Shown: piece by piece, positions 1 to 64,000 of the stretch
Layout of the letters: the number at the start of each line of letters is the position of its first letter
How positions within the stretch are numbered: position 1 is the stretch's first letter
IMG/VR virus record: IMGVR_UViG_3300033075_001021
Origin: a virus
Lineage: Duplodnaviria > Caudoviricetes
DNA length: 64,000 nucleotides
Reading direction: 5' to 3' (one strand)
Program-made: the position numbers and the translations under genes
Notes under the pieces: generated by a model
Told to the model about the DNA's origin: nothing
Seen by the model: the letters and a program-made list of their open reading frames with translations, nothing else
Database searches by the model: none

Positions 1-8041: not shown

Positions 8042-8122
8042 TTATAACATAGGAATCCCAGTCGTGTTAGATAACACTAGCACACACAATACAAGGAGCA
8101 ATATGTTTGATAAATTTTTCAT
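8042..8122 (-). CDS. leader peptide 2 (MKNLSNILLLVLCVLVLSNTTGIPML)
   Basis: 10 consecutive L/V/C codons; GACTGGG complementary to terminator CCCAGTC. Confidence 0.8.
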   Translation of the reverse strand: MKNLSNILLLVLCVLVLSNTTGIPML

Positions 8123-8203
8123 CTTAGTTTTTTGTTGTTGTTTATAAATATATGCAAATATACGAAAGAATTTTTAAAAAGCAAATTTTTTTGAAACTTT
8201 TTT

Positions 8204-8701
8204 TTAAAGATTTTTTACGTACTCAACGGTGATATCATTTTTCTTAATAAATCCTCTTAATTGTTCAAATGCTAATAAACTTGGTGGTTCACTCATTTCA
8301 TCGTCATTTTGGGGTAGATTATGAGGTATTGATACTTCTATTTTAATCAAGGATTTACTGATATCGACACCCATTGGGTATTTGAGTAAACTTACCCTTT
8401 CTTCAGATTCGTCTTCTTTACCCCTACCATAACCAGCCCTAACATCAGCATATGATTGTAATCTATATCTATTTGATAATGAATTACCATCAATAGTAAT
8501 TCTAACCTGCATTGGTATAGAATAAGACTTAAACCATTTATTTCTAGTAAAAGAAACATATGGTTGAATACTAGATGTTAATTTAAAATCATTTGCTATT
8601 ATTCCCATTAAACCACGATAGTTTGTAAAGTGATATAAAGGGCCAATATTTTTACCCTCTAATAACCCCTCTCTCAATAATTGTTTAATTAAATCTTTCA
8701 T
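8204..8701 (-). CDS. hypothetical protein, possible ADP-ribosyltransferase fold
   Basis: LYHFT / SFTR / ESEE spacing; N-terminal IKQLLREGL motif. Confidence 0.45.
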   Translation of the reverse strand: MKDLIKQLLREGLLEGKNIGPLYHFTNYRGLMGIIANDFKLTSSIQPYVSFTRNKWFKSYSIPMQVRITIDGNSLSNRYRLQSYADVRAGYGRGKEDESEERVSLLKYPMGVDISKSLIKIEVSIPHNLPQNDDEMSEPPSLLAFEQLRGFIKKNDITVEYVKNL

Positions 8702-9273
8702 TATATATCAATCATTTTAAGTTTTCCCATTTTATCGTATGCAACATTTCCAATATGAAGGTCCAACGGCCTTCCAAGGTCTTTTTCAATTATTGGTGCA
8801 ACGGCTCTTAAAAATTTTGCCCATCTATAAAGAATAGATAATATAAATGGATTATCACCATTATCCGCTGCATCAATAACAGTATTAAAACACTCCCCCT
8901 CAAAAAAATTATTTATTGTAATAAAACCATTACTGCAAGATATTTCACCAGATAGGTTCAATAAAAATCTATCTATTTCATTTAATTCATATGCGGCCTC
9001 TGCTGTTTTTAATTTTTCAATCTCAACAACTGTTAATGTTGGGTCTTTTCTAAATGGAAAAGTACGATAGACTTTAGGAAAGTATTTTGGATTCTCTTGG
9101 AATGTACTTAGCCACTCATGCACCGTATCTTCATCACCAATCTTAAAAAGTCTGTCTGGATATTTGTTTGATGCATAAACCTTATGATAAGCGCCCTTAC
9201 CAAATTCTTTTTTTGGTTTAATTGACATCTCTTCTAATGATTCCCTAAGATATGTCCTAATCCATTGTTTCAT
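8701..9273 (-). CDS. protein-kinase-like fold protein
   Basis: FGKGAYHKVY, DLHIGN, IDI. Confidence 0.7.
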   Translation of the reverse strand: MKQWIRTYLRESLEEMSIKPKKEFGKGAYHKVYASNKYPDRLFKIGDEDTVHEWLSTFQENPKYFPKVYRTFPFRKDPTLTVVEIEKLKTAEAAYELNEIDRFLLNLSGEISCSNGFITINNFFEGECFNTVIDAADNGDNPFILSILYRWAKFLRAVAPIIEKDLGRPLDLHIGNVAYDKMGKLKMIDI

Positions 9274-9860
9274 TATATGTCAATTATTTTTATATTCTTA
9301 TTCATATCATATGCAACATTCTGAGAGTGTAAATCTCTGTCAAAATAGTCATATTTATTTTCCAAATACTTATACATCGTGTAAATTGTTTTGGTCCATT
9401 TTAAAATCTTTTTCATATCCGCATCACTAGGTCGTATTTCATTTAAGTAAACCTTAAAATCCCTTAAAAACCCCATATGTCCATTTGGGTAATAGTTATC
9501 AATTTTATGAATATGGAGCAAGCTATAAGCACCTTTAGGAAAATTTTTAATTACTTGATTTACCATATCAAAATCGGCTTTAGCATTTACAGTGTCTAAT
9601 TTTTCTATTTCAGCAATATAGTAATAAGGATTTTTTTTTGATGGGAAAATACGATAGACTTTAGGGAATATTTTCGGATTTTCTTGAAATATCTTTGACC
9701 AAAACTCTACATCATTTTTTCTCCCGATTTTATATAATCTATCAGGGTGTTTATGTGACTTCAAAACAGTGTGCTGTACCCCACTACCAAATATTGGTTT
9801 TGGGGTTATGGATACTTCCTCCAAGGACTCTTTTAAACGTTGTTTAATCCATTGTTTCAT
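9273..9860 (-). CDS. protein-kinase-like fold protein (tandem paralog)
   Basis: FGSGVQH, DLHSQN, IDI; similar to 8701-9273. Confidence 0.7.
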   Translation of the reverse strand: MKQWIKQRLKESLEEVSITPKPIFGSGVQHTVLKSHKHPDRLYKIGRKNDVEFWSKIFQENPKIFPKVYRIFPSKKNPYYYIAEIEKLDTVNAKADFDMVNQVIKNFPKGAYSLLHIHKIDNYYPNGHMGFLRDFKVYLNEIRPSDADMKKILKWTKTIYTMYKYLENKYDYFDRDLHSQNVAYDMNKNIKIIDI

Positions 9861-9908
9861 ATTCCATAAATATTTACATATTCAAAGAAAATCCCTAATC
9901 TTAAGAAT

Positions 9909-10235
9909 ATGGGATATGTTTATTTATTACTTGAAACCGATAAGGACGGAAATGAGCGCCATAAAATTGGTATAACCAAAAATTGGCCAGAAAAACGTGT
10001 AAAACAACTGCAAACGGGAAATTCTAACGTTATTAGGTTATTACAGACTTATGAGAGCCCTAATTATAAGAAGGTTGAGCAATGGCTCCATAGTCGATTC
10101 TCTGGGCTTAAAACGGAAACAAATAACGAATGGTTTAAGTTAAATGATGACCAAGTTTTAGGGTTTCAAGATATATGCAAAAAGCTGGACGAAACCATCC
10201 AGCTCTTATTAAAAGAAAATCCATTTTTTAAATAA
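9909..10235 (+). CDS. GIY-YIG (T5orf172-like) nuclease
   Basis: GYVYLL...KIGIT...R..QLQTGN...EWF. Confidence 0.8.
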   Translation: MGYVYLLLETDKDGNERHKIGITKNWPEKRVKQLQTGNSNVIRLLQTYESPNYKKVEQWLHSRFSGLKTETNNEWFKLNDDQVLGFQDICKKLDETIQLLLKENPFFK

Positions 10236-10515
10236 CTTCAATAACCTTTCCATACACTTGTTTGGTCCACCCATTGATGCCGCCTTTATTGTTTCCAATT
10301 TGGCATCCTTTATCTGGGTTCTTAGCTTTAACCAAATGTGTATAAAAACGTCCTTTGACTTTACAATACACAATATCCCCAACTTGAGCTTCTTCCCAAG
10401 TTATCGGTGCCAATTTATGTTCCTGACCAGATTTAATAAGGGGAACCATTGAGTTCCCCTTTTCCTTGGTTATAAACGTCTCACCCTTCTGCAATTTTTC
10501 CAATTTCCAGTTCAT
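10228..10515 (-). CDS. S24/S26 peptidase-like protein
   Basis: GNSMVPLI...GDIV...H pattern. Confidence 0.55.
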   Translation of the reverse strand: MNWKLEKLQKGETFITKEKGNSMVPLIKSGQEHKLAPITWEEAQVGDIVYCKVKGRFYTHLVKAKNPDKGCQIGNNKGGINGWTKQVYGKVIEVI

Positions 10516-11137
10516 GCAAATAATCTTCAAATTCTTTATAAATCTCAAATGTGTCGGTATGGATGATGAAATCATTATAGGAATTGTAGTGTTCGGTTAC
10601 ATATTTCCTAAATCCTTCTAGCACCTCACCAAGCTTCTTCCCTTCAAATCCATACCTTCTCATTACATCCCCACCATTGAATTTGGATTGTACGTAAAGC
10701 TTGCGACACTCCAAGTATTCCAACCTTCTTACCTCAGTTACAATATTTGCTTCTGGGAAGAAATCGTCAATCATAATGAAGTATGATGTTTTATCCTCAG
10801 CAAATTTGAATTCATGGTTTTCGTCGGCAACATTCTCAGTCATCCACTCCAAAAAGGTCATATATGATGCTCTCTTTTTGTTACGGTCACGGTTGATTTT
10901 ATTGAGTTCTTCCATTTGGAATTTCTTCCAGTTGAAGTATGGTGACTCAGCAATGAATGTAAAGATATCCTCAAGTTCATCAAATCCCTTTTCGTATCTT
11001 TCATATGAAAGACCCAAGAATTTAAAGATTTTTGGATAATCCTTTGATACTGGAATACTACCTAATTTACCACGTTTATTATATACGTTCATAAATAAAC
11101 CTTCTTGCCCATATTTTAAATTATATTCTATTTTCAT
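10481..11137 (-). CDS. probable C-terminal half of a split nucleotidyltransferase-like gene
   Basis: starts ...LKYGQEGL; ends with NGGDVM..YG.EGKKLG tail resembling the CCA-enzyme C-terminus in this window. Confidence 0.55.
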   Translation of the reverse strand: MKIEYNLKYGQEGLFMNVYNKRGKLGSIPVSKDYPKIFKFLGLSYERYEKGFDELEDIFTFIAESPYFNWKKFQMEELNKINRDRNKKRASYMTFLEWMTENVADENHEFKFAEDKTSYFIMIDDFFPEANIVTEVRRLEYLECRKLYVQSKFNGGDVMRRYGFEGKKLGEVLEGFRKYVTEHYNSYNDFIIHTDTFEIYKEFEDYLHELEIGKIAEG

Positions 11138-11140
11138 ATT

Positions 11141-11857
11141 TTAATTTTTATATTTCCATATAAAACCACATGCTGTTTTAGTTAATCCTCGACAACAATT
11201 TCTACAATTAATTTTAAGTGTCCTATACACATCCATTGTTGATTCCCATTCTTTAATGAATTCACCAGCTATTGTATATTGTAAGACCCTTTTTTTATTC
11301 GCTTTTTCTGATAATATTTTTTTCGTTTTTTCTGAGTGATTTTTATTGAAGAAAGGGTTGTTATGCTTAGTTCTTTTACTACCCTTAAATGGATTATTAT
11401 CTCTAAAATATGTATTATGATTTAATAACCATTTTGTTTTTTTCTCTATAACCTCTTCATCGGTTAATCCTTTTTCCTTCCAAATATCTTCAAATGTTTT
11501 GCCGTACATTGGATTATTAGCACCGCTAACGTCTACGTGATTGAATGACATTTTTAACTTTGTTCTATCGTTATGTTTATTTCCTTCCATTGGAGAGGTT
11601 TCTCCACCGATAAGAATATTATATCCAATTGCTTTATTTTGACTGTTAAGTTTATTAACCCAAAATTTTTCTTTTTGATTTAACTCTTCAATATTCGAGG
11701 CAAAATCTATTATTTCTTTCTTAAAATTTTTCCTACCATATTTTTTTATCGCTTCTTTCAAAAGTTTACCGCCACCTAAATAATATTCATTATTTTTGCT
11801 ATCCTTACCAATATAGATTTTACCATTAACTAAATTTGTTGTTTTGTATATCACCAT
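11141..11857 (-). CDS. GIY-YIG homing endonuclease with NUMOD repeats
   Basis: VIYKTTNLVNGKIYIGK; NPMYGK, NPFFNKNHSEKTK. Confidence 0.9.
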   Translation of the reverse strand: MVIYKTTNLVNGKIYIGKDSKNNEYYLGGGKLLKEAIKKYGRKNFKKEIIDFASNIEELNQKEKFWVNKLNSQNKAIGYNILIGGETSPMEGNKHNDRTKLKMSFNHVDVSGANNPMYGKTFEDIWKEKGLTDEEVIEKKTKWLLNHNTYFRDNNPFKGSKRTKHNNPFFNKNHSEKTKKILSEKANKKRVLQYTIAGEFIKEWESTMDVYRTLKINCRNCCRGLTKTACGFIWKYKN

Positions 11858-11917
11858 AACATTTATTTAATAATAAATATCACGACTGGTCAAGAAGGAC
11901 TATGCTTTATTAAAAAA

Positions 11918-12325
11918 TTATAGGTCATCTGTATCAATTTCACCAGAAAATCCATGAGCAAGTCTACCAATGAAGTTTCCAAGGTCATTATATGACAAAT
12001 ACATTGCGTTTGAATCAAAATGTTCTGGTGCGCAAGTAATGATGTCTACTTGCAATTCCTTGTAATCAAATGACCAGCAGTTACCGTTATGAAAGATTTC
12101 ATTCGGTGTAAATGTGTTTTCAATGTATTCCCTCATTTGTGGGTAATCCTTGCTGGTTACAAGAATATCAGCATCACCAAATGTTTGCTTGTTCTTGTAA
12201 AACAACGGCATAGTAACCCTGTCAAAGGTTCTTTTAAGAATGTCAATTAGCTCTTTGCTAATTTCTTCAAATTCGGGTCTATCATATCGCCTTGTTACCG
12301 TATTTTTTAGTGCTCTTCCACCCAT
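11918..12325 (-). CDS. N-terminal half of a Pol-beta-superfamily nucleotidyltransferase-like gene
   Basis: FGDADIL and QVDII acidic motifs. Confidence 0.6.
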   Translation of the reverse strand: MGGRALKNTVTRRYDRPEFEEISKELIDILKRTFDRVTMPLFYKNKQTFGDADILVTSKDYPQMREYIENTFTPNEIFHNGNCWSFDYKELQVDIITCAPEHFDSNAMYLSYNDLGNFIGRLAHGFSGEIDTDDL

Positions 12326-12383
12326 TTTTTATTATTTTATTCGTTTTATAATTATGTTTCTTTTTATGCTAAATAATTTAACC

Positions 12384-12725
12384 TTACCAGTTATCACCTA
12401 TTGAGTTAATACTTGATTTATGCTTTGGGTGACTCCAAGTATCGGTTTCTTTATCATAGTTATAACCTCGTTGGTCTGTAAGTGTATATTTAGTTATTGT
12501 TACACCATCAACATCACAAACTTCTGTTAAGAATGTTTTTTCATGTTTAGTACCAGCAAGCGTTGTCCAAACCTCAAGTCTAAAATTTTTAGGTATTAAT
12601 TTGCCTGTTGCTATTACTCTACAACAAGTCCCTTCACCTAAAACGTGAACCCTTAATCCTTCCATATCTTTATATGGATGTGTTGGGATACCATAACCAC
12701 ATCCACACATTCTTTGTTTACCCAT
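12384..12725 (-). CDS. hypothetical protein
   Basis: ORF track. Confidence 0.6.
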   Translation of the reverse strand: MGKQRMCGCGYGIPTHPYKDMEGLRVHVLGEGTCCRVIATGKLIPKNFRLEVWTTLAGTKHEKTFLTEVCDVDGVTITKYTLTDQRGYNYDKETDTWSHPKHKSSINSIGDNW

Positions 12726-12730
12726 AGTAT

Positions 12731-13246
12731 TTATTTTGGTTTGATTGTTATATGCATCTTCTTACCTTCCAATTTTGGCATGTATTCCAATGCACCATTT
12801 TCTTTACATTGGCTAGCAAAACTCAAAAGAACAATCTCACCTCTTTCTTTATGGACAATTTGTCGTCCTCTGAATTGAATAACGCATTTTACTTTGTTAC
12901 CTTCAGATAAGAAGCCGATTGCATTTTTGACACGATATGAAATGTCGTTTTCAGATATTTCAACACCTAAACGTATCTCTTTAATTTCACCACCCTTATT
13001 GTTCTTCTTTTGTTCTTTTGCTTTCTGTTTTTCTTGATATTGATACTTGCTGAACTCCATCAATTTACAAATTGATGTGTCACCTTGATTCTTTATCTCA
13101 ATAAGGTCAAGTCCTTCAGACCTACCTAATGAAAGGGCCTCAGAAAGTGTATATACCCCGTCGTATTGTTCTGACCCAACAATTCTAATGTTAGGCGATT
13201 TAATCCATGTGTTAATTACGTAATTGTGTTTCTTTCTTTTATTCAT
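12731..13246 (-). CDS. infC: translation initiation factor IF3
   Basis: INTWI...GLDLIEI...CKLMEFSKYQY...KEIRL...KVKCVIQFRGRQ. Confidence 0.9.
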   Translation of the reverse strand: MNKRKKHNYVINTWIKSPNIRIVGSEQYDGVYTLSEALSLGRSEGLDLIEIKNQGDTSICKLMEFSKYQYQEKQKAKEQKKNNKGGEIKEIRLGVEISENDISYRVKNAIGFLSEGNKVKCVIQFRGRQIVHKERGEIVLLSFASQCKENGALEYMPKLEGKKMHITIKPK

Positions 13247-13544
13247 TTTCTTTTTTATCAAATGATGACGGTAAAACATTGATTCCAAATTTCTTACCGA
13301 ATTTTACTAAAAATATGATTAGAATTCCAGAACCTGGCACAATGAATAAAGCACTTAAGACGGTTAATTTGAAAACGTCAAGGCTTTGATTTTTTACCTT
13401 CGCTTTTTCCTCTTTGGTTAGTGATTTGCTTTTTGCAGCCCAAAGAAGTTTTATAAGTTCTTTTGTTTCTATCGCTTCCAGTTTTGTATCACCAATAAGC
13501 TGTTTTACCGATTTTTTTATCTTTTCCACTATATTAAAACGCAA
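13239..13544 (-). CDS. small membrane protein, LETM1-like
   Basis: EKAKVKNQSLD..K....FIVPG...LPSSF. Confidence 0.55.
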   Translation of the reverse strand: MRFNIVEKIKKSVKQLIGDTKLEAIETKELIKLLWAAKSKSLTKEEKAKVKNQSLDVFKLTVLSALFIVPGSGILIIFLVKFGKKFGINVLPSSFDKKENE

Positions 13545-13574
13545 ATATACAACTTGTTATCGGAAAAATCAAAT

Positions 13575-13820
13575 TTATTTTCTTTTCCCTTCTTTAAATG
13601 ACTCTTTGGTCATTTCTTTCATTTTTATAAGGTCATCCAGCTTTAAGTTAAATTGCTTCTCAGCATATGCTTCAATCGCCCCTATGAGGTCACATAATTC
13701 ACAAATAATCAAAACATTAGCGTTTTGCGATTTAGCGTCTTCTAATTCTTGTATTTCCTCGGTGATTTTTGAGTATTCACCCAAGACACCTTTTTGAATG
13801 TTAACTTTGTGGTAACCCAT
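13575..13820 (-). CDS. MazG-like all-alpha NTP pyrophosphatase (short)
   Basis: KITEEIQEL...ELCDL. Confidence 0.55.
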   Translation of the reverse strand: MGYHKVNIQKGVLGEYSKITEEIQELEDAKSQNANVLIICELCDLIGAIEAYAEKQFNLKLDDLIKMKEMTKESFKEGKRK

Positions 13821-14361
13821 ATAAATTAATTAATTTTGACATTCTTGGTTCAGCACAGCCAGTACCATATATCCAAGTTAAAAAATCACATTCACGAATC
13901 CCATATGAACCTAATTCAATTTTTCCATCACATAAAATATCAAAACCATCAGTCGTGGCAATTACTGATATTTCATTATACGGGAAATATTGACGATAAA
14001 AATTCAACGCACAATCAACTACGAAATTTAACCCAGATTTGTTTACTTCATCGGTTTTGATTAACTCATTCTTCATGAAATATTTTGTATGTAGAAAATC
14101 AAAACTTTCATAACGATAACACGGTGTTATTGTTTGAAATTGACCCTTGGGTAAAAATTCTTTGAGGTAAAGGTACAAGAAAGATTGTTCACCAGATGCG
14201 ACCAAACACTTATCATTATGTTTTAGTTGAAACGATATACGGTCCTTAGGTTTTGTAATATTGTCAACAAATTCAGACACTGTCCATGGTGCTTCAATGC
14301 GTTTAAAACCTTGCGCTTCATAAAACTTTAGTGAATCGTCGAGTAATTTATAGTTTATCAT
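13801..14361 (-). CDS. stand-alone class II aminoacyl-tRNA-synthetase-like catalytic core
   Basis: motif 2 PCYRYE...FMKNE, IELGS, motif 3 GTGCAEPR; no anticodon-binding domain. Confidence 0.7.
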   Translation of the reverse strand: MINYKLLDDSLKFYEAQGFKRIEAPWTVSEFVDNITKPKDRISFQLKHNDKCLVASGEQSFLYLYLKEFLPKGQFQTITPCYRYESFDFLHTKYFMKNELIKTDEVNKSGLNFVVDCALNFYRQYFPYNEISVIATTDGFDILCDGKIELGSYGIRECDFLTWIYGTGCAEPRMSKLINLYGLPQS

Positions 14362-14669
14362 TTTTTAAGTTTAAATTCAAAAAATGCACCATAAGATTCG
14401 TTATAACCTGGTTTGTCATAATTTACAATCCAACCAGCCTTTCGGTACGCATTTTCAAAATCCATCCAATGCTTATCAAATACTTCTTGGCGTGTTGTTC
14501 CTTCAGGTGCCAATTTCAAGATTTCATCTAGAATTTCATCCTGTTTAATTGTAAAAGATGACTTACCGAAATAATGACGATTGATGCAATTGTTTACCGC
14601 TTCGAATACAAAATCTGGAAACGCTTTTTCAACGTTATCCAATGCTTGTTGTGGTGTAATTGGTTTCAT
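14358..14669 (-). CDS. hypothetical protein
   Basis: ORF with ATGA overlaps. Confidence 0.7.
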   Translation of the reverse strand: MKPITPQQALDNVEKAFPDFVFEAVNNCINRHYFGKSSFTIKQDEILDEILKLAPEGTTRQEVFDKHWMDFENAYRKAGWIVNYDKPGYNESYGAFFEFKLKK

Positions 14670-15202
14670 GTTATTAATCCTGTTTTAACTAATCGATGTA
14701 TGTATTTAGAATGTTCGATGTTCTTTTCATTCGCATATCCAATGGTCATGTGTAACCCCCAAAATGGTCTTCCTAAACCTAATTCGGCTCTTATGCCATG
14801 CAAACCATCACGATGTTCGTGTGAAACTGGTAGCCACCAGTGTTTATCATCGGTTCTTGGCTCAATATCAAGCATGATTGGTACTTCAATACCATCCCAC
14901 TTTTTCTTGACCGAATTCCAAATTTGTTTTACTTCGTCCATTGAACGTTTTCCGTTCATTGACATTTCTTTAAAACTGTCATTGATGAATGAAACGTGAC
15001 CACCACGAAGAGGTTTATTCAAAACCAAATTATAACGCTTCTTGATAAACCAAGCGTAATAATCGGTTATATCACCATCAAATAATACCAACGCCATATG
15101 CTTCCAAGAAGCTTGCAAATTATGCTTTTTGGTAATGTTCTCTGGTTCGAACTCTATTCTTCCTGTAAGTAATATCTTATCCACAACATTAGTGTTATGC
15201 AA
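14666..15202 (-). CDS. 2H phosphoesterase-like protein
   Basis: two Hx[S/T] motifs (HVSF, HMTI). Confidence 0.6.
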   Translation of the reverse strand: MHNTNVVDKILLTGRIEFEPENITKKHNLQASWKHMALVLFDGDITDYYAWFIKKRYNLVLNKPLRGGHVSFINDSFKEMSMNGKRSMDEVKQIWNSVKKKWDGIEVPIMLDIEPRTDDKHWWLPVSHEHRDGLHGIRAELGLGRPFWGLHMTIGYANEKNIEHSKYIHRLVKTGLIT

Positions 15203-15875
15203 GTTTAAAATTTGGTAAGAAGGTTCTTAAGAATGCGTTGGTTTCACCACCAATTCTCTCAAGCCATCCTTGATATTGTTTTTCGTTTGCTTCATCAGTA
15301 ACCATTTCGTTCCTAACAAAGTCTGGGTAGTAATCACGTTTGAAAACCCTTTCATCAACAAGAAATACAACAGCTGTAAGTGTATCGTTAAGGTCTGGTT
15401 CTCTAAACTCAGCAACCATTACACCGTTGTTACGAAGTGTTTGTGCATGTTGTTGAAGAGTCCCAAGTCTTTCAGGATTCTCATTGGTTGTACCACCGTT
15501 AAGAATAATGAATGTTTTATCCTTATTGGCAAACTTATTATAGATTGGGTCAAATGGTGGAATACCTCTTACCAGCTGACCGTATTCAACAACAGCATGT
15601 CCAAATTGAATACCTTGTTGAATTGGTGATAGATTATAGGGAACCAATCCATACATTCTATATTCAAGGAACATTTCTGATTTCCTAGGCATAGAGTTTG
15701 GTTTAAGGTCACATTTTCTAATTCTGTCGAGATAATCAATATATGTAATCTTTTCTTCAAAAAAAGAAGCCATATAGAATCCCCAACTTGTTTGCCATTG
15801 TTTTAAATCAAGTGGGCGCACTCTATCAAGTACGCACCACTCAAATCCTGTTTTTTTTTCTTCCATGTTTACCAA
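15195..15875 (-). CDS. peptidyl-tRNA hydrolase PTH2-like protein
   Basis: LSPIQQGIQFGHAV...FREPDLNDTLTAV. Confidence 0.7.
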   Translation of the reverse strand: MVNMEEKKTGFEWCVLDRVRPLDLKQWQTSWGFYMASFFEEKITYIDYLDRIRKCDLKPNSMPRKSEMFLEYRMYGLVPYNLSPIQQGIQFGHAVVEYGQLVRGIPPFDPIYNKFANKDKTFIILNGGTTNENPERLGTLQQHAQTLRNNGVMVAEFREPDLNDTLTAVVFLVDERVFKRDYYPDFVRNEMVTDEANEKQYQGWLERIGGETNAFLRTFLPNFKLA

Positions 15876-16072
15876 TTTCTTGTTACATCTGCAAACAAGT
15901 TTGGATTGGTTTTAATCCAATTCAAAACCAGTGCTTGCATATTAGGAGGTATTGGAAATCCTTGCATATACACGACATCCATTACAACCTCGATTTCTTG
16001 CCCTTCAGCCAAGGTTACACCATTCTGAAGAGTCGTTTTTTTCAAAAGCTTAAATACTTTGTTCTTTATCAT
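15869..16072 (-). CDS. hypothetical protein
   Basis: ORF track. Confidence 0.65.
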   Translation of the reverse strand: MIKNKVFKLLKKTTLQNGVTLAEGQEIEVVMDVVYMQGFPIPPNMQALVLNWIKTNPNLFADVTRNW

Positions 16073-16080
16073 ACGAATTT

Positions 16081-16422
16081 TTATTTACCATATACACCTG
16101 ATTCCCAACCCAAACGAATACCATATTTTTGGCCAATCGCTTCAATATCGGCATCAGCTTTATCATCCCAATAGTCTTCATCAAAGTAAGGTTCAATGGG
16201 TATAATTTCAAGACTATCATAAGTCTGGGTACCAAACCACGTTCTGTTTGTTAAGCGAAAATCTTCAATCTTACAACCACATACTTCGTTGTTCTTAAAG
16301 TATTCTTCAAGCTCAAGTTTAATCTTAGCTTCTTTTACTTTAAATTCAGCCTCAAGTTGTGAGTTGTATTTATCAACAATCGCTTTTGCTTGTTCGTATT
16401 GTTCTTGTGTTACCTTTTCCAT
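16081..16422 (-). CDS. hypothetical protein
   Basis: ORF track. Confidence 0.65.
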   Translation of the reverse strand: MEKVTQEQYEQAKAIVDKYNSQLEAEFKVKEAKIKLELEEYFKNNEVCGCKIEDFRLTNRTWFGTQTYDSLEIIPIEPYFDEDYWDDKADADIEAIGQKYGIRLGWESGVYGK

Positions 16423-16427
16423 GATTT

Positions 16428-17495
16428 TTATTTTAAACCAACTTCTTCATTTTGCTTTGCAAAGAAATATAGTCGGCATCTTTCAGAAACCTTTGAGTTA
16501 ATATCCTTTGGCTCCAACCCAGCTTCAGCAATGGTATCGCTTTCTTCCTTCATGATGTCTTGAACAACATTTCTGATAAAGTCACCCATCTTCTTGATGT
16601 CGATGCTACCACCGTTCATAAGGTCAAAGGTCTTGTCAAGCATTTGTTCCAAACGCCAGTCAGGTGTAACCTTATTAACCACATCGATAATCTTGTTTAG
16701 CTTAGCATCATCAACTGGCTTTAAGGTTGTTACCTTTGAAGCCTTGCTGTGCTTTTCACCCTTAGACTTGAAACGATAAACCTTACCTTCTGGAGTCATG
16801 TGTGAAAATACAACACCTTCACCAATACCCACGTGTCCGAAAGCCTTACCAACAGGACATTCTTCTTCAACCTCAAGAGTCATTTCAATTATCTTGTTTT
16901 GAGCCAATTGAGGCATATTGAAGTCGATTTCGACAGAATAGGTCTTGTAGTCTTCAATGTTGTAAATCCTAGCCTCTGGGCATCTTAAATCAGAAGAATC
17001 AACCCAATAAGCAACTGGCTTGTCATCTTCACTCTTTGGATGCGGAGTAATCTTCACACCAAAGATGAACATGGACTTATCAATGTTAGAGATTGCTACG
17101 CTCTTTTGAATACCCTTACCAGCCCACTCACCATAGATAGTGATAGTGTTTTCCTTCATGTCAAGATTATGCTTTAAGCTGATATGATAGAATAGGTTCT
17201 GGAACGCACCTCTGTTGGTTTCAACAAAGAACGCAGAGCCAGCATTATCCTTTTCAGGTGTAATGATGTTCTCTCTGGATTGAGCCCACATACCTTCCAA
17301 TTCGTTGTAGGACACACCGAAGTTGGTACCATGAAGCTTGATTGTACCCTTAAAAGTCAATACAGGCTTTGGTCTTGATGGGTCGTAAATGGCATCGCCA
17401 TTCTCGTCCAATCCAACGAAATTATAGCTCCTATTGATATCAGCAATCACGTTCTTGAATTGCTCGATGCTTGGAAATGATATATGCTTCTTCAT
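16428..17495 (-). CDS. RNA ligase, Rnl2-like
   Basis: KLHGTN, YGEW, GEGVV, FKSK. Confidence 0.8.
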   Translation of the reverse strand: MKKHISFPSIEQFKNVIADINRSYNFVGLDENGDAIYDPSRPKPVLTFKGTIKLHGTNFGVSYNELEGMWAQSRENIITPEKDNAGSAFFVETNRGAFQNLFYHISLKHNLDMKENTITIYGEWAGKGIQKSVAISNIDKSMFIFGVKITPHPKSEDDKPVAYWVDSSDLRCPEARIYNIEDYKTYSVEIDFNMPQLAQNKIIEMTLEVEEECPVGKAFGHVGIGEGVVFSHMTPEGKVYRFKSKGEKHSKASKVTTLKPVDDAKLNKIIDVVNKVTPDWRLEQMLDKTFDLMNGGSIDIKKMGDFIRNVVQDIMKEESDTIAEAGLEPKDINSKVSERCRLYFFAKQNEEVGLK

Positions 17496-17533
17496 AGTTG
17501 CAAATATACGATTTTATTGTGAATAAATCAAGT

Positions 17534-18913
17534 TTACTTCAAACCTTTCGCCATGGCTTCAATCTCTTTGATTGATTCCAATGTATCGCAGGTGTTTTTA
17601 TCATCCCTAAGTGTCTTAAACACTGGGTGTAAAAGGGCATAGTTACCCTCAGAATCATTGGATAAACCGCAACACTTAACTTCAAGGATGGTGCCCAAAA
17701 GCTTATCTTGGTTATCCGTAATATACTGCATCATTTCTTCATTGATGCCAGTTGGACGAGTGAATACCTTGCCATCGGCTGATTCAGCATTTACACTGGA
17801 GATAACATTTGCGTTCTTACCAGTACCGTAGTTAAAACCAACAATCTTCAGGTCCACATCCATCTCCAACTTCATCTTAACTTGCCAGTTGGGTTTGCCA
17901 TCTTTCCATGTTCCTTCATAAGCTTTAAGGATAGTTCCTTCTTGACCTTGATTTAACATATCTTGGAAATGGCCCATAGCCTCATCATATGAATCAACAG
18001 CTTTGGTTTCAACAAGGCTAATCATGCTTGGTTTACGTTCAAACAGCATATCTGATACACGATTCAACCTTAAGTAGTAAGGTGTATCTGACTTCTGCTC
18101 AAAGTATTCGTCAACATGAATGGTATCCCATACGGTAAACCTGATGGCATCCAAAGCATCTTGATAATTCATATGTTTTTCTTCAAACTTCTTGATTTCT
18201 TTGGTTACATCTTCACCATCCAATTTCTTCTTACCAATGCTTACCAGAGATGCTACGATACCGTTGCTTTCATAACGACTGATACCATCCATGGTAAGTT
18301 CACCATTCAAAACACAATCCTCAAAACCAGCAAGTTCATCCAAGAACTTAGCACCAGTAAGAATTGTTGGTTCACCTTGACGACTTTCCAATTCAACATC
18401 ACCAGAACGAATAATAGCGTTGCAATAACGGCCATCCATTTTGATTTGGCTGTAACCCTTACCACCTTTTTCAAAAATCTTTTTAGCCAGCTTTTCATCA
18501 TAGGATTTAGCACCCATGTAAGGTGTTTCTTCAATGAGCTTCGGGAAAACCTTATTGATAAGACTTGTACCTAGGTTCATCTTACAATCCTTTTCGATGA
18601 TACGCTCAATGATATAAGCATCGTCAGCATCACATAAAGATAAAATTGCTGATAAGTGTAAAAGAGCCGCCTTACCTGTAAGTGTTCTTTCACTCAATAA
18701 AGATAACGCATCTAATGCATCTGTTAAGTCATGTGATAAGATTGATTTATCATAAGATGGTACCTGTTTGATATAGAACTTTACACGCTTGCTGTTGGCA
18801 AGATATAACACCTGCTTTAACAGGTCGTTATCTTTGTATTTACTCAGGATTTCAACTTTCTTTTTGGTTGATGATTCGCCAGCGATTTCATCAAAGATTT
18901 GTTTGATTTTCAT
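17534..18913 (-). CDS. ATP-dependent DNA ligase
   Basis: KMDGRY, LNGEL, EGTILK, OB-fold with HPVF..LRDDK. Confidence 0.92.
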   Translation of the reverse strand: MKIKQIFDEIAGESSTKKKVEILSKYKDNDLLKQVLYLANSKRVKFYIKQVPSYDKSILSHDLTDALDALSLLSERTLTGKAALLHLSAILSLCDADDAYIIERIIEKDCKMNLGTSLINKVFPKLIEETPYMGAKSYDEKLAKKIFEKGGKGYSQIKMDGRYCNAIIRSGDVELESRQGEPTILTGAKFLDELAGFEDCVLNGELTMDGISRYESNGIVASLVSIGKKKLDGEDVTKEIKKFEEKHMNYQDALDAIRFTVWDTIHVDEYFEQKSDTPYYLRLNRVSDMLFERKPSMISLVETKAVDSYDEAMGHFQDMLNQGQEGTILKAYEGTWKDGKPNWQVKMKLEMDVDLKIVGFNYGTGKNANVISSVNAESADGKVFTRPTGINEEMMQYITDNQDKLLGTILEVKCCGLSNDSEGNYALLHPVFKTLRDDKNTCDTLESIKEIEAMAKGLK

Positions 18914-19080
18914 CTTTTTTATATCGATTTTTTTTAACGATTATTGTTGCAGATTGATTTTTATCTGGTTTGGTTGTTTTTATTGATATCACTCGCATAT
19001 TCATGACAGTCGATATATCAATTGGTTTTTTGTTCTTCATATGCAAATATATGGGGAATCTTTCGATTCCCCAAATTTTT

Positions 19081-20214
19081 TTACAACATTTTGTACAATT
19101 TTTTATCATCGTACTCCATCATGTATTCCTTTATGGTTCCAACCTTGCCTGTTTGAAGTGCGAAATACAAGCCTGTAAAGGAATCCAGACCCATTTTCTT
19201 TGTAACTTCGAATACCGCAGTAGCATACGCTTTCCTTTCGGCAGCTGTTATGTTCTTTGGCTTTCTTGGTTCCAATTCAACCCAAGCTTCGTTAAGCTTA
19301 GCTATCAACGCATCGTAGCTAGCCTTTAACCTGAAGATTTCTTCACGTCTTTCTGGGAAAGTCGCAGCAAATTCTTCGATTTCATTGGCTTTAACGACAG
19401 TCAATATGTTATGCTCAGCAGTTTTTGACTTTAAGTGGTGAACCGCAACATACGCTGGGTTCTTGATTTTAACACGATTGAAGTTACCGTCCACAACCAC
19501 ATAACCTTCTTCAGACCATGGCATACCTTCAAATGTTCTTATCAAAGCACCGAAGTCCTTTGCGTTCAAATCAAAAGCTTTAACCAACGGGATACCAGTC
19601 AACAAAGAAAAGTTTTTCAACACTTCATAGTTGTCCTCAACCAAAGTTTCTGCATTTCTTGCGGCCAATAATGTAATAGATGATTCACCGTGAGGCTTTA
19701 CTACTATATTATATGGTGTTGTTAATTCAAATACAAAGGTTGTTTTCTTGAAAGACTTGAACAATGATTTCTCAATATTATACTTTTCTTTCAATACCTT
19801 CCAGAATAACTCATTGAAAGTAGTTCCCATCTTGTTGTTTACTTCCCCTTCACCTTCAGCAGTACCAGTAGTTGCAGCAAACCATTCTTGCTTATGCCAA
19901 TCCCAATAAACTTGAATCATTGTACCATCGACTTTTTCAAGTACAACGGCAGAATTCCAGTCTATCTTAGCGGCTTGTGATTCACCGTGATTGAAGAACT
20001 TTCTGAATGACATAGACATAACCTTCCATGTATCCCTTTCAAGAATAAGACCACGACAGTCTTGTACCTCTGGGCATGACATATCAGATTCAATTTGGTC
20101 ATATTTCAAATGAATCTTTGAGGTATATGTACGACATTTTAATTTAAAATCTTGTATTGCCTTAGCTAACCCAAATTTTTTTATATACTTAACTACTGAT
20201 AACTCCTGTATCAT
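19081..20214 (-). CDS. RNA ligase, T4 Rnl1-like
   Basis: DCRGLIL, KFFN, EKVDGT, FEL, EGYVV, RVKIK. Confidence 0.88.
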   Translation of the reverse strand: MIQELSVVKYIKKFGLAKAIQDFKLKCRTYTSKIHLKYDQIESDMSCPEVQDCRGLILERDTWKVMSMSFRKFFNHGESQAAKIDWNSAVVLEKVDGTMIQVYWDWHKQEWFAATTGTAEGEGEVNNKMGTTFNELFWKVLKEKYNIEKSLFKSFKKTTFVFELTTPYNIVVKPHGESSITLLAARNAETLVEDNYEVLKNFSLLTGIPLVKAFDLNAKDFGALIRTFEGMPWSEEGYVVVDGNFNRVKIKNPAYVAVHHLKSKTAEHNILTVVKANEIEEFAATFPERREEIFRLKASYDALIAKLNEAWVELEPRKPKNITAAERKAYATAVFEVTKKMGLDSFTGLYFALQTGKVGTIKEYMMEYDDKKLYKML

Positions 20215-20938
20215 TATTTCTTTTTTTATGTGACTCTGAAATTTTTCTTTTTGTTTCTTCACTCAAAACACGCCCACTTCTTTTTTTACTTTGTTCAATT
20301 TTTAATTGTATTGCCGCATCAACACCCATAATTTCTTCATACGTTTTACCTTTATTCGGATTTTTCCACCCTTTTCTAGCCTTAGATAAACTTTCTTTAT
20401 GTTTATCTGACATTGGTTTTTTCTTTCCTTTATTAGATTCTGAAATTTTTCTTTTTGTTTCCTCACTTAAAGGACGAAATTTTTTCTTTTTACCTTTTAA
20501 TAATTCCGACATTTTTTTTGCTGTTTCTGATGCCCACGGTTTTTGTTTTCCTTTATGTGCATCACTTATTTTTTTCTTATGTTCATCAGTTAATTTTTTA
20601 CCTTTATGAAATTTTGAAACATTAGCTCGAAGAACTTCTTTTTTAGGGTTATTTGAAAATGTATCACCCCCAGTGCCCCCCTCTGCAATATTATAACCAC
20701 CAATATTTTTACTAATAAACTCTTTTTCTTTTTCGTTTAAAGTATCGATATTGTCACATTCAAATATTATTTCCCATTTAAAATTATGAAAACCATATTT
20801 TTTAATCGCATTATAAAATAACCATTTCTTTTTATTAAAGGCTAATTTATGTGATTGTATTCTTTTTTCTAATGTCCCCTTTGTTTTACCAATATAAAAT
20901 TTACCATTTATTGTGTTGGTTGCTTTGTAAATTATCAT
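20189..20938 (-). CDS. GIY-YIG homing endonuclease with NUMOD3 repeats
   Basis: IIYKATNTINGKFYIGK; repeated SEETKRKISES. Confidence 0.9.
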   Translation of the reverse strand: MIIYKATNTINGKFYIGKTKGTLEKRIQSHKLAFNKKKWLFYNAIKKYGFHNFKWEIIFECDNIDTLNEKEKEFISKNIGGYNIAEGGTGGDTFSNNPKKEVLRANVSKFHKGKKLTDEHKKKISDAHKGKQKPWASETAKKMSELLKGKKKKFRPLSEETKRKISESNKGKKKPMSDKHKESLSKARKGWKNPNKGKTYEEIMGVDAAIQLKIEQSKKRSGRVLSEETKRKISESHKKRNNDTGVISS

Positions 20939-20995
20939 AGATTTTAATTTATATTATGTTATATAATATAAATATACTCAAATTGTAATTTAGTT

Positions 20996-21115
20996 TCATG
21001 AACCACAAACATATTTCAAATGAATCTTGTTTTCATACACTTTAGCCTTAAGCTTGAATTTTTCAATAGCTTTAGCTAAACCATTTTCCTCAATAAATTT
21101 TATTATCGCTAACAT
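20996..21115 (-). pseudogene. orphaned 5' end of the Rnl1-like ligase
   Basis: MLAIIKFIEENGLAKAIEKFKLKAKVYENKIHLKY aligns with the N-terminus of 19081-20214. Confidence 0.8.
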
Positions 21116-21118
21116 GAG

Positions 21119-21367
21119 CTATTCTTTAAACGTTCTACAATATTGTTGGTAATCCTCAAGCCATAATTGATATAAACAGAATTCGCAGCTGTGTTTTTGG
21201 CCCGTGCAGTCGCCATAATGACGACCATCATAGGGCTTCTTGCCTTCAGATAGGATATTTGTGTGGATACGTTTTACCCATTGAATAACATCCTCTCTGG
21301 ACATTTCAAAGGGTAAATCATCGACTTGTGTTTCTTTCTCAACAAGCCAATCTATAAAACATTTCAT
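21119..21367 (-). CDS. hypothetical Cys/His-rich protein
   Basis: HYGDCT...CEFC. Confidence 0.6.
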   Translation of the reverse strand: MKCFIDWLVEKETQVDDLPFEMSREDVIQWVKRIHTNILSEGKKPYDGRHYGDCTGQKHSCEFCLYQLWLEDYQQYCRTFKE

Positions 21368-21371
21368 CTTG

Positions 21372-21443
21372 TAGGACCATCAAGAATCGAACTTGAATCT
21401 AGAGCTTAGAAGGCACTCGTTCTATCCATTGAACTATGGTCCC
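21372..21443 (-). tRNA. tRNA-Arg(TCT)
   Basis: loop CTTCTAA. Confidence 0.8.
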
Positions 21444-21447
21444 ATAT

Positions 21448-21555
21448 GGGCTGCTAAGTAATTTCAGGACCGTCTCCGTGTAGTACCTCTTCCCTCGCTT
21501 ACCCGTCAGTAAGCTACTCTTGGCACTCTCTACCACCTTAGCACTAATTAAGCCC
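21448..21555 (-). ncRNA. unassigned ~108-nt structured RNA
   Basis: end pairings GGGCT/AGCCC and GCTAAG/CTTAGC, inner hairpin GCTTAC/GTAAGC. Confidence 0.5.
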
Positions 21556-21557
21556 AA

Positions 21558-21920
21558 TTATTTTGTTTCTGAATCACCAGAATCTTTCGGCTGTTCTTCT
21601 TTTCCTTCAGATTTCTTAGTTTGTGGTTCATCCTTTTTTGGGGTTGTTCTTTTCTTTAAGAGAAGTTGAGCTAAAATTTTTCTTTCCAGTTTTTCAGCCT
21701 CTGTTCCTTCTTCGAGTATTCTTTTAGCCGCAAACATAGCACAAAGTTCAGAGAAGATAAACATATCTTCATCACTTACAATTAATTTACTTATTAAAAG
21801 CATAATTGTGCCCGATTGCGCTACCGTGTAATCTTTACCACCAGTTCCTTCATCTATAAGGGCTTGACCCATTTGTTTGATTTTTCCGCTAAGTTCTGTA
21901 CGCCTTGTTTCGTTTTCCAT
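21558..21920 (-). CDS. hypothetical protein
   Basis: ORF track. Confidence 0.65.
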   Translation of the reverse strand: MENETRRTELSGKIKQMGQALIDEGTGGKDYTVAQSGTIMLLISKLIVSDEDMFIFSELCAMFAAKRILEEGTEAEKLERKILAQLLLKKRTTPKKDEPQTKKSEGKEEQPKDSGDSETK

Positions 21921-21965
21921 AATATATTTTTACAAATATACCACATAAATTTTAAATCTCCAAAT

Positions 21966-22895
21966 TTATTTTGAAATATTTGTTACAACACCACGAATTT
22001 TTATTTTTTGTGTTGGTTTCCAATCAGTTATTTGATTTGACATGACAGGTTTACCGCCATTTGGATTCACTGCTAACGTAACATGAGGAATCGCATTTTT
22101 TGATGGATATCCATTAACTTCTAAAGCAATTGCCATATCACTTTTACCTAAACGCTTAGTTGTCAAGCCAACTTCTTTACCTAAATCCTCTTTATTAGCG
22201 CTTTTTCCAAATTCAATTGTCATGTGATGGCCAATAAAATTCCATCCATCTGGAATTTCATCTTTATACATGCGATAAAGCATATTCCTTGATATTTCAT
22301 CCAACACAACACCTGAATACAAGATATTGGAATCGGGATACATATCCTTAGATTCCAATATCTTCTTAAGTGTTAACGGACCCACACTCTTATGTGTCTT
22401 AACCATTTGTTCAATTTTGTCAAATGGAACACCATGCTGATTCCTTGCTGCCAAGGCTTCAGTTGTTAATCCACCAGTACCAATGTCAACAATTTGGATA
22501 TTTTCATCTGCGTACCCCAACTTCAATGCATGTACAACGTAAGCCTTAGCCTCGTTTGCCTTTAAGTTGGTGTTGTCAATAACAACTGGTGAAATTCCTT
22601 CATCCATTGACCTTTTAGCATTGGTAAGGTTTTTTGAGTGCATACGACTAAGGTCAATAAAGTTTTTAGATTCATTCATCTTAGCGAAAAAGCCTCTGTA
22701 ATCACCAGTTGCTTCAATCAAGTTGTCGGTTGAGTGTATAACACCTTCGCCAACCAAAGACTTAGCTTTGGTTGACTTGCCGCCACCAGATATTCCACGC
22801 ATGATAACCAATACCTTATCTGGTCTTGTTACAGGTACACCCAATGAGTTCTTTTGAACTTCTTCACGTAATATTTCTTTGATTTTATTCTTCAT
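21966..22895 (-). CDS. P-loop polynucleotide kinase-like + 2H cyclic phosphodiesterase fusion
   Basis: RGISGGGKST, IDNTN; HMT and HVT motifs. Confidence 0.8.
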   Translation of the reverse strand: MKNKIKEILREEVQKNSLGVPVTRPDKVLVIMRGISGGGKSTKAKSLVGEGVIHSTDNLIEATGDYRGFFAKMNESKNFIDLSRMHSKNLTNAKRSMDEGISPVVIDNTNLKANEAKAYVVHALKLGYADENIQIVDIGTGGLTTEALAARNQHGVPFDKIEQMVKTHKSVGPLTLKKILESKDMYPDSNILYSGVVLDEISRNMLYRMYKDEIPDGWNFIGHHMTIEFGKSANKEDLGKEVGLTTKRLGKSDMAIALEVNGYPSKNAIPHVTLAVNPNGGKPVMSNQITDWKPTQKIKIRGVVTNISK

Positions 22896-22936
22896 CTGGC
22901 AAATATACGAAGATTAATTGAAACCACCAAATCTTT

Positions 22937-23434
22937 TTAAAGATTGATATATACTAATCCATTGGTATCAGTAAAAGTATCCCCAGAATTGTATTTCTGT
23001 AACATATCTTTCCAACCCAAACCAAATGTTTTTTGAAGATGTGGGTTATCTTGGAACTTCCAAGTGCCACCCCATTCCCATCCAGCTCTTCTGAATACGT
23101 TTACTACTTCCATCCAATCAGCAATTTTATCACCGTCCCAATCTTTTTTAATATCCCATGAGACTTCTTTGTCATTAATTAATAACGCAAAATCAAATGC
23201 AACCCCATAATTATGGAAACTTTGACCACCTTTAGCTTGGGTTACTTTTTTGCCTGGTTTTGTACGACCTTGCGCATAAAGTGCATTTTGTTCATCAAAT
23301 GTTCTAAGTGCTTGTACAATTCTTATTTCAGAGTGGGTTGTTAATTGAGCGTTAGCTTGATTAATTAAAAACGTAACTTCATTTCTTAATTTAGGATGAA
23401 GTAGTTGAATCCTTTGTTGTGTAACATTATCCAT
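22937..23434 (-). CDS. M15 family (CwlK-like) peptidase, probable endolysin
   Basis: RT..EQ..LYAQGRT, SFHNYG.AFD, WGG.W...D.PH. Confidence 0.88.
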   Translation of the reverse strand: MDNVTQQRIQLLHPKLRNEVTFLINQANAQLTTHSEIRIVQALRTFDEQNALYAQGRTKPGKKVTQAKGGQSFHNYGVAFDFALLINDKEVSWDIKKDWDGDKIADWMEVVNVFRRAGWEWGGTWKFQDNPHLQKTFGLGWKDMLQKYNSGDTFTDTNGLVYINL

Positions 23435-23437
23435 GTT

Positions 23438-24091
23438 TTAATATTTTATTCTTCTTTTATTATAATGTGTGTCATAAACACCTTGTGTTAAACCATAGTC
23501 AACTATTACCAATGAATCACTACCACCTCTATTAACCAAACCCCATGAACTTAATCTACCAAGGTCACCAGAATCACTATCGGAACTCATAAGAAAATCC
23601 ATAACATCATTTGCAAATTCACTGTTATCCAAAAATTCTTTAACTTCTGGGTCAATAGAAAAATATGCTTTTCGACCCCTATTTTCAGCAGTTTGATTTC
23701 TGAGATATAGACTAAACGTTAAAATATCAACACCAACAATTTTTTTAAATACGCTTGGTGATACCTTACGTGCCAATTCCATTTCCACCCATAAAGCATC
23801 ATTATGATATTCATATATTTGTGCAACTATATTTGAAAAGTATCTTTCATTACCATATTGTATTTCAACTTCGTTTTGTGCGATACCTTTTCTATTTTTA
23901 GCAAGTTTTAAAACTTTTTCGTTGTCCACTTTATATGCAATCCTTCCAGAACCAGATGAAATACGTTGAAGATGTTGTTCGCAATATCGTTGTCTTTCAG
24001 CAAAAGACCTTAGTGCTGCAAATTGCTCTATATTCCATGTAGTTGGATAATCTTCACCCATTACATCCTCATATATGTCTAATATCTTCAT
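23438..24091 (-). CDS. protein-kinase-like fold protein
   Basis: SGSGRIAY, VLKLA, NEVE, IVDYG. Confidence 0.6.
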   Translation of the reverse strand: MKILDIYEDVMGEDYPTTWNIEQFAALRSFAERQRYCEQHLQRISSGSGRIAYKVDNEKVLKLAKNRKGIAQNEVEIQYGNERYFSNIVAQIYEYHNDALWVEMELARKVSPSVFKKIVGVDILTFSLYLRNQTAENRGRKAYFSIDPEVKEFLDNSEFANDVMDFLMSSDSDSGDLGRLSSWGLVNRGGSDSLVIVDYGLTQGVYDTHYNKRRIKY

Positions 24092-24519
24092 TATTTAAAT
24101 GATGTGTTTTTTATTAACCTTGATTTTTTATTGACAATTTGTAACGCTGAATCTAATAGTATTTCTCTACGGTCCATTTTTTCTGGTACTGGTGAAAATA
24201 CAACCGTATCGGCCATTGGACCAGAGGCAGTTGCAATATCAGTTGGTGACATATCAAGAGGTATTGTGCTGGTTGAGTCAAATGTATACCTTGATTTTTC
24301 GGCTGATTCTTTGCCCATTTCCCTTATTATTGCTGATAACTTAACATAATCATCTAAAAGAGCCCTATTTTCAGCGACCAATTTAGAACAATCATCACTT
24401 TTAAAATATGTGCCAATGAGATAGGTTCCTGAACCAAAAACCAATAAAACCAAAAGAACCACAAAACGCTGTTTCATGGTAAAAAGCTGTAAAATCTTAG
24501 CATATTCTTTCATATTCAT
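24091..24519 (-). CDS. single-TM membrane protein
   Basis: FVVLLVLLVFGSG segment; start trimmed outside tRNA. Confidence 0.6.
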   Translation of the reverse strand: MNMKEYAKILQLFTMKQRFVVLLVLLVFGSGTYLIGTYFKSDDCSKLVAENRALLDDYVKLSAIIREMGKESAEKSRYTFDSTSTIPLDMSPTDIATASGPMADTVVFSPVPEKMDRREILLDSALQIVNKKSRLIKNTSFK

Positions 24520-24568
24520 AAATATGCCCCATAAATGAAAAAAGGTGCCAAAAAGCACCTTTATTTTG

Positions 24569-24659
24569 CGGAGAACAGCGGAGTCGAACCGCACCCAGCT
24601 TCTTAAGCCGAGCGTCACGCTTAGCAGGCGGACCCCCTCACCGTCAGGGTTTGCTCTCC
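24569..24659 (-). tRNA. tRNA-Ser(GCT)
   Basis: loop CTGCTAA, class II arm, G73. Confidence 0.85.
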
Positions 24660-24665
24660 GTAGTG

Positions 24666-24738
24666 TAGTCCCAAAGGGATTCGAACCCCTATAGTCTGCT
24701 TAGAAGGCAGACGTCCTATCCAGTTGAACGATGGAACC
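24666..24738 (-). tRNA. tRNA-Arg(TCT)
   Basis: TCTGC-CTTCTAA-GCAGA. Confidence 0.92.
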
Positions 24739-24742
24739 ATTC

Positions 24743-24834
24743 TGGACCGCTAGGCGGGATTCGAACCCACATTTGATATTATCGCAGCTCCAATTACAGA
24801 TAACGGTTTAGAAGACCGATTTGGCTACAAGCGG
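24743..24834 (-). tRNA. D-armless tRNA-Arg(TCT)-like RNA with long variable region
   Basis: acceptor, anticodon arm, T arm and CCA present; only TAGCCAAA in place of the D arm. Confidence 0.65.
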
Positions 24835-24881
24835 ATGTGTGAATTTATTTGACTTGATTAACAATATCACTAAAAAGTAGG

Positions 24882-24953
24882 TGGCCTCGGCGGGGGTCGA
24901 ACCCACAACAAACGTTTAGGAAACGCTTATGATAACCATTTCACCACGAAGCC
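24882..24953 (-). tRNA. tRNA-Arg(CCT)
   Basis: AGCGT-TTCCTAA-ACGTT. Confidence 0.88.
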
Positions 24954-24955
24954 AT

Positions 24956-24985
24956 TGGTAGTCCCAGAAGGATTCGAACCCTCTA
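24956..24985 (-). pseudogene. 3' half (T arm, acceptor, CCA) of a split tRNA-Arg(ACG)
   Basis: TGGGACT pairs with GGTCTCA of the 5' half at 25523-25566. Confidence 0.8.
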
Positions 24986-25396
24986 ATTATTTTCAACATA
25001 GTGTAATTTTCTATGGCAATTTGAACATAAAATAATACACTTCTCAACTTCCCTCATTATTTTTTCAAGACTGTATGTGTTATAGATTAAATTTGAAACT
25101 TCAAATTCTTTACTATTCCTATCTTGATGATGAAAATCTAAACAGGCTATATGTGTTTCGCCACATTTTTCGCATTTTAGTTTAGACTTAAAATCACGAT
25201 ACCATTCTTGGTTTCTTTTCTTATTTTTTAGATTTCTATTTAGCGTTGTTTGTTTATTACGGTTGTAAGATTCTTTTCTAATTTCTTTCCAACATAATAC
25301 ACAAGCGCTATGATAAACACCATTTTTTTTATTTTTAAAAGGAAATTGATTCAACTCTTTTTCCTTTTTACACCTTGAACAAAATTTTCTTTCCAT
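24983..25396 (-). CDS. HNH homing endonuclease
   Basis: CSRC, LDFHH...CSNCHRK; paralog of 1556-1915. Confidence 0.85.
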   Translation of the reverse strand: MERKFCSRCKKEKELNQFPFKNKKNGVYHSACVLCWKEIRKESYNRNKQTTLNRNLKNKKRNQEWYRDFKSKLKCEKCGETHIACLDFHHQDRNSKEFEVSNLIYNTYSLEKIMREVEKCIILCSNCHRKLHYVENN

Positions 25397-25443
25397 AACT
25401 TTTTTTAATAAATATTGCGAATTATTAAAAAAGTTCGTAACTG

Positions 25444-25519
25444 TGACCTTAGAGGGATTCGAACCCACCACTTCTCTTGGTTCGTAGCCAAGTGTTTTAT
25501 CCAGTTAAACTATAAGGTC
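25444..25519 (-). tRNA. tRNA-Arg(ACG)
   Basis: CTTGG-CTACGAA-CCAAG. Confidence 0.88.
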
Positions 25520-25522
25520 ATA

Positions 25523-25566
25523 TCTGATTCGTAGTCAGGTGCTTTATCCAGTTAAGCTATGAGACC
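25523..25566 (-). pseudogene. 5' half (acceptor, D arm, anticodon arm) of a split tRNA-Arg(ACG)
   Basis: GGTCTCA TA GCTT...CCTGA-CTACGAA-TCAGA, then truncated. Confidence 0.8.
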
Positions 25567-25571
25567 ATTTG

Positions 25572-25645
25572 TGGTTCCAGAAGGATTCGAACCCTCACCA
25601 AACTTACTTCGAAGGCAAGTATGCTGTCCATTACACCATGGAACC
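25572..25645 (-). tRNA. tRNA-Arg(TCG)
   Basis: CTTGC-CTTCGAA-GTAAG. Confidence 0.88.
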
Positions 25646-25646
25646 A

Positions 25647-25802
25647 TTAATATTCCCAACCCTTATGTTTTATGTTAGGAATTTCGGTTTTAGGAACCCT
25701 GCGAATCTTACGGTTGCGCTGGTTCTTTAACCATTTTCTTGAATGTGACTTATGACCAAGAAATCTTTCAAGATGTTCAATCTTTTCTAAACATAAACTC
25801 AT
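25647..25802 (-). CDS. small basic protein (51 aa, below ORF-track cutoff)
   Basis: MSLCLEKIEHLERF...KGWEY. Confidence 0.55.
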   Translation of the reverse strand: MSLCLEKIEHLERFLGHKSHSRKWLKNQRNRKIRRVPKTEIPNIKHKGWEY

Positions 25803-25820
25803 AAAATAAGATTATTTTAG

Positions 25821-25890
25821 TCGCGTAGAAGGGAGTCGAACCCTCTTGGCCTGCCTTATGAGAGCTGGCTGTATTCCAATAACCTACGCA
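25821..25890 (-). tRNA. atypical tRNA with CAT anticodon (Ile2/Met)
   Basis: loop CTCATAA, T arm intact, irregular D and anticodon stems. Confidence 0.6.
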
Positions 25891-25901
25891 ATGTGGTTAA
25901 G

Positions 25902-25975
25902 CGGGTCAGGTGAGAGTCGAACTCACATCTCGCAACTTAACAGGTTGCCGTTTTAACCATTAGTACTACCGACCC
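25902..25975 (-). tRNA. tRNA-Asn(GTT)
   Basis: GCAAC-CTGTTAA-GTTGC. Confidence 0.88.
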
Positions 25976-26041
25976 ATGAGCCCCGTAATTCAATTTCATT
26001 ATCGTATCCCAAACGGGGCCACAAGAATACGATTCCAATTG

Positions 26042-26113
26042 AGGACTGTGAGAATTTCGAAATCTCGACCCGCACCTTAACAGGGTGCCGCTCTGCCTCT
26101 GAGCTAACAGTCC
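26042..26113 (-). tRNA. tRNA-Asn(GTT)
   Basis: GCACC-CTGTTAA-GGTGC. Confidence 0.85.
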
Positions 26114-26183
26114 ATTGGTGTCCATGAACGTTTTAAACCGTGTGTGCCCCATGGACAGAGTGCTCACAACCTTCTATCTTTAT

Positions 26184-26474
26184 TTAATCTTTAATGATTA
26201 AATGTATATCAACCCCATTGACTGAATTATTAAAATGTAAAAATGATTTCTCAATATCAATCAGTGTGAAATCATAATCGACAATTTCAACATAATAATT
26301 TTTATCAATTTGTTTACAACCGTTATTTTTTAATTGTACCGAATTAAATATTTCGTCACCTTTTTGTGTATTAAAAAATGCCCAGATTGTATCTAACTTA
26401 TTTAATTGTGAACACATGTTATCAATGTATTCTTTAGTTTGGTTTTCAAACCCTAAAATTTTTATCAAATTCAT
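26184..26474 (-). CDS. hypothetical protein
   Basis: ORF track. Confidence 0.55.
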   Translation of the reverse strand: MNLIKILGFENQTKEYIDNMCSQLNKLDTIWAFFNTQKGDEIFNSVQLKNNGCKQIDKNYYVEIVDYDFTLIDIEKSFLHFNNSVNGVDIHLIIKD

Positions 26475-26475
26475 A

Positions 26476-27123
26476 TTATTTACGACCTTTTAGCCAGCCG
26501 TCCAATATATAAGTATGTAACTCGTCAAGTTTTACTTTTTTGTTAATCCCATCCTTAGTTATCCAGCAGGTACCATATTGAGAGTTCGTTTTTCCAATAC
26601 CGTAACCTACTTTCTTTTGGCTCATCAATTTTTTTGTTTCCTCTGAATGTGACATTCCTAAAAATCCAGAGCTACCAATATGATTGTGGTTTCCACTTTG
26701 ATATGTTTTACGAACACTTTCACTTAGCTTTCTTTTCCATTCTTCATAAAATTTTTTATCTGTTTTTAACTTAGTTGTAAACGCTTTATTTCCTTCTCTA
26801 CAACAATTAATTTTTTGTTCTTCAGTTAAGAAACCTCCAGTACCACCTAAACCTAAATTCATACATTTGTCATCTTGTATCAACTCTAAATTTACAATAG
26901 CTTTTTCACGCTCAATTAATAATTCTCTACTTTCACAGAACTCCAAGATTTCTTTTATATGGTTCTCTTTACCATATTTCCTGATGCTATATCTAAGACG
27001 TTTCCCACTTCCCATGTAACCATCGTCAAGATTACTGGTACTATGCATTCCGATATAATATCTACCAGTGACCACACAAGTGGTTTTATAGATATAGTGT
27101 ATGTTTGCTTTTTGCCTTCCCAT
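26476..27123 (-). CDS. GIY-YIG homing endonuclease (Seg-like)
   Basis: YIYKTTC..TGRYYIGMHST...YMGSG; paralog of 40063-40854. Confidence 0.9.
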   Translation of the reverse strand: MGRQKANIHYIYKTTCVVTGRYYIGMHSTSNLDDGYMGSGKRLRYSIRKYGKENHIKEILEFCESRELLIEREKAIVNLELIQDDKCMNLGLGGTGGFLTEEQKINCCREGNKAFTTKLKTDKKFYEEWKRKLSESVRKTYQSGNHNHIGSSGFLGMSHSEETKKLMSQKKVGYGIGKTNSQYGTCWITKDGINKKVKLDELHTYILDGWLKGRK

Positions 27124-27157
27124 ATAAATAAATATACGGGAAGTACAAAAAAGTCGA

Positions 27158-27245
27158 TGGAGGATTGGGTGGGATTCGAACCCACGATGGTCTTGCGACA
27201 CTGGGTTAACAGCCCAGACTTTTCGGCCTCTAAAGCAACCAATCC
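27158..27245 (-). tRNA. tRNA-Asn(GTT), long variable arm
   Basis: CTGGG-CTGTTAA-CCCAG, variable hairpin GTC-GCAA-GAC, CCA. Confidence 0.85.
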
Positions 27246-27251
27246 ATTATG

Positions 27252-27342
27252 TCGTGCAGATGGGATTCGAACCCACATTTGATGTTATCTCAAGATGCCA
27301 GTTACAAGTGTGATGTATATAAGACACCGCTGCTACTGCACG
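27252..27342 (-). tRNA. D-armless tRNA-Ile(TAT)-like RNA with long variable region
   Basis: CGTGCAG/CTGCACG, GGTGT-CTTATAT-ACATC; shares 3' block with 24743-24834. Confidence 0.65.
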
Positions 27343-27348
27343 AATTTG

Positions 27349-27541
27349 TAGCGACGACGGGAGTTGCGCCCGCTTATCCTCTTAATACCGCTCTAACTCT
27401 ACATGGTGATAATTTTCTTCTGTCCCAACATCCCGTTGAACGCAGTTACTCTCTTATCGTTTGCTTTGTTAGAAGCATTAGTCTGGACCCCTATTAAGGG
27501 TTACTCGGTTCGTCCGAGCGAGGTCTGACCTCCCCATCCCC
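27349..27541 (-). ncRNA. unassigned ~190-nt RNA with tRNA-like ends
   Basis: 5' GGGGATG, 3' GCGGG-CGCAACT-CCCGT-CGTCGCT-A, several internal hairpins. Confidence 0.5.
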
Positions 27542-27555
27542 AATTAAAGAACTTG

Positions 27556-27627
27556 TTGACCCTACAGGATTTGAACCTGTGACCTTATGATTATGAGTCA
27601 TTTGCTCTACCGCTGAGCTAAGGGTCA
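27556..27627 (-). tRNA. tRNA-Ile2/Met(CAT)
   Basis: canonical cloverleaf, loop CTCATAA. Confidence 0.88.
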
Positions 27628-27804
27628 GAAAATAAAAGTATTTTTTAATAGTAGATATTCATCGATTGATAATTCTTTTGCTAAAATCATGTCAATCTTC
27701 TCAACATCTATATTCGGCGTATTAAGGATTTTGAATAAAACTTCTAATGTTTTATCCTTAGATACACCAGCATCTTTAAATGCCTCTATTAGTTTCTCTA
27801 TCAT
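27625..27804 (-). CDS. hypothetical protein
   Basis: start trimmed to MIEKLI. Confidence 0.55.
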   Translation of the reverse strand: MIEKLIEAFKDAGVSKDKTLEVLFKILNTPNIDVEKIDMILAKELSIDEYLLLKNTFIF

Positions 27805-27806
27805 TG

Positions 27807-27889
27807 TTGTGCCCGTGGGAGTCGAACCCACCTTGTTCCGAAGAACCCACCGTATCAGGATGGTGCCTAAACCGCTCGACCAGAGCACA
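27807..27889 (-). tRNA. tRNA-Ile(GAT), long variable arm
   Basis: CCATC-CTGATAC-GGTGG, variable hairpin GTTC-TTCG-GAAC. Confidence 0.85.
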
Positions 27890-27895
27890 ATATTG

Positions 27896-27968
27896 TGGGC
27901 ATACCAGAAATCGAATCTGGGTTTCTTGAGTATCAGTCAAGCGTTATAACCACTCTACTATACGCCCA
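27896..27968 (-). tRNA. tRNA-Ile(GAT)
   Basis: CTTGA-CTGATAC-TCAAG. Confidence 0.88.
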
Positions 27969-28042
27969 ATTTTGCAGTTTTTAAGTCATATCAAGGGACG
28001 GAGGTGCAAGCTCCAAAACTTGGGGAGGGGTTTAACCCTAAG

Positions 28043-28133
28043 GGCGCATGATGGGATTCGAACCCACGGTGTTTGATATAATCTCATTCTGGTTCACAGC
28101 CAGATTCCATCGACCACTAGGACAACACACGCC
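28043..28133 (-). tRNA. tRNA-His(GTG), long variable region
   Basis: G-1/C73, TCTGG-CTGTGAA-CCAGA. Confidence 0.82.
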
Positions 28134-28139
28134 ATGTTG

Positions 28140-28212
28140 CTGTTACGGTTGGATTTACACCAACTTCTCCGCTTGTACTTTACGGTGCATTATTCACATA
28201 TGCTACACTAAC
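28140..28212 (-). pseudogene. degenerate tRNA-like sequence
   Basis: T-arm-like GTTGG-TGTAAAT-CCAAC, partial acceptor and D stems. Confidence 0.45.
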
Positions 28213-28218
28213 AATGTT

Positions 28219-28295
28219 TGGGTAATTGAAGGGGCTCGAACCCTCGACCTCCTGAATCACAATCAGGCGCTCTAACCAACTGAGCTACAACTACC
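28219..28295 (-). tRNA. tRNA-His(GTG)
   Basis: canonical, CCTGA-TTGTGAT-TCAGG. Confidence 0.93.
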
Positions 28296-28300
28296 ATTTT

Positions 28301-28389
28301 GATAAATCCAAGGTTATCAACCTTGCATACGGATGAGGTATGTCCTTATGGAATCGAACCAACACAGCCAGTGCATCGGAAGATTTATC
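28301..28389 (-). ncRNA. permuted tRNA-like RNA (YrlA/Y-RNA-like topology)
   Basis: closing stem GATAAATC/GATTTATC encloses a TTCGATT T-loop and two further hairpins. Confidence 0.45.
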
Positions 28390-28392
28390 TTG

Positions 28393-28482
28393 CGGAGAGA
28401 ATGAGACTCGAACTCATGCGGCAACTTTCGTCACCGACTCGCTTTCCAAGCGAGACCGATACCAACTTCGGATGACCTCTCC
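28393..28482 (-). tRNA. tRNA-Ser(GGA)
   Basis: CTCGC-TTGGAAA-GCGAG, G73. Confidence 0.88.
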
Positions 28483-28488
28483 AATTTA

Positions 28489-28576
28489 CATACCCGTGTG
28501 GGATTCGAACCCACGGACCCCGATTAGGGGCCTCCGATTTCAGGTCGGTGCATTCAGCCTCTCTGCCAACAAGTAT
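28489..28576 (-). tRNA. tRNA-Ser(TGA), atypical
   Basis: CCGA-CCTGAAA-TCGG, class II arm, possible 8-bp acceptor. Confidence 0.7.
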
Positions 28577-28581
28577 ATAAG

Positions 28582-28672
28582 CGGAAGCGGACGGATTCGA
28601 ACCCTCAGACGATATTGCTACCGCCCCACTGTTTTCAAGACAGGGCCCCGCACCAATGGGGTCAGCGCTTCC
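28582..28672 (-). tRNA. tRNA-Ser(TGA)
   Basis: loop CTTGAAA, G73. Confidence 0.88.
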
Positions 28673-28677
28673 AATTG

Positions 28678-28846
28678 CTAATGGGGGAGGACTCGAACGC
28701 TCCACGGTGCGATTCAATAAACAGCAATTTGTGCTAGCTAGCTTGTGGTCAACCCGTTACTGCTTATCTATCTCGTTATCACCACCCCTGAGACAAAGGG
28801 GTATGTCTGCCATTGAGTCTTTTGACTCAGATTTCATCACCCATTA
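28678..28846 (-). ncRNA. oversized tRNA-like RNA (loop TTGTCTC)
   Basis: TAATGGG/CCCATTA acceptor, hairpin inserted in D loop, ~75-nt variable region. Confidence 0.65.
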
Positions 28847-29007
28847 ATTTGGTTTTCAATTCAATCAAAGAACTATAAACTGATTCAAGCCAATCAACGA
28901 TTTCTTTTGCTGAATAGTTGTTGTTTTTATACGCATCTAATTCTTCTTTGGTAATGCGTATTTGTTCATCTAATGTTAATTTTGTTTCGAAATTACTATT
29001 ATTTTAG

Positions 29008-29092
29008 CACGGATGGTTGAAGTCGAATCAACAAGCTACTATTACTTCGCACAGTTTTGGAGACTGCTTACCTCGCCAATGGATGCACCCGT
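29008..29092 (-). tRNA. tRNA-Trp(CCA), long variable region
   Basis: GCAGT-CTCCAAA-ACTGT, G73. Confidence 0.78.
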
Positions 29093-29098
29093 ATTTTG

Positions 29099-29169
29099 CA
29101 CGAACATTCAGATTCGAACTGAAAACTGTAGTTTTGGAGACTATTATGATGCCGTTTCACCATGCTCGT
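29099..29169 (-). tRNA. tRNA-Trp(CCA) with 4-bp anticodon stem
   Basis: ATAGT-CTCCAAA-ACTAC (A27.C43), G73. Confidence 0.88.
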
Positions 29170-29330
29170 GTATATATAAGAACTTTTCCTTTCTCTTTTA
29201 CAAACTTCAGCTCTGTTGAAAGGCCCAGTGCTAAAGCTTTTTGTTGATATTCCTCAACAATCTTGTCAAAATCCCTTTCTAACTCTTTGGGTTTCACCGT
29301 TCCTAGTTTCCTATAAAGTTCATCTGACAT
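29157..29330 (-). CDS. hypothetical protein (57 aa)
   Basis: MSDELYRKLG...; stop lies within the tRNA-Trp 5' end. Confidence 0.5.
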   Translation of the reverse strand: MSDELYRKLGTVKPKELERDFDKIVEEYQQKALALGLSTELKFVKEKGKVLIYTRAW

Positions 29331-29334
29331 AATG

Positions 29335-29366
29335 AAAAAAGCCTCTGGATTTTAGGTCAGAGGCTT
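29335..29366 (-). terminator. attenuator terminator of tRNA operon 3
   Basis: AGCCTCTG-loop-CAGAGGCT then T run. Confidence 0.85.
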
Positions 29367-29395
29367 TATATTGTGAATCGTGATTTGCTGAGTTT

Positions 29396-29494
29396 TTATC
29401 CCCAAGTATCGTCACTATTAAGCATGACCTGTCCGTTTGAATTACTACGTATAATCCAATTAATCGAATTCATATGTCTGTTAATAGTTCTCAT
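29396..29494 (-). CDS. leader peptide 3 (MRTINRHMNSINWIIRSNSNGQVMLNSDDTWG)
   Basis: 17 consecutive R/I/N/H/M/S/W codons; AGGTCA complementary to terminator TGACCT. Confidence 0.8.
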   Translation of the reverse strand: MRTINRHMNSINWIIRSNSNGQVMLNSDDTWG

Positions 29495-29599
29495 TGTTTT
29501 TATGTTTGTGGGTTTTCCCGTTAAGTAATAAATATATGCAAATATACGAAAGATTTTTTAAAAAGCAAATTTTTTATGAACTTTTTTTAAAAAAAATTT

Positions 29600-29989
29600 T
29601 TAGGCATACATATCGTCGTCATCGTCATCATGATTATCATGACCATGATGATGCCCATGATGGTGTCCATGCCCATGTCCATGACCTTCATGCTCACGGT
29701 CTTTTTCCTTTTCTTTTTCTTGTTTTTTCTCTTGCTCTTTTTGGTGTTTATACTCTTTTTTTCCATCACGAAGCTTAGAAGCTACAATTCTTTGAAATCT
29801 ATCATAAATAACATAACCCCTATTTGGGTTATCATCTAAATTTTTAGCAAATGCCAAAGCATCTTCTAATGAATCGGCGATAATTTCATTAACTTTTGGT
29901 ATAATACTATCTAAATATTTTACACTAATTATGTGTTTGTCGCATAAATTTTGGCGATTGTCTTTTTTTTCTGGTCTTTGATTTTTCAT
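29600..29989 (-). CDS. protein with His/Gly-rich and poly-Asp C-terminus
   Basis: HEGHGHGHGHHHGHHHGHDNHDDDDDD. Confidence 0.65.
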   Translation of the reverse strand: MKNQRPEKKDNRQNLCDKHIISVKYLDSIIPKVNEIIADSLEDALAFAKNLDDNPNRGYVIYDRFQRIVASKLRDGKKEYKHQKEQEKKQEKEKEKDREHEGHGHGHGHHHGHHHGHDNHDDDDDDMYA

Positions 29990-30006
29990 TTTTTTTGGTT
30001 TATAAA

Positions 30007-30366
30007 TTAGTATTCATCGATATCATCCCATTCTTCTTCATCACTTTCTTCATCTAACTCAGCTTCGCCATCCAATATTGATTGAAGATATTCTTCCCCA
30101 ATAAAGGTACCGAATTCACCCCCAAATATTTTATTAAATGTATCGTATTCATCTTTGGTGATTTCTTTAAATTCTATTCTTGATAATAGGTCTTCGCCGT
30201 TTGAATAATATAAACATTCAGAATTAGCATAATACTCAAAACTCCATGTGATGCTGGTTGCAATATCTTCAAAATCATTAACTTCTTTCTCAGTCATTAT
30301 TTTAAATCCATGCACATCAAACTCTTCACCATGGTTATCTATAAAAATTGCTAAATACCTTGCCAT
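30007..30366 (-). CDS. acidic hypothetical protein
   Basis: ORF track. Confidence 0.65.
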   Translation of the reverse strand: MARYLAIFIDNHGEEFDVHGFKIMTEKEVNDFEDIATSITWSFEYYANSECLYYSNGEDLLSRIEFKEITKDEYDTFNKIFGGEFGTFIGEEYLQSILDGEAELDEESDEEEWDDIDEY

Positions 30367-30403
30367 ATTTTTTTATATAAATATCTAGGTAACGACAAAA
30401 AAA

Positions 30404-30428
30404 ATAGCCCCATAAAAATGGGGCTATT
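30404..30428 (-). terminator. intrinsic terminator
   Basis: AATAGCCCCAT-loop-ATGGGGCTATT then T run. Confidence 0.8.
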
Positions 30429-30448
30429 AGCTTAAGGTCTTAATTAAA

Positions 30449-30709
30449 TTAAAGACTGTTGTAAGTCTTTAACAAAGAAAGGAATGTTTGGTAGGTGTCT
30501 TTGTCTACATTTTTATTCCTGTAGTTTTCTTTGATTCTAGCCTTTACATCAGAAAGGTAATTTCTACCAAATTGATTTTGTCTAGAGGCTTCTGAAAGAG
30601 ACAACTTTCCTTTGATTGCGGTCTTAAGGATTTTAATACCGTTTTCAACACTAGATTGGGTTCTAGTCTTCTTCGTTTTAGCTGACCTTGCGGTTTTTGT
30701 GTTTGGCAT
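30449..30709 (-). CDS. small basic protein, possibly DNA-binding
   Basis: HTH-like LSLSEASRQ...GRNY; own promoter and terminator. Confidence 0.6.
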   Translation of the reverse strand: MPNTKTARSAKTKKTRTQSSVENGIKILKTAIKGKLSLSEASRQNQFGRNYLSDVKARIKENYRNKNVDKDTYQTFLSLLKTYNSL

Positions 30710-30783
30710 AGTACTGGATTTTTAATTCGTGTTATTTATTAGATTACAAATATACGAAAAAAAATCAGTTCGTGCAAGTTTTT

Positions 30784-31941
30784 TTACAACAATTTTTGAA
30801 AATTATTATATTCAGCCCTAGCGATTGCGTCTCCAAGCTCTTTACCCTGCTTTAAACCATGTGTTTTCATTAGTTCTTCACCAGAAACTGTCAATTTGAA
30901 TACTATAAAAGCTTTAAGTAGCTTAGAATCAATATTTTCATGACCGCCAAATTTACTAATCTGACCATCTGTTACACCTGAAACTTTTTGCATTCTTTTA
31001 AGCTGAACAGCTGTTTCAGGTGTAAGATTTAACAAATTAAGTAAAAATGTAATACCTCTAATTTCGTCAACGGTATATTTCAAGTTGTTTAGTTGTTTAG
31101 AAACAACGCTTGGATTATTCCCAACCAAAAGAGTGCTGATAACCAGAATAGGGTCTCTTTCTTCAAGAAAATCGTTGTTTACTCTCAATCCTTTGAATAT
31201 CCAATCAAACAGACCATATTTGTCAATAAGGCTCAAAAAGTGTTTAACAGACTTAGCTGATTGGATACCTTTGATAAACTCATCGCGAATCCTTTCACCT
31301 GAAATACCATCAAGACTAGCATCGTTTCTTAATGCAGAGTCAACCTGAGGGTCCAAACCTGACCCAAACCTACCAGCAAATCTTATAGCTCTAAGAATTC
31401 TAAGTCTATCTTCGTTAAACCTTTCTTCAGGGGTACCCACGGTTCTTACTACACCGTTTTTAAGGTCTTCTATGCCACCCACAAGGTCAACAACCTCATG
31501 GGTATCTATGTCATAAAAAAGGGCGTTAATAGTCAAATCTCGACGTTTAACATCATTCTCTATGTTGGTGAACTTTACGGAATCTGGTCTTCGAGAATCA
31601 GAAGACCCAATATCTTCACGAAAAGTAGCGATTTCGTATTCCCCTTGGTTGGTAAAAACATTGATTACACCAAACGCTTTACCTGTTGGGAGTGTCCTGA
31701 ACCCAGCTTGGGCCATGATTTGTTCAACCCTATCTGGAAGGGCGTCAGTGGCCAAATCAAAGTCTTTTGGCTGTTTACCCAACAAAGCATCACGCACAGC
31801 ACCACCAACAACATAAAGCTTATGGCCGTTATTTTTAAAAACGTCCTTTATAGCCAATATATCGCTAGGTATGTTGATATCGTATTTAACCCTATTTTCC
31901 ATTAGTTTGAAACGCAATGATTCGCGTATAAAATTTTTCAT
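30784..31941 (-). CDS. cca: CCA-adding tRNA nucleotidyltransferase
   Basis: VGGAVRD...DFDLAT, RRDLTINA, EDRLRILRAIRF, SGERIRDE. Confidence 0.9.
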   Translation of the reverse strand: MKNFIRESLRFKLMENRVKYDINIPSDILAIKDVFKNNGHKLYVVGGAVRDALLGKQPKDFDLATDALPDRVEQIMAQAGFRTLPTGKAFGVINVFTNQGEYEIATFREDIGSSDSRRPDSVKFTNIENDVKRRDLTINALFYDIDTHEVVDLVGGIEDLKNGVVRTVGTPEERFNEDRLRILRAIRFAGRFGSGLDPQVDSALRNDASLDGISGERIRDEFIKGIQSAKSVKHFLSLIDKYGLFDWIFKGLRVNNDFLEERDPILVISTLLVGNNPSVVSKQLNNLKYTVDEIRGITFLLNLLNLTPETAVQLKRMQKVSGVTDGQISKFGGHENIDSKLLKAFIVFKLTVSGEELMKTHGLKQGKELGDAIARAEYNNFQKLL

Positions 31942-31984
31942 TCTATACAAAGATACACCATTTTTATCAGACGACAAAATCTTT

Positions 31985-32347
31985 TTAGGCATATTTTCGT
32001 TTTTTTAATATTTGGTTATCTTCTATCTTTGAGAAATCAACCCCTCTATCGGAAAATTTAGCAAAATGAAATATCAAGTCAGCAACCAATTTAGTAAAAG
32101 CATCCCCACCTGTTATATTAACCAACGCTTCTCTGGTTTCTTTTGGTAGTTTACCAGTATTAAAGTAGATTTTATCAGCTTGTTGTAGATTTTCTGAAAT
32201 ATTATCGGGGGTGTTATCGGCACCGCACTTATGACAAAAATACATATCCGAGCCAGCCTCGGATTTTTTCCAGCTCCAACCACATTTACCACAGGTGATT
32301 TTATCCTCAATTCCTTCCCTAAGTAAGTGTTTTATTAGTGATTTCAT
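31985..32347 (-). CDS. zinc-ribbon protein with N-terminal IKHLLREG motif
   Basis: CGKCGW...CHKCG. Confidence 0.6.
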   Translation of the reverse strand: MKSLIKHLLREGIEDKITCGKCGWSWKKSEAGSDMYFCHKCGADNTPDNISENLQQADKIYFNTGKLPKETREALVNITGGDAFTKLVADLIFHFAKFSDRGVDFSKIEDNQILKKRKYA

Positions 32348-32355
32348 ATTGGGTT

Positions 32356-33366
32356 TTAATATAAATATCCCAATTTGTCGACTTCTTTTACGGCTTGTAT
32401 AAACCTTTCTTGGTAGTCCCCCCCTATTACAACATATTGAATTTTCTTTGCGTCTAACTCAGATTTAATTTTGTTAAAATGTTCTTTTCTCCTTTCTGGG
32501 AAATCACGGGTTCCATCATCAACCCAAGGTATATCGATATCCAACAATATATAAAGGTCAAAATATTGTTTAAAAATAACTTCACCTATTACAGTCGAGT
32601 CAAATTGTTCACCAAGATACATTTTTCCAAACACCTTAGTCGTTATTGCTTCAGTATCAACAAAAAGAACCTTGTTACCCCTTTTTAGTTTCTCACTAAT
32701 AAGTTTTTGATGACCAATTGCAATATTTTCAAAATCTAACGGTGTTAGATTTTCCGTGCCGCTAATCTCTGTATATGTTCTACCATACTCTTCAACATAA
32801 TCAGTACCATAATGGGTTGCTAACTTCTTAACTAGCGTTGATTTACCTGTTGATTCTGGACCAATGATAACAACACGCTTTGTGAAGTATGGTTTTACCA
32901 CATCAGGAATAAACTTCCAATTTGCATATGGATTTTCTCTAACTGCTGTTCCAGAAACAGCATAGTGACTTCTTGGTTGGTCAACCAACACGTGTTTAAT
33001 CCCCAAATATTCGGCAAACTCATCACCGTATTCTTCAGATGTAAAAACAGCATCCAACTTTTTTATGCGATTATAGACACTGGGGACCCAATATTTCTTA
33101 TAAAAAACATCAACCGATTCACACTCATGTGGATATTGTGGATTTGGGTCAGTACACCATATAATACGAATGTTAGGTTTATCTTTATAGATTTCCTTCA
33201 GCCAACCATACCTTAACCAGCCATCGATTGGTTGTGTTCCGTCAGAGCAAATCATAACGTGGGTTGTTTTACATTGCTCAGCTGCTGTATCAATTAAATA
33301 CAGATGCCCACGTTGCGGTGGCATGAATTTACCCAATACTAAACCGTTGTCATATTTTTTACCCAT
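32356..33366 (-). CDS. nadR: NadR-type NMN adenylyltransferase / ribosylnicotinamide kinase
   Basis: GKFMPPQRGH; GPESTGKST, EEYGR, WVDDGTR. Confidence 0.92.
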   Translation of the reverse strand: MGKKYDNGLVLGKFMPPQRGHLYLIDTAAEQCKTTHVMICSDGTQPIDGWLRYGWLKEIYKDKPNIRIIWCTDPNPQYPHECESVDVFYKKYWVPSVYNRIKKLDAVFTSEEYGDEFAEYLGIKHVLVDQPRSHYAVSGTAVRENPYANWKFIPDVVKPYFTKRVVIIGPESTGKSTLVKKLATHYGTDYVEEYGRTYTEISGTENLTPLDFENIAIGHQKLISEKLKRGNKVLFVDTEAITTKVFGKMYLGEQFDSTVIGEVIFKQYFDLYILLDIDIPWVDDGTRDFPERRKEHFNKIKSELDAKKIQYVVIGGDYQERFIQAVKEVDKLGYLY

Positions 33367-33878
33367 TTTGTTGCTCCTTTAATTGAAAAACCGATTAAAA
33401 TAAAAAACAATATCGCTGACCAGTACATTCCTTGATTTAAAAACATTATTATAAAAAGTACATCAGCAATAATCCATGTAAAAAAACCATGAATATACTT
33501 TTTTGCCAAATACCAATTCCCTAACATACTTAGAAGAGTTGTCAAAACATCTAATTCTGCTTGTGGGTTATCAGTATATCTTTTTAACAAAGGTACCGTA
33601 ATAAATCCAATTAAACAAACAATTAATAGGTCTCTGACCCAAATATTGTGGTTTAATAATATGCAAGATTCATCTTGTGTCGCTTTCCAATAATACCAAC
33701 CATATATGCATTGTCCTAATATGATGGTATCGGCTATAACTTGACCATATAGATGCTCATTAAAGACTAGATAAATGTAAATCAACGTTGCAAGAATCGC
33801 TGAGGGCCAACAAAGCACGTTTACCTTTACAGTGTAATATGCTGAAATAAGTGTTAATATTACCGCTATTATTTCCAT
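33339..33878 (-). CDS. pnuC: PnuC-family nicotinamide riboside transporter
   Basis: multi-TM, YGWYYW, W..W...D pattern; overlaps nadR. Confidence 0.85.
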   Translation of the reverse strand: MEIIAVILTLISAYYTVKVNVLCWPSAILATLIYIYLVFNEHLYGQVIADTIILGQCIYGWYYWKATQDESCILLNHNIWVRDLLIVCLIGFITVPLLKRYTDNPQAELDVLTTLLSMLGNWYLAKKYIHGFFTWIIADVLFIIMFLNQGMYWSAILFFILIGFSIKGATKWVKNMTTV

Positions 33879-34051
33879 TACTCATCGAATAATTTTCTTT
33901 CCTTTAAGGAATTAAATAATTTATCCGCTCTTTCTTTTGCTTCACGAATAAACTTTATATGTTTGGCCCTTCGTATAATCTTACGAATACCACCAATTGT
34001 TTTTACTTTCTTACCCCTTTTGTTGCCCCAGTAAAGATATTGTCCTTTCAT
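33878..34051 (-). CDS. small basic protein (57 aa)
   Basis: MKGQYLYWGNKRG...; overlaps both neighbours' start/stop. Confidence 0.55.
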   Translation of the reverse strand: MKGQYLYWGNKRGKKVKTIGGIRKIIRRAKHIKFIREAKERADKLFNSLKERKLFDE

Positions 34052-36015
34052 ATTTTAATTCTTAAGGTTACAAAATAATTTGCCAATGCCGTTGGGAATA
34101 AAAATCGCTTATTGTTCATCGCATAGCCATTAAAATAGAACTTGTTATTTGTGATGTTATTACCTTGAAGTGACAACACAAGATTCTTATATGAATATGA
34201 TGCATTAAACCCAATGGTTGTACATGCTGGTACGCTAAACTGATTTTCAATGTCAATATAAGCCTTAGAATAAATTGACTGATTTACATTCATTGAAAAT
34301 GCCTTGTTTGTATAGGTCAATGATTGATTGAACATTCGATTAGGACTGAATAATTGTTGTTTATTATCAACACTAAAACGACTGTTTGAAATGCTGCCAT
34401 TCACGCTATACTGAAAGGATTTGTTAATTGTATAATCAATGTCAAATTCAATTCCCTTCCTAAAACTCTTGTCAACATTAATCATCATCGGTAAGCTATT
34501 TGCCCCCATCGGGCCAGCTGGAATGATTTCATTTTGAAATGACATGTAATACAAGTTTGCTTGTAATGTCAATTTATCACCTTTATGGTTTACCCCAAGT
34601 TCAAGGTCAACTACTTCCTCTGGTTTAACGTTGTTTAAATCAGTTAAGTAAAGACCACCATTAAATAAAATATTCCTTGTTGGTTCCCTATGCGACATAC
34701 CAATTGAATAGTAAACATCAGTGTTTTTATCCAAAAAATATTTAAAACCAACCTTTGGATTTGTAAATAACCAAGTGTATTTACCTAATGCTTTATCCCC
34801 AACATATTTAAAATCAACATACCTTGCTTGCAAATCAAAATACATCTTGAGTTCCTCAGGCCCAAAGATTAATTTAACAAAGCTACTGGCTTCATTTTTA
34901 TTTCCATAATTTTGGTAGTTGCTCTTCAATACACTACTGTCAACCATTACGAATTCAGTACCAAAGTGATTTCGCCTATATGTATTCAACGATAAACCAA
35001 CAGATAGCTTTATGTTATCATTTTTGTAATCATATTGTGTTATATAACCAGCCCAATTTGAATATTGATTCTCTTGTGCATAATAACCAAGTGTTGGTAA
35101 AGACTCTTTATTAAAGACATCGTAATTACCTTCCAAGTGATTAACAAATAAGATACTTGTTAGTTTACTTTGTTTATTAAAGATGTTGGTGTTATGTATT
35201 TGGATATGGGTTTGATTGAAAAAGTCTTTCCTGTCATTACCCCTAGGATTATCACGATAATTAACCTTCAGCACATCTTCATCAGATGCCTCCCACGCCA
35301 TTTGGTTTCGGCTAAATCCGCTAAACACAACAAATTTAGTAATGCGTTTTTCACCATAATACCCACGGGTATAAAATATACTACCACCGTGGCTTCCAGA
35401 ATTCCGCCTAAACCCATCAGTTGTCATCATACCAACATTTAAAAAGCTTGCGTGTTTATTTTTCAATCCGCTTGAATACGCAGCATTCAATCTGAAAGTA
35501 TTAAATGAACCACCACCAATTTGAACCTCAGAACCACGGTTTAAACCTGTCTTGCTTTGGAAATTAATAGACCCAATAAAGGCAGCGCTACCATTCGTTG
35601 ATGAACCAACCCCTCGTTGAATCTGAATTGATTGAATAGCGTTGATAAAGCTTGGGAAGTTTGATGTATACACACCATGGTCTTCAGGCTCATTTAATGG
35701 GACACTATTTAATGTCATATTAATGCGGTTCTGACTGGCACCTCGCATACTAACGTATGTATAGCCTTGTGAGTGACCACCATCTGTATTTGAATACATT
35801 GACGGATATGACCCTAATAAAATTGGTACCTCTTGACCTTGATAACTAGACTGAATGGCTGTATCCCCGATTGTTTTCTGGGTTATAGGGGTGAACTTAT
35901 CAGCCCTAACCGCAGTAACTAAAACAGGTGACATTTCGGTAATCTTTACTGAATCCTGTGCAAATGATTGATAACCAATTAGTGATACTAATGCAAATAC
36001 AAATAATTTTTTCAT
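34048..36015 (-). CDS. TonB-dependent outer-membrane receptor
   Basis: signal peptide, plug (SMRG...N.VPLN...IQIQRG...GSIN), beta-barrel, NNITN..Y. Confidence 0.9.
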   Translation of the reverse strand: MKKLFVFALVSLIGYQSFAQDSVKITEMSPVLVTAVRADKFTPITQKTIGDTAIQSSYQGQEVPILLGSYPSMYSNTDGGHSQGYTYVSMRGASQNRINMTLNSVPLNEPEDHGVYTSNFPSFINAIQSIQIQRGVGSSTNGSAAFIGSINFQSKTGLNRGSEVQIGGGSFNTFRLNAAYSSGLKNKHASFLNVGMMTTDGFRRNSGSHGGSIFYTRGYYGEKRITKFVVFSGFSRNQMAWEASDEDVLKVNYRDNPRGNDRKDFFNQTHIQIHNTNIFNKQSKLTSILFVNHLEGNYDVFNKESLPTLGYYAQENQYSNWAGYITQYDYKNDNIKLSVGLSLNTYRRNHFGTEFVMVDSSVLKSNYQNYGNKNEASSFVKLIFGPEELKMYFDLQARYVDFKYVGDKALGKYTWLFTNPKVGFKYFLDKNTDVYYSIGMSHREPTRNILFNGGLYLTDLNNVKPEEVVDLELGVNHKGDKLTLQANLYYMSFQNEIIPAGPMGANSLPMMINVDKSFRKGIEFDIDYTINKSFQYSVNGSISNSRFSVDNKQQLFSPNRMFNQSLTYTNKAFSMNVNQSIYSKAYIDIENQFSVPACTTIGFNASYSYKNLVLSLQGNNITNNKFYFNGYAMNNKRFLFPTALANYFVTLRIKI

Positions 36016-36106
36016 TTTTTGTGTTAATTTTTTTGTTCAGATGCAAATATAGGGGGAATTTTTGACATAACCAAAAAATAAATGGGGAAAATATTTTCCC
36101 CATTTA

Positions 36107-36442
36107 TTATGCCACTGGATTTGATTTTAAGTAGTCCTCTTTTGAGGTCTTCTTTTTTGGTTTCCAACCACGAGCAATACGAGCTTTATGAACATTTTTC
36201 TTATGTTTTTTCTTATTCCTGTAATTACCAATTAGGGTTGTTGTCTCTTCATAACTCTTAATTATTTGGTCTAAAAGATTGAGCTTTTCTTTATCTGTCA
36301 TACTTGAAGTCTTATATGTTCGGTTCCAATATTTCATATAAGGTGTTAATTTTTTCTCATCTTCAGTCAACATTGAATTTAAGATATCGTGTATCTCATT
36401 TGAAAATTTGCATTTAATCATTGCGATAGGACTTTGTTTCAT
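36107..36442 (-). CDS. basic hypothetical protein downstream of amber minigene
   Basis: ORF track. Confidence 0.65.
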   Translation of the reverse strand: MKQSPIAMIKCKFSNEIHDILNSMLTEDEKKLTPYMKYWNRTYKTSSMTDKEKLNLLDQIIKSYEETTTLIGNYRNKKKHKKNVHKARIARGWKPKKKTSKEDYLKSNPVA

Positions 36443-36506
36443 ATTTTTGTTTTTTTTTATTTGTTAATTTTTATTTATGTGTTAAATTGTTGTTTTAAAA
36501 TATGAA

Positions 36507-36539
36507 TTATCCTGTTGGTCCTCTAATTGTCTATTTCAT
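36507..36539 (-). other. amber-interrupted minigene MK*TIRGPTG
   Basis: ATG AAA TAG ACA ATT AGA GGA CCA ACA GGA TAA, 11 nt after the PTH2 stop. Confidence 0.6.
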
Positions 36540-36550
36540 AATTATAAATT

Positions 36551-36919
36551 TTAGTTATTGTTATTGGTTGTAATTAACTCTTTACCATATAGCGGTAAGT
36601 TACTGCATAGCTTTCTTGCATCAGTAGACGCCTCAAAAGCAACGGCTGTAATTTGATTGTTAATATCTGGTTCTCTGAAGATGGTATATTTGATACCACG
36701 AAGACTGGCTTTGACAATAAGGTCTATCAAAGACTGTTCATCTTTTGTTGTGAGAATTGCTAAATGATTGGATTGTTTATGCCATTCTGTTGATACCTGA
36801 GGGTATTCGTGTTGAAAATCAATGGCAGCATGTGCGGCTTGGACGCATTGTTGTGGAAGGGATAAATCACGTCTTGTGATTACTCTAAGTTTTTCTGTGT
36901 TAGAAATCTAGTGTGTCAT
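36551..36919 (-). CDS. PTH2-family peptidyl-tRNA hydrolase with in-frame TAG at codon 4 (missed by ORF track)
   Basis: MTH*ISNTEKLRVITRRDLSLPQQCVQAAHAA...FREPDINNQITAVA; no other ATG in frame. Confidence 0.85.
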
Positions 36920-36967
36920 AACTGTTTGTTTTTTAATAAATATACTGTTTTTGTTAAAAATATCAAG

Positions 36968-37039
36968 TGACCCAGAGGGGATTCGAACCCCTACCCACAA
37001 TTTTAGAGATTGGTGTGCTGCCATTACAACCACAGGGCC
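36968..37039 (-). tRNA. amber suppressor tRNA (anticodon CTA)
   Basis: CAAT-CTCTAAA-ATTG, T arm AGGGG-TTCGAAT-CCCCT; TATCTTTG promoter at ~37050-37057. Confidence 0.85.
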
Positions 37040-37082
37040 AATTATACCACAAAGATAAGTGGTATTTTTGAAATTACCAAAT

Positions 37083-37880
37083 TTATTTTATCAAAAATTT
37101 TCCAAGCCTTTTTACCCTTTCTTTTAATTGCTCATACGTCCCATTATTATCAATTATAATATCTGCGTCTTGTTTGGTTATATTAAAAGAACTTGAATCT
37201 TCTTGTGGAAGTCTTTCCGATGCATCCACCCAAATGATTAGGTCAAATAGATTTTGGTTTCTACATTCTTGAATTTCAGTCCAATCTCTCATACCAACAT
37301 AGGTATTATTATACTTCAAGATTTCTTTAGCCAATTTAGCCTTGTCATCTTTGTTATAATCACAAATCATTTGGTACCATTCGTCTCTGTGATTAATCCT
37401 ATCTTGAAAACATTCTTCTGGCGTTTTATAACCATATTTGTCTTTAAGTTCATTATAGATGAAAATGTCGGCACACGCTTGAGATGATGAGATAAAATTT
37501 ATTCCATAATACTCTTTTAATAATTCGGCTACCGTATCTTTCCCATGCCGAGCATGTCCTATTATTAGCAAATTTATATTATTATAAAACTCCTTAGAAT
37601 ATTTATGGTGTTCATAAATTTGTTCTAGTGTATACGCATCATAGGCAACAAATCCTCTGGTATCCAATGTTTTCTCAATATGAAGTTTCGCAGATGATTG
37701 TTCAATACTTAGATAATTATAAAACTTAATAGCTTCCTCTGGATTAAAAAATTCTATTATTTGTCCTTCAACGGCTTTTTCTTTCGCTTCAGCAATATCC
37801 ATATTGAGATATTTTCTAAGATACTTAAAAACTTCTACTTTGTTTATTGAAATGAGTTCAACTTTACAAATATTTTTCAT
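37083..37880 (-). CDS. dNMP-kinase-like protein with ribosomal L7/L12 CTD-like N-terminus
   Basis: GHARHGKDTVA; KVEVFKYLRKYLNMDIAEAKE. Confidence 0.65.
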   Translation of the reverse strand: MKNICKVELISINKVEVFKYLRKYLNMDIAEAKEKAVEGQIIEFFNPEEAIKFYNYLSIEQSSAKLHIEKTLDTRGFVAYDAYTLEQIYEHHKYSKEFYNNINLLIIGHARHGKDTVAELLKEYYGINFISSSQACADIFIYNELKDKYGYKTPEECFQDRINHRDEWYQMICDYNKDDKAKLAKEILKYNNTYVGMRDWTEIQECRNQNLFDLIIWVDASERLPQEDSSSFNITKQDADIIIDNNGTYEQLKERVKRLGKFLIK

Positions 37881-37907
37881 GTTGCAAAGATACTAAACTT
37901 TTTTCAA

Positions 37908-38588
37908 TTAGACAAGTAAATTTACACGACCTTTATAGATATCTTTTATACTAGCTGTTTTATTGGTAATATGGTCAATGACAATCCCATCTTTAACACG
38001 ATATGTCCTACGTTTATCACTTCGCTCACCAGTACCAATCTGTTCCCTTCTTGTCTCAGATTCTTCTTCCATAAAACCAGTTAAATAATAGTGATTAACT
38101 CTTCGTTTAATTTCTTTATAGGCATCTTCACGATTACTTAATTGGCTTCTACCATCACGTACAACCTTTATACCAGTTGGGATATGTGTCATAATGACAC
38201 AAGAGTCCGTGGTGTTTTTATGTTGACCACCTTTGCCAGTTCCTCTGGTTGTTTCAATCTTTAGTTCATGTTGGGGAATTTCAATCTCTTTAAATGATTG
38301 ATTTTCAAGTACGGCAATGGTTATGGTACTGGTATGCACCCTACCACGATTTTCTGTCGGTGGTACACGTTGCCATCTGTGTGAACCTATTTCGTTTTGG
38401 AAAAAATCTTTGACATTTTGGCCGCTTAGTCAGATTGAAGCAAAGCCATCCCGTTCTTCGAGAACTCTTCAGTTGAAGTTATTGTTTTTGGCCGCTTTGA
38501 TATAGATGTCTTTCATATCATGAACTAGCAATTTGGAATCTTGTCCACCTTCGCTAGCCCTAATCTCTAGTGTAATTTCGTTTTTCAT
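37908..38588 (-). CDS. class I release factor (RF1-like, lacking domain 1) with two in-frame TGA codons
   Basis: LEIRASEGG...HRWQRVPPTE.RGRVHTST...GGQH.NTTDS...RS.K.RTY; TGA at 38469-38471 and 38430-38432. Confidence 0.88.
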
Positions 38589-38603
38589 ATTTCAAAATGG
38601 GTT

Positions 38604-38801
38604 TTACCAAACCCTAAATTTTCGTTTTTCAGCCCAAACGATATATTGATAATTGCTGTTTTTAACAGCATTAATAATACCGTTTGTTCTTTTAGTACTA
38701 ATGTAATGTGGGAGCGATTCGAGAAAAAGGATTAAATCCTCTTTGGATGTGATTTTCTTGCAGCTTGCTACCCATGTTGCTTTTCTTTTCCTTTTTTGCA
38801 T
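38604..38801 (-). CDS. hypothetical protein
   Basis: ORF track. Confidence 0.45.
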   Translation of the reverse strand: MQKRKRKATWVASCKKITSKEDLILFLESLPHYISTKRTNGIINAVKNSNYQYIVWAEKRKFRVW

Positions 38802-38927
38802 ATGACAATTATACTGGAATAACTTTCCAGCTGAGTTTTAAATCATTCTAATTGTCTTATGTCAAATTGCTATAACATGGTTTCTATCTTTAAACGCAAA
38901 CGGCCCCGTAGGGCCTTTGCAATATCA

Positions 38928-38977
38928 CAGGATTATGGTTTTGCATCACAAGCGTTTGAATTGCTGAAATAATCCTT
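38928..38977 (-). repeat. stem + TWCNGCAA RNA motif, copy C
   Basis: AAGGATTAT-TTCAGCAA...ATAATCCTG. Confidence 0.7.
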
Positions 38978-38981
38978 TTTG

Positions 38982-39066
38982 TTGCGGGAGTAGGATTCGA
39001 ACCTACACTTGCATTTGATGTCTCTAGGTTATGAGCCTAGCATGTTGCCAATTACACTATCCCGCT
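38982..39066 (-). tRNA. tRNA-Met(CAT), long variable region
   Basis: CTAGG-CTCATAA-CCTAG; 1:72 mismatch. Confidence 0.8.
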
Positions 39067-39072
39067 ATGTTG

Positions 39073-39144
39073 TTGCGAGGGGTGGATTCGAACCACCGAC
39101 CTTCTGGTTATGAGCCAGACGAGCTGCCGCTGCTCCACCTCACA
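39073..39144 (-). tRNA. tRNA-Met(CAT), initiator-like D arm
   Basis: GAGC/GCTC D stem, TCTGG-CTCATAA-CCAGA. Confidence 0.88.
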
Positions 39145-39151
39145 ATGTTTG

Positions 39152-39218
39152 TGTCCCTTCCAGATTTGATACTGGGCTAACCCCCTATACGGGGCCGTGC
39201 TCATTACACTAAAGAGAC
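39152..39218 (-). ncRNA. atypical tRNA-like RNA (loop CG-TAT-AG)
   Basis: GTCTCTT/AAGGGAC acceptor, reduced D arm, T-like arm CCAG-TATCAAAT-CTGG. Confidence 0.55.
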
Positions 39219-39223
39219 ATTAT

Positions 39224-39287
39224 CGGAATCATCTTTTGGTTTCATTTTTTGGTTGAAATTGAATTTAGTTTGCTGAACTGATTCCTT
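39224..39287 (-). repeat. stem + TWCNGCAA RNA motif, copy D
   Basis: AAGGAATCAG-TTCAGCAA...TGATTCCG. Confidence 0.65.
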
Positions 39288-39300
39288 CAATAAGTTATCC

Positions 39301-39406
39301 CAAGGTGACGGTCTTATCTTTTTTTTCTTGCGACTCTTGCGAGTCATTAGGGGAAGACAATAAAAACCCCCGTTCACAGTTAAGTTTTGGTTGCCGTAGC
39401 CACCTT
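39301..39406 (-). repeat. stem + TWCNGCAA RNA motif, copy E
   Basis: AAGGTGGC-TACGGCAA...GTCACCTTG. Confidence 0.65.
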
Positions 39407-39506
39407 TTTGGACAATAAGTTAAGAGCTGTTAATAAATATATGCAAATATACGAAAGTTTTTGATTGTTGTCAAGTTTTTTACGAAATATTTTTAAACTT
39501 TTTTTT

Positions 39507-39728
39507 CTATGTCGGTTTTATATCATGTGTAAACTCTCTTAAAACCAATACCACATTGTGTTTTGGCCGTAAATGATGAATAACATACATTATCCTATAA
39601 TACTTCTCTTTTTCATCAATATACATTAGCTCATCCTGTTTTGGGATGCTAAACAAGTTGACTTTATCTTTGATAATTGTCCAATTTTCATCTACGAGTG
39701 TAACAATATGTTTACTTTTAAGAAACAT
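39507..39728 (-). CDS. hypothetical protein
   Basis: ORF track. Confidence 0.6.
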   Translation of the reverse strand: MFLKSKHIVTLVDENWTIIKDKVNLFSIPKQDELMYIDEKEKYYRIMYVIHHLRPKHNVVLVLREFTHDIKPT

Positions 39729-39796
39729 GATTTTATTTTTGTTTGGAGATATTTATTATTATCTAGATAACAATAACCTTAAAAACCTTAACAACC

Positions 39797-39928
39797 ATGG
39801 GATGCGGATGCAAAGGTGGTAAAAAGAATGTTGCAACAACAACTACAACTACCACTATCACAACAACAACTTCTAATCAACCAACAACAGCTGTGCAAGT
39901 TCCAACTGTTCAGCCAACTGGAAGATGA
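39797..39928 (+). CDS. 43-aa MGCGCK / Thr-rich peptide
   Basis: MGCGCKGGKKNVATTTTTTTTITTTTSNQPTT...; ATATTTAT upstream, hairpin downstream. Confidence 0.65.
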   Translation: MGCGCKGGKKNVATTTTTTTITTTTSNQPTTAVQVPTVQPTGR

Positions 39929-40062
39929 TTAGTATTAAGAAATTAATGGGGCGAAAGCCCCATTATTATTTCCTACAAATGTTAAACCCCTAGCAAAGCG
40001 ATTTACTAGGGGTTATTAGTTCCAATCCCAGTGGTCCATTGGTGGAATCTATCTAAGAAATG

Positions 40063-40854
40063 TTATTTGACTGATTTCCAAATCAGTCCACGATTTATTT
40101 TACTAATTGTTTCTTGTGCGACCATAAATTTATTAGCAATGGTTTTTTGTTTAACACCTTCAGCAAGCATTCTCTTTATATCTAAAACATCTTCTTTTGA
40201 TAATTTAGTATTATTTATATTTTCACCACATATTTGAGAATTTCTGCCTTTATTCCATCCAACTAATAAATAGTTCTTTAAATCTTCTCGCCGTATTTTC
40301 TTGTTTTCACCATCTTTAGTTATCCAACAAGTACCATATTGAGAATTTTGTTTACCTAAACCAGAATCTTTGCTCGATTCACTCATTTTTTGTTTTGAGG
40401 CCTCCGAATGTTTCTTACCCAACCAGTTTAATTGCCAATCATTTTTACGTTCACCATTTTGGTACTCTTTTTTTCTAGCAGAAGAAATTTTTTGTGAAAA
40501 TTCTAATCTAAAATTTTTATCTGATTGTAATTTTTCTCTAAATGCCTGATTATGTTTTAAATTCCATCCGACACCACCATCAACTATATTCATACACATC
40601 TTATCAATCAACATATCTGATGTTATAACTTCCTTCTCGGCCTCAACCAATAATTCTCTCGAATCAAAGAACTCTAATATCTCTTTTAGATGATTTTCTA
40701 CACCATATTTTCTTATCGAACGTCTTAATACTTTACCAGACCCCATATAACCGTCTTCAAGGTTACTAGTACTGTGCATTCCGATATAATATCTACCTGT
40801 TATAACACATGTTGTTTTATACAGGTAGTGAATGTTTGCTTTTTTTCTAGGCAT
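40063..40854 (-). CDS. GIY-YIG homing endonuclease (Seg-like) with C-terminal HTH
   Basis: YLYKTTCVITGRYYIGMHST; abuts tmRNA 3' end. Confidence 0.9.
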   Translation of the reverse strand: MPRKKANIHYLYKTTCVITGRYYIGMHSTSNLEDGYMGSGKVLRRSIRKYGVENHLKEILEFFDSRELLVEAEKEVITSDMLIDKMCMNIVDGGVGWNLKHNQAFREKLQSDKNFRLEFSQKISSARKKEYQNGERKNDWQLNWLGKKHSEASKQKMSESSKDSGLGKQNSQYGTCWITKDGENKKIRREDLKNYLLVGWNKGRNSQICGENINNTKLSKEDVLDIKRMLAEGVKQKTIANKFMVAQETISKINRGLIWKSVK

Positions 40855-40902
40855 ATCTATATATTTCTATATAAATATGCGCTAGGTACAAAAAAGTCAT
40901 CG

Positions 40903-41256
40903 TGGAGAATATCGGAATCGAACCGATGTCTTGTGCATTCTTCAAAAGCTTTCTACATGTTTAGAACAGAACTTTCTAGTTCTTCGCAATATCTTGCTGT
41001 TATGGTTAACAAGAAAACCACGGAGTTATTTAGCGTCTAACTCAGAACTGACGGTTTTTGGTGGTCTACCACCATCGCAGGATTAGGCTACTGCAAGCTC
41101 TCCTGAACCCACAGTTAGGACTGCTTCGTCAAGGAAATTTTCTGATACGATAAAATCGTTGTCGTTTGTTTTTTGATAGACATTTTAAAGTGCATTCCAA
41201 TCTAGCACTACATGCTTACTAATTACGACTATACGCAATCAATACCTGTATTCCCC
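40903..41256 (-). ncRNA. ssrA: tmRNA
   Basis: GGGGAAT/ATTCTCC-A with G3:U70, T arm, internal tag frame ending GELAVA*. Confidence 0.92.
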
Positions 41257-41351
41257 ATAAATTAAAGAACTTCGATAATAAATATATCGTTTTTTACATT
41301 TGTCATCCAAAATGTAATACAAATATACTACATTTTGGATGAAAATGCAAG

Positions 41352-41651
41352 TTATTTTGCAAGTTTTTTTTCTTCTCGCTGTTTTTTTACCGTTGCAGCT
41401 CTTCGTTGACCAGCAACCCAATGCCTCATTTTTTCTTCAGGTGTCCATTTACCGTAGTTTTTCGGTGGTGAAATAATTCGATTAATATCTGGTGGTGTTA
41501 CCTGATATTTTCTAGCTATTTCATCAATCGTCATACCCAGACGTTTTTTCATATCCTTGATAGTCTCCTTATCCTTTTCAGTTAAGTTATAATAGTTACT
41601 AAAAAGAATTTTTTCCTCAGGTGTTAAAACTGGTACTTCTGTTTTAGGCAT
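41352..41651 (-). CDS. HTH-containing protein
   Basis: GMTIDEIARKYQVT...INRII. Confidence 0.6.
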   Translation of the reverse strand: MPKTEVPVLTPEEKILFSNYYNLTEKDKETIKDMKKRLGMTIDEIARKYQVTPPDINRIISPPKNYGKWTPEEKMRHWVAGQRRAATVKKQREEKKLAK

Positions 41652-42352
41652 TATTTTTTCCCTTTTGGTTTTGTAGTAATAATGTTATCAATTATACCGT
41701 AGTTTAAGGCTTCTTCAGCTGATAACCAAAGGTCCCTTTCAGCATCTTTCATAACTTCTTTTGGGTCTTTGTTAGTATATTCGCCGAGCAAGCCAAATAA
41801 CAAGTCATTATACTTCTCACCTTCAGCAATTGAGCGTCTTATATCTTGGATGTTACCTTCAGCCCCTGTTGATACTTGGTGAAGCATTACACGGCTAAAT
41901 CTTAGTGAATGACGCTTTCCCTTGGTTCCAGCACCCAATAAAATACTACCCATGCTAGCTGCCATACCTGTGTTGATGGTAACAATGTCAGATGATACAT
42001 AATTCATTACATCCACAATTGATAAACCAGATTTTACGCTTCCACCTGGTGTGTCTACGTGAAGGGTAATGTCATTTTTATCCAATGTGTCCAAGAACAT
42101 CAACTGTGCTTGAACAACAGTACTCATCCTGTCATTCACTGGGCCAGCAAGCCAAATAATTCTGTCCATCATCATTCTTGAGAAGATATCCATCTGAGTG
42201 ACATTTAACGGCCTTTCTTCAAGAATGTATGGTGTTAATGATGCTTGGGTACCATAGATTCTATTTTGAATCTGTTCCCAATTGTAAAATTCCATTCCTG
42301 TAACGCCCATATGTTTAATGGCGTAATCTCTAAATTCGTTCGTTAGATTCAT
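41651..42352 (-). CDS. clpP: ClpP protease proteolytic subunit
   Basis: DIFSRMMMDRII, PGGSV, AASMG, MLHQ, ERD.W.SAEEA..YG. Confidence 0.95.
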   Translation of the reverse strand: MNLTNEFRDYAIKHMGVTGMEFYNWEQIQNRIYGTQASLTPYILEERPLNVTQMDIFSRMMMDRIIWLAGPVNDRMSTVVQAQLMFLDTLDKNDITLHVDTPGGSVKSGLSIVDVMNYVSSDIVTINTGMAASMGSILLGAGTKGKRHSLRFSRVMLHQVSTGAEGNIQDIRRSIAEGEKYNDLLFGLLGEYTNKDPKEVMKDAERDLWLSAEEALNYGIIDNIITTKPKGKK

Positions 42353-42600
42353 AGTTCTGTTGTTATGTAAATTGGTGTGTTATCTCCGACCCAAGCGCAA
42401 CGAATATTAAAGTCAAAATATTCATATGCTTCTTCGTATGTCATACCATCTCTTTCAACCATAATTTGTAACATGGTTTCAATTGAATACGCGGCAACGG
42501 GGCCAAGATTAGGTCTTTCAGCAAGCCCTAAAATTGCATCATCAAATCCATCACAAAATAAAGCGTCTGGATTTATTTCAGCGATTTCATCTCTGGTCAT
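42349..42600 (-). CDS. conserved-looking phage hypothetical protein
   Basis: DGFDDAILG...EA.EYFDFNI..AWVG..TP. Confidence 0.7.
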   Translation of the reverse strand: MTRDEIAEINPDALFCDGFDDAILGLAERPNLGPVAAYSIETMLQIMVERDGMTYEEAYEYFDFNIRCAWVGDNTPIYITTEL

Positions 42601-43025
42601 TACTGTTGATTTTCGGCTGCTTCTTCCTCACCTTGTGCAAAGAGCGCTTTTATTGACTCGTGTAATGTTTCATACTTGTCGTAACCATACTTACGAAGCA
42701 ATAAGGAGAATGTGTTTACGTCAGGCTTAATGATAACGATTTTTCCTCGTTCATCGTCAAAATAGATTTGAGCAATTAATTCTTCAATAACCATTTCTTT
42801 TTGCTCAGTTTCAAGTTGTTCAAAAATGGTCTCATTCAAAAGGATGATGATATCCTCGTTGGTCATGTGTTTCAAAAGGTCGTTTGCTTTTACGACTTTT
42901 CCGATTTCTTTCAATCGATTGTTGGCTAGAATTTTGATATTAACTTCTCTTAAGTTATCAATCTGGTCAACAAATCTACTGAAGAGTTCTTGGGTGTCTT
43001 CAAATACTTCTTCAAATTTTGCCAT
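42600..43025 (-). CDS. hypothetical protein
   Basis: ORF track. Confidence 0.7.
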   Translation of the reverse strand: MAKFEEVFEDTQELFSRFVDQIDNLREVNIKILANNRLKEIGKVVKANDLLKHMTNEDIIILLNETIFEQLETEQKEMVIEELIAQIYFDDERGKIVIIKPDVNTFSLLLRKYGYDKYETLHESIKALFAQGEEEAAENQQ

Positions 43026-43064
43026 AGATAATTGTGATTTTAATATACAAATATACTAAAATAA

Positions 43065-44090
43065 TCACTGAGTTGCAACTTTCTCCCCAAGTTTTTTCAA
43101 TTCAATTATTAAATCTTTCTCTTCATCAGAAATTTGGTTTGGTACAAGCAAGTCAATTTCAACTAACATATCACCACGAACATCTGAGTTCATTGGTTTT
43201 AACCCCTTATTCTGAATTCTAAGCACTTTCCCAACTTTAGATAATTCAGGTAAAGATATTCTTATTTTTCCACCTTCTATTGTTGGTACCTCTATCTTAT
43301 CACCTAAAATAAGTTGCGGATAAGTTACTTTTATCGTCATCTTTAGGTCATCATTAACACGAACAAATTTTTCATGTGGGAGAACCATAATAGTTATTAT
43401 CAAATGACCAGCAATAGCATTTTTAGCGGCATGTCCTTTACCTTCCATTATCATCCGCATTCCATCGGCAACACCAGCTGGTATCCCTAAATCAAGAGTT
43501 TCTTCGACTGATTTAACTCCAGTTCCAGAACACGCATCACAAGATGTTTCGTATACATCACCAGCGCCAGCACATGTTGGACAAGTTTGTACGTTTCTTA
43601 TATCGCCATAAGGTGTTTTTAATATTTCGACAACCATACCACCGCCATTACATGTGGTACAAATCTTTGGATTGCTACCACCTTTTCCATGACAATTTGT
43701 ACATGTTTCATTTCTTTGATATTTGAATTTCTTTGATACACCAGAATAAACCTCCTCAAGAGTTAATTTAACAATCAAACTCATATCAGGTCCCCTATTT
43801 GCTTGTTTTTGGCTAAATCCTGACATTCCAAATTTTCTAAGAAATTCTTCCATTGGGTTGTAACCTGCACCACCCATATTTGGCTGTTGGTGACCATATA
43901 AGTCATATTTGTGCCTCTTATCTTTATCAGATAAGGTTTCATATGCTTCGGTAATTTCTTTAAACGCATCAGCGTCACCACCTTTATCTGGATGATGTGT
44001 CATTGCTAACTTACGATACGCCTTTTTAATATCGTCAAGTGAACAGCTCTTGTTTAATCCAAGAACTTCATAATAATCCCTTTTAGCCAT
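43065..44090 (-). CDS. dnaJ: DnaJ chaperone
   Basis: J domain with HPD, four CxxCxGxG repeats. Confidence 0.95.
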
Positions 44091-44141
44091 CTATTTATTT
44101 TTATGCAAATATACGCTATTTTTCATTAAAAAACAAATTCA

Positions 44142-44801
44142 TTGATATACAGGATAATCATAACAAAAAACGGAAAGTACGAAAAAACTCTACATAAATG
44201 TAAAAAGAGGGAAACCGCTTTTACCAACTATTGGAAGATAATTGATGAGAATCAAAAGGTTATATTCCCTAAAAAATACTTAAACACAAAGAAAATCAAA
44301 CCCGTAAAATATGAAATTTGTGTGGTTAAACCAACTGAAAAGGGTGATGTGTTTAGGACAATAAGGGATGATTTTGGAAGAACTTATATTGAAAAACCAA
44401 TTGGTGAGTGGACAATCATTGATTCTGCTCCATACCAAATAGAAGAACGATTCTGGGTGTTTGGAATGGACCCGAAGGCTAACAGACCAACAATAAAAGA
44501 AGTGGTTAAAAGGCTAGTTTCTGGGGCCTATAAGAAGAAAATGACTAAACAAGTAATTGTGGTCAATAATAAGCTTCTTATCTATAATGAAGAACAATTT
44601 GATATGGTTATTTGTAAATGTAAGGCTGATGCCCAAAGATTACATCATACATTAGCTAAAACAGCAAAAAAACAAAAAATAAAAAGTTTGCTGTTTATGG
44701 GTACAGCGACACCAGCAACAGCAAACCGTTTATATGATATTATTCAAGAAAATACTGGGTGGTCATACACCAAAATTTGGCGTACAACAACTAGGCCTTA
44801 A
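44142..44801 (+). CDS. basic hypothetical protein
   Basis: 219-aa ORF. Confidence 0.7.
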   Translation: MIYRIIITKNGKYEKTLHKCKKRETAFTNYWKIIDENQKVIFPKKYLNTKKIKPVKYEICVVKPTEKGDVFRTIRDDFGRTYIEKPIGEWTIIDSAPYQIEERFWVFGMDPKANRPTIKEVVKRLVSGAYKKKMTKQVIVVNNKLLIYNEEQFDMVICKCKADAQRLHHTLAKTAKKQKIKSLLFMGTATPATANRLYDIIQENTGWSYTKIWRTTTRP

Positions 44802-45139
44802 TTGGTAATATTTTCTTCTGGTAAATCATCAATTTCATCCCCAACACCAAATTGTTTTGAAATGTCATCAATCATTTTGGCCACCTTATCCATTTCAAGT
44901 TTTGGTACCACAACTGGATTTAAACATTCAACCCTCTCTTCACCATCAGTTGACATAAAGAGAGCAATAGCATTCATTTTTTTATAATTAATCATGTGAT
45001 TAATAGATTCTGCAAAAGGTTTAAGAATCTCAGGGTTTAGCATCATTTCACGGTCAAGGTAAAATACCAAAACCAATGGGTGTTGTGTTGTTTCGTTCAT
45101 GTTTAGTTTTTTTCTAGTATTTCTATATTTGTTTGCCAT
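44798..45139 (-). CDS. hypothetical protein
   Basis: ORF track. Confidence 0.65.
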   Translation of the reverse strand: MANKYRNTRKKLNMNETTQHPLVLVFYLDREMMLNPEILKPFAESINHMINYKKMNAIALFMSTDGEERVECLNPVVVPKLEMDKVAKMIDDISKQFGVGDEIDDLPEENITN

Positions 45140-45312
45140 GCAAACTTATTGTAATAATCAAGAATTGCCGAATTTTTTTGTTCTTCGCCAAATGCTGTAA
45201 TTGCTTCAATTGGTGTATCGTCAATCATTAAATACACTATAAACTCAGGTACTACTCTATTCTTATGAGTTTTGCTTTTGTATTCATCGATTTTTTTTAC
45301 TAGGATATACAT
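45103..45312 (-). CDS. hypothetical protein
   Basis: ORF track. Confidence 0.55.
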   Translation of the reverse strand: MYILVKKIDEYKSKTHKNRVVPEFIVYLMIDDTPIEAITAFGEEQKNSAILDYYNKFAWQTNIEILEKN

Positions 45313-45399
45313 AGTTGTTAAATTATACTCAAGACTATGATTTTTTTTTCAAAGTGTAAATAGTAAATAAAAAAAAGACCCACATTTCTGTGGGCCTTT

Positions 45400-45622
45400 A
45401 AAATACTTTAAGCTAGTCTCCAAGATGTGGGAGCATTTACTTCTAACTCAGTTTGAAGGTTGTTTCTAAAATTATAGTGATTTTTGGGTCGGTCTAATTT
45501 ACCCTAATCGGTTTAAAGGTAGAAACAATACTAAAAGACCTACGTTTCTGTTTTAGCAATTGAATCTTAAGTGTTTTAGGTTTGCAGTATACACCTTTTT
45601 TAAGACAAGCTAAAGTATTTTT
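45400..45622 (-). ncRNA. structured RNA directly 3' of TROVE/vWA gene; contains motif copy F (45421-45597)
   Basis: outer stem AAATACTTT-AGCT-TGTCT / AGACT-AGCT-TAAAGTATTT; AAGGTGT-A-TACTGCAA...ACATCTTG; terminator follows. Confidence 0.65.
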
Positions 45623-45625
45623 TTC

Positions 45626-47077
45626 TTAAATAGTTACTGGTGCGTAACGTTCGCTGTTTATCACAGCGAACATCATGCTGATTGGTGTCAGGTCTTTACC
45701 TGCCAACAAGTTGGTAAGTAAAGATGGGCTGAATCCAGATACCAAGGCTGTTCCTTGCTTATCGAACTGAACAGGGAAGTTATCGTTCCTTGCATTAAGG
45801 TTCCAATAAACAACCTTTGGCATCTTGTACCCTGCATCAGCGTACATAGATTCAATCATCTGCTGAGCAGTTGGATTCCAACCGCTGCTACGGCCCCAAC
45901 CACCTCCAGTTGCGGAATTGAATTCCATGTCTGATAATATCAGAATCATGGTTGGCATTTCAGACTGAGCAACATTTGATTGCTTAGCCTTGGTCAAGAT
46001 TAACTTGAACACAGCTTCGATGTCTGTTGAACCATCCCAATCAGCTCTTGCCAATTGGTTGTATCTTTCACTCAATGACCCCTTAAGGTATTGAAGTTTT
46101 GGATTGGTTGAGAAAGTGATGAACGCATCTTTGAAAGGGCCTTCGTTTCTTTCTGAAATGTATAAACCTAGTGAGATAGATACATCCATGCAGGTTACGT
46201 TCTTGCTACCACCAGCTGAACAGCTCATTGAGCCAGATACGTCAACAACTGGTAACAACATTTCGTTATTGTTCAACATATAGTTTGGAAGTGCTTTCCA
46301 CTGTGCATCTGCACCCCTTGCACTACCAAATCTCAAATTCTTGGTAATATCGTATGGATATAAAGCACCAGCATTAATCTTTGTTTCACCTTTTTCAAGT
46401 GAAGTCAAGTATGCTTGGAATCTCTCCAAGTCATTCTTAGAGAATGCCTTCATGTAATCAGACATCGCCTTAGAAGGCAATTTAGAATACTCAATTGCAC
46501 TCCAGTTCTTAGAACACATCAATTGTTCTACTGTGTTAGACAAGCTAACCAATAGCTTACGATATTCTTTTGGTGAAAGGTTTAAATACTTCCTAAGAGC
46601 AGTAGCTTGACGCTTGCTTTCCCTGTTACCACCATTTGGACGTGGCATCCACTTAGCACATAGGCCATTCTTGTCGGCAAGACCCTTGCTAATAAGCTCA
46701 AGGGCTTGATTTTCAAGCCTTGTACCTACAAGTACAAGCAAGTCATCCCAACGACCATACTCTGGGAACAATGACAAGTTCTTTGCTAAAGAATCAGTCT
46801 TTGTTTCAGCAAGGTGCGCAACGATGTCTCTGAAGATTTGTCTTTCTCCAGCACCACCTCTTACGTCACGTGCCCAGAACAATAGCTTCATGGCAGTTAA
46901 AGCGTCCTCATTATACGCTTTAACAAATGCGTTGATAAGACGTTGCTTATCTTGGCCACGCATAGCACCAATCTGGAAGAACAGGTTTACACAACTGTTC
47001 AAAGATGGTGTGCTTGTAGTCATACCGTTTTCAGTGTATGAATTGTTTGTCTGTAAAGCGTTTAATAAAGTGCTCAT
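45626..47077 (-). CDS. TROVE/Ro60-related vWA protein (DUF2828-like)
   Basis: RDVRGGAGER, YGRWDDL, AKWMPR; MIDAS DVSGSM, SDMEF, YWNL. Confidence 0.82.
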   Translation of the reverse strand: MSTLLNALQTNNSYTENGMTTSTPSLNSCVNLFFQIGAMRGQDKQRLINAFVKAYNEDALTAMKLLFWARDVRGGAGERQIFRDIVAHLAETKTDSLAKNLSLFPEYGRWDDLLVLVGTRLENQALELISKGLADKNGLCAKWMPRPNGGNRESKRQATALRKYLNLSPKEYRKLLVSLSNTVEQLMCSKNWSAIEYSKLPSKAMSDYMKAFSKNDLERFQAYLTSLEKGETKINAGALYPYDITKNLRFGSARGADAQWKALPNYMLNNNEMLLPVVDVSGSMSCSAGGSKNVTCMDVSISLGLYISERNEGPFKDAFITFSTNPKLQYLKGSLSERYNQLARADWDGSTDIEAVFKLILTKAKQSNVAQSEMPTMILILSDMEFNSATGGGWGRSSGWNPTAQQMIESMYADAGYKMPKVVYWNLNARNDNFPVQFDKQGTALVSGFSPSLLTNLLAGKDLTPISMMFAVINSERYAPVTI

Positions 47078-47139
47078 AAAAAATTTTTTTTCAATAAATT
47101 GTTTTGGATTATTATAGAGTTACAAATATACGAAGAAAA

Positions 47140-47673
47140 TTAACGATTTGCAACTTTTTCCCCAACTTTTTTTGGTTTTTTTTCTACTGAGCGATATTTT
47201 ATGTGCATTAAATCAATTGTTTTGACCTTAACTAATATGTCTTTTCGGTTTTTTCTTTGAAAGAAAACATATGGGTCTTTGACATGTTTTGGTTTGATAT
47301 CCTTAATTGTATCTTGAGTATAAGCCATCTTTTTTTCCAAAAAACGCCGTAGTTTTAACGTACCAACAAGAATAAAGTATTCATCTGTTTCAAATGCTAT
47401 TACATCCGAATCCCCATAAAGCCAGCCTATGTTTCCATCGGAATTTTGAATTTCAACCCAATTAATATTTTCATTTGGGTATGGGTCAAACCTATCGTCG
47501 TTCTTTATACCTTTTACATCAACTTTTACAGGGTCGCCATCAATTTCAACCATAACATCCCAATGTTTGTGTATATCCTCATATTTTGAGGCTTTTTTAA
47601 TCAATGGAAAAATTTTTAAAAATTTCTCTTCAGCCTCTTTACCTTGTTTAACTTGTACATCATTTTTTGCCAT
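47140..47673 (-). CDS. PD-(D/E)xK nuclease-like protein
   Basis: G..AE...HWD...VDVK. Confidence 0.6.
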   Translation of the reverse strand: MAKNDVQVKQGKEAEEKFLKIFPLIKKASKYEDIHKHWDVMVEIDGDPVKVDVKGIKNDDRFDPYPNENINWVEIQNSDGNIGWLYGDSDVIAFETDEYFILVGTLKLRRFLEKKMAYTQDTIKDIKPKHVKDPYVFFQRKNRKDILVKVKTIDLMHIKYRSVEKKPKKVGEKVANR

Positions 47674-47674
47674 G

Positions 47675-47905
47675 TTATGATGTTTGATTATTCTTTTTGA
47701 ATCTTATTAATATCCCCTCAATTTCAATTTCAAATACATCGGCTGGAACAAAGATTACACCCTGTTTTAATTTATAAAACAATTCCTCATTCATTTTATT
47801 ATGTATTGATTCTGGTAATTCATATACTAGAACCAAGCCATTCTTTTCAATGTCTGGGTTGTCAACGATTTCAGATACCGTCCTGATTAATTTTTCATAT
47901 GTCAT
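47675..47905 (-). CDS. hypothetical protein
   Basis: ORF track. Confidence 0.6.
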   Translation of the reverse strand: MTYEKLIRTVSEIVDNPDIEKNGLVLVYELPESIHNKMNEELFYKLKQGVIFVPADVFEIEIEGILIRFKKNNQTS

Positions 47906-47906
47906 A

Positions 47907-48176
47907 TTAAAATCTTGTAAATATTTTCTTTAGGAACATTTTTAGTTTGTAATGCCATGGTCGTTTAATAAAAACTACTTTTCCACGTTGTTCCTTTATT
48001 TCCTCACCAAGCCCGTTTTTGATTTCATCAATAAGTTGGGTCTTTTTTAGGTTGTTTGTATATTCAAACATTTCTCGCTCTCTTTCAGCAAGTTGAATCT
48101 CTTTTGTTAACATTTGGTCTGTCACATTCATAGTATCTTTTTTAACAAATATACAAAATTGTATTGATTTTTTCAA
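47907..48176 (-). CDS. hypothetical protein
   Basis: ORF track; true start probably MNVTDQ. Confidence 0.55.
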   Translation of the reverse strand: MKKSIQFCIFVKKDTMNVTDQMLTKEIQLAEREREMFEYTNNLKKTQLIDEIKNGLGEEIKEQRGKVVFIKRPWHYKLKMFLKKIFTRF

Positions 48177-48541
48177 GTATTTTCATAGTTTTAAATAAAA
48201 AAAATATGAATGTACTAGTATTTTTACTTATTTCATATGGTGCCTGTAATAATATGATATTTGGCTCCATATTTGAAGGTTTTAGAAACTTTTTATCTAA
48301 ATTTGGAACTGGTGGTTATAGTCTACATAAACTATTCACATGTTTTATGTGTTTAGGTACGTGGATGGGTTTTGCAATCACCGCTATATTATTGCTTGCT
48401 AAAATCCCCACACCAATTCAAATTTTAAATCCATGGTTATGTATTTTTTTTCATGGACTGTTATCCACAGGTGGTGTATGGTTAATTCATACAATTCAAG
48501 AAGCTTTTGAAAGAGCCTTTAATAATGAAACCCCAGATTAA
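48164..48541 (+). CDS. membrane protein, DUF1360-like
   Basis: hydrophobic, LFTCFMCLGTW. Confidence 0.65.
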   Translation: MIFSSIFIVLNKKNMNVLVFLLISYGACNNMIFGSIFEGFRNFLSKFGTGGYSLHKLFTCFMCLGTWMGFAITAILLLAKIPTPIQILNPWLCIFFHGLLSTGGVWLIHTIQEAFERAFNNETPD

Positions 48542-48552
48542 CTGGGGTTTTT

Positions 48553-49269
48553 TTATAGGTCTTTATTTTCAATACATTTCGGACATGCTTCTTCTGGCCC
48601 ACAATCGCAATCACCAGTATCGTCTATTGCATTTTGAATCGTTTTCTTTGGTGGTAATTCGATAGTCTGTGAAATTTTTCTAACCTGACCATTTTTAGAT
48701 TGTGCTTCTTTCATCTTACGATAATTCTCAGCTCTTTGTTCTTCAGCCAAGATTTCGGCTTCATCGTCATCATATTCTGTCATGTCTGGTCTTTGAACCT
48801 CATCAATTTCGATATCAGAAACAACTTGTGTAGGTTGGATTGATGGTCCTGATACAACATTGCTTTCTGGTTCTTCTGTTAAATCAAAGTCTTCTAGCTC
48901 TGGTACCAACTCTTCATCATTAAATGAAAATTTTAAGCGCTTTAGTTTTGCTAATGGGGTCTTTTTAAATAGTTCTTTTAGTTCATTGACTTTTTCTTTT
49001 AAAAGTTCATGTTTCTTTTCTCGTTCAACATTAACTTTAATCACTAAATCAACGTATTCTAAAAGTTCATCTAAACCAATGCCGTCTTTTTCACTAAAGA
49101 GCATGTAATAATTTAATCCCTCATCACCTTTAACCTTTTTTATTGCTTCAGATTCTGGTAATGTCCATCCATCTTTAAATATTACATCAATTACTGGATA
49201 TCCTTCTAAATAACGGATACCAATAACATATGGTTGTAATGCATCTAATGCTTTTTGTAAATTTGCCAT
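48553..49269 (-). CDS. hypothetical protein with C-terminal Cys cluster
   Basis: CDC....CPKC. Confidence 0.7.
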   Translation of the reverse strand: MANLQKALDALQPYVIGIRYLEGYPVIDVIFKDGWTLPESEAIKKVKGDEGLNYYMLFSEKDGIGLDELLEYVDLVIKVNVEREKKHELLKEKVNELKELFKKTPLAKLKRLKFSFNDEELVPELEDFDLTEEPESNVVSGPSIQPTQVVSDIEIDEVQRPDMTEYDDDEAEILAEEQRAENYRKMKEAQSKNGQVRKISQTIELPPKKTIQNAIDDTGDCDCGPEEACPKCIENKDL

Positions 49270-49276
49270 TGAAACG

Positions 49277-49489
49277 TTAAATTTTTATTCCTGTGAAGAT
49301 ACTCGCTAACAAATATGCTAACGATATACCCAATAACATTAAAGACTTTGCTGATACCCTATACTTTAGTGGTTGCTCTTGTGTTGACGTAAACCATGTC
49401 TGTAAAAAGTAATATGCGTGTCTTGCTGAATTCAGCAATGACATAAAAAACAAAACCATTAATATTTTATTGATAATGTCAATCCACAT
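49277..49489 (-). CDS. small two-TM membrane protein
   Basis: hydropathy. Confidence 0.6.
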   Translation of the reverse strand: MWIDIINKILMVLFFMSLLNSARHAYYFLQTWFTSTQEQPLKYRVSAKSLMLLGISLAYLLASIFTGIKI

Positions 49490-49491
49490 AC

Positions 49492-49677
49492 TTAGGCTTT
49501 TTTATCTTCAGAATTTTTTTCTGAAATTTGTTTTCTTATTTCTTGTGCAAGGGCTTTGATATCTTGTAAAGATTTTCTTACCCTAACACCAGCAGCTTTA
49601 TTGCTTTTCTCATAAAATTTAGTAACATCTTCTTTCATTGAAGCGACTAATTGTTCTAATTCTGTAAACTTATCCAT
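49492..49677 (-). CDS. histone H1-like (Hc1-type) protein
   Basis: KFYEKSNKAAGVRVRKSLQDIKALAQEIR. Confidence 0.8.
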   Translation of the reverse strand: MDKFTELEQLVASMKEDVTKFYEKSNKAAGVRVRKSLQDIKALAQEIRKQISEKNSEDKKA

Positions 49678-49903
49678 TTTCGTTTTCTTTTTCTTGTGTG
49701 TTATTTGTTTTTGATATTAATGTTTGAAATTTACTTATCATCAACTCATTAATTGCTAATGACCTAAGGGTATCTTTTACCTTATGGACCTTTGTGTCAA
49801 TACCATCAGATGAATTAATGGCTTTTTCTAAGTTTTCTTGAAGCTTTAGATTTTCAAGACTTAGGTCGGTTAATATAATAGTGATTATTCTTTGTGAATC
49901 CAT
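49670..49903 (-). CDS. hypothetical protein
   Basis: ORF track. Confidence 0.6.
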   Translation of the reverse strand: MDSQRIITIILTDLSLENLKLQENLEKAINSSDGIDTKVHKVKDTLRSLAINELMISKFQTLISKTNNTQEKENENG

Positions 49904-49946
49904 GTGGGTAATTTAATAAAACATTTGAAAAAATCAAGTAAAAGGG

Positions 49947-50447
49947 CTATTTTTGTTCAAAATTTGTCCCAGACTCAAATAATTTATAGACTTCTATTAG
50001 CGTGTCTACGTCAGATTTGCTCTTATTATTGTTGTAATCTAAGATATATTTCCATAATTTTAGGATATTCTCATTGGCCTTTTCGGTTTCTGTTTTTGGT
50101 ACTGTATAAAAGACTTGGAACATGAAATCGAAAAAGTATTTATACAGTTTTTGGCTATCAACATTAATACCTTCCAACTTAAAATTTTCCACATTCTTAT
50201 TCCAGCACCACTTAAAATGATTTTTTTGTTCAGTTTGTGTGGTTATTTCATCACCTAAATAGGTAGCAAAAATAAGGTTTATTAACAATTGTACAAAATC
50301 ACTATACAATTCGCATTTTTCGTACTTTATATTATGCGCCGCATAAAGAACCAAAATACTTTCTTTACTCATTGGCTTATTTAGATAGTTTATAAACCCA
50401 ATTCCTTTGTTATTGCTTATCATGTCACAAATATAATAGTGAAACAA
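49947..50447 (-). CDS. hypothetical protein
   Basis: ORF track. Confidence 0.65.
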   Translation of the reverse strand: MFHYYICDMISNNKGIGFINYLNKPMSKESILVLYAAHNIKYEKCELYSDFVQLLINLIFATYLGDEITTQTEQKNHFKWCWNKNVENFKLEGINVDSQKLYKYFFDFMFQVFYTVPKTETEKANENILKLWKYILDYNNNKSKSDVDTLIEVYKLFESGTNFEQK

Positions 50448-50518
50448 AAAAAATCAATATTGTGATTTATTAATAAATATTAGTAAAATGAAAAACCCCA
50501 GATACTCTGGGGGTTTTC

Positions 50519-50650
50519 TTATCTTCCTTGGCCACGGTAATTTTTTTCACTTTTATCATGTTTGTTAAAAGATTTTTTAGCTTTACCTGTGCTTTTTTTT
50601 CCAAAACTGATTTTGTTTGTGGCTGATGCGCCGCCTTTTGCTTTTGCCAT
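50519..50650 (-). CDS. 43-aa basic peptide ending YRGQGR
   Basis: MAKAKGGASATNKISFGKK...YRGQGR; terminator follows. Confidence 0.65.
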   Translation of the reverse strand: MAKAKGGASATNKISFGKKSTGKAKKSFNKHDKSEKNYRGQGR

Positions 50651-50656
50651 AGTGAT

Positions 50657-52663
50657 TTATTTACGTATTTTTTTGAGTTCTTTGGCTATGTCTTTTCTTA
50701 CAGATTCCATTAACTCATCATCCATTGCTGGCATCATCGCAGCTTTTTCTGCTCTGATTTTTTCTAATGCAATTTCAGGGTGTTTTTTAGCTAACTCAAG
50801 ATACTGTGGTGGAACCTCTTCTGCTGATTGGGGTTTACCATCAACACCTCTTACAACCAAATTTGGTTTACCTGTTCGTGCACTAAATAACAATTTCACA
50901 TTGGCTGTTGAAACTGTTTTAACATCAATATCGTCATCAGCTGGTTCAATTGATGCTGCTGGGTCTGGTCTTTCGGCCTTTTTAATATCGGCAGCGCTAA
51001 TCTTTTCAGCTCTGTCTTCAACATCTGGGGCGTCTAAGGTTGTATCTCCTTTTAAGAAGGTGTTATCATCTCCAGCATCATATGCATTATCATTTTCATC
51101 ATCCCCATCAACATCATCCATTGGTGTATCCATTGGCGTATCTGTCATTTCCATATCTGGTCTCATTCTCATTGACTCAAGGTCGTCGCTTAATCCATCC
51201 ATTTCATCATCTTCCCAGATTTCAGATTCAGCTATGCTTTTTTTTTTTACATCTTCCCAGTTACCCTTCTTAGCATCAGTTGACATTTTTGTTTTTTTGT
51301 CTTCAATGTGTTCTGTTGCTTCAGGTGCTGAAGAAGTAGCTTCTTCCCAATTACCAGTTTTTGGTTTTGGTGCTTTTGTTCCTTTTTCTGTTGAAGTTGA
51401 ACCTTCTACATGCTTCTTAGCGTCGCTAGCTTGTGGCATTGATATTTTATCCCAGAAACCTTCTTTTGGTTTTGGTGCCTGTGTTCCCTTTTCTGTTGAA
51501 ACGGAACCTTGGATATGCTTTTTAGCTTCAGGGGCATGTTTAACATCTGCTTCTTCAAATGGTGCTTCTTTCTCAGCATCCTGACCTTCGATGTCTTCCA
51601 TTTCCAATAGCTTTTTTGTTTTTTTGTAAATGTCAGCGAAAGCGTCGTTCTCAGTAATTCTATCCTTACCCTTAACGGTACCTAGGGTTTCTTCAGACTT
51701 ATAACCCATAAGGTGTCTCATCTTTTGAATGTCTTCGTTAACGACTTTTTTATCGGATGCCATAAGAACTACGGCTTTACCCTCGGTTAATGAACCTTCC
51801 CAACGAACTCTATACGATTCGTTTCCGTCGGTCATTTCAAATACCTTACTATCTACTTTGTAAGATTCAGGTATCATTTTAATGGCGTTACCAACACCGT
51901 TAAACTCTTTTTTGAATTTAAGTCTTTTCATAGTTTCCTTTATTTGTGGTTGTTTTTTATTTTGTGTTTCATCAATTGAATTAACGCCATATTCTTGACC
52001 TCGACTATCTTTTTCGTAATCGGCGTCAAGACCTTTCATTGCATCGGCAGCTTTTTCTTTATCGGTTTTTTTTGTGTCGTCCTTTGGTTTTTCGTTAGTC
52101 TTTTTTGATTTATCTTCAGACTCAAAAGCATATGGTTTATGTGATTTATCTTTTGTAACCTCCCAATCATCACCAAACATTTTGGTTGTAGGTGTTTGTT
52201 CGTTTCTTTTCTTTTCGGAATCTTTGATTTTTTTAACCAATTTCTTCCCAAATTCAGGACCTGTAAACCCTTGTTGTTCTGGTACGACATTTGCCCACTC
52301 TGGGTTGTTTCCCATCCTAGAACTACCTTCAATTCCTTCCAATGCCCTATCTTTAAAAAGCTTATCTGGCTCCCTATCATATTTGTTCATTTCCATACCA
52401 TTCATGATTTCCATTTCATCATGATATGTTTTTTCCTCATCGTTGGTATAGTTGAACTTGTTCTGAGCCATTTCTTTGGCGTTGGCGTCAGGCTTGGTTA
52501 GACTTTTTTCGTATTTTTCCATGTCTTTAGCAATAGCGTTAACACCATCCTTATTGGCTGTTTTATTCTTGCCTCTAATTTGGTTACCCAATTTCTCAGC
52601 AGGTGTTGTCGCTTCTGATAAAAACGTTTCCTTTAAATACTGTCTAATTATGTTCTTATCCAT
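50657..52663 (-). CDS. large charged protein with internal repeats, possible head core/scaffold
   Basis: repeats A(P/S)(E/D)AKKH..GS.STEKGT.APKPK.G.W; many (L/I)xE sites. Confidence 0.65.
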   Translation of the reverse strand: MDKNIIRQYLKETFLSEATTPAEKLGNQIRGKNKTANKDGVNAIAKDMEKYEKSLTKPDANAKEMAQNKFNYTNDEEKTYHDEMEIMNGMEMNKYDREPDKLFKDRALEGIEGSSRMGNNPEWANVVPEQQGFTGPEFGKKLVKKIKDSEKKRNEQTPTTKMFGDDWEVTKDKSHKPYAFESEDKSKKTNEKPKDDTKKTDKEKAADAMKGLDADYEKDSRGQEYGVNSIDETQNKKQPQIKETMKRLKFKKEFNGVGNAIKMIPESYKVDSKVFEMTDGNESYRVRWEGSLTEGKAVVLMASDKKVVNEDIQKMRHLMGYKSEETLGTVKGKDRITENDAFADIYKKTKKLLEMEDIEGQDAEKEAPFEEADVKHAPEAKKHIQGSVSTEKGTQAPKPKEGFWDKISMPQASDAKKHVEGSTSTEKGTKAPKPKTGNWEEATSSAPEATEHIEDKKTKMSTDAKKGNWEDVKKKSIAESEIWEDDEMDGLSDDLESMRMRPDMEMTDTPMDTPMDDVDGDDENDNAYDAGDDNTFLKGDTTLDAPDVEDRAEKISAADIKKAERPDPAASIEPADDDIDVKTVSTANVKLLFSARTGKPNLVVRGVDGKPQSAEEVPPQYLELAKKHPEIALEKIRAEKAAMMPAMDDELMESVRKDIAKELKKIRK

Positions 52664-52687
52664 GTGTGTTATTTTAATATAAATATC

Positions 52688-54256
52688 TTAATTTTTATGT
52701 AAATCCTTATTTATTCGATTTTGAATTAGATTTTTTACCTCTTCTATTGACCTACCAGTTTTGGTTGCAACCTGTTCATAAATACTCTCGTTTTTTGAAA
52801 TGACTGAGTCTTTTGTCTTATAAGTCTTAACAACATTATTCGCAGCGCCTTGGCTACAACCGCCATTCTGGGCCTTCTTATTATTGTTTAACTTAGTACA
52901 TGGGTCAAACTTTACCATTTCACCATTTGGGTACTGTGTCTTCTTGTTACCAGCCCAATTTTTCTCATTCTTAGCCCATATCCTTGGCTGAACATATTGG
53001 CCAGTAGTCGTGGAGCTTGGGTCTCCTGTTGGTGACCCAGCGGCTGTCATTTCCTCAATAACATCTTCTTCAGCTAACTCTTCATCATTTACTATCTCCA
53101 ACTGTTTTGCTGGTGTGTAGTCAGAATTTGCGTTGTCTCTTTTATTCACTGGACCGCCAAATGGTGCGGTGAATGCACCAGAACTAGCTGCTGATGTTGT
53201 TTCCATTAATTTGTCTACAACATCAACAAATTTCTTATCTTTTACGTATGTGTTACGAAGCCATTGTTTAACTTCTTCCGTTAGTTTAATCAAATCAGCA
53301 TGACCTTCAAGATATTCTTTTAATGAATTACCAGTCTTAATGATGGAATTATTTTTATAATTTCTACTAACGTACATTGCTATATCCTCAACATCTAATT
53401 CACATTTAGGATTAGGTAATTCTTCTCTAGGAATTTCACCATAATCAAACATATATGAACCATCGTTACTGTTTAAAAGCGCAATTTCATAATTCATATA
53501 TTCACCCCTAAAAGCATCCGATTTACTTGGAAAATCCGTTTGGCAGTCTTCTTCTTCAAAATAATTACTTTCATTCGTTTCCATGTATGGCATGTCTGGA
53601 CCAGCAGTTTTTGTCGCTGGAGTAAATCTATTCGGGTTAAAACCAGTTGGTTTTTTCTCCCAACCAGAGGCTGGTTTTTGTTGTGCTGCAACCTTAGCAT
53701 CTAAGCCAATAGGTTTACCGCCCCTCTCTTTATGTATAGCAAGAAGTTTTTCTGGGTTTTGTTGTATTGATGCAATAGCTTTGTTAGCAATATTTGGTAT
53801 GTCGGCCAATTTCTCTTCCTTTGACTTATAGGCTTTTCTGAAAATGTTAACAATACGATGTATTCCACCACCAGCTATTCCTAAGATACCAACACTTGTA
53901 AGGTAGGCGGCAATATCGCCCCATGTAATTCCATTCTCTTGAAAAAATGTTGATAAGCCTCTTTGTGATGGATTATTATACACCAAATCCGCAAAATACT
54001 TAATTATTTCAACAGCACCATTAGCGTCTTCACTAAGCTTAAGTTCTTTTTTATTGGTCATTTTAGAATTTGGTATCCCTTTAATTGAATTGGTAATGTT
54101 GAAAGGTTCTTCAGATAGATTTTGAACATCGGCATTTCTAAAATCTGACTTAAATTGTTTGTTAACCCTATTGATACCACCAGAAATGTCTTCTGATTCG
54201 TTCAATCTTGTCTTCAACATGTCAACTTGTTCTTTCGTTAATTTTATCTTTTTCAT
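52688..54256 (-). CDS. large hypothetical protein, possibly virion-internal
   Basis: MKKIKLTKEQ..LNES start; repeated (L/I/M)xE motifs. Confidence 0.65.
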   Translation of the reverse strand: MKKIKLTKEQVDMLKTRLNESEDISGGINRVNKQFKSDFRNADVQNLSEEPFNITNSIKGIPNSKMTNKKELKLSEDANGAVEIIKYFADLVYNNPSQRGLSTFFQENGITWGDIAAYLTSVGILGIAGGGIHRIVNIFRKAYKSKEEKLADIPNIANKAIASIQQNPEKLLAIHKERGGKPIGLDAKVAAQQKPASGWEKKPTGFNPNRFTPATKTAGPDMPYMETNESNYFEEEDCQTDFPSKSDAFRGEYMNYEIALLNSNDGSYMFDYGEIPREELPNPKCELDVEDIAMYVSRNYKNNSIIKTGNSLKEYLEGHADLIKLTEEVKQWLRNTYVKDKKFVDVVDKLMETTSAASSGAFTAPFGGPVNKRDNANSDYTPAKQLEIVNDEELAEEDVIEEMTAAGSPTGDPSSTTTGQYVQPRIWAKNEKNWAGNKKTQYPNGEMVKFDPCTKLNNNKKAQNGGCSQGAANNVVKTYKTKDSVISKNESIYEQVATKTGRSIEEVKNLIQNRINKDLHKN

Positions 54257-54257
54257 A

Positions 54258-54494
54258 TTAATCGCTTTTGTTGGATAAATTGCTTTTCCAGAAACCTCTT
54301 TTGACCCAAAGGGTTTTATATAATTGTGTTAACACGTTTTTTGTGATTTCAACAACCTTATCCTCAAGCTCTTTTTCATTTTTAAGCCTGTCTTTTACAA
54401 TTTTCTCTATTTTTACCTTAAATTCAGTGCTGTCCATATATACCTTAATGGCCTTATCGACATCTGATTTTTTCAATTCTTCATTGATTTTCAT
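54258..54494 (-). CDS. hypothetical protein
   Basis: ORF track. Confidence 0.6.
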   Translation of the reverse strand: MKINEELKKSDVDKAIKVYMDSTEFKVKIEKIVKDRLKNEKELEDKVVEITKNVLTQLYKTLWVKRGFWKSNLSNKSD

Positions 54495-54589
54495 AATAAA
54501 CTGATTGGTTGTTAGTAATATATAAATATCCCCTAAAAAACAAAAAAAGAGACGTAATGTCTCCTTTTTAAGTATATTTTCTATTATTT

Positions 54590-55033
54590 TTATCGAATTA
54601 GTAGGTAACCTAAAAATAAAATGACAGCCCCTGCTCCAATTTCGGTTCTAACAACTTTACGTTTGGCTTTTTTTAACTCATTTTGTAGCGGTTTAATCGC
54701 CATTTCAAGGTTTTTCTTTTCTGTGTCTTTAAGCGTAAGCATTGTTTCGTAATTCTTACCCTTTTCATCCCATAAATCAAGTTGAGACTTCTGGTTAAGA
54801 ATAATACTGTCTTTTAAGTCATTATTCTTTTGGGATAAGTTTAAGTTCGATTGCATGACATTCAATTGGTCTTGGCATGAATCCTTTCTTATGATATCTT
54901 TAACAACTTCTCTAGCTACAGCCTTAGGTAATACAACTATACTATCACCTGTTGTAGAATTCTTTGTATTTTTTTGTGAAAAAGCTATCAAGCTGACTAA
55001 CATTATAGTCGTTAATAGAATTAATTTTTTCAT
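54590..55033 (-). CDS. signal peptide + coiled coil + C-terminal TM protein (spanin-like?)
   Basis: hydropathy; near amidase. Confidence 0.55.
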   Translation of the reverse strand: MKKLILLTTIMLVSLIAFSQKNTKNSTTGDSIVVLPKAVAREVVKDIIRKDSCQDQLNVMQSNLNLSQKNNDLKDSIILNQKSQLDLWDEKGKNYETMLTLKDTEKKNLEMAIKPLQNELKKAKRKVVRTEIGAGAVILFLGYLLIR

Positions 55034-55400
55034 GATAAATTCTTTTTAATCTAAGTAATTCTCTGTTATTTTCTTTAATGAGACTATTGTTTTGGTTAAT
55101 CATATCAAAGAATAATGTTTGTTTCTTTTCAAGTTCATACATTCTTTCTACAATGAATTGATTATCTTGTTTAAGGCTGTCAACCTTTAATTCAATTTTC
55201 TTATTTGATTTTAATGCGTCTTTAACTTCTTGTGGGGTTTTAGTTCCAGTAAAGTAAATCCAAATAAGTAATATTGGGATTATCACTATGATAATGTCAA
55301 TAAGTGTCTTTCTATTTATCATACAAAAGATTTTTGAGATAAGTTTACCAATTTTTGATTCTTTCAAATCTTTAATGAATGATTGGTCTTTTTCGTTCAT
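54945..55400 (-). CDS. TM + coiled-coil protein (spanin-like?)
   Basis: hydropathy; overlaps next gene. Confidence 0.55.
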   Translation of the reverse strand: MNEKDQSFIKDLKESKIGKLISKIFCMINRKTLIDIIIVIIPILLIWIYFTGTKTPQEVKDALKSNKKIELKVDSLKQDNQFIVERMYELEKKQTLFFDMINQNNSLIKENNRELLRLKRIYHEKINSINDYNVSQLDSFFTKKYKEFYNR

Positions 55401-55828
55401 ACTCTTGGTTTATACTCAGTTAATAATTTTTTACCCCACTCTTCTGACCAATTCTTATAGTATCCATCAAGCTTCTGTATTGTGGCTAAAATAGCATCAT
55501 CAATGTAAATTCTTAGTGGATTACCCTGTGGGTCAGTAATTGATATACTAAGATTCATAGCTTTAACATCCATAAAGAAATTAATACCCGAATCCAATCT
55601 ACCGTCAAGTTGGACATTTTTATCGTTAGGATAAATTTTAAACTTTGTAAACTGAACCCTAGCATCTACCGTATCAGCAAATTTTTTTAACTCCTCTTTA
55701 TATGTTGGGTCATTTTGTGACGGTGAGATGACATCATTACCTTCGTTGGATTCGGTTATTAATCCACCCCTGATGATATCCATCATCTTTTTGGTCATGT
55801 CGTGTTCGTTTATCATAGATTTTTTCAT
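55397..55828 (-). CDS. hypothetical protein
   Basis: ORF track. Confidence 0.65.
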   Translation of the reverse strand: MKKSMINEHDMTKKMMDIIRGGLITESNEGNDVISPSQNDPTYKEELKKFADTVDARVQFTKFKIYPNDKNVQLDGRLDSGINFFMDVKAMNLSISITDPQGNPLRIYIDDAILATIQKLDGYYKNWSEEWGKKLLTEYKPRV

Positions 55829-56433
55829 TGTGTTTCTAACTTATATTTAAAGTTTTCGCAGTTCCAAGCTGGACTTAAGTCTGTATAATGTTTTTCAAAA
55901 TTGCTTTTATACAAGACCCCCTCAATACCATCAAGGTTGTCAACTTTAGTGTTATGTGCAATTACTTCCTTTTTAATATAGAAATCGTCACATAATTTAT
56001 TTACCAGTTTCCTTGTTGCTTCAATCTGTGCATCAGAATATGGTGCCCAAAATGTATAGCCTCTCCACTTTCTCTCAATAACATCTTCTGGTCTATTATA
56101 AATATGTCCACACCAATTAAGAAATTGTTTTTTTTCCTCATTTTTAATTAACCAGCCCTCATTTTCAAGCAAAATCTGAATACATTGCTTATCTTGTTCA
56201 AGATTTCCAAACAATTCAGAAAAATATATTGGGTCAAAGTGTTGGTATATGTTTCCAGCTAAATCTATTGTAAATGCGGCTGTTTTCTTGTAAGAACCGT
56301 TTAATCGGTGCCTCCATTTAATGATATGGCCCATTCCGCTTAAGGAAGAATGGGCTATAACTATTTGTTTTTTAATTGTCTGCTCCTTAAAATAGTTCGT
56401 TTCTGGTAGCTCGTATGTCTTATCATCTATCAT
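55825..56433 (-). CDS. N-acetylmuramoyl-L-alanine amidase-like protein (possibly degenerate)
   Basis: QIVIAHS, FTIDLAGNIYQ, YSDAQIEA..KL, D.SPAW. Confidence 0.65.
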   Translation of the reverse strand: MIDDKTYELPETNYFKEQTIKKQIVIAHSSLSGMGHIIKWRHRLNGSYKKTAAFTIDLAGNIYQHFDPIYFSELFGNLEQDKQCIQILLENEGWLIKNEEKKQFLNWCGHIYNRPEDVIERKWRGYTFWAPYSDAQIEATRKLVNKLCDDFYIKKEVIAHNTKVDNLDGIEGVLYKSNFEKHYTDLSPAWNCENFKYKLETQ

Positions 56434-57614
56434 CTCTTAAAGTATACACTACTTTGGTCGTTATTCTTTACGAACTTATTTGAACCAATCCTTTGAATAA
56501 CATTATTAGATGGTTTTGGGATTGGCTGTGAAAAGCCTCTATTGGTCGATTCCTTGATTTCCTTTATATCTTGAAGTTCTACCTTACCTGTTGGGATAAC
56601 GGGCTCTTTTTTGGTCTTAAAAACGATTTCTGGACCTTCTGGGACTGGTTCTACCTCAACAGCGTGGTCTGGTTCCATTTCCTCTACTGGTTCTGGTTCA
56701 ACGGCTTGTTCTGGTTCAACGGCTTGTTCTGGTTCTATTTCCTCTACGGGTTCTGATTTTTTCTTAATTAGATTTTTAAGTGGGTCCAAAAGAGGTGATT
56801 TATTTTTCTTCTCTTCGTCACCATCATGTTCAATTTGAAGCATTTTGTTGGTTGCAATAACAAGCGCAACCGCTAATGGGTCGAATACAAAAATCAACAA
56901 CAAAATAAACCAATTTACGATTTTATCCATTGGTTTACCCGTAAGTTCTGCAAGATATTTTAAAGGGCCTATTTCAGATGCGACAGAATTCCCCGCTTTA
57001 GATTGAATAGCCTTGTTCGCATATGTATTTGATGAATCTGTTGCGATTACATTCTTAACATTCAATGCATCAATTTCAGTGTTTAATTTTTCAATTTCCT
57101 TTGTTGCAGTATTGATGTCATTCCTAATTCTATTTTTCTCACCGTTACTTGTTGCGGCATCCATTCTAGATTCTTGAGTTGTTCTCAAGTTATTTAATTG
57201 AGAAAGACGTGCTGATTTGGTTGTGATGATTGCTTGGTTATCTTGAATATTCTTATCAAACAAAGCCTTTTTACTATTGATAACCGAAAGCTCACCTTCG
57301 CTTATTTCAAGTTTGTGTGCTGTTTTTTGATATGCATTTGATAGGAACCCATAGATACCAGCTGATGTTATACACACAAGGATAAAAACGCCTATTACAA
57401 GGTAAGCCTTTAAACTTTTTGATACTTTTGACCAATATCTTTGTAAAAATGATACGCTTACAATTTTGGCGAACTCCAAACTGGATGCCATTATGATAAC
57501 CGCCATGCTAGCACCAGCAAATAACTGGCTGAGGCCGAATACTGAATAGTATGCGGCACAACCAGCCACTAATGCAGCTGATAAGGCTATTAGAAAACTA
57601 AATCTAAACTTCAT
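56430..57614 (-). CDS. multi-TM coiled-coil membrane protein with EPEQAV repeats
   Basis: N-terminal TMs, IFVFDPLAV. Confidence 0.7.
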   Translation of the reverse strand: MKFRFSFLIALSAALVAGCAAYYSVFGLSQLFAGASMAVIIMASSLEFAKIVSVSFLQRYWSKVSKSLKAYLVIGVFILVCITSAGIYGFLSNAYQKTAHKLEISEGELSVINSKKALFDKNIQDNQAIITTKSARLSQLNNLRTTQESRMDAATSNGEKNRIRNDINTATKEIEKLNTEIDALNVKNVIATDSSNTYANKAIQSKAGNSVASEIGPLKYLAELTGKPMDKIVNWFILLLIFVFDPLAVALVIATNKMLQIEHDGDEEKKNKSPLLDPLKNLIKKKSEPVEEIEPEQAVEPEQAVEPEPVEEMEPDHAVEVEPVPEGPEIVFKTKKEPVIPTGKVELQDIKEIKESTNRGFSQPIPKPSNNVIQRIGSNKFVKNNDQSSVYFKR

Positions 57615-57634
57615 AGTATTTTTTACAATAAATA

Positions 57635-58465
57635 TTACTCTCTTATTAAACTGTAAAGACTATGAGCATTGTGTCTTAATTTTCTAATGGCTTTTTCTTT
57701 AATTTGTCGGATTCTTTCTTTGGTTAAATCGTATTTTTCGCCAATCGCCTCAAGTGTCATAGGCTCACAGTCTGTATTGATACCAAAATAACATTCGATG
57801 ATGTTTCTTTCTCTTTCATCCAATACAGAAAGTGTTTTATTCAATTCATCTTTAATCCTGTTGTCAATAAAAAGCTTTTCAGCTTCTTCGTCATTAACAA
57901 CAATAAGGTCAATTAACTCATCACCATCTTCATTTATCACCTCATTCAATGAGTTGCATTTTGGATGTGTGAATAATTCAACTGGTTCATTGTTCTCATC
58001 TAAGATTTCACCATAGATTGGTTCACGCTCATTCTCAAACTCAAACTTTTCAATTTCTTTTTTAAGTTGAGAAAGCTTATTGATAATATTGGCTGGAAGC
58101 CTTACTGTTCTTGCATTTTCATTAAGGCTTTGAATAATTGATTGCTTAATCCACCATACAGCGTATGATATAAATCTAAACCCACGGGTGTGGTCAAATC
58201 TTGTGGCAGCTTTTACTAGGCCATAGTTTCCTTCGCTGATTAAATCAGATAAAGGTAAGCCTTGGTTTTGATAATCTTTAGCGATTGAAACAACAAATTT
58301 AAGGTTCGCATTTACCAATTTTTCAACGGCTTCTTGGTTACCTTCTTTAATTTGTTTTGCTAATTCTGTTTCTTCGTCTGGGGTTAAAAGGGTTGTTTTC
58401 CTTAGGTCTTTAAAATACTTTGATAAGCTTCTTTCATCATCAAAATTTACAAATTTTTTGGTCAT
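57635..58465 (-). CDS. sigma-70 family RNA polymerase sigma factor
   Basis: NLKFVVSIAK, DLISEGN.GL, RFISYAVWWI, TKERIRQI. Confidence 0.95.
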   Translation of the reverse strand: MTKKFVNFDDERSLSKYFKDLRKTTLLTPDEETELAKQIKEGNQEAVEKLVNANLKFVVSIAKDYQNQGLPLSDLISEGNYGLVKAATRFDHTRGFRFISYAVWWIKQSIIQSLNENARTVRLPANIINKLSQLKKEIEKFEFENEREPIYGEILDENNEPVELFTHPKCNSLNEVINEDGDELIDLIVVNDEEAEKLFIDNRIKDELNKTLSVLDERERNIIECYFGINTDCEPMTLEAIGEKYDLTKERIRQIKEKAIRKLRHNAHSLYSLIRE

Positions 58466-58544
58466 TAAATAATCATTTCTATAAAATTGTTATATTACTC
58501 GGATAATTACAAATATACGAAAAATACTCAAAAAGTCAAGATTT

Positions 58545-59036
58545 TTACCTGGTTTTTTTGATTGATTTTTCCTTCTTAGCAATTTCATCCCTCAACTTTA
58601 CTGCAAGTTCAAAGTCCTCATTTTCAACCGCTAATTGTAATTTTTCTTCTAGCGTAATATTATCAACTTGATTATCTTTTTGTTTAAAACTTCTTGTAAC
58701 AGTTGTGGAACTTATTTCATGGATAAGGTTATTGGTCTTTTCTTTAAGCGTTTCATCATTCATATCTTTCAAAAAGCCAAATAACCCCTCGTTTATTTCA
58801 TTTTTTACCATATGGAAACCCGAATTTTCAGAATTCAGGTCGAAAATTAGGAAATTTCGCCCATTTAGTTTAAAATAATCGGTTAATTCTCTAGGTTCTG
58901 CGACTGAAGAGAATGTTGCTATTAATATTCCCTTTGCGTCCAAAACATTTGGTTTTGTCTCGGAAACCTTGATGATTTCCGCTAAAACGTTTTGTGTGTC
59001 CCCCATTACGACTATGCAATAATTTCTAAATTTCAT
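58545..59036 (-). CDS. hypothetical protein with C-terminal UVR motif
   Basis: LQLAVENEDFELAVKLRDEI. Confidence 0.7.
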   Translation of the reverse strand: MKFRNYCIVVMGDTQNVLAEIIKVSETKPNVLDAKGILIATFSSVAEPRELTDYFKLNGRNFLIFDLNSENSGFHMVKNEINEGLFGFLKDMNDETLKEKTNNLIHEISSTTVTRSFKQKDNQVDNITLEEKLQLAVENEDFELAVKLRDEIAKKEKSIKKTR

Positions 59037-59074
59037 GTTTTATCTTTTTTTTTTACAAATATACTTAACGTATT

Positions 59075-61432
59075 TTAACTTACCGTTACTTCCGATACAT
59101 TTTCAGTTTTTTTAACTGTAACAATATTATCACCCCAATCCTTCACAATATCATTGTGTGTAATCAAAAAGACAATTTCATACATGTTTTTAATCTTATC
59201 AAACAAGGGCTTAAGCTTCTCAAGATTCTCATTAGACACCTTACCCATAACCTCATCAAAGGTGATAAAATTAGGCATTGGAAGGGTTGATAGCTTACCT
59301 AAAACCCCTCTTAAGGCTAAACTTGCCGCTGTTTTCTCAAATCCACTACCAGATTTAAGCGCTTTTGAAATTCCATCCTTATTCTGTAAGAATTGCACAT
59401 CATTCTTATCATCTATAAATATCTCAATTTCAAAATCACACACACCGTCCAATAATCTCTGTACTTCAGCATTGATTACTGGTAGAACTGAGCGTAATAC
59501 CAATTTACTAATACCTTTCTTACCAACTAAATCAATGTAGAGTTTGTAAATTCTTTCAATTTCTTCTTCCTTCTTAATTTGTTCAATCATATCCTTTTTA
59601 AATACAATTGCATCTTCATTCAACTTAATCTCTTGCTTTATTTTCTCCAACTTTGATAACGTATCGTCTTTAGTGAAATCTGCAACAGCTAATTTTGTTT
59701 TAATCATATTTACTTCGGCATCAACGCTTCTATTAAACTCTATTGCTTCTTCATTTAATTTGTATTTTTTCAAATCATTTTTCTTAGAAACAATTTTGTT
59801 TCGTAAAGAACCAATTTCAACTTCAATTCTGTCTTTGTCAAGTTCAATTCTGTTCTTTTCATCAACAAGTTTTTTGGTATCATTTAAAGTTGATAATTCG
59901 CTCAGCACAACTTGCTGTCTTTCATGAAGATTTATGATATTCTTTTCAAGCTCTTCGATTAAAATTGTATGATTATTAATATGTTCGGTGTTATCAACAT
60001 CATCAAGTTTTCTATTACAAGCTTTACAAATCCCACCGTCAATAAGATTTTGAATTGTTTCTTTTAACCTAGTAATTTCACCCCTTTTGGTCCCCATCGA
60101 AATCATTATTTGATTATTCTCTGTGGTGAGCGCATGATGTTGGTCCTCATCAAAATCAATTTGACCAATATTCGAAATCTTACCTTCCAACTCTTTGATT
60201 TTTGCGGCAAGATTTTTACCCTTGGTTGTAATGTCTTCAATTTCCTCTTCTAGCTTAGTTGGGTTGAGGGTATTAATACTAACGTCTATCGTTATTTTAC
60301 TATTTAAGAGTCTGTCATTCTCTTTATTTAGTGTTGTAATTTCTTTTTTAGTAGACTCAAGTTTACTTTCTAGGTCACTCTTGATTTGATTACCCATGGC
60401 AATCTTCTCATTATGTCCTTCAATATCTGTGTTTAATGTAATAATATCGTATTCATTTGATTTCTTTTTCTTATCAAATTCATTATACATTTTTCTTACC
60501 ACACCCTCTTTCATCTCAATAACCTCAAGACCAATCAGTCTTGTTAGGACTTTTCCGCTTTCGGTTGTGGTTAAACCAATCAAGTCATCAAGATTTTTTT
60601 CCGTTGCAAGAACAAGCATTTCAAAATCTTTTTCACTACCAACGGTTTCTCTTATCTTGCTGGTCGTTCTCTTTGCATCTTCCTCGTTCATTTCTTTTTC
60701 TTCGCCGTCTGGAAGTAGTTCGTAATAGTTAACCTTATTGGTTACTGTCCATCCACCAGCTCTTTTTGCCGAGCGTTTCATTTTTCTTTCAATGATGATT
60801 TCTTCACCACCTATGTCAATCATTCCCCTTACAACCAATTCATTTTTATCCCTAAATGTGTTAAACACATCTTCGTTTTTGTCGGTTTTTGTTGTGTTTC
60901 CATGTAACAGGAATTTCAAAGCATCAATTGTAAGAGTAGTTTTACCGCCTTGATTGGCTGGTAAAGAATTTACTACTGTTAGGCCCTTTAATTTATTAAA
61001 AGGAACAAAATTATCATCACCAAACGATAAAAAATTATCCAATTTTATCCATTTGATTGACCATGACTTATGTTGTTGTTGATTATCTTCAATATTGAGT
61101 TCAGCGTTAACCTTTTCGTCAAGTTTTATGATTCTATCAAAATCAACAACTTTATTTTCACGCTTAATCCATTCACGCATGAGTTCACGTTGGTAATTAA
61201 TATCCATGATGTTCTCAATACTAGCCCCATCAATTTCAATTACATCACCAGTGTCTGTAAACTTAACTGGCCTATAAATAACATCGATGTTATTTTTATT
61301 TACACCATACTTCTTAGCAAAATGATTTTTAATTCTATTTTTGCTTTCTTTACTGTAATTCTCTGGCCTATCATCCCAATAGACTTTGATTTTAGAATAC
61401 GGTGAAATTTTTAATTGTAGCTCATTCGCCAT
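59075..61432 (-). CDS. sbcC: SbcC/Rad50-like ATPase (gp46-like)
   Basis: NFLSFG, NQGGKTT, CKAC hook, SGFEK, FDEV, ITH. Confidence 0.9.
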   Translation of the reverse strand: MANELQLKISPYSKIKVYWDDRPENYSKESKNRIKNHFAKKYGVNKNNIDVIYRPVKFTDTGDVIEIDGASIENIMDINYQRELMREWIKRENKVVDFDRIIKLDEKVNAELNIEDNQQQHKSWSIKWIKLDNFLSFGDDNFVPFNKLKGLTVVNSLPANQGGKTTLTIDALKFLLHGNTTKTDKNEDVFNTFRDKNELVVRGMIDIGGEEIIIERKMKRSAKRAGGWTVTNKVNYYELLPDGEEKEMNEEDAKRTTSKIRETVGSEKDFEMLVLATEKNLDDLIGLTTTESGKVLTRLIGLEVIEMKEGVVRKMYNEFDKKKKSNEYDIITLNTDIEGHNEKIAMGNQIKSDLESKLESTKKEITTLNKENDRLLNSKITIDVSINTLNPTKLEEEIEDITTKGKNLAAKIKELEGKISNIGQIDFDEDQHHALTTENNQIMISMGTKRGEITRLKETIQNLIDGGICKACNRKLDDVDNTEHINNHTILIEELEKNIINLHERQQVVLSELSTLNDTKKLVDEKNRIELDKDRIEVEIGSLRNKIVSKKNDLKKYKLNEEAIEFNRSVDAEVNMIKTKLAVADFTKDDTLSKLEKIKQEIKLNEDAIVFKKDMIEQIKKEEEIERIYKLYIDLVGKKGISKLVLRSVLPVINAEVQRLLDGVCDFEIEIFIDDKNDVQFLQNKDGISKALKSGSGFEKTAASLALRGVLGKLSTLPMPNFITFDEVMGKVSNENLEKLKPLFDKIKNMYEIVFLITHNDIVKDWGDNIVTVKKTENVSEVTVS

Positions 61433-61751
61433 AAATGTCTTTTTTCTTTTTCTTTTCTTCTTCCAGAGCTTGTTTGGTTTGATTAAGCTCTTCGGTTATT
61501 TGATTAATCCTTTCGGTTAGTTTGACTACCTCTTCATTGTTCGTGATGAACACTTCTTTTTCAACAATTTTTTCTACTGGTACCTCGACAATCTTTTCAA
61601 TAACTTTTTCTGGGGCTGATGGTGCGGCACCATATTTTTCAACGGTAAACCCTTGTTGGAGACACTTCATTTTGAAGTCATCTATGCTTGTTATGTTATT
61701 GACCCTGCAATAATCCCAAATTTCATCATTTAGCTGCTTCGGTATCGTCAT
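61422..61751 (-). CDS. hypothetical protein
   Basis: EKIVEVPVEKIVEK repeat. Confidence 0.65.
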   Translation of the reverse strand: MTIPKQLNDEIWDYCRVNNITSIDDFKMKCLQQGFTVEKYGAAPSAPEKVIEKIVEVPVEKIVEKEVFITNNEEVVKLTERINQITEELNQTKQALEEEKKKKKDIYGE

Positions 61752-61986
61752 CTTCGTCTTGTTTTGGATTATAAACGCTATTCACGTCTTCTTGTGTTTG
61801 ATGGAAAAAACACACTTCGTGTGAGTGGTCATCAACATACAATGCAATTATAGGTTTGTCTATACGATAAACCATGCTATCTTCATCTTCTATATCAAGA
61901 TAGCCTACTTCGCCATTAACTACTTCGTAGTTATCCATTTCTTCTGGAATTTGGCTAAGAAATTCTCTAAGTTCTCTTAATGTCAT
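61726..61986 (-). CDS. hypothetical protein
   Basis: ORF track. Confidence 0.6.
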   Translation of the reverse strand: MTLRELREFLSQIPEEMDNYEVVNGEVGYLDIEDEDSMVYRIDKPIIALYVDDHSHEVCFFHQTQEDVNSVYNPKQDEDDDTEAAK

Positions 61987-62798
61987 AAGTTTGTTATTAA
62001 TTCTTTGTTATTATCTAAATCTTCAAGAGACCTTATCCTGAAGTTGTAAAATGAATATTTATTTTCAACATTATATTCTGTAAACGTTTTGGTTTCAACA
62101 TCCCAAATTAAGTATCCATGGTTGGATACATTCTCACCAAAATTCTGTTGAATAAGTGAACTTGGGTATGCTATTGGTATTCCCTTGTAATTAAAACTCT
62201 GGCGCTTATGGATATCACCAAGCATTACCATATCGCAACCTTCAAATATTTCTAAGTCAGCACCATGGTCAATGATATATCCAATATCTGTTTTTGCATT
62301 TATGATAGGTGCGTGATATAACCCAATGTAGGTTTTATCATCACCAAATTCTTGTCTAGCAGCTTCAATGTTTGGTCGAATATTACCTTCAAAAATGCTG
62401 TAAACACACCATACAATGTTATCATCTAAATAACATTTGCTTTCTTTAAAATAGTTTACGTTGGCTTCTGGTAAAAATTGAACCATTGGGGTGATGCTGT
62501 CAACACGGTCCCGATTATTTTCAAGTAGGTCGTGATTTCCAGCTATGATAATGACAGGGGCAATTTTTTCTAATTGCTTAATGAACCAAGTGCCCAAAAT
62601 GAGCTGTTCATTTGATATGATGATTTTTTGATGAACCAAATCCCCAGCAATGACAATCCTAATCTCATCTTTCTGGTAATCTTTTAAATCATTTGTTAGT
62701 TGTTTTAAAAACGTTTTAAAAACATCTTTATACTCTTCGTGTAAACGATAAGTGCGAATATGAATATCGGCTAGATGTACAATTTTTTTTACTGGCAT
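61983..62798 (-). CDS. sbcD: SbcD/Mre11-like metallophosphoesterase nuclease (gp47-like)
   Basis: DIH, GDL, GNHD, GDIH. Confidence 0.9.
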   Translation of the reverse strand: MPVKKIVHLADIHIRTYRLHEEYKDVFKTFLKQLTNDLKDYQKDEIRIVIAGDLVHQKIIISNEQLILGTWFIKQLEKIAPVIIIAGNHDLLENNRDRVDSITPMVQFLPEANVNYFKESKCYLDDNIVWCVYSIFEGNIRPNIEAARQEFGDDKTYIGLYHAPIINAKTDIGYIIDHGADLEIFEGCDMVMLGDIHKRQSFNYKGIPIAYPSSLIQQNFGENVSNHGYLIWDVETKTFTEYNVENKYSFYNFRIRSLEDLDNNKELITNL

Positions 62799-62803
62799 TT
62801 CTT

Positions 62804-63562
62804 TTATTTAAACTCAGTGTTATACTTATGAAGTTCAAGAAGTTTTTTGGCTTCGTGCTTCATATACATTATTTGAATCTTCTCAAATGTTTCTTTAGTC
62901 TTATCCCAATAACCAATCCAAATCTGACGGCATTTCTTTCCAGTTTCCATCTCATACATAAGTGCATATGTGCTTAACTGAAGAGTATAGATTGACCATT
63001 GACAATTTTGTAAGTAATCGAAAGGCTTGAGTAAAGTCTCAAACCCATACGGGTTGTAATAATTAAAAATACGATTGGTTTTCCAGTCACCAACGTCAAA
63101 CCATATTGGGTCAACATCAACAATAAGGTCAGACATACCAGCAATCTTATATTCTTCAGCAAACATAATACGTTCTGGTTGCATTCTAACACCTTCGTCA
63201 ATCTTCAAGTTATTGTAACCAGCAATAACTTTTTTTGCTAACTCATCATCAGGAAACCACCACTTATTCTTTTTTAAGTACGTCTCCACAATATCATGGA
63301 CCTTCGTTCCGTATGTATTTGCTTCATCATTTAACATTTGCCAATACTCCAGAATCTGTGCTTTATTCATCCCAATATATCGTTCCTGTTTCACATTGTC
63401 TAACTGGCGTACAATAGCTTCAGCCACTGCTGGGGCATCAAAATGTGGTTCAATGCTAGCAATGGCTTTTGTTACTGAGCTGTATTTTATACCAGTTTCT
63501 CTGTGAATATATACGTGTTCAATGGGTTCTAGATATACGGGTCCCACATGTTCTTTTACCAT
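62804..63562 (-). CDS. PD-(D/E)xK exonuclease
   Basis: GTKVH..VE, AGMSDL, DWKT, QLSTY. Confidence 0.85.
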   Translation of the reverse strand: MVKEHVGPVYLEPIEHVYIHRETGIKYSSVTKAIASIEPHFDAPAVAEAIVRQLDNVKQERYIGMNKAQILEYWQMLNDEANTYGTKVHDIVETYLKKNKWWFPDDELAKKVIAGYNNLKIDEGVRMQPERIMFAEEYKIAGMSDLIVDVDPIWFDVGDWKTNRIFNYYNPYGFETLLKPFDYLQNCQWSIYTLQLSTYALMYEMETGKKCRQIWIGYWDKTKETFEKIQIMYMKHEAKKLLELHKYNTEFK

Positions 63563-63601
63563 AGAACAAATATACTAAATTATTCGCTGAAATGCAATAT
63601 A

Positions 63602-64000
63602 TTATATGATTTTTTCTAATTCCTCAAGCGTTTTGGCATTTTTTAAGGCTTTTATAATGCCTCTTTTACCCCATTTTTCGTGTATAAGACTAGGGTCGTA
63701 CTTTTCTGGGACTAAAACAATCCGAATTCTACCCCTCAATACGCCAATATTAAGTTGATGATATAATCGCTTAGCATCTTCGAAAGCATCACCATCCAAA
63801 AATATTACCACATTGGCGCTTGCCTTGTCATAAATTTTTTCCAATAAAACTTGTGATATATATTTACCCAATAAGGGGATTGAATTCGGTGTAACAATGT
63901 GGTCTGTCGGGCCTTCTACAAGATATAACGTTGCATCCCAATTTACACGACCTTCATTGAAAATGATTAGTTGCTTTTCCACATCTGGATTAAGGTATTT
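63602..64000 (-). CDS. DNA primase, TOPRIM domain (5' part outside window)
   Basis: LVEGPTD, LLGK, LDGDA, YDP. Confidence 0.8.
   Translation of the reverse strand, partial: KYLNPDVEKQLIIFNEGRVNWDATLYLVEGPTDHIVTPNSIPLLGKYISQVLLEKIYDKASANVVIFLDGDAFEDAKRLYHQLNIGVLRGRIRIVLVPEKYDPSLIHEKWGKRGIIKALKNAKTLEELEKII

What the first reader, a model, noticed from the sequence alone, without database searches (positions are those of the whole stretch)
29335..29494. Attenuator 3: 17 consecutive R/I/N/H/M/S/W codons upstream of the Trp/Ser/His/Ile/Asn/Arg cluster
Codons 4-20: ATT AAC AGA CAT ATG AAT TCG ATT AAT TGG ATT ATA CGT AGT AAT TCA AAC. Each has a matching anticodon in the 29169-24569 cluster (GAT, GTT, TCT, GTG, CAT, TGA, CCA, CAT/TAT, ACG, GCT). 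AGGTCA (29425-29430) pairs with TGACCT (29354-29359). The ~80 bp promoter/5' UTR is nearly identical to that of attenuator 1 (2591-2670) while the leader codons differ, implying a duplicated regulatory cassette retuned to a new tRNA set.
Basis: partly seen in the sequence, partly recalled or inferred. Interest (0 to 1): 0.85.

Follow-up and report, generated by a model that had tools for sequence, protein, structure and literature searches.

The report
Leader-peptide attenuator gating phage tRNA operon
A giant uncultured phage places a 32-codon "test" gene, written in the seven amino acids whose tRNAs lie just downstream, and a switchable transcription stop in front of an 18-tRNA operon. It probably makes these tRNAs only when ribosomes read those codons slowly, a control known for amino-acid operons that I could not find described for tRNA genes.

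Summary
On the minus strand, 29494-29396 is a 32-codon ORF. Its codons 4-20 are all Arg/Ile/Asn/His/Met/Ser/Trp, which are exactly the isotypes of the 18 tRNA genes downstream (29169-24568). It sits behind a Bacteroidota-type promoter and ahead of a 10-bp/U6 intrinsic terminator.

Two paralogous cassettes in the window, homologous cassettes in IMG/VR contigs, and seven unrelated-sequence cassettes in the 634,780-bp phage LR745206.1 follow the same rule. LR745206.1 groups its tRNAs differently, and its leaders follow its own groupings (leader versus own tRNA set: score 99 against 27±9 permuted, 0 of 200,000).

In each cassette, a segment just after the codon run is complementary to the terminator's 5' arm, and it differs wherever the terminator differs. 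Folding with a simulated stalled ribosome shows this antiterminator survives a stall at any codon up to the end of the run, then collapses (within ±2 codons in 19 cassettes).

The best reading is a ribosome-mediated attenuator that turns tRNA transcription on when cognate decoding is slow. This is inferred from sequence; no expression data exist.

Limits: codon-level tuning is weak, and column-wise covariation within this one class is not significant. This scan had already noted the same device on at least eight other giant-phage genomes. I found no paper describing it.

The parts
29539..29569 (-). Bacteroidota-type promoter: -33 TTTG, 19-nt spacer, -7 TATATTTG
   Evidence: The pattern TTTG-N17-21-TANNTTTG occurs 20 times in the window against 4.7±2.2 expected, 16 of them on the minus strand. 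This is the only copy between 22931 and 29569. It belongs to a repeat family with 11 copies.
29495..29538 (-). 5' UTR: A-rich, no Shine-Dalgarno sequence, with a small GGG-AAAA-CCC hairpin. Nearly identical to the UTR of cassette 1.
29396..29494 (-). Leader ORF: 32 codons plus a TAA stop
   Evidence: Ten homologues keep the reading frame, and all indels are multiples of 3.
29435..29485 (-). Sensor run: codons 4-20, all R/I/N/H/M/S/W
29420..29430 (-). Antiterminator 5' strand (region 2): AGGTCA, one T, then GCTT (codons 22-25)
   Evidence: A simulated stalled ribosome leaves it free up to codon 19-20 and covers it from codon 21.
29335..29367 (-). Intrinsic terminator: 10-bp stem (29367-29358 with 29347-29338), 10-nt loop, T6 (29340-29335), -14.3 kcal/mol. 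Its 5' arm and loop (29366-29354) form the antiterminator's 3' strand.
29157..29330 (-). 57-aa ORF that starts 4 nt after the T-run and ends inside tRNA-Trp. It is conserved in all class-3 relatives and its function is unknown.
   Evidence: No Pfam or PHROG match.
24568..29169 (-). Regulated unit of 18 tRNA genes, in order: Trp, Ser x3, His x2, Ile x2, Met, Asn x3, Met, Arg x4, Ser
24541..24562 (-). Operon-end intrinsic terminator, directly after the last tRNA
2450..2669 (-). Paralogous cassette 1: leader 2594-2508, rich in Phe/Glu/Asp/Ala, then a terminator, then Asp, Phe, Glu and Ala tRNAs (2448-763)
7990..8185 (-). Paralogous cassette 2: leader 8121-8041, with a Leu/Val/Cys run, then a terminator, then Cys, Val and Leu tRNAs (7981-4984)

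Best explanation
This is a ribosome-mediated (leader-peptide) transcription attenuator that controls a phage tRNA operon. RNA polymerase starts at the promoter at 29569-29539 and transcribes the 32-codon leader, which a ribosome translates. If the ribosome slows anywhere in codons 4-20, because charged tRNA for Arg, Ile, Asn, His, Met, Ser or Trp is scarce, the segment at 29430-29420 stays free. That segment then pairs with the terminator's 5' arm as it emerges, the terminator cannot form, and transcription continues through the 57-aa ORF and the 18 tRNA genes. If decoding is fast, the ribosome occupies or passes that segment while the terminator is being made, the hairpin forms, and transcription stops at 29335. 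The result is a negative-feedback loop on the supply of exactly those tRNAs. Shown here: the anatomy, the composition match, and the complementarity with its co-variation. Inferred: translation of the leader, kinetic competition between the two folds, and the direction of regulation. Folding also predicts that an untranslated leader reads through, unlike the trp attenuator.
For: (1) Composition. 22 of 31 leader residues and all of codons 4-20 fall in the downstream tRNA set (background frequency 0.30, binomial P=2e-6). It is the longest such run in six frames.
(2) Replication. Eleven cassettes were scored: 3 in this window, 1 in relative L003, and 7 in LR745206.1, which has different tRNA groupings. 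Leader versus own tRNA set scores 99, against 27.1±9.3 for permuted pairings, with 0 of 200,000 permutations reaching 99.
(3) Homologues. All ten class-3 homologues carry a 17-20-residue run that is 100% within the set, even though I/N/S/R/H/M interchange among them, and indels keep the frame.
(4) Antiterminator. In 28 cassettes the best complement to the terminator's 5' arm lies at leader codons about 19-27. Pairing each leader with its own terminator gives -383.6 kcal/mol in total, against -267.5±15.3 for permuted pairings, 0 of 100,000 as low. Class-3 variants with different terminators carry matching different segments: GGTCGGG with CCCCGAC in L026, and TGAGTCGG with CCGATTCA in L032.
(5) Geometry. 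With a simulated footprint, the terminator arm is sequestered at probability 0.65 for stalls up to codon 19, 0.42 at codon 20, and 0.03 from codon 21. The end of the run and the last productive stall codon agree within ±2 codons in 19 cassettes (r=0.95).
(6) Operon structure. One promoter and one end terminator bracket the unit.
(7) Context. The neighbourhood is a translation-maintenance island: CCA-adding enzyme, two RNA ligases, a PNK-like kinase and tmRNA. tRNAs that a run of sense codons could not sense, the CUA suppressor and tmRNA, have promoters without leaders.
Against: No transcript or ribosome data exist for this element. At equilibrium the full-length RNA prefers the terminator fold by about 9 kcal/mol (-33.6 versus -24.7), so the switch has to be kinetic, as it is in classical attenuators. 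The antiterminator helix here is short (6+4 bp with an internal loop). Its column-wise covariation within class 3 is not better than shuffled controls. No clear anti-antiterminator (1:2) hairpin is conserved. Synonymous-codon choice does not sample more anticodons than chance (P=0.30). Small differences in tRNA content among close relatives are not tracked by their leaders. The stall scan rests on an assumed ribosome footprint.
Confidence: 0.8

Rival explanations
1. The device is the same, but the physiological signal is amino-acid starvation or aminoacylation state, as in classical attenuators, rather than tRNA abundance. On this reading the phage uses it for timing or stress-coupling of the operon, not for tRNA homeostasis.
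For: Ribosome speed reports charged tRNA, so the sensor cannot tell a missing tRNA from a missing amino acid (established for trpL and hisL; my own knowledge). Nothing in the sequence separates the two signals.
Against: Making more tRNA does not relieve amino-acid starvation. The regulated genes are precisely the tRNAs for the sensed codons in every one of 11 cassettes, which is what a supply feedback predicts. tRNA-repair genes lie nearby.
Confidence: 0.2
2. The mini-ORFs encode small peptides with functions of their own (cassette 2, for example, looks like a signal peptide), and the resemblance to the downstream tRNA sets is coincidental.
For: Cassette 2's Leu/Val/Cys run resembles a hydrophobic signal sequence. 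Several leaders share an N-terminal motif.
Against: 0 of 200,000 permutations reach the observed leader-tRNA match. Substitutions among homologues are chemically radical (Ile to Arg, Asn to His) yet stay inside the tRNA set. The terminator and its complement accompany every ORF.
Confidence: 0.03
3. The sensing is ribosome-independent and T-box-like: the codon run pairs directly with the anticodons of uncharged tRNAs to stabilise the antiterminator.
For: The regulated signal involves tRNAs, and an antiterminator/terminator pair is present.
Against: No Rfam T-box or other riboswitch match appears, even at E up to 10. There is a conserved ATG and in-frame stop, with indels only in multiples of three. 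Seventeen tandem specifiers have no precedent, and no T-box bulge that could bind the tRNA acceptor end is evident.
Confidence: 0.03
4. Translation of the leader acts on something other than the intrinsic terminator. It might shield the transcript from Rho or from RNases, or set up tRNA processing, so that the hairpin is a processing or stability element rather than a regulated stop.
For: The candidate leaders in the cultured phage XacN1 are not followed by a canonical U-tract terminator, so another read-out may exist in some phages.
Against: Here, and in all 28 related cassettes, the hairpin is followed by a T5-T9 run. The complement to its 5' arm co-varies with it.
Confidence: 0.07

Closest known systems
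Multivalent leader-peptide attenuators of enterobacterial amino-acid operons (ilvL of ilvGMEDA for Ile/Val/Leu; thrL for Thr/Ile)
   Same: A short translated leader carries a run of codons for several amino acids, followed by alternative antiterminator and terminator hairpins. The ribosome's position decides which hairpin forms. A stall at any of the sensed codons gives readthrough.
   Different: The regulated genes here are tRNA genes, not biosynthetic enzymes. Up to seven amino acids are sensed by one leader. The host lineage is Bacteroidota-type (no Shine-Dalgarno sequence, TAnnTTTG promoter). No conserved 1:2 hairpin is seen, so an untranslated leader is predicted to read through. There is no sequence or Rfam relationship.
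pheM leader attenuator of the E. coli pheST operon (phenylalanyl-tRNA synthetase)
   Same: Leader-peptide attenuation is applied to a component of the translation apparatus, and it senses how fast cognate codons are decoded (my own knowledge).
   Different: It controls a synthetase, for one amino acid. Here the tRNAs themselves are the output, which closes a direct supply loop.
T-box riboswitches
   Same: Both use a tRNA-related signal that switches an antiterminator/terminator pair ahead of translation-related genes.
   Different: A T-box binds uncharged tRNA directly, without a ribosome, and has conserved specifier and T-box motifs. None is detected here, and the element here is an ORF.
trpL / hisL / leuL / pheL attenuators (Rfam leader families)
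   Same: Same general mechanism, and the same kinetic competition against a more stable terminator.
   Different: Each senses a single amino acid and has four segments with a pause hairpin. The best Rfam match here is Phe_leader at 19.4 bits against a cut-off of 55, and it covers only the terminator.

Membership tests
Leader-peptide (ribosome-mediated) transcription attenuators | A short ORF with its own start and stop lies in the 5' leader of the operon | tested here: met
   The 32-codon ORF at 29494-29396 lies 45 nt downstream of the -7 box. Ten homologues conserve the frame.
Leader-peptide (ribosome-mediated) transcription attenuators | The leader holds a cluster of regulatory codons cognate to the regulated pathway | tested here: met
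   Codons 4-20 are all within the downstream tRNA set. The permutation test over 11 cassettes gave 0 of 200,000.
Leader-peptide (ribosome-mediated) transcription attenuators | An intrinsic terminator lies between the leader ORF and the regulated genes | tested here: met
   A 10-bp stem plus T6 at 29367-29335, -14.3 kcal/mol. It is conserved in relatives.
Leader-peptide (ribosome-mediated) transcription attenuators | A mutually exclusive antiterminator is placed so that a ribosome stalled at the regulatory codons leaves it free | tested here: met
   The nascent-RNA fold contains the 29430-29420 / 29366-29354 helix. Stall scan. Cross-cassette duplex matrix. Column-wise covariation within this class alone is not significant.
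Leader-peptide (ribosome-mediated) transcription attenuators | An anti-antiterminator or pause hairpin (1:2) gives termination when the leader is not translated | tested here: inconclusive
   The full-length fold pairs codons 3-7 with codons 22-27. The nascent RNA prefers the antiterminator by about 3.7 kcal/mol, and RNAalifold does not recover a conserved 1:2 helix.
Leader-peptide (ribosome-mediated) transcription attenuators | The regulated genes are amino-acid biosynthesis, transport or synthetase genes | tested here: not met
   Downstream lie one 57-aa ORF and 18 tRNA genes. This is the feature that makes it a new variant.
Leader-peptide (ribosome-mediated) transcription attenuators | Readthrough rises in vivo when cognate charged tRNA is limiting | not testable with these tools
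   No listed sequencing run that holds the stretch is on record as RNA.
Rfam amino-acid leader families (Trp_leader, His_leader, Leu_leader, Thr_leader, Phe_leader) | A covariance-model match at or above the gathering score | tested here: not met
   Nothing reaches gathering score. The best match is Phe_leader at 19.4 of 55 bits, E=0.61.
T-box riboswitch | A covariance-model match, or a specifier loop plus the T-box motif | tested here: not met
   No match at E up to 10 within 29300-29600.

The most novel reading that the evidence does not exclude
Giant phages run a modular, closed-loop tRNA-supply system. The tRNA complement is split into amino-acid groups, and each group sits behind its own codon-matched sensor. 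A group is transcribed only when ribosomes slow on its codons, or when translation collapses altogether. Together with the adjacent tRNA-repair genes, this would act as an inducible counter-measure to tRNA depletion caused by host anticodon nucleases or by phage-driven host RNA decay. The cassette is evolvable: a shared promoter, UTR and first three codons with a retuned codon run. It can be nested, as in LR745206.1, and may also exist in the cultured Xanthomonas phage XacN1.
Probability: 0.35. Interest if true: 0.92.

Novelty: new variant of a known kind. Interest (0 to 1): 0.85.

Why it matters
Why phages carry tRNAs, and how they deploy them, is an open question. The current ideas are codon-usage compensation, replacement of degraded host tRNAs, and evasion of anticodon nucleases. 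A sensor that reads decoding speed for exactly the codons served by the genes it controls would show that phage tRNA expression is demand-driven. It would also give a direct, testable read-out of which tRNAs become limiting during infection.

The finding extends leader-peptide attenuation to a new class of output, the tRNA itself, and to sensors covering as many as seven amino acids. It offers a compact, retunable part for synthetic control of translation capacity. It also provides a sequence signature, a mini-ORF whose composition equals the downstream tRNA set, that can be used to annotate transcription units in uncultured giant phages.

Tried and rejected
- **Whole genome:** none is held for this window, so the fourth cassette (K/Y/T/Q/P/G), which earlier notes report before the window's start, could only be seen in relatives L003-L005 and L014.
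- **Phage record match:** the blastn hit to LR745206.1 turned out to be tRNA-Trp only, not the leader. Reading upstream of that record's tRNA clusters is what revealed the independent cassettes.
- **RNA evidence:** no RNA holder is listed among the public runs.
- **Column-wise covariation:** the test of the antiterminator on the class-3 alignment was not significant against shuffles, because L026 and L032 pair in a shifted register. I replaced it with per-sequence duplex energies.
- **Codon-level design:** the anticodons sampled are no more than random synonymous choice would give (P=0.30). Decodable codons are only slightly enriched (137 versus 129±3).
- **Terminator scan:** The sigma-70 promoter scan is uninformative for this host type.
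- **57-aa ORF:** Pfam and PHROGs found nothing. Its homologues also occur in phage contigs with no tRNA genes detected downstream in the fetched loci, so it is not intrinsically tied to tRNAs.
- **Literature:** six full-text searches, plus a term check of the huge-phage paper PMC7162821 (0 occurrences of 'attenuat' or 'leader'), found no description of leader peptides in front of tRNA genes. The library is incomplete, so this does not prove absence.

Full report
**What is there.** All 45 tRNA genes and the tmRNA gene of the window lie on the minus strand. Reading that strand from 29600 downward gives, in order:
- a promoter of the Bacteroidota type (TTTG, 19 nt, TATATTTG; 29569-29539);
- an A-rich 5' UTR;
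- a 32-codon ORF (29494-29396);
- about 30 nt of spacer;
- a 10-bp hairpin followed by six T (29367-29335);
- a 57-aa ORF starting 4 nt later (29330-29157);
- 18 tRNA genes (29169-24568);
- a strong terminator at 24562-24541.

The promoter pattern occurs 20 times in the window against 4.7 expected, 16 of them on the minus strand, and there is no other copy between 22931 and 29569. The unit therefore has one promoter and one end. The coordinates of the finding, 29335-29494, run exactly from the ATG to the last T of the hairpin.

**The observation.** Codons 4-20 encode only Arg, Ile, Asn, His, Met, Ser and Trp, the same seven isotypes as the 18 tRNAs downstream. This is the only run of 11 or more of that set in any frame of the window; shuffled sequence reaches at most 15. 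Each of the 17 codons is readable by a cluster anticodon, if one of the two CAT tRNAs is assumed to read ATA. It appears in the minimum-energy fold of the RNA as it exists before the terminator's 3' arm is made (-23.0 kcal/mol). The promoter, UTR and first three codons are nearly identical to those of cassette 1 at 2669-2586, and identity ends where the codon run begins.

**Is it more than chance?**
- The window holds two further cassettes of the same build. The leader at 2594-2508 is rich in Phe/Glu/Asp/Ala and precedes Asp, Phe, Glu and Ala tRNAs. The leader at 8121-8041 has a Leu/Val/Cys run and precedes Cys, Val and Leu tRNAs.
- A 24-nt promoter word retrieved 17 IMG/VR loci with homologous leaders of four classes, the fourth being Lys/Tyr/Thr/Gln/Pro/Gly.
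- The most informative case is the 634,780-bp uncultured phage LR745206.1, reached by accident through its tRNA-Trp. It sorts its tRNAs differently and has seven cassettes whose leaders follow its own sorting:
  - His/Phe/Trp/Lys;
  - Arg/Ser;
  - Glu/Tyr;
  - Ile/Gly/Met/Ala;
  - Asn/Arg/Leu/Val/Ile/Thr/Met, with 23 of 24 run codons in the set;
  - Pro/Asp;
  - Gln alone.
- Over 11 cassettes, the maximal in-set segment score of each leader on its own tRNA set sums to 99. Permuted pairings give 27.1±9.3, and none of 200,000 reaches 99.
- Ten class-3 homologues each carry a 17-20-residue run lying entirely within the seven-letter set, although Ile, Asn, Ser, Arg, His and Met replace one another freely. 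All indels are multiples of three. Selection is therefore on which tRNAs are called, not on a peptide.

**The switch.** In 28 cassettes the segment best complementary to the terminator's 5' arm lies at leader codons about 19-27, immediately after the run. Duplex energies of each leader with its own terminator arm total -383.6 kcal/mol, against -267.5±15.3 for permuted pairs (0 of 100,000). Within class 3, relatives with a different terminator have a matching different segment (L026, L032), and there are two compensatory pairs among the closer relatives. On fixed alignment columns, however, this is not significant.

I simulated a ribosome with its A site at each codon in turn, masking that codon plus 10 nt, and asked whether the terminator's 5' arm is already paired before the 3' arm exists. 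For this leader the probability is 0.65 up to codon 19, 0.42 at codon 20 and 0.03 from codon 21. The run ends at codon 20. In 19 cassettes with complete tRNA units, the end of the run and the last stall position that spares the antiterminator agree within ±2 codons (r=0.95; also r=0.95 for 11 independent classes). The codon run fills exactly the stretch in which a stall is productive.

**Mechanism and its limits.** The most likely reading is classical ribosome-mediated attenuation with a new output. Slow decoding of any of the seven amino acids' codons gives readthrough into the tRNAs that decode them, and fast decoding gives termination at 29335.

Three caveats apply.
- The full-length RNA prefers the terminator fold (-33.6 versus -24.7 kcal/mol), so control must be kinetic, as it is in trp.
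- No conserved 1:2 hairpin is seen, and the nascent RNA favours the antiterminator even with no ribosome. Absent translation should therefore also give readthrough, which differs from trp and would make sense if the device responds to translational collapse.
- Tuning is at the amino-acid level rather than the codon level, and the leaders do not track single weakly called extra tRNAs in relatives.

There are no expression data.

**Context.** Close by are a tRNA nucleotidyltransferase (30784-31992), a polynucleotide-kinase-like ATPase (21966-22895), two RNA ligases (16428-17495 and 19081-20262), tmRNA, and a suppressor tRNA. Together these form a translation-maintenance and tRNA-repair island. 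The promoter type, and the statement in PMC7162821 that the phages above 634 kb are predicted to infect Bacteroidetes, point to a Bacteroidota host. DNA matches come from freshwater, river and sludge metagenomes.

**Comparison and novelty.** The device works like the multivalent ilvL and thrL attenuators and like pheM-pheST, but it matches no Rfam leader family or T-box, and the genes it regulates are tRNAs. Six literature searches and a term check of the huge-phage paper found no description of it. Earlier notes of this scan report the same device on at least eight other giant-phage genomes and on this genome's other windows. Those are AI notes, not independent evidence, but they agree with what I tested here. 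I class it as a new variant of a known kind, of high interest, with confidence 0.8 in the mechanism.

Noticed in passing
L052/L053 (Xanthomonas phage XacN1, AP018399.1 29000-50000): This cultured jumbo phage has two candidate codon-matched leaders. One is a 41-aa ORF just before tRNA-Phe, with 34 of 40 residues in the set of the eight tRNA isotypes downstream (best of 118 small ORFs, P=1.3e-7). The other is a 13-aa Lys/Tyr-rich ORF before Lys-Lys-Tyr tRNAs (P=1e-4). Neither is followed by a canonical U-tract terminator. It could be a tractable model.
   Followed up: partly
L018 19353-20740; L019 2030-3230; L021 1704-2760 (LR745206.1): These are nested or tandem attenuators. A first leader and terminator are followed by a few tRNAs, then by a second leader and terminator for a further subset. 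The first leader also contains codons of the second subset (Ser in the His/Phe/Trp/Lys leader; Gln in the Pro/Asp leader).
   Followed up: partly
window 2361-2448, 1386-1473, 28042-28132, 27158-27245, 27806-27889, 7231-7316, 7894-7981, 38981-39066: Many isotypes that normally have a short variable loop (checked here for Asp, Glu, His and Asn; the longer Ile, Val, Cys and Met genes were not inspected) occur as a pair. One copy is a canonical 72-76-nt tRNA and the other is an 84-92-nt copy with a long, type-II-like variable arm.
   Followed up: partly
window 16428-22895 and 30784-31992: A tRNA-repair and maintenance gene set lies here: an Rnl2-type and a T4 Rnl1-type RNA ligase, an ATP-dependent DNA ligase, a PNK-like kinase, and a CCA-adding enzyme.
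   Followed up: partly
window 34048-36015: A TonB-dependent receptor (plug plus beta-barrel) is encoded inside the phage-like region.
   Followed up: no
window 39145-39440; L013 and L016 equivalents: Between another promoter of the same family and the two tRNA-Met genes lies a conserved non-coding stretch with G/C-rich hairpins. It has no codon-matched leader and may be a different RNA element.
   Followed up: no
L010 1100-1310: In one relative, a tRNA with a CAT anticodon sits inside the 5' UTR, between the promoter and the Phe/Glu/Asp/Ala leader.
   Followed up: no
window 29600-29989: The gene just upstream ends in a His/Gly-rich then Asp-rich tail, which looks like a possible metal-binding tail. 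It has no family match.
   Followed up: no
window 26842-27133 and 40573-40864: A 292-nt direct repeat (72% identity) has one copy inside the tRNA operon and the other next to tmRNA. It is unexplained.
   Followed up: no
window 29492-29474, 2592-2574, 8119-8101; LR745206.1 leaders: Leaders of different classes, and of the distant phage, share a similar N-terminal start: Met, then Lys/Arg/Thr, then Asn/Thr, then an aliphatic residue, then Asn, all in A/T-rich codons. This suggests either common descent of the cassettes or a standard initiation region for hosts that lack Shine-Dalgarno sequences.
   Followed up: no

Follow-up and report, generated by a model that had tools for sequence, protein, structure and literature searches.

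An amber suppressor tRNA encoded by a huge phage is followed by two reading frames that each carry a TAG within their first few codons, namely a gene for a PTH2-fold protein with TAG at codon 4 and a minigene with TAG at codon 3. An earlier sequence-only reading of the same DNA had described this arrangement, and it is confirmed here. It represents more than chance, since the first canonical start after the TAG of the PTH2 gene lies 60 codons in, where initiation would remove half of the domain, and since TAG and minigene are both conserved. The TAG at codon 4 is conserved, under selection and tied to the phage suppressor tRNA, so that synthesis of the hydrolase very probably depends on UAG read-through. 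On this point, the earlier proposal that hydrolase output is gated at UAG holds up. Furthermore, we consider it likely that the suppressor tRNA gates two products, the PTH2-like protein by read-through and a 111-aa ORF via a stalling leader encoded by the minigene. In full-text literature searches, we found neither an amber-gated PTH2 gene nor an amber-gated arrest leader described. As a whole, the sequence-only interpretation is partly supported.

Organization of the Proposed Transcription Unit

The window, i.e., the whole stretch of 64,000 nucleotides analyzed here, has a G+C content of 35% and carries nearly all of its genes on the minus strand. It contains 44 tRNA genes and a tmRNA (ARAGORN, Rfam) and encodes a CCA-adding enzyme, two RNA ligases, a DNA ligase, a Ro/TROVE-like protein and DnaJ as well as a TonB-dependent receptor, PnuC and a NadR-like protein. 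The window constitutes the tRNA/translation island of a huge phage that uses the standard code and probably has a host of the Bacteroidota. A blastn comparison with cultured phages returned homing-endonuclease fragments only. The features of the unit are as follows.

37050..37057, minus strand: putative promoter, TATCTTTG, matching the Bacteroidota-type TAnnTTTG, 10 nt upstream of the tRNA
37046-37041, minus strand: TATAAT, motif match near the putative promoter
36967..37039, minus strand: amber suppressor tRNA (ARAGORN; Rfam, 47.1 bits)
36551..36919, minus strand: PTH2-fold gene of 122 codons (Pfam PF01981), starting 47 nt after the tRNA
36908..36910, minus strand: in-frame TAG, codon 4 of the PTH2 gene, followed by ATT (read from the sequence)
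36507..36539, minus strand: putative amber-gated leader ORF, M K TAG T I R G P T G TAA (read from the sequence; conserved series)
36497..36506, minus strand: 5' arm of the predicted anti-start stem, TTCATATTTT, directly after the leader stop codon
36438..36447, minus strand: 3' arm of the stem, AAAATATGAA, holding the ATG (36442-36440) of the 111-aa ORF
36107..36442, minus strand: 111-aa ORF, proposed to be leader-controlled, small, with a basic C-terminus
36077..36108, minus strand: terminator-like hairpin of 14 pairs, then a T run

In agreement with the earlier reading, a tRNA with CTA anticodon is recognized by both ARAGORN (36967-37039) and Rfam (36968-37039; 47.1 bits against a cut-off of 29). 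The PTH2 gene starts with ATG ACA CAC TAG and continues with an intact in-frame PTH2 domain (Pfam PF01981, 32.9 bits against a gathering score of 23), comprising 118 sense codons after the TAG and then TAA. Beginning 11 nt past this stop, the minigene ATG AAA TAG ACA ATT AGA GGA CCA ACA GGA TAA occupies 36539-36507 with its TAG at 36533-36531.

The promoter claimed for the unit amounts to a motif match: TAnnTTTG occurs 102 times in the window with 96.5 occurrences expected and is not enriched, and a sigma-70 scan gave no more matches than shuffled sequences. The hairpin at 36077..36108 closes the unit tRNA - PTH2 - leader - orf111, and no second terminator-like site is present on the minus strand between 37039 and 36108.

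The Genetic Code of the Phage Is Standard

The window gives no indication of TAG recoding, and its code is standard, as the earlier reading had also held. Coding density in the window rises from 0.771 under code 11 to 0.806 with TAG as sense, a gain that does not exceed the control with TGA as sense (0.817). The same behavior is seen in the closest large relative, a 160-kb contig (0.811 under code 11, 0.824 with TAG and 0.824 with TGA as sense). TAG terminates real genes in both, ending 4 of the 81 ORFs of the window, pnuC among them, and 24 of the 228 ORFs of the 160-kb relative. Of two TAG-terminated genes cited in the earlier reading, the one ending at 24983 indeed ends with TAG, whereas the stop at 30007 is TAA. 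Moreover, the number of ORF pairs that one TAG separates does not exceed the expectation from trinucleotide frequencies, and the terminases of two other relatives contain no in-frame stop. A near-start TAG without a nearby downstream start occurs in the PTH2 gene only, both in the window and in the 160-kb relative.

Conservation of the Early TAG and Its Link to the Suppressor tRNA

A first scan of IMG/VR yielded 10 loci (44-74% identity), all with a stop 2-4 codons past an ATG. An alignment-based scan yielded 115 relatives; the best 80 of them were retained and contain 65 distinct N-termini with 39-74% identity. The stop that the sequence-only reading placed at codon 4 is kept in these homologs. 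Among the 65 distinct N-termini from the best 80 of 115 relatives, which are phylogenetically linked and do not count as independent events, TAG serves as the stop in 64 cases and TAA in the remaining one, and an ATG is located 1-7 codons upstream of it in 64. The residues before the stop vary (MT, MK, MTH, MSL and others). The stop is followed by a purine without exception (A in 49 of these 65, G in 16; never C or T). The codon after the stop is ATT in 40 of the 65 and ATG in one.

In 67 of the best 80 of 115 relatives, the PTH2 gene has a tRNA(CUA) gene no more than 4 kb away and in the same orientation, often 60-140 nt upstream as in the window. The tRNA(CUA) of the window folds into a cloverleaf with CUA in the 7-nt loop CU-CUA-AA (ARAGORN). 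Its acceptor stem contains a U-U mismatch and a G-U pair, the discriminator base is A and CCA is not encoded. Across 64 distinct tRNA(CUA) sequences, no common acceptor or discriminator pattern was found and the nearest isoacceptor varies; G3:U70 is present in one of the 64. The early position of the stop would make the inserted residue irrelevant, which fits the lack of shared identity elements among the 64 suppressor tRNAs.

Exceptional loci serve as natural controls. In one relative (L010), the PTH2 gene carries TAA, the leader contains an internal TAA and ends with TAG, and the tRNA has the anticodon UUA. This agreement of stop codon and anticodon in both ORFs gives indirect support to the view that the tRNA is charged and decodes its stop codon. 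In two further loci (L093/L094), the gene starts with an ordinary ATG, and the 20 codons preceding the conserved N-terminal Lys-Leu are free of in-frame stops. The 160-kb record of these loci lacks tRNA genes altogether. A complete 169-kb genome (L063) has TAG, with a UUA tRNA 1.4 kb off as the sole candidate. A tRNA with UUA anticodon reads UAG as well as UAA by wobble, as ochre suppressors do. Hence, all these loci agree with a PTH2 stop that is tied to the tRNA.

The arrangement is also found in cultured phages. Tenacibaculum phage pT24 has MK-TAG-I with an annotated 'tRNA-Sup' 2.5 kb upstream, and its CDS is annotated from a later codon only. Mycobacteriophage Myrna gp84 reads GTG TAG GTG with a tRNA(CUA) just downstream; here, the annotated start is the GTG directly after the TAG, and the Shine-Dalgarno sequence is better placed for this second GTG. 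PTH2 homologues occur in XacN1, Xoo-sp13 and Stenotrophomonas phages as well, and the XacN1 copy is annotated as a hypothetical protein.

The PTH2-Fold Protein

The gated protein is a member of the Pth2 superfamily and belongs to a phage-specific subfamily (phrog_1866). A profile of 62 relatives retrieved solved Pth2 chains from the PDB with E values of 3e-10 to 3e-3 (M. jannaschii Pth2, 3e-10). The AF2 model reaches a pLDDT of 90.5 and is of low confidence only in the first ~9 residues before the first strand, which include the UAG position. In a Foldseek search of the PDB, the top 13 matches were all of Pth2 fold or Pth2-like (TM 0.69-0.77). Fusions to a longer C-terminal domain occur in part of the subfamily (pT24, L005).

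In fold and by its significant profile match, the phage protein resembles archaeal and eukaryotic Pth2 (PF01981; MJ0051 2zv3, Bit1 1q7s, SsPth2 1xty), but it differs in the lysine of the GKGK motif and the aspartate of the RDAG motif, which we take to be catalytic residues of archaeal Pth2 (SsPth2). According to the HMM alignment to 2zv3, the lysine is aligned with Gln or Tyr and the aspartate with an invariant glutamate (Glu83). His30 in the AQxxHA stretch and Thr91 in the C-terminal strand are invariant within the phage subfamily. The protein may hydrolyze peptidyl-tRNA, but with Gln or Tyr in the position aligned to the GKGK lysine, classical hydrolase chemistry is not assured.

The Minigene Belongs to a Series of Probable RAPP-Like Leaders

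A search of the loci for M, 0-6 residues, TAG, then R[AG]P and then a stop gave recurrent matches, for example MT#VIRGPT, MM#IIRGPT, MR#IARAPT, MM#IYRAPP and MK#IIRAPP, with # at the position of the in-frame stop. A tight pattern is present on the gene strand in 20 of 69 dereplicated loci, taken from the best 80 of 115 relatives. In the same 69 loci, it is found neither on the opposite strand nor with TAA or TGA replacing TAG, and permuted motifs gave at most one match. In loci without R[AG]P, the corresponding ORF ends with [KR]xPP or KPP (e.g., MS#IKPP, MN#IKAPP, MK#IRKKPP). A broad pattern (IRGPT, IRAPT, xRAPP, [KR]xPP) is accordingly present on the same strand in 43 of the 69 loci (again from the best 80 of 115 relatives), with no match on the opposite strand, none with TGA and two with TAA. 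The motifs at the end of the relatives' leaders thus comprise RGPT, RAPT, RAPP, RGPP, [KR]xPP and KPP, and the earlier comparison of the minigene's RGP with RAGP/RAPP arrest motifs gains weight from its membership in this conserved RAPP-like series.

The leaders are 6-13 codons long, with 4-7 residues before the motif and the motif 0-2 codons from the stop. All 43 are followed by a co-directional ORF 26-144 nt downstream, which encodes 98-156 aa in all but three cases. In L075, L079, L098 and L099, the leader precedes the PTH2 gene instead.

Small upstream ORFs with RAPP or RGPP near the C-terminus are established arrest leaders, RGPP being the strongest (PMC12992588, PMC10951233). [quoted passage not shown] The window core RGPT differs from RAPP, RGPP, RAPG and RAGP, the cores tested in the parts of this literature consulted here, in which Thr at the fourth position does not occur, and the window leader has only ten codons. 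Judged from its sequence and context, the minigene appears to be a regulatory leader of the next ORF, which fits better than a drop-off minigene of the lambda bar type.

A Predicted Stem May Mask the Start of the Downstream ORF

In nearly all loci, a 5' arm begins 0-7 nt after the leader stop, counted from the first base of the stop codon, and in most loci its pairing partner is located at the downstream start or right in front of it. The ATG falls within the 3' arm in 20 of 43 loci. The arm sequences are clade-specific yet complementary. In the window, TTCATATTTT pairs with AAAATATGAA, the latter containing the ATG. The arms of the largest family are TAAGTTTATT and AATAAACTTA, while those of a family that uses Shine-Dalgarno sequences are AGTTTCCATAAT and ATTATGGAAAC, the latter again containing the ATG.

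The stem of the window is present in both the MFE and the centroid fold and is weak and AU-rich. Its duplex has an energy of -8.3 kcal/mol. With 300 further sites of each locus as the control, the empirical p is 0.036 for the window and at most 0.05 in 17 of 43 loci. Taken as a whole, the leader region of the window folds no better than shuffled sequences (z -0.33 and -0.84), so that the arm-to-arm duplex alone stands out, and modestly so. The 5' arm would be covered by a ribosome held on the last leader codons. The motif series and the complementary arms are suggestive of a leader that stalls ribosomes and of a stem that limits initiation.

Homologues of the 111-aa ORF occupy the corresponding position in L021, L022 and L024. 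The ORF gave no Pfam, PHROG or useful Atlas match. The ORFs placed behind leaders fall into at least three families between which hhalign detected no homology.

Proposed Mechanism and Alternatives

In the mechanism that we favor as likely, the UAG-reading tRNA, the PTH2-like gene with UAG at codon 4, the leader with UAG at codon 3 and the small ORF would be expressed as one transcription unit, and the phage tRNA would compete with RF1 at both early UAGs. If RF1 wins, both frames would end after two or three residues without a useful product. If the tRNA wins at the UAG of the PTH2 frame, the hydrolase-like protein would be made directly, and the identity of the inserted residue would be immaterial because it falls into a disordered N-terminal tail. 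If the tRNA wins at the UAG of the leader, the ribosome would reach the RAPP-like stalling motif at the end of the ORF. The stalled ribosome would then cover 10 nt that are otherwise paired with the start codon region of the next ORF, rendering this ORF translatable. Placing the stop within the first few codons would mean almost no waste when termination wins. Our best guess for the reason behind the coupling is that the outputs either deal with the consequences of UAG read-through or report functional phage tRNAs. An extension of this mechanism, in which the phage controls its own UAG decoding with the tRNA as signal, the leader as sensor, the PTH2-like protein as feedback that hydrolyzes the acylated or peptidyl suppressor tRNA or its products, and the RF1-like protein, itself in need of UGA read-through, as opposing arm, is conceivable but unlikely. 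If true, UAG read-through of both host and phage would be held at a set level during infection.

Short ORFs favor peptidyl-tRNA drop-off, as exemplified by lambda bar and Pth, and the earlier reading had interpreted the minigene in this way. The module might accordingly produce dropped-off peptidyl-tRNA from bar-type minigenes that PTH2 clears, thereby sensing RF1 capacity and not the suppressor tRNA. Unsuppressed, both frames are indeed minigenes of 2-3 codons, and even the read-through leader has 6-13 codons with a Pro-rich, poorly terminating end; moreover, a PTH2-fold gene adjoins and an RF1-like gene is located 1 kb upstream. This would, however, leave unexplained why the 3' flank of the leader pairs with the next start in most loci and why a co-directional ORF constantly follows the leader, and it sits poorly with the four loci in which the leader precedes the PTH2 gene. 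The combination of amber codon, stalling motif and 3' flank pairing is better accounted for by a leader, and we regard drop-off as rather unlikely to be the main function, even though the two readings are not mutually exclusive. Regarding the proposed sensor of termination capacity, the dependence on UAG read-through stands, but no result favors the level of RF1 over the state of the suppressor tRNA as its input. Alternatively, the TAG could be the stop of a three-codon upstream ORF after which PTH2 translation restarts at AUU or GUG by termination-reinitiation, with the suppressor tRNA being unrelated. For some members, this start-after-stop model stays alive because ATT follows the TAG in 40 of 65 N-termini (ATG in one; best 80 of 115 relatives) and because the annotated start of Myrna is the GTG after the TAG, with the better Shine-Dalgarno spacing. 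Yet in about 20 of the 65, the codon after the stop is a non-start codon (GTA, GTT, GGC, AGC, AAT, GCT, AAC, GGA or AGA), and TAG is used in 64 of the 65 (both from the best 80 of 115) although TAA ends about 75% of the genes in these genomes. In L010, the stop type matches the tRNA anticodon in both ORFs, and the leader would be meaningless unless read-through brings the ribosome to its conserved C-terminal motif. Reinitiation is therefore quite improbable as a general explanation.

Phages with a recoded stop codon and suppressor tRNAs are well documented (bioRxiv 10.1101/2021.08.26.457843), and with 64 kb of the genome visible, the TAG might be one of many sense TAGs in late genes outside of the window of a code-15-like phage. 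We consider this very improbable, since the density gain with TAG as sense does not exceed the TGA control in the window or in the 160-kb relative, TAG ends real genes, the terminases of two relatives are uninterrupted, and a mere sense codon would not stay TAG in 64 of 65 N-termini (best 80 of 115) while neighboring codons vary. A pseudogene or an assembly error, with the TAG as a defect and the minigene as a product of chance, would be compatible with a single in-frame stop and with AT-rich intergenic DNA that easily gives ATG-AAA-TAG. Conservation in more than 60 distinct sequences, the purine rule, the strand specificity and the motif controls effectively refute it.

Comparison With Known Systems

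In code-15 phages (crAss-like, Lak and others), TAG is read as Gln with the help of phage-encoded suppressor tRNAs, and in-frame stops have been proposed to act as a timing device (bioRxiv 10.1101/2021.08.26.457843, PMC9523058). In both cases, a phage tRNA(CUA) is proposed to enable translation of ORFs that would be terminated by the host. In contrast to these phages, the genome described here uses the standard code, with TAG still ending genes, and the in-frame stop is confined to a dedicated pair of ORFs beside the tRNA, where it invariably belongs to the first few codons. The term hydrolase has no occurrence in the recoding survey (bioRxiv 10.1101/2021.08.26.457843).

The prfB gene for RF2 likewise contains an early in-frame stop (UGA), and the yield of a translation factor is set by competition at this stop. 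While prfB uses a +1 frameshift to escape and responds to its own product, the phage module would rely on in-frame decoding by a dedicated tRNA. A prfB-type CUU-stop-C +1 site is absent; the reading frame continues unchanged past the TAG in both the PTH2 gene and the leader. Furthermore, the gated phage protein is not a release factor, though the neighboring RF1-like gene is itself recoded.

Lambda bar minigenes share with the phage module very short ORFs that are functionally linked to peptidyl-tRNA hydrolase. They are toxic through tRNA sequestration in Pth-deficient hosts and are not known to regulate anything. The phage ORF differs in being conserved and in having a stalling motif and a downstream pairing partner.

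The proposed leader logic is that of secM-secA, ermCL-ermC and the RAPP leaders. RAPP-like arrest peptides include ApdA, ApdP (RAPP), ApcA (RAPG), SecM (RAGP), CruR and the RGPP/RAPP uORFs of Streptomyces (PMC10951233, PMC12992588, PMC7897499). Like these, the small phage ORF ends with an Arg-small-Pro-x core just before the stop, is followed by a co-directional gene, and its 3' flank can pair with the start region of this gene. Unlike these, the phage leader comprises 6-13 codons without a signal peptide and has an in-frame UAG before the motif, so that the stall would be reachable only via read-through. The input would be a tRNA, as opposed to secretion or a metal in RAPP-like leaders.

Suppressor tRNAs are common in standard-code jumbo phages, and their targets have been an open question; according to the XacN1 paper, no targets could be identified for the two tRNA(CUA) genes of this phage. 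The module would supply such targets. Both gated ORFs are of the kind that annotation pipelines shorten or overlook, as with the CDS of pT24. If the proposed mechanism holds, the module is a natural switch with a tRNA as trans-acting input and a stop codon as lock, which joins stop-codon read-through to nascent-peptide arrest and might provide an orthogonal part for synthetic biology. It would also mean that huge phages keep track of translation termination in their hosts or adjust it.

A Recoded RF1-Like Gene Nearby

An RF1-like gene is located at 38588-37908 and encodes PCRF and RF-1 domains with PPT and GGQ motifs. It contains two in-frame TGA codons (38471-38469 and 38432-38430). Both TGAs are kept in nine distinct homologues, in which CTA invariably comes after the second one. 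In three more homologues, the two positions are occupied by Cys codons, and CTT TAG C with a +1 frame change comes after them; this sequence is the amber mirror of the prfB site, and the frameshift form was seen only in RF1-like genes of relatives. A match to 'tRNA-Sec' in Rfam (28583-28672) has the anticodon UGA when read directly from the sequence and is a tRNA-Ser; hence, it is no candidate for decoding UGA in the RF1-like gene. The phage thus has a UAG reader and a recoded factor of the RF1 type encoded within ~1.6 kb of each other.

In-frame TGA codons in an RF1-type gene and PTH2 fusions

A short release-factor gene of the RF1 type lies in the window:
37908-38588, minus strand, PCRF and RF-1 domains with PPT and GGQ motifs

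Two in-frame TGA codons (38471-38469 and 38432-38430) lie inside this gene. Both are kept in nine distinct RF1-type homologues, and the second reads TGA CTA in every one. In three RF1-type homologues, Cys codons stand at both TGA positions and a CTT TAG C +1 frameshift site comes after them (for example at 3502-3508 in the related locus L004). No UGA-reading tRNA is visible within the window.

Some phages carry the amber-gated PTH2 domain as a fusion with a C-terminal domain of ~190 aa:
2960-3924, related locus L101 (Tenacibaculum phage pT24, LC168164.1), PTH2 fusion gene
5974-6912, related locus L005, PTH2 fusion gene

The CDS deposited for pT24 begins at a later codon, leaving out the N-terminus of the PTH2 domain.

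Unusual tRNA genes and tmRNA

Several minus-strand tRNA genes of the window are overlong (84-91 nt) for types that are normally short (Glu, Asp, Val, Cys, Asn, Ile, His, Met):
1386-1473, 2361-2448, 7231-7316, 7894-7981
27158-27245, 27806-27889, 28042-28132, 38981-39066

They adjoin normal-length copies of the same isoacceptor and may be intron- or insertion-bearing, or degenerate duplicates. ARAGORN also reports tRNA-like genes with abnormal anticodon loops, the second directly 5' of the amber leader of its locus:
6464-6551, window, minus strand, two-base 'ag' anticodon
6690-6762, related locus L001, four-base 'ggaa' anticodon

The window further encodes a phage tmRNA, whose tag ends in ELAVA, immediately adjoining a homing-endonuclease-like ORF:
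40900-41256, minus strand, tmRNA
40063-40854, minus strand, GIY-YIG/NUMOD3-type ORF

Repeated words, promoter-like elements and the downstream island

Between leader and downstream ORF, L021, L025-L041 and other relatives carry repeated CTTGGACA / CATAGACA words, often arranged as perfect hairpins (ACTTGGACA...TGTCCAAGT); in many relatives they take up the loop enclosed by the arms of the anti-start stem. These words, which the window lacks, may represent a protein-binding or promoter element.

A further word, TATATTTG, recurs on the window minus strand from a few to ~45 nt 5' of gene starts and resembles a -7 promoter element of the Bacteroidota type; the general TAnnTTTG pattern does not exceed chance in the window. 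Examples are:
17501-17508, 21933-21940, 22900-22907, 36044-36051
44106-44113, 47123-47130, 59056-59063, 63567-63574

Directly 3' of the amber module, a NAD-salvage-like island occupies 32356-36015 (minus strand):
34048-36015, minus strand, TonB-dependent receptor
33339-33878, minus strand, PnuC, ending in TAG
32356-33366, minus strand, NadR-like protein

Bacterial TonB-dependent receptors with RAPP/RGPP uORFs upstream are described in PMC12992588. In the window, the leader unit is separated from the TonB-dependent receptor by a terminator-like hairpin.

What the first reader, a model, noticed from the sequence alone, without database searches (positions are those of the whole stretch)
37908..38588. 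RF1-like release factor interrupted by two in-frame UGA codons
The ORF track reports only the last 143 aa, but the frame from ATG 38588 is continuous RF sequence (LEIRASEGG..., RVPPTE PxT motif, GGQ) except for TGA at codons 40 and 53. The first lies about where RF1 proteins often have Trp; contexts UGA-A and UGA-CUA are leaky types. TGA is a real stop elsewhere (ATGA overlaps at 14358, 14666, 34048). Inference: the UAG/UAA-type factor is made only when UGA termination (RF2) fails, and it would then suppress amber readthrough of the PTH2 gene 1 kb downstream, forming a cross-coupled stop-codon circuit that differs from the RF2 frameshift autoregulation.
Basis: partly seen in the sequence, partly recalled or inferred. 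Interest (0 to 1): 0.86.

Follow-up and report, generated by a model that had tools for sequence, protein, structure and literature searches.

The report
UGA-gated phage release factor gene
A giant phage carries a shortened RF1-type translation-termination factor whose gene can be read in full only if ribosomes run through two conserved in-frame UGA stop codons. Nearly every relative keeps a stop-codon gate at the same spot, a control so far described only, in frameshift form, for bacterial RF2.

Summary
The minus-strand gene 37908-38588 encodes a 226-aa RF1-type factor lacking domain 1, with the PPT and GGQ motifs. It has in-frame TGA at codons 40 and 53.

It is neither a pseudogene nor code 4:
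- All 11 members of its clade keep both TGAs although synonymous sites are saturated.
- dN/dS is 0.1-0.25 on both sides of the TGAs.
- TGA ends 15 ordinary genes in the window, 10 of them with ATGA overlaps.

Of 152 distinct relatives, 149 carry a recoding signal, always at codons 30-55. It is either in-frame TGA (rarely TAG) or a prfB-like CTT-TGA/TAG-C +1 frameshift site. The base after a gate TGA is A or C in 79 of 80 cases.

I found no cognate UCA tRNA, also in two complete related genomes, and no SECIS-like hairpin.

Best reading: programmed UGA readthrough limits synthesis of the factor, or makes it depend on weak UGA termination.

A tRNA(CUA) sits directly upstream of a PTH2 gene with TAG at codon 4, and this is conserved across the clade. 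The functional coupling between the two is not shown.

This scan has found both devices before on other DNA. I found no published description.

The parts
37908..38588 (-). Gene for a 226-aa RF1-type class-I release factor lacking domain 1. ATG at 38586-38588, TAA at 37908-37910.
   Evidence: The AlphaFold model has pLDDT 90.9 and matches ribosome-bound RF1 at TM 0.90.
38469..38471 (-). Gate 1: in-frame TGA, codon 40, context AAC TGA AGA.
   Evidence: It is invariant in 11 clade members. Sixteen family members have a stop in this alignment column.
38430..38432 (-). Gate 2: in-frame TGA, codon 53, context ATC TGA CTA AGC.
   Evidence: It is invariant in the clade. Thirty-nine family members have a stop in this column. 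The site is homologous to the CTT-TAG-C shift site of L029-L031.
38355..38363 (-). Codons 76-78, Pro-Pro-Thr: the PxT tripeptide of RF1-type stop-codon recognition, within QRVPPTE..GRVHTS.
   Evidence: It aligns to the T. thermophilus and T. maritima RF1 motif. PPT appears in nearly all of the 75 phage and viral-contig family members tabulated, whatever the gate type.
38223..38231 (-). Codons 120-122, the GGQ peptidyl-tRNA hydrolysis motif.
   Evidence: It is invariant in alignment A4.
36967..37039 (-). tRNA with a CUA (amber-reading) anticodon, 0.87 kb downstream of the RF gene.
   Evidence: ARAGORN. It is syntenic in L009, L010, L012, L016-L020, L026, L030 and G001-G003. Odd-shaped versions occur in G004 and G005.
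36551..36919 (-). PTH2-family peptidyl-tRNA hydrolase gene that begins ATG-ACA-CAC-TAG-ATT, so an in-frame amber sits at codon 4 (36908-36910).
   Evidence: Pfam PTH2 at E 7e-8 starts right after the TAG. The sequence was read directly. An early TAG is conserved in all 15 relatives inspected.
29098..29169 (-). Phage tRNA-Trp(CCA) with U11-A24 and an A27.C43 mismatch (4-bp anticodon stem). It is a candidate reader of the gate UGAs.
   Evidence: ARAGORN structure and sequences. G24A and 4-bp-stem tRNA-Trp variants read UGA in E. coli according to PMC13092985. The feature is not conserved in all relatives.
38981..39144 (-). Two tRNA-Met(CAT) genes upstream of the RF gene. They are part of the conserved layout.
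40902..41256 (-). Phage tmRNA gene, upstream member of the same translation-rescue neighbourhood.
   Evidence: A tmRNA also lies upstream in L009 and L029.

Best explanation
The gene is functional. It encodes a compact RF1-type termination factor made of domains 2-4 only. Its mRNA carries a programmed recoding gate: two in-frame UGA codons early in the coding region, which the ribosome must read through to make the factor.

No cognate UCA tRNA and no SECIS element are evident. Decoding is therefore most likely near-cognate, by tRNA-Trp(CCA) and possibly the phage's own unusual copy. The weak UGA-A and UGA-C contexts would help.

Readthrough competes with RF2-mediated termination. The yield of full-length factor should therefore be low by default and should rise steeply, because there are two gates in series, when UGA termination in the infected cell is inefficient or a UGA-reading tRNA accumulates.

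Shown here:
- the gene is under purifying selection;
- the gate is conserved and position-specific;
- the gate is interchangeable with prfB-like +1 frameshift sites;
- the gate context is biased;
- TGA is otherwise a stop in this phage.

Inferred, not shown:
- that readthrough occurs, and by which tRNA;
- that it responds to RF2;
- the codon specificity of the factor.
For: 1. The in-frame TGAs are real and the frame is continuous RF1 sequence. The model has pLDDT 90.9 and TM 0.90 to ribosome-bound RF1.
2. Huge-phage homologues at 45-47% identity also have in-frame TGA and end in TAA.
3. Of 152 distinct family members, 149 carry a gate. In-frame types: one TGA in 34, two TGAs in 21, TGA+TAG in 2, TAG in 3. 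Frameshift types: TGA in 57, TAG in 29, TAA in 1. Another 2 combine TGA with a TAG frameshift. All gates lie at codons 30-55.
4. dN/dS is 0.145 upstream of the gates, 0.25 between them and 0.105 downstream, with dS about 1. Both TGAs are invariant in 11 clade members.
5. The base after a gate TGA is A in 41 cases, C in 38, G in 1 and T in 0. Leu codons after a gate are CTN in 15 of 15 cases, against 50% elsewhere in these genes.
6. TGA is a normal terminator here. It ends 10 of 62 long ORFs. Fifteen ORFs of at least 100 codons end in TGA, 10 of them inside ATGA. The crude scans used here found no other TGA-interrupted gene in the window.
7. No UCA tRNA is among the window's 45 tRNAs. None is in two complete genomes of the clade, which have 56 and 58 tRNAs, nor among 59 of the 66 tRNA matches in LR756501.
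8. There is no conserved RNA structure around the gates: z = +0.83 and no covariation.
9. The phage tRNA-Trp has U11-A24 and a 4-bp anticodon stem. Published work links such features to UGA reading (PMC13092985).
Against: - There is no expression, proteomic or reporter evidence.
- Two gates read only by near-cognate tRNA would give a very low yield, so a dedicated decoder outside the 64-kb window cannot be excluded for this genome.
- Gate stop codons switch between TGA and TAG among near-identical frameshift-type relatives that share the same PPT motif. This fits a specific RF2 sensor poorly.
- Relatives without a stop at the gate columns often have Cys (12 and 8 cases) and never Trp. The inserted residue may therefore not be Trp.
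- The 4-bp anticodon-stem tRNA-Trp is absent from G001 and G004.
Confidence: 0.6

Rival explanations
1. Self-sensing by an omnipotent factor. The PPT-type factor recognises UGA as well as UAA and UAG, so every gate in the family (UGA, UAG or UAA, by readthrough or frameshift) is classical negative autoregulation of the prfB kind. The window's two UGAs would then be read by the factor itself.
For: The same decoding motif, QR[VI]PPTE..GR.[HQ]TS, goes with TGA, TAG and TAA gates. TGA and TAG swap between near-identical members. Hybrid genes carry a TGA gate plus a CTT-TAG-C shift site (L032 and L044). PPT is near-universal in this family, whereas the two solved RF1s aligned have PVT.
Against: The residues that restrict RF1 to UAA and UAG in solved structures are conserved in the window copy (Pro and Thr of PxT, the Gln before it, and His-Thr). 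The protein scores far higher against RF1 than against RF2. No biochemical data exist for a PPT factor.
Confidence: 0.15
2. Temporal switch by a dedicated decoder. The phage changes the meaning of UGA late in infection, through a tRNA(UCA) encoded outside the window or through its variant tRNA-Trp. The RF1-type gene would then be one of a set of late, UGA-containing genes, as in code-4 recoded phages that encode RF1.
For: TGA-recoded Jade phages encode RF1 next to a suppressor tRNA and TrpRS (Borges et al. preprint). The window holds only part of the genome. The phage tRNA-Trp has UGA-reading features.
Against: In Jade phages the RF1 gene itself is in standard code. No other TGA-interrupted gene was found in 64 kb. 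TGA ends 15 genes here. Two complete related genomes have no UCA tRNA. Some relatives end the same gene with TGA (L064 and L072). Gate TGAs never occur outside codons 30-55, and the conserved Trp uses TGG.
Confidence: 0.12
3. Pseudogene or assembly error. The TGAs are inactivating mutations or sequencing mistakes.
For: Two premature stops within 53 codons would normally mean a dead gene. One relative, L033, also has a TAA at a conserved Gln.
Against: The same stops occur in independent assemblies from many samples. Purifying selection acts on both sides. No frameshifts or further stops are present. 98% of the family is gated at the same place.
Confidence: 0.02
4. Selenocysteine insertion at the two UGAs.
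For: Relatives often have Cys (TGT or TGC) at both gate columns, which is the classic Sec/Cys pattern.
Against: There is no conserved hairpin downstream of either UGA. Gate positions move among at least five alignment columns. Other relatives have L, V, Y, R or K there. The same sites are replaced by frameshift signals. No redox role is known for this beta-hairpin of domain 2.
Confidence: 0.02

Closest known systems
Bacterial prfB (RF2) autoregulatory +1 programmed frameshift (SD-like element, CUU UGA C)
   Same: It is a release-factor gene interrupted early by an in-frame stop, and full-length synthesis depends on failure to terminate there. Eighty-nine family members use literally the same CTT-TGA/TAG-C heptamer, 69 of them with an upstream GGAGG-like element.
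   Different: The window's gene needs no frameshift. It has two in-frame UGAs, so it works by readthrough. The protein is RF1-type and lacks domain 1. The gate lies in domain 2 at codons 40 and 53, not in domain 1 at codon 26. An RF1-type factor is not expected to read UGA, so the loop would be cross-regulation, not self-regulation. Atkins et al. 2016 (PMC5009743) state that in-frame UGA readthrough in RF2 genes, and the UAG counterpart in RF1 genes, are unknown.
Release-factor gene of a giant amoeba virus, expressed by stop-codon readthrough and, separately, by frameshifting (mentioned in PMC5009743)
   Same: It is a viral release-factor gene that needs recoding, including readthrough of an in-frame stop.
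   Different: That is a virus of a eukaryote. I did not read the primary paper, so its details are untested here. The present family is bacterial-type, with RF1 domains 2-4, and occurs in phages and some bacterial genomes.
Phage-encoded RF1 and RF2 in stop-codon-recoded phages (Borges et al., bioRxiv 10.1101/2021.08.26.457843) and in huge phages (Al-Shayeb et al. 2020, PMC7162821)
   Same: Large phages carry release factors next to suppressor tRNAs and other translation genes. RF1 occurs in phages that read TGA as sense.
   Different: Those RF genes are described as written in standard code. Neither paper mentions a stop or a frameshift inside the RF gene. This phage is not TGA-recoded in the 64 kb seen.
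PrfH (RF-H), the domain-1-less release-factor paralogue
   Same: It is a short class-I RF homologue without domain 1.
   Different: The window protein scores 72 bits against the PrfH model (cut-off 167) but 198 bits against RF1. It keeps the PxT-type decoding motif. PDB PrfH matches at only E 2e-12, against 1e-39 for RF1.
Amber-gated PTH2 plus tRNA(CUA) cassette
   Same: The window carries this cassette 0.9 kb downstream of the RF gene: tRNA(CUA), then ATG-NNN(-NNN)-TAG-ATT and a PTH2 domain.
   Different: It is a separate device that also occurs without the RF gene. Its functional link to the RF is an inference.

Membership tests
Bacterial class-I release factor RF1 (PrfA) | PCRF and RF-1 domains with the GGQ catalytic motif | tested here: met
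   Pfam RF-1 at 2.8e-25 and PCRF at 2.8e-19. GGQ is at residues 120-122. Structure match to RF1 at TM 0.90.
Bacterial class-I release factor RF1 (PrfA) | RF1-type decoding elements: the PxT tripeptide, the preceding Gln, and His-Thr after GR | tested here: met
   QRVPPTENRGRVHTS aligns with QRVPVTE..GRIHTS of T. thermophilus and T. maritima RF1. The middle residue is Pro, which is unusual.
Bacterial class-I release factor RF1 (PrfA) | Full-length architecture with N-terminal domain 1, and a score above the equivalog cut-off | tested here: not met
   The match starts at model position 104 of 347. The score is 198 bits against a cut-off of 400. No domain-1-like ORF lies upstream. It is therefore RF1-like, not a canonical PrfA.
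Bacterial class-I release factor RF1 (PrfA) | Peptide release at UAA and UAG but not UGA | not testable with these tools
   This needs a release assay.
prfB-type recoding-gated release-factor genes | An early in-frame stop that must be bypassed to make the factor, conserved among homologues | tested here: met
   149 of 152 family members are gated at codons 30-55. Both TGAs are invariant in the clade.
prfB-type recoding-gated release-factor genes | +1 frameshift at CUU-UGA-C with an upstream SD-like stimulator | tested here: not met
   The window gene stays in frame across both TGAs. Relatives do have the heptamer.
prfB-type recoding-gated release-factor genes | The gate codon is read by the encoded factor itself (autoregulation) | tested here: inconclusive
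   The RF1-type motif argues against UGA recognition. Swaps between TGA and TAG gates under the same motif leave it open.
Genome-wide UGA reassignment (code 4 or 25) | TGA in frame in many genes, no TGA terminators, and a cognate tRNA(UCA) or loss of RF2 | tested here: not met
   TGA ends 15 ORFs, 10 of them with ATGA overlaps. No other interrupted gene was found. No UCA tRNA is present.
Bacterial selenoprotein genes | A SECIS hairpin just downstream of the UGA | tested here: not met
   No conserved structure and z = +0.83.
PrfH | A score above the PrfH equivalog cut-off | tested here: not met
   72 bits against a cut-off of 166.65.

The most novel reading that the evidence does not exclude
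The phage runs a stop-codon homeostasis circuit made of translational gates.

An RF1-type factor is made only when UGA termination fails, and two UGAs in series make the response steep. The factor then competes at UAG with the neighbouring phage amber-suppressor tRNA. That tRNA is itself required to express the adjacent PTH2 gene, which has TAG at codon 4. Release, suppression and peptidyl-tRNA recycling would thus be cross-regulated by the three stop codons.

A variant reading is that the PPT factor is a natural omnipotent bacterial-type release factor, and that every gate in the family is self-sensing.
Probability: 0.2. Interest if true: 0.9.

Novelty: new variant of a known kind. Interest (0 to 1): 0.78.

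Why it matters
Programmed recoding inside a release-factor gene is a textbook case known in bacteria only for RF2, and only as a +1 frameshift. A standard review states that the readthrough version, and any RF1 counterpart, are unknown (PMC5009743).

Here a large family of phage and mobile-element RF1-type factors carries such gates almost universally. The family uses both solutions, readthrough and frameshift, at the same site, and it uses UGA, UAG and even UAA.

This has three consequences:
- Gene callers truncate or miss these genes, so phage release factors are under-annotated.
- The family is a natural series for studying how stop-codon context, frameshifting and readthrough interconvert.
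- It suggests that large phages monitor and adjust the termination capacity of the infected cell.

The compact, domain-1-less factor and the leaky UGA cassettes could also be useful parts for genetic-code engineering.

Tried and rejected
- **Global recoding.** ORF totals under codes 4 and 15 and under TAA-sense readings showed no gain on the coding strand beyond chance. A codon-usage scan and a missing-start scan found no further TGA-interrupted gene. The hits at 44.1-44.7 kb are a plus-strand gene, and those at 14-553 and 54258-54647 were unconvincing.
- **A cognate UGA suppressor.** ARAGORN called a tRNA-SeC(tca) in the close relative G001. Its homologue in the window (1480-1553) has a perfect 5-bp stem with loop CTTTCAC and anticodon UUC. 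The G001 sequence also folds better in that register. I therefore read it as tRNA-Glu and not as a suppressor.
- **A DNA search for tRNA-Trp in relatives.** It was too insensitive, so I replaced it with an Rfam tRNA search plus ARAGORN.
- **A readthrough-stimulating or SECIS-like RNA structure.** None was found.
- **A domain 1 encoded by the in-frame upstream 65-aa ORF (38604-38801).** It has no Pfam match and is not conserved in relatives, where a tRNA-Met sits instead.
- **The window's own whole genome.** It is not held.
- **The first profile scan.** It failed because the alignment had no conserved stretch. It worked after I dropped fragments and the most divergent row.

Full report
**1. What is in the sequence**

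The minus strand of 37908-38588 reads as one frame of 226 codons. It starts at ATG 38586-38588 and ends at TAA 37908-37910. It is interrupted only by TGA at codon 40 (38469-38471, AAC TGA AGA) and at codon 53 (38430-38432, ATC TGA CTA).

Read through, the protein matches the C-terminal half of the Pfam PCRF domain and the whole RF-1 domain. It scores 198 bits against the NCBIfam RF1 model, 112 against RF2 and 72 against PrfH. The match begins at RF1 model position 104, so domain 1 is absent.

Against solved structures it aligns with T. thermophilus RF1 residues 107-330 at E 1e-39, against 1e-23 for RF2. The alignment shows the RF1 decoding elements QRVPPTE..GRVHTS and the GGQ motif.

An AlphaFold model built on 40 family sequences has pLDDT 90.9. 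It superposes on ribosome-bound RF1 at TM 0.90 and 2.5 A. The two gate codons lie on the two strands of one beta-hairpin of domain 2, residues 39-46 and 49-56.

**2. The surroundings**

The window is part of a very large phage genome. It holds 45 tRNA genes, a tmRNA, ClpP, DnaJ and a PTH2 gene. Nearly all genes are on the minus strand.

The standard code fits. Among 62 long ORFs, 49 end in TAA, 10 in TGA and 3 in TAG. Fifteen ORFs of at least 100 codons end in TGA. Ten of these stops sit inside ATGA overlaps with the next gene, and reading them through adds only 0-31 codons. Codon-usage and missing-start scans found no other TGA-interrupted gene.

**3. Relatives**

tblastn against phage records found the closest matches, at 45-47% identity, in the 595-735 kb genomes of Al-Shayeb et al. 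Four of the five closest carry one or two in-frame TGAs in the same short region, and all five end in TAA.

I then ran two profile scans. The IMG/VR scan gave 215 relatives, of which 80 were kept. The scan of bacterial and archaeal genomes gave 86, of which 80 were kept. Those are mostly metagenome bins, plus Myxococcota chromosomes.

After building gene models, 152 distinct proteins remain, and 149 of their genes carry a recoding signal:

| Gate type | Members |
|---|---|
| One in-frame TGA | 34 |
| Two in-frame TGAs (the window's type) | 21 |
| TGA plus TAG, both in frame | 2 |
| In-frame TAG | 3 |
| +1 frameshift at TGA | 57 |
| +1 frameshift at TAG | 29 |
| +1 frameshift at TAA | 1 |
| In-frame TGA plus a TAG frameshift | 2 |
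| No gate | 3 |

The shift sites are CTT TGA C (43), CTT TAG C (28) and CTT TGA G (12). In 69 of 89 cases a GGAGG-like element lies upstream, as in the prfB cassette. Every gate lies at codons 30-55. The only stop elsewhere is a TAA at a conserved Gln in L033.

**4. Selection**

Eleven sequences form the window's clade, at 64-78% identity. Both TGAs are invariant in them although dS is about 1. dN/dS is 0.145 for codons 1-39, 0.25 between the gates and 0.105 downstream. The 5' part is therefore translated in the same frame as the rest, and the stops themselves are kept by selection.

The base after a gate TGA is A (41) or C (38). It is almost never G (1) and never T (0). Leu codons that follow a gate are always CTN, in 15 of 15 cases, against half elsewhere in the same genes. 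This fits selection for weak termination contexts.

**5. Evolution of the gate**

On a maximum-likelihood tree the gate type changes at least 38 times. In the window's own clade, the second TGA (TGA CTA AGC) is replaced in L029-L031 by TGT CTT TAG C. That differs by one substitution and one inserted T, which turns a readthrough gate into a +1 shift site. L032 and L044 combine the first TGA with that shift site.

Among frameshift-type members, TGA and TAG swap between near-identical sequences. The decoding motif with PPT is the same for all gate types.

**6. How the UGAs might be decoded**

No tRNA with a UCA anticodon is in the window. None is in two complete 353- and 362-kb genomes of the clade, which have 56 and 58 tRNAs. 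None is among 59 tRNAs of LR756501. One ARAGORN 'tca' call in G001 is best explained as a mis-registered tRNA-Glu(UUC).

No conserved RNA structure surrounds the gates, which argues against selenocysteine.

The window's tRNA-Trp(CCA) has U11-A24 and an A27.C43 mismatch, giving a 4-bp anticodon stem. According to PMC13092985, G24A and 4-bp-stem variants of tRNA-Trp read UGA in E. coli. However, G001 and G004 have 5-bp stems, so this remains a lead.

At the gate columns, relatives without a stop have L, V, Y, A or C, or R, K, C, E or L. Cys makes up 7-9% of these residues, against a 1% background, and Trp never occurs. The inserted residue is therefore open.

**7. The neighbouring amber device**

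A tRNA(CUA) lies at 36967-37039, 0.87 kb downstream of the RF gene. Forty-seven bases after it, a PTH2 gene opens ATG ACA CAC TAG ATT.

The same arrangement is present in L009, L010, L012, L016-L018, L020, L026, L030, L060 and G001-G005: a CUA tRNA, then ATG, one or two codons, TAG ATT and a PTH2 domain. It is often followed by a tRNA-Cys. In G004 and G005 the tRNA has an odd shape that ARAGORN finds only with relaxed settings.

Whether the RF1-type factor modulates this amber gate is untested.

**8. Interpretation**

I am confident, at about 0.9, that this is a conserved programmed recoding signal in a working gene.

The most economical mechanism is near-cognate UGA readthrough competing with RF2. 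That makes the factor scarce by default and inducible when UGA termination weakens. The two gates in series sharpen the response.

Two findings keep other models alive:
- The free exchange of UGA and UAG gates under one decoding motif keeps open a self-sensing model, in which the PPT factor would read all three stops.
- The limited window keeps open a late-phase decoder.

Pseudogene, assembly error, genome-wide code 4 and selenocysteine are rejected.

**9. Literature and earlier notes**

- Atkins et al. 2016 state that early in-frame UGA readthrough in RF2 genes, and the UAG counterpart in RF1 genes, are unknown. They mention only a giant amoeba virus whose RF gene needs readthrough and frameshifting.
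- Borges et al. describe phage RF1 and RF2 genes written in standard code.
- Al-Shayeb et al. list RF1 and RF2 in huge phages without comment on recoding.
- Further searches found nothing on gated phage RFs.
- This scan has already reported the same family on other DNA: e1-3258985, e1-5362146, e1-5362161, e1-5617980, e1-957497 and e1-5355468. It has also reported the amber-gated PTH2 cassette, for example e1-933198. My analyses here reproduce those claims independently.

**10. Limits**

Everything here is computational. The host is unknown. A Bacteroidota-type host is suggested by a 63%-identical copy in a Bacteroidetes bin (L089) and by earlier notes. The rest of this phage genome could not be examined.

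Noticed in passing
window:36551-37039 (-): A tRNA(CUA) lies directly upstream of a PTH2 gene that opens ATG-ACA-CAC-TAG-ATT. An early TAG is conserved in all 15 relatives inspected. In G004 and G005 the tRNA has a reduced D-arm and is found only with relaxed ARAGORN settings.
   Followed up: yes
window:29098-29169 (-): The phage tRNA-Trp(CCA) has U11-A24 (Hirsh-like) and an A27.C43 mismatch, giving a 4-bp anticodon stem. One of the two tRNA-Trp genes of LR756501 shares the A27.C43 mismatch. G001 and G004 do not.
   Followed up: partly
window:34048-36015 (-): A phage-encoded TonB-dependent receptor (Plug and beta-barrel domains, 655 aa) lies just downstream of the translation island. It ends at a TGA inside ATGA.
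   Followed up: no
window:1386-1473 (-) and 1556-1915 (-): An 88-nt tRNA-like gene is called Glu(ttc) but has a long variable arm (loop CTTTCAA). A Cys-rich ORF, possibly a homing endonuclease, is inserted between tRNA-Phe and tRNA-Glu; I ran no domain search on it. In G001 the homologous slot holds the tRNA that ARAGORN mis-called as tca.
   Followed up: partly
L021/L022:1463-1666: A 76-codon N-terminal fragment of a second RF copy, keeping both TGA gates, lies about 1 kb upstream of the full RF gene, which has only one gate. It looks like a remnant of gene replacement.
   Followed up: no
L033 (IMGVR_UViG_3300009149_000025), RF codons 48 and 182: This RF gene has an in-frame TAG at the gate and a TAA exactly at a Gln conserved in 133 of 150 relatives. 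That could mean TAA and TAG are read as Gln in that phage, or that the gene is decaying.
   Followed up: no
L221:4342-4414 (G005, complete 353-kb phage): ARAGORN calls a tRNA with anticodon TTA (ochre-reading) in a phage whose RF gene has a TGA gate plus a CTT-TAG-C shift site. I did not inspect it.
   Followed up: no
L158-L167, L127 (Nannocystis, Minicystis and other Myxococcota chromosomes): Frameshift-gated members of the family (GGGAG-N4-CTT-TGA-C) sit in complete bacterial chromosomes, so the family is not confined to phages.
   Followed up: partly
window:38604-38801 (-): A 65-aa ORF with no family match lies in the same frame as the RF gene. It is separated from it by TAA, three codons, TGA and one codon. 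It is not conserved in relatives.
   Followed up: partly
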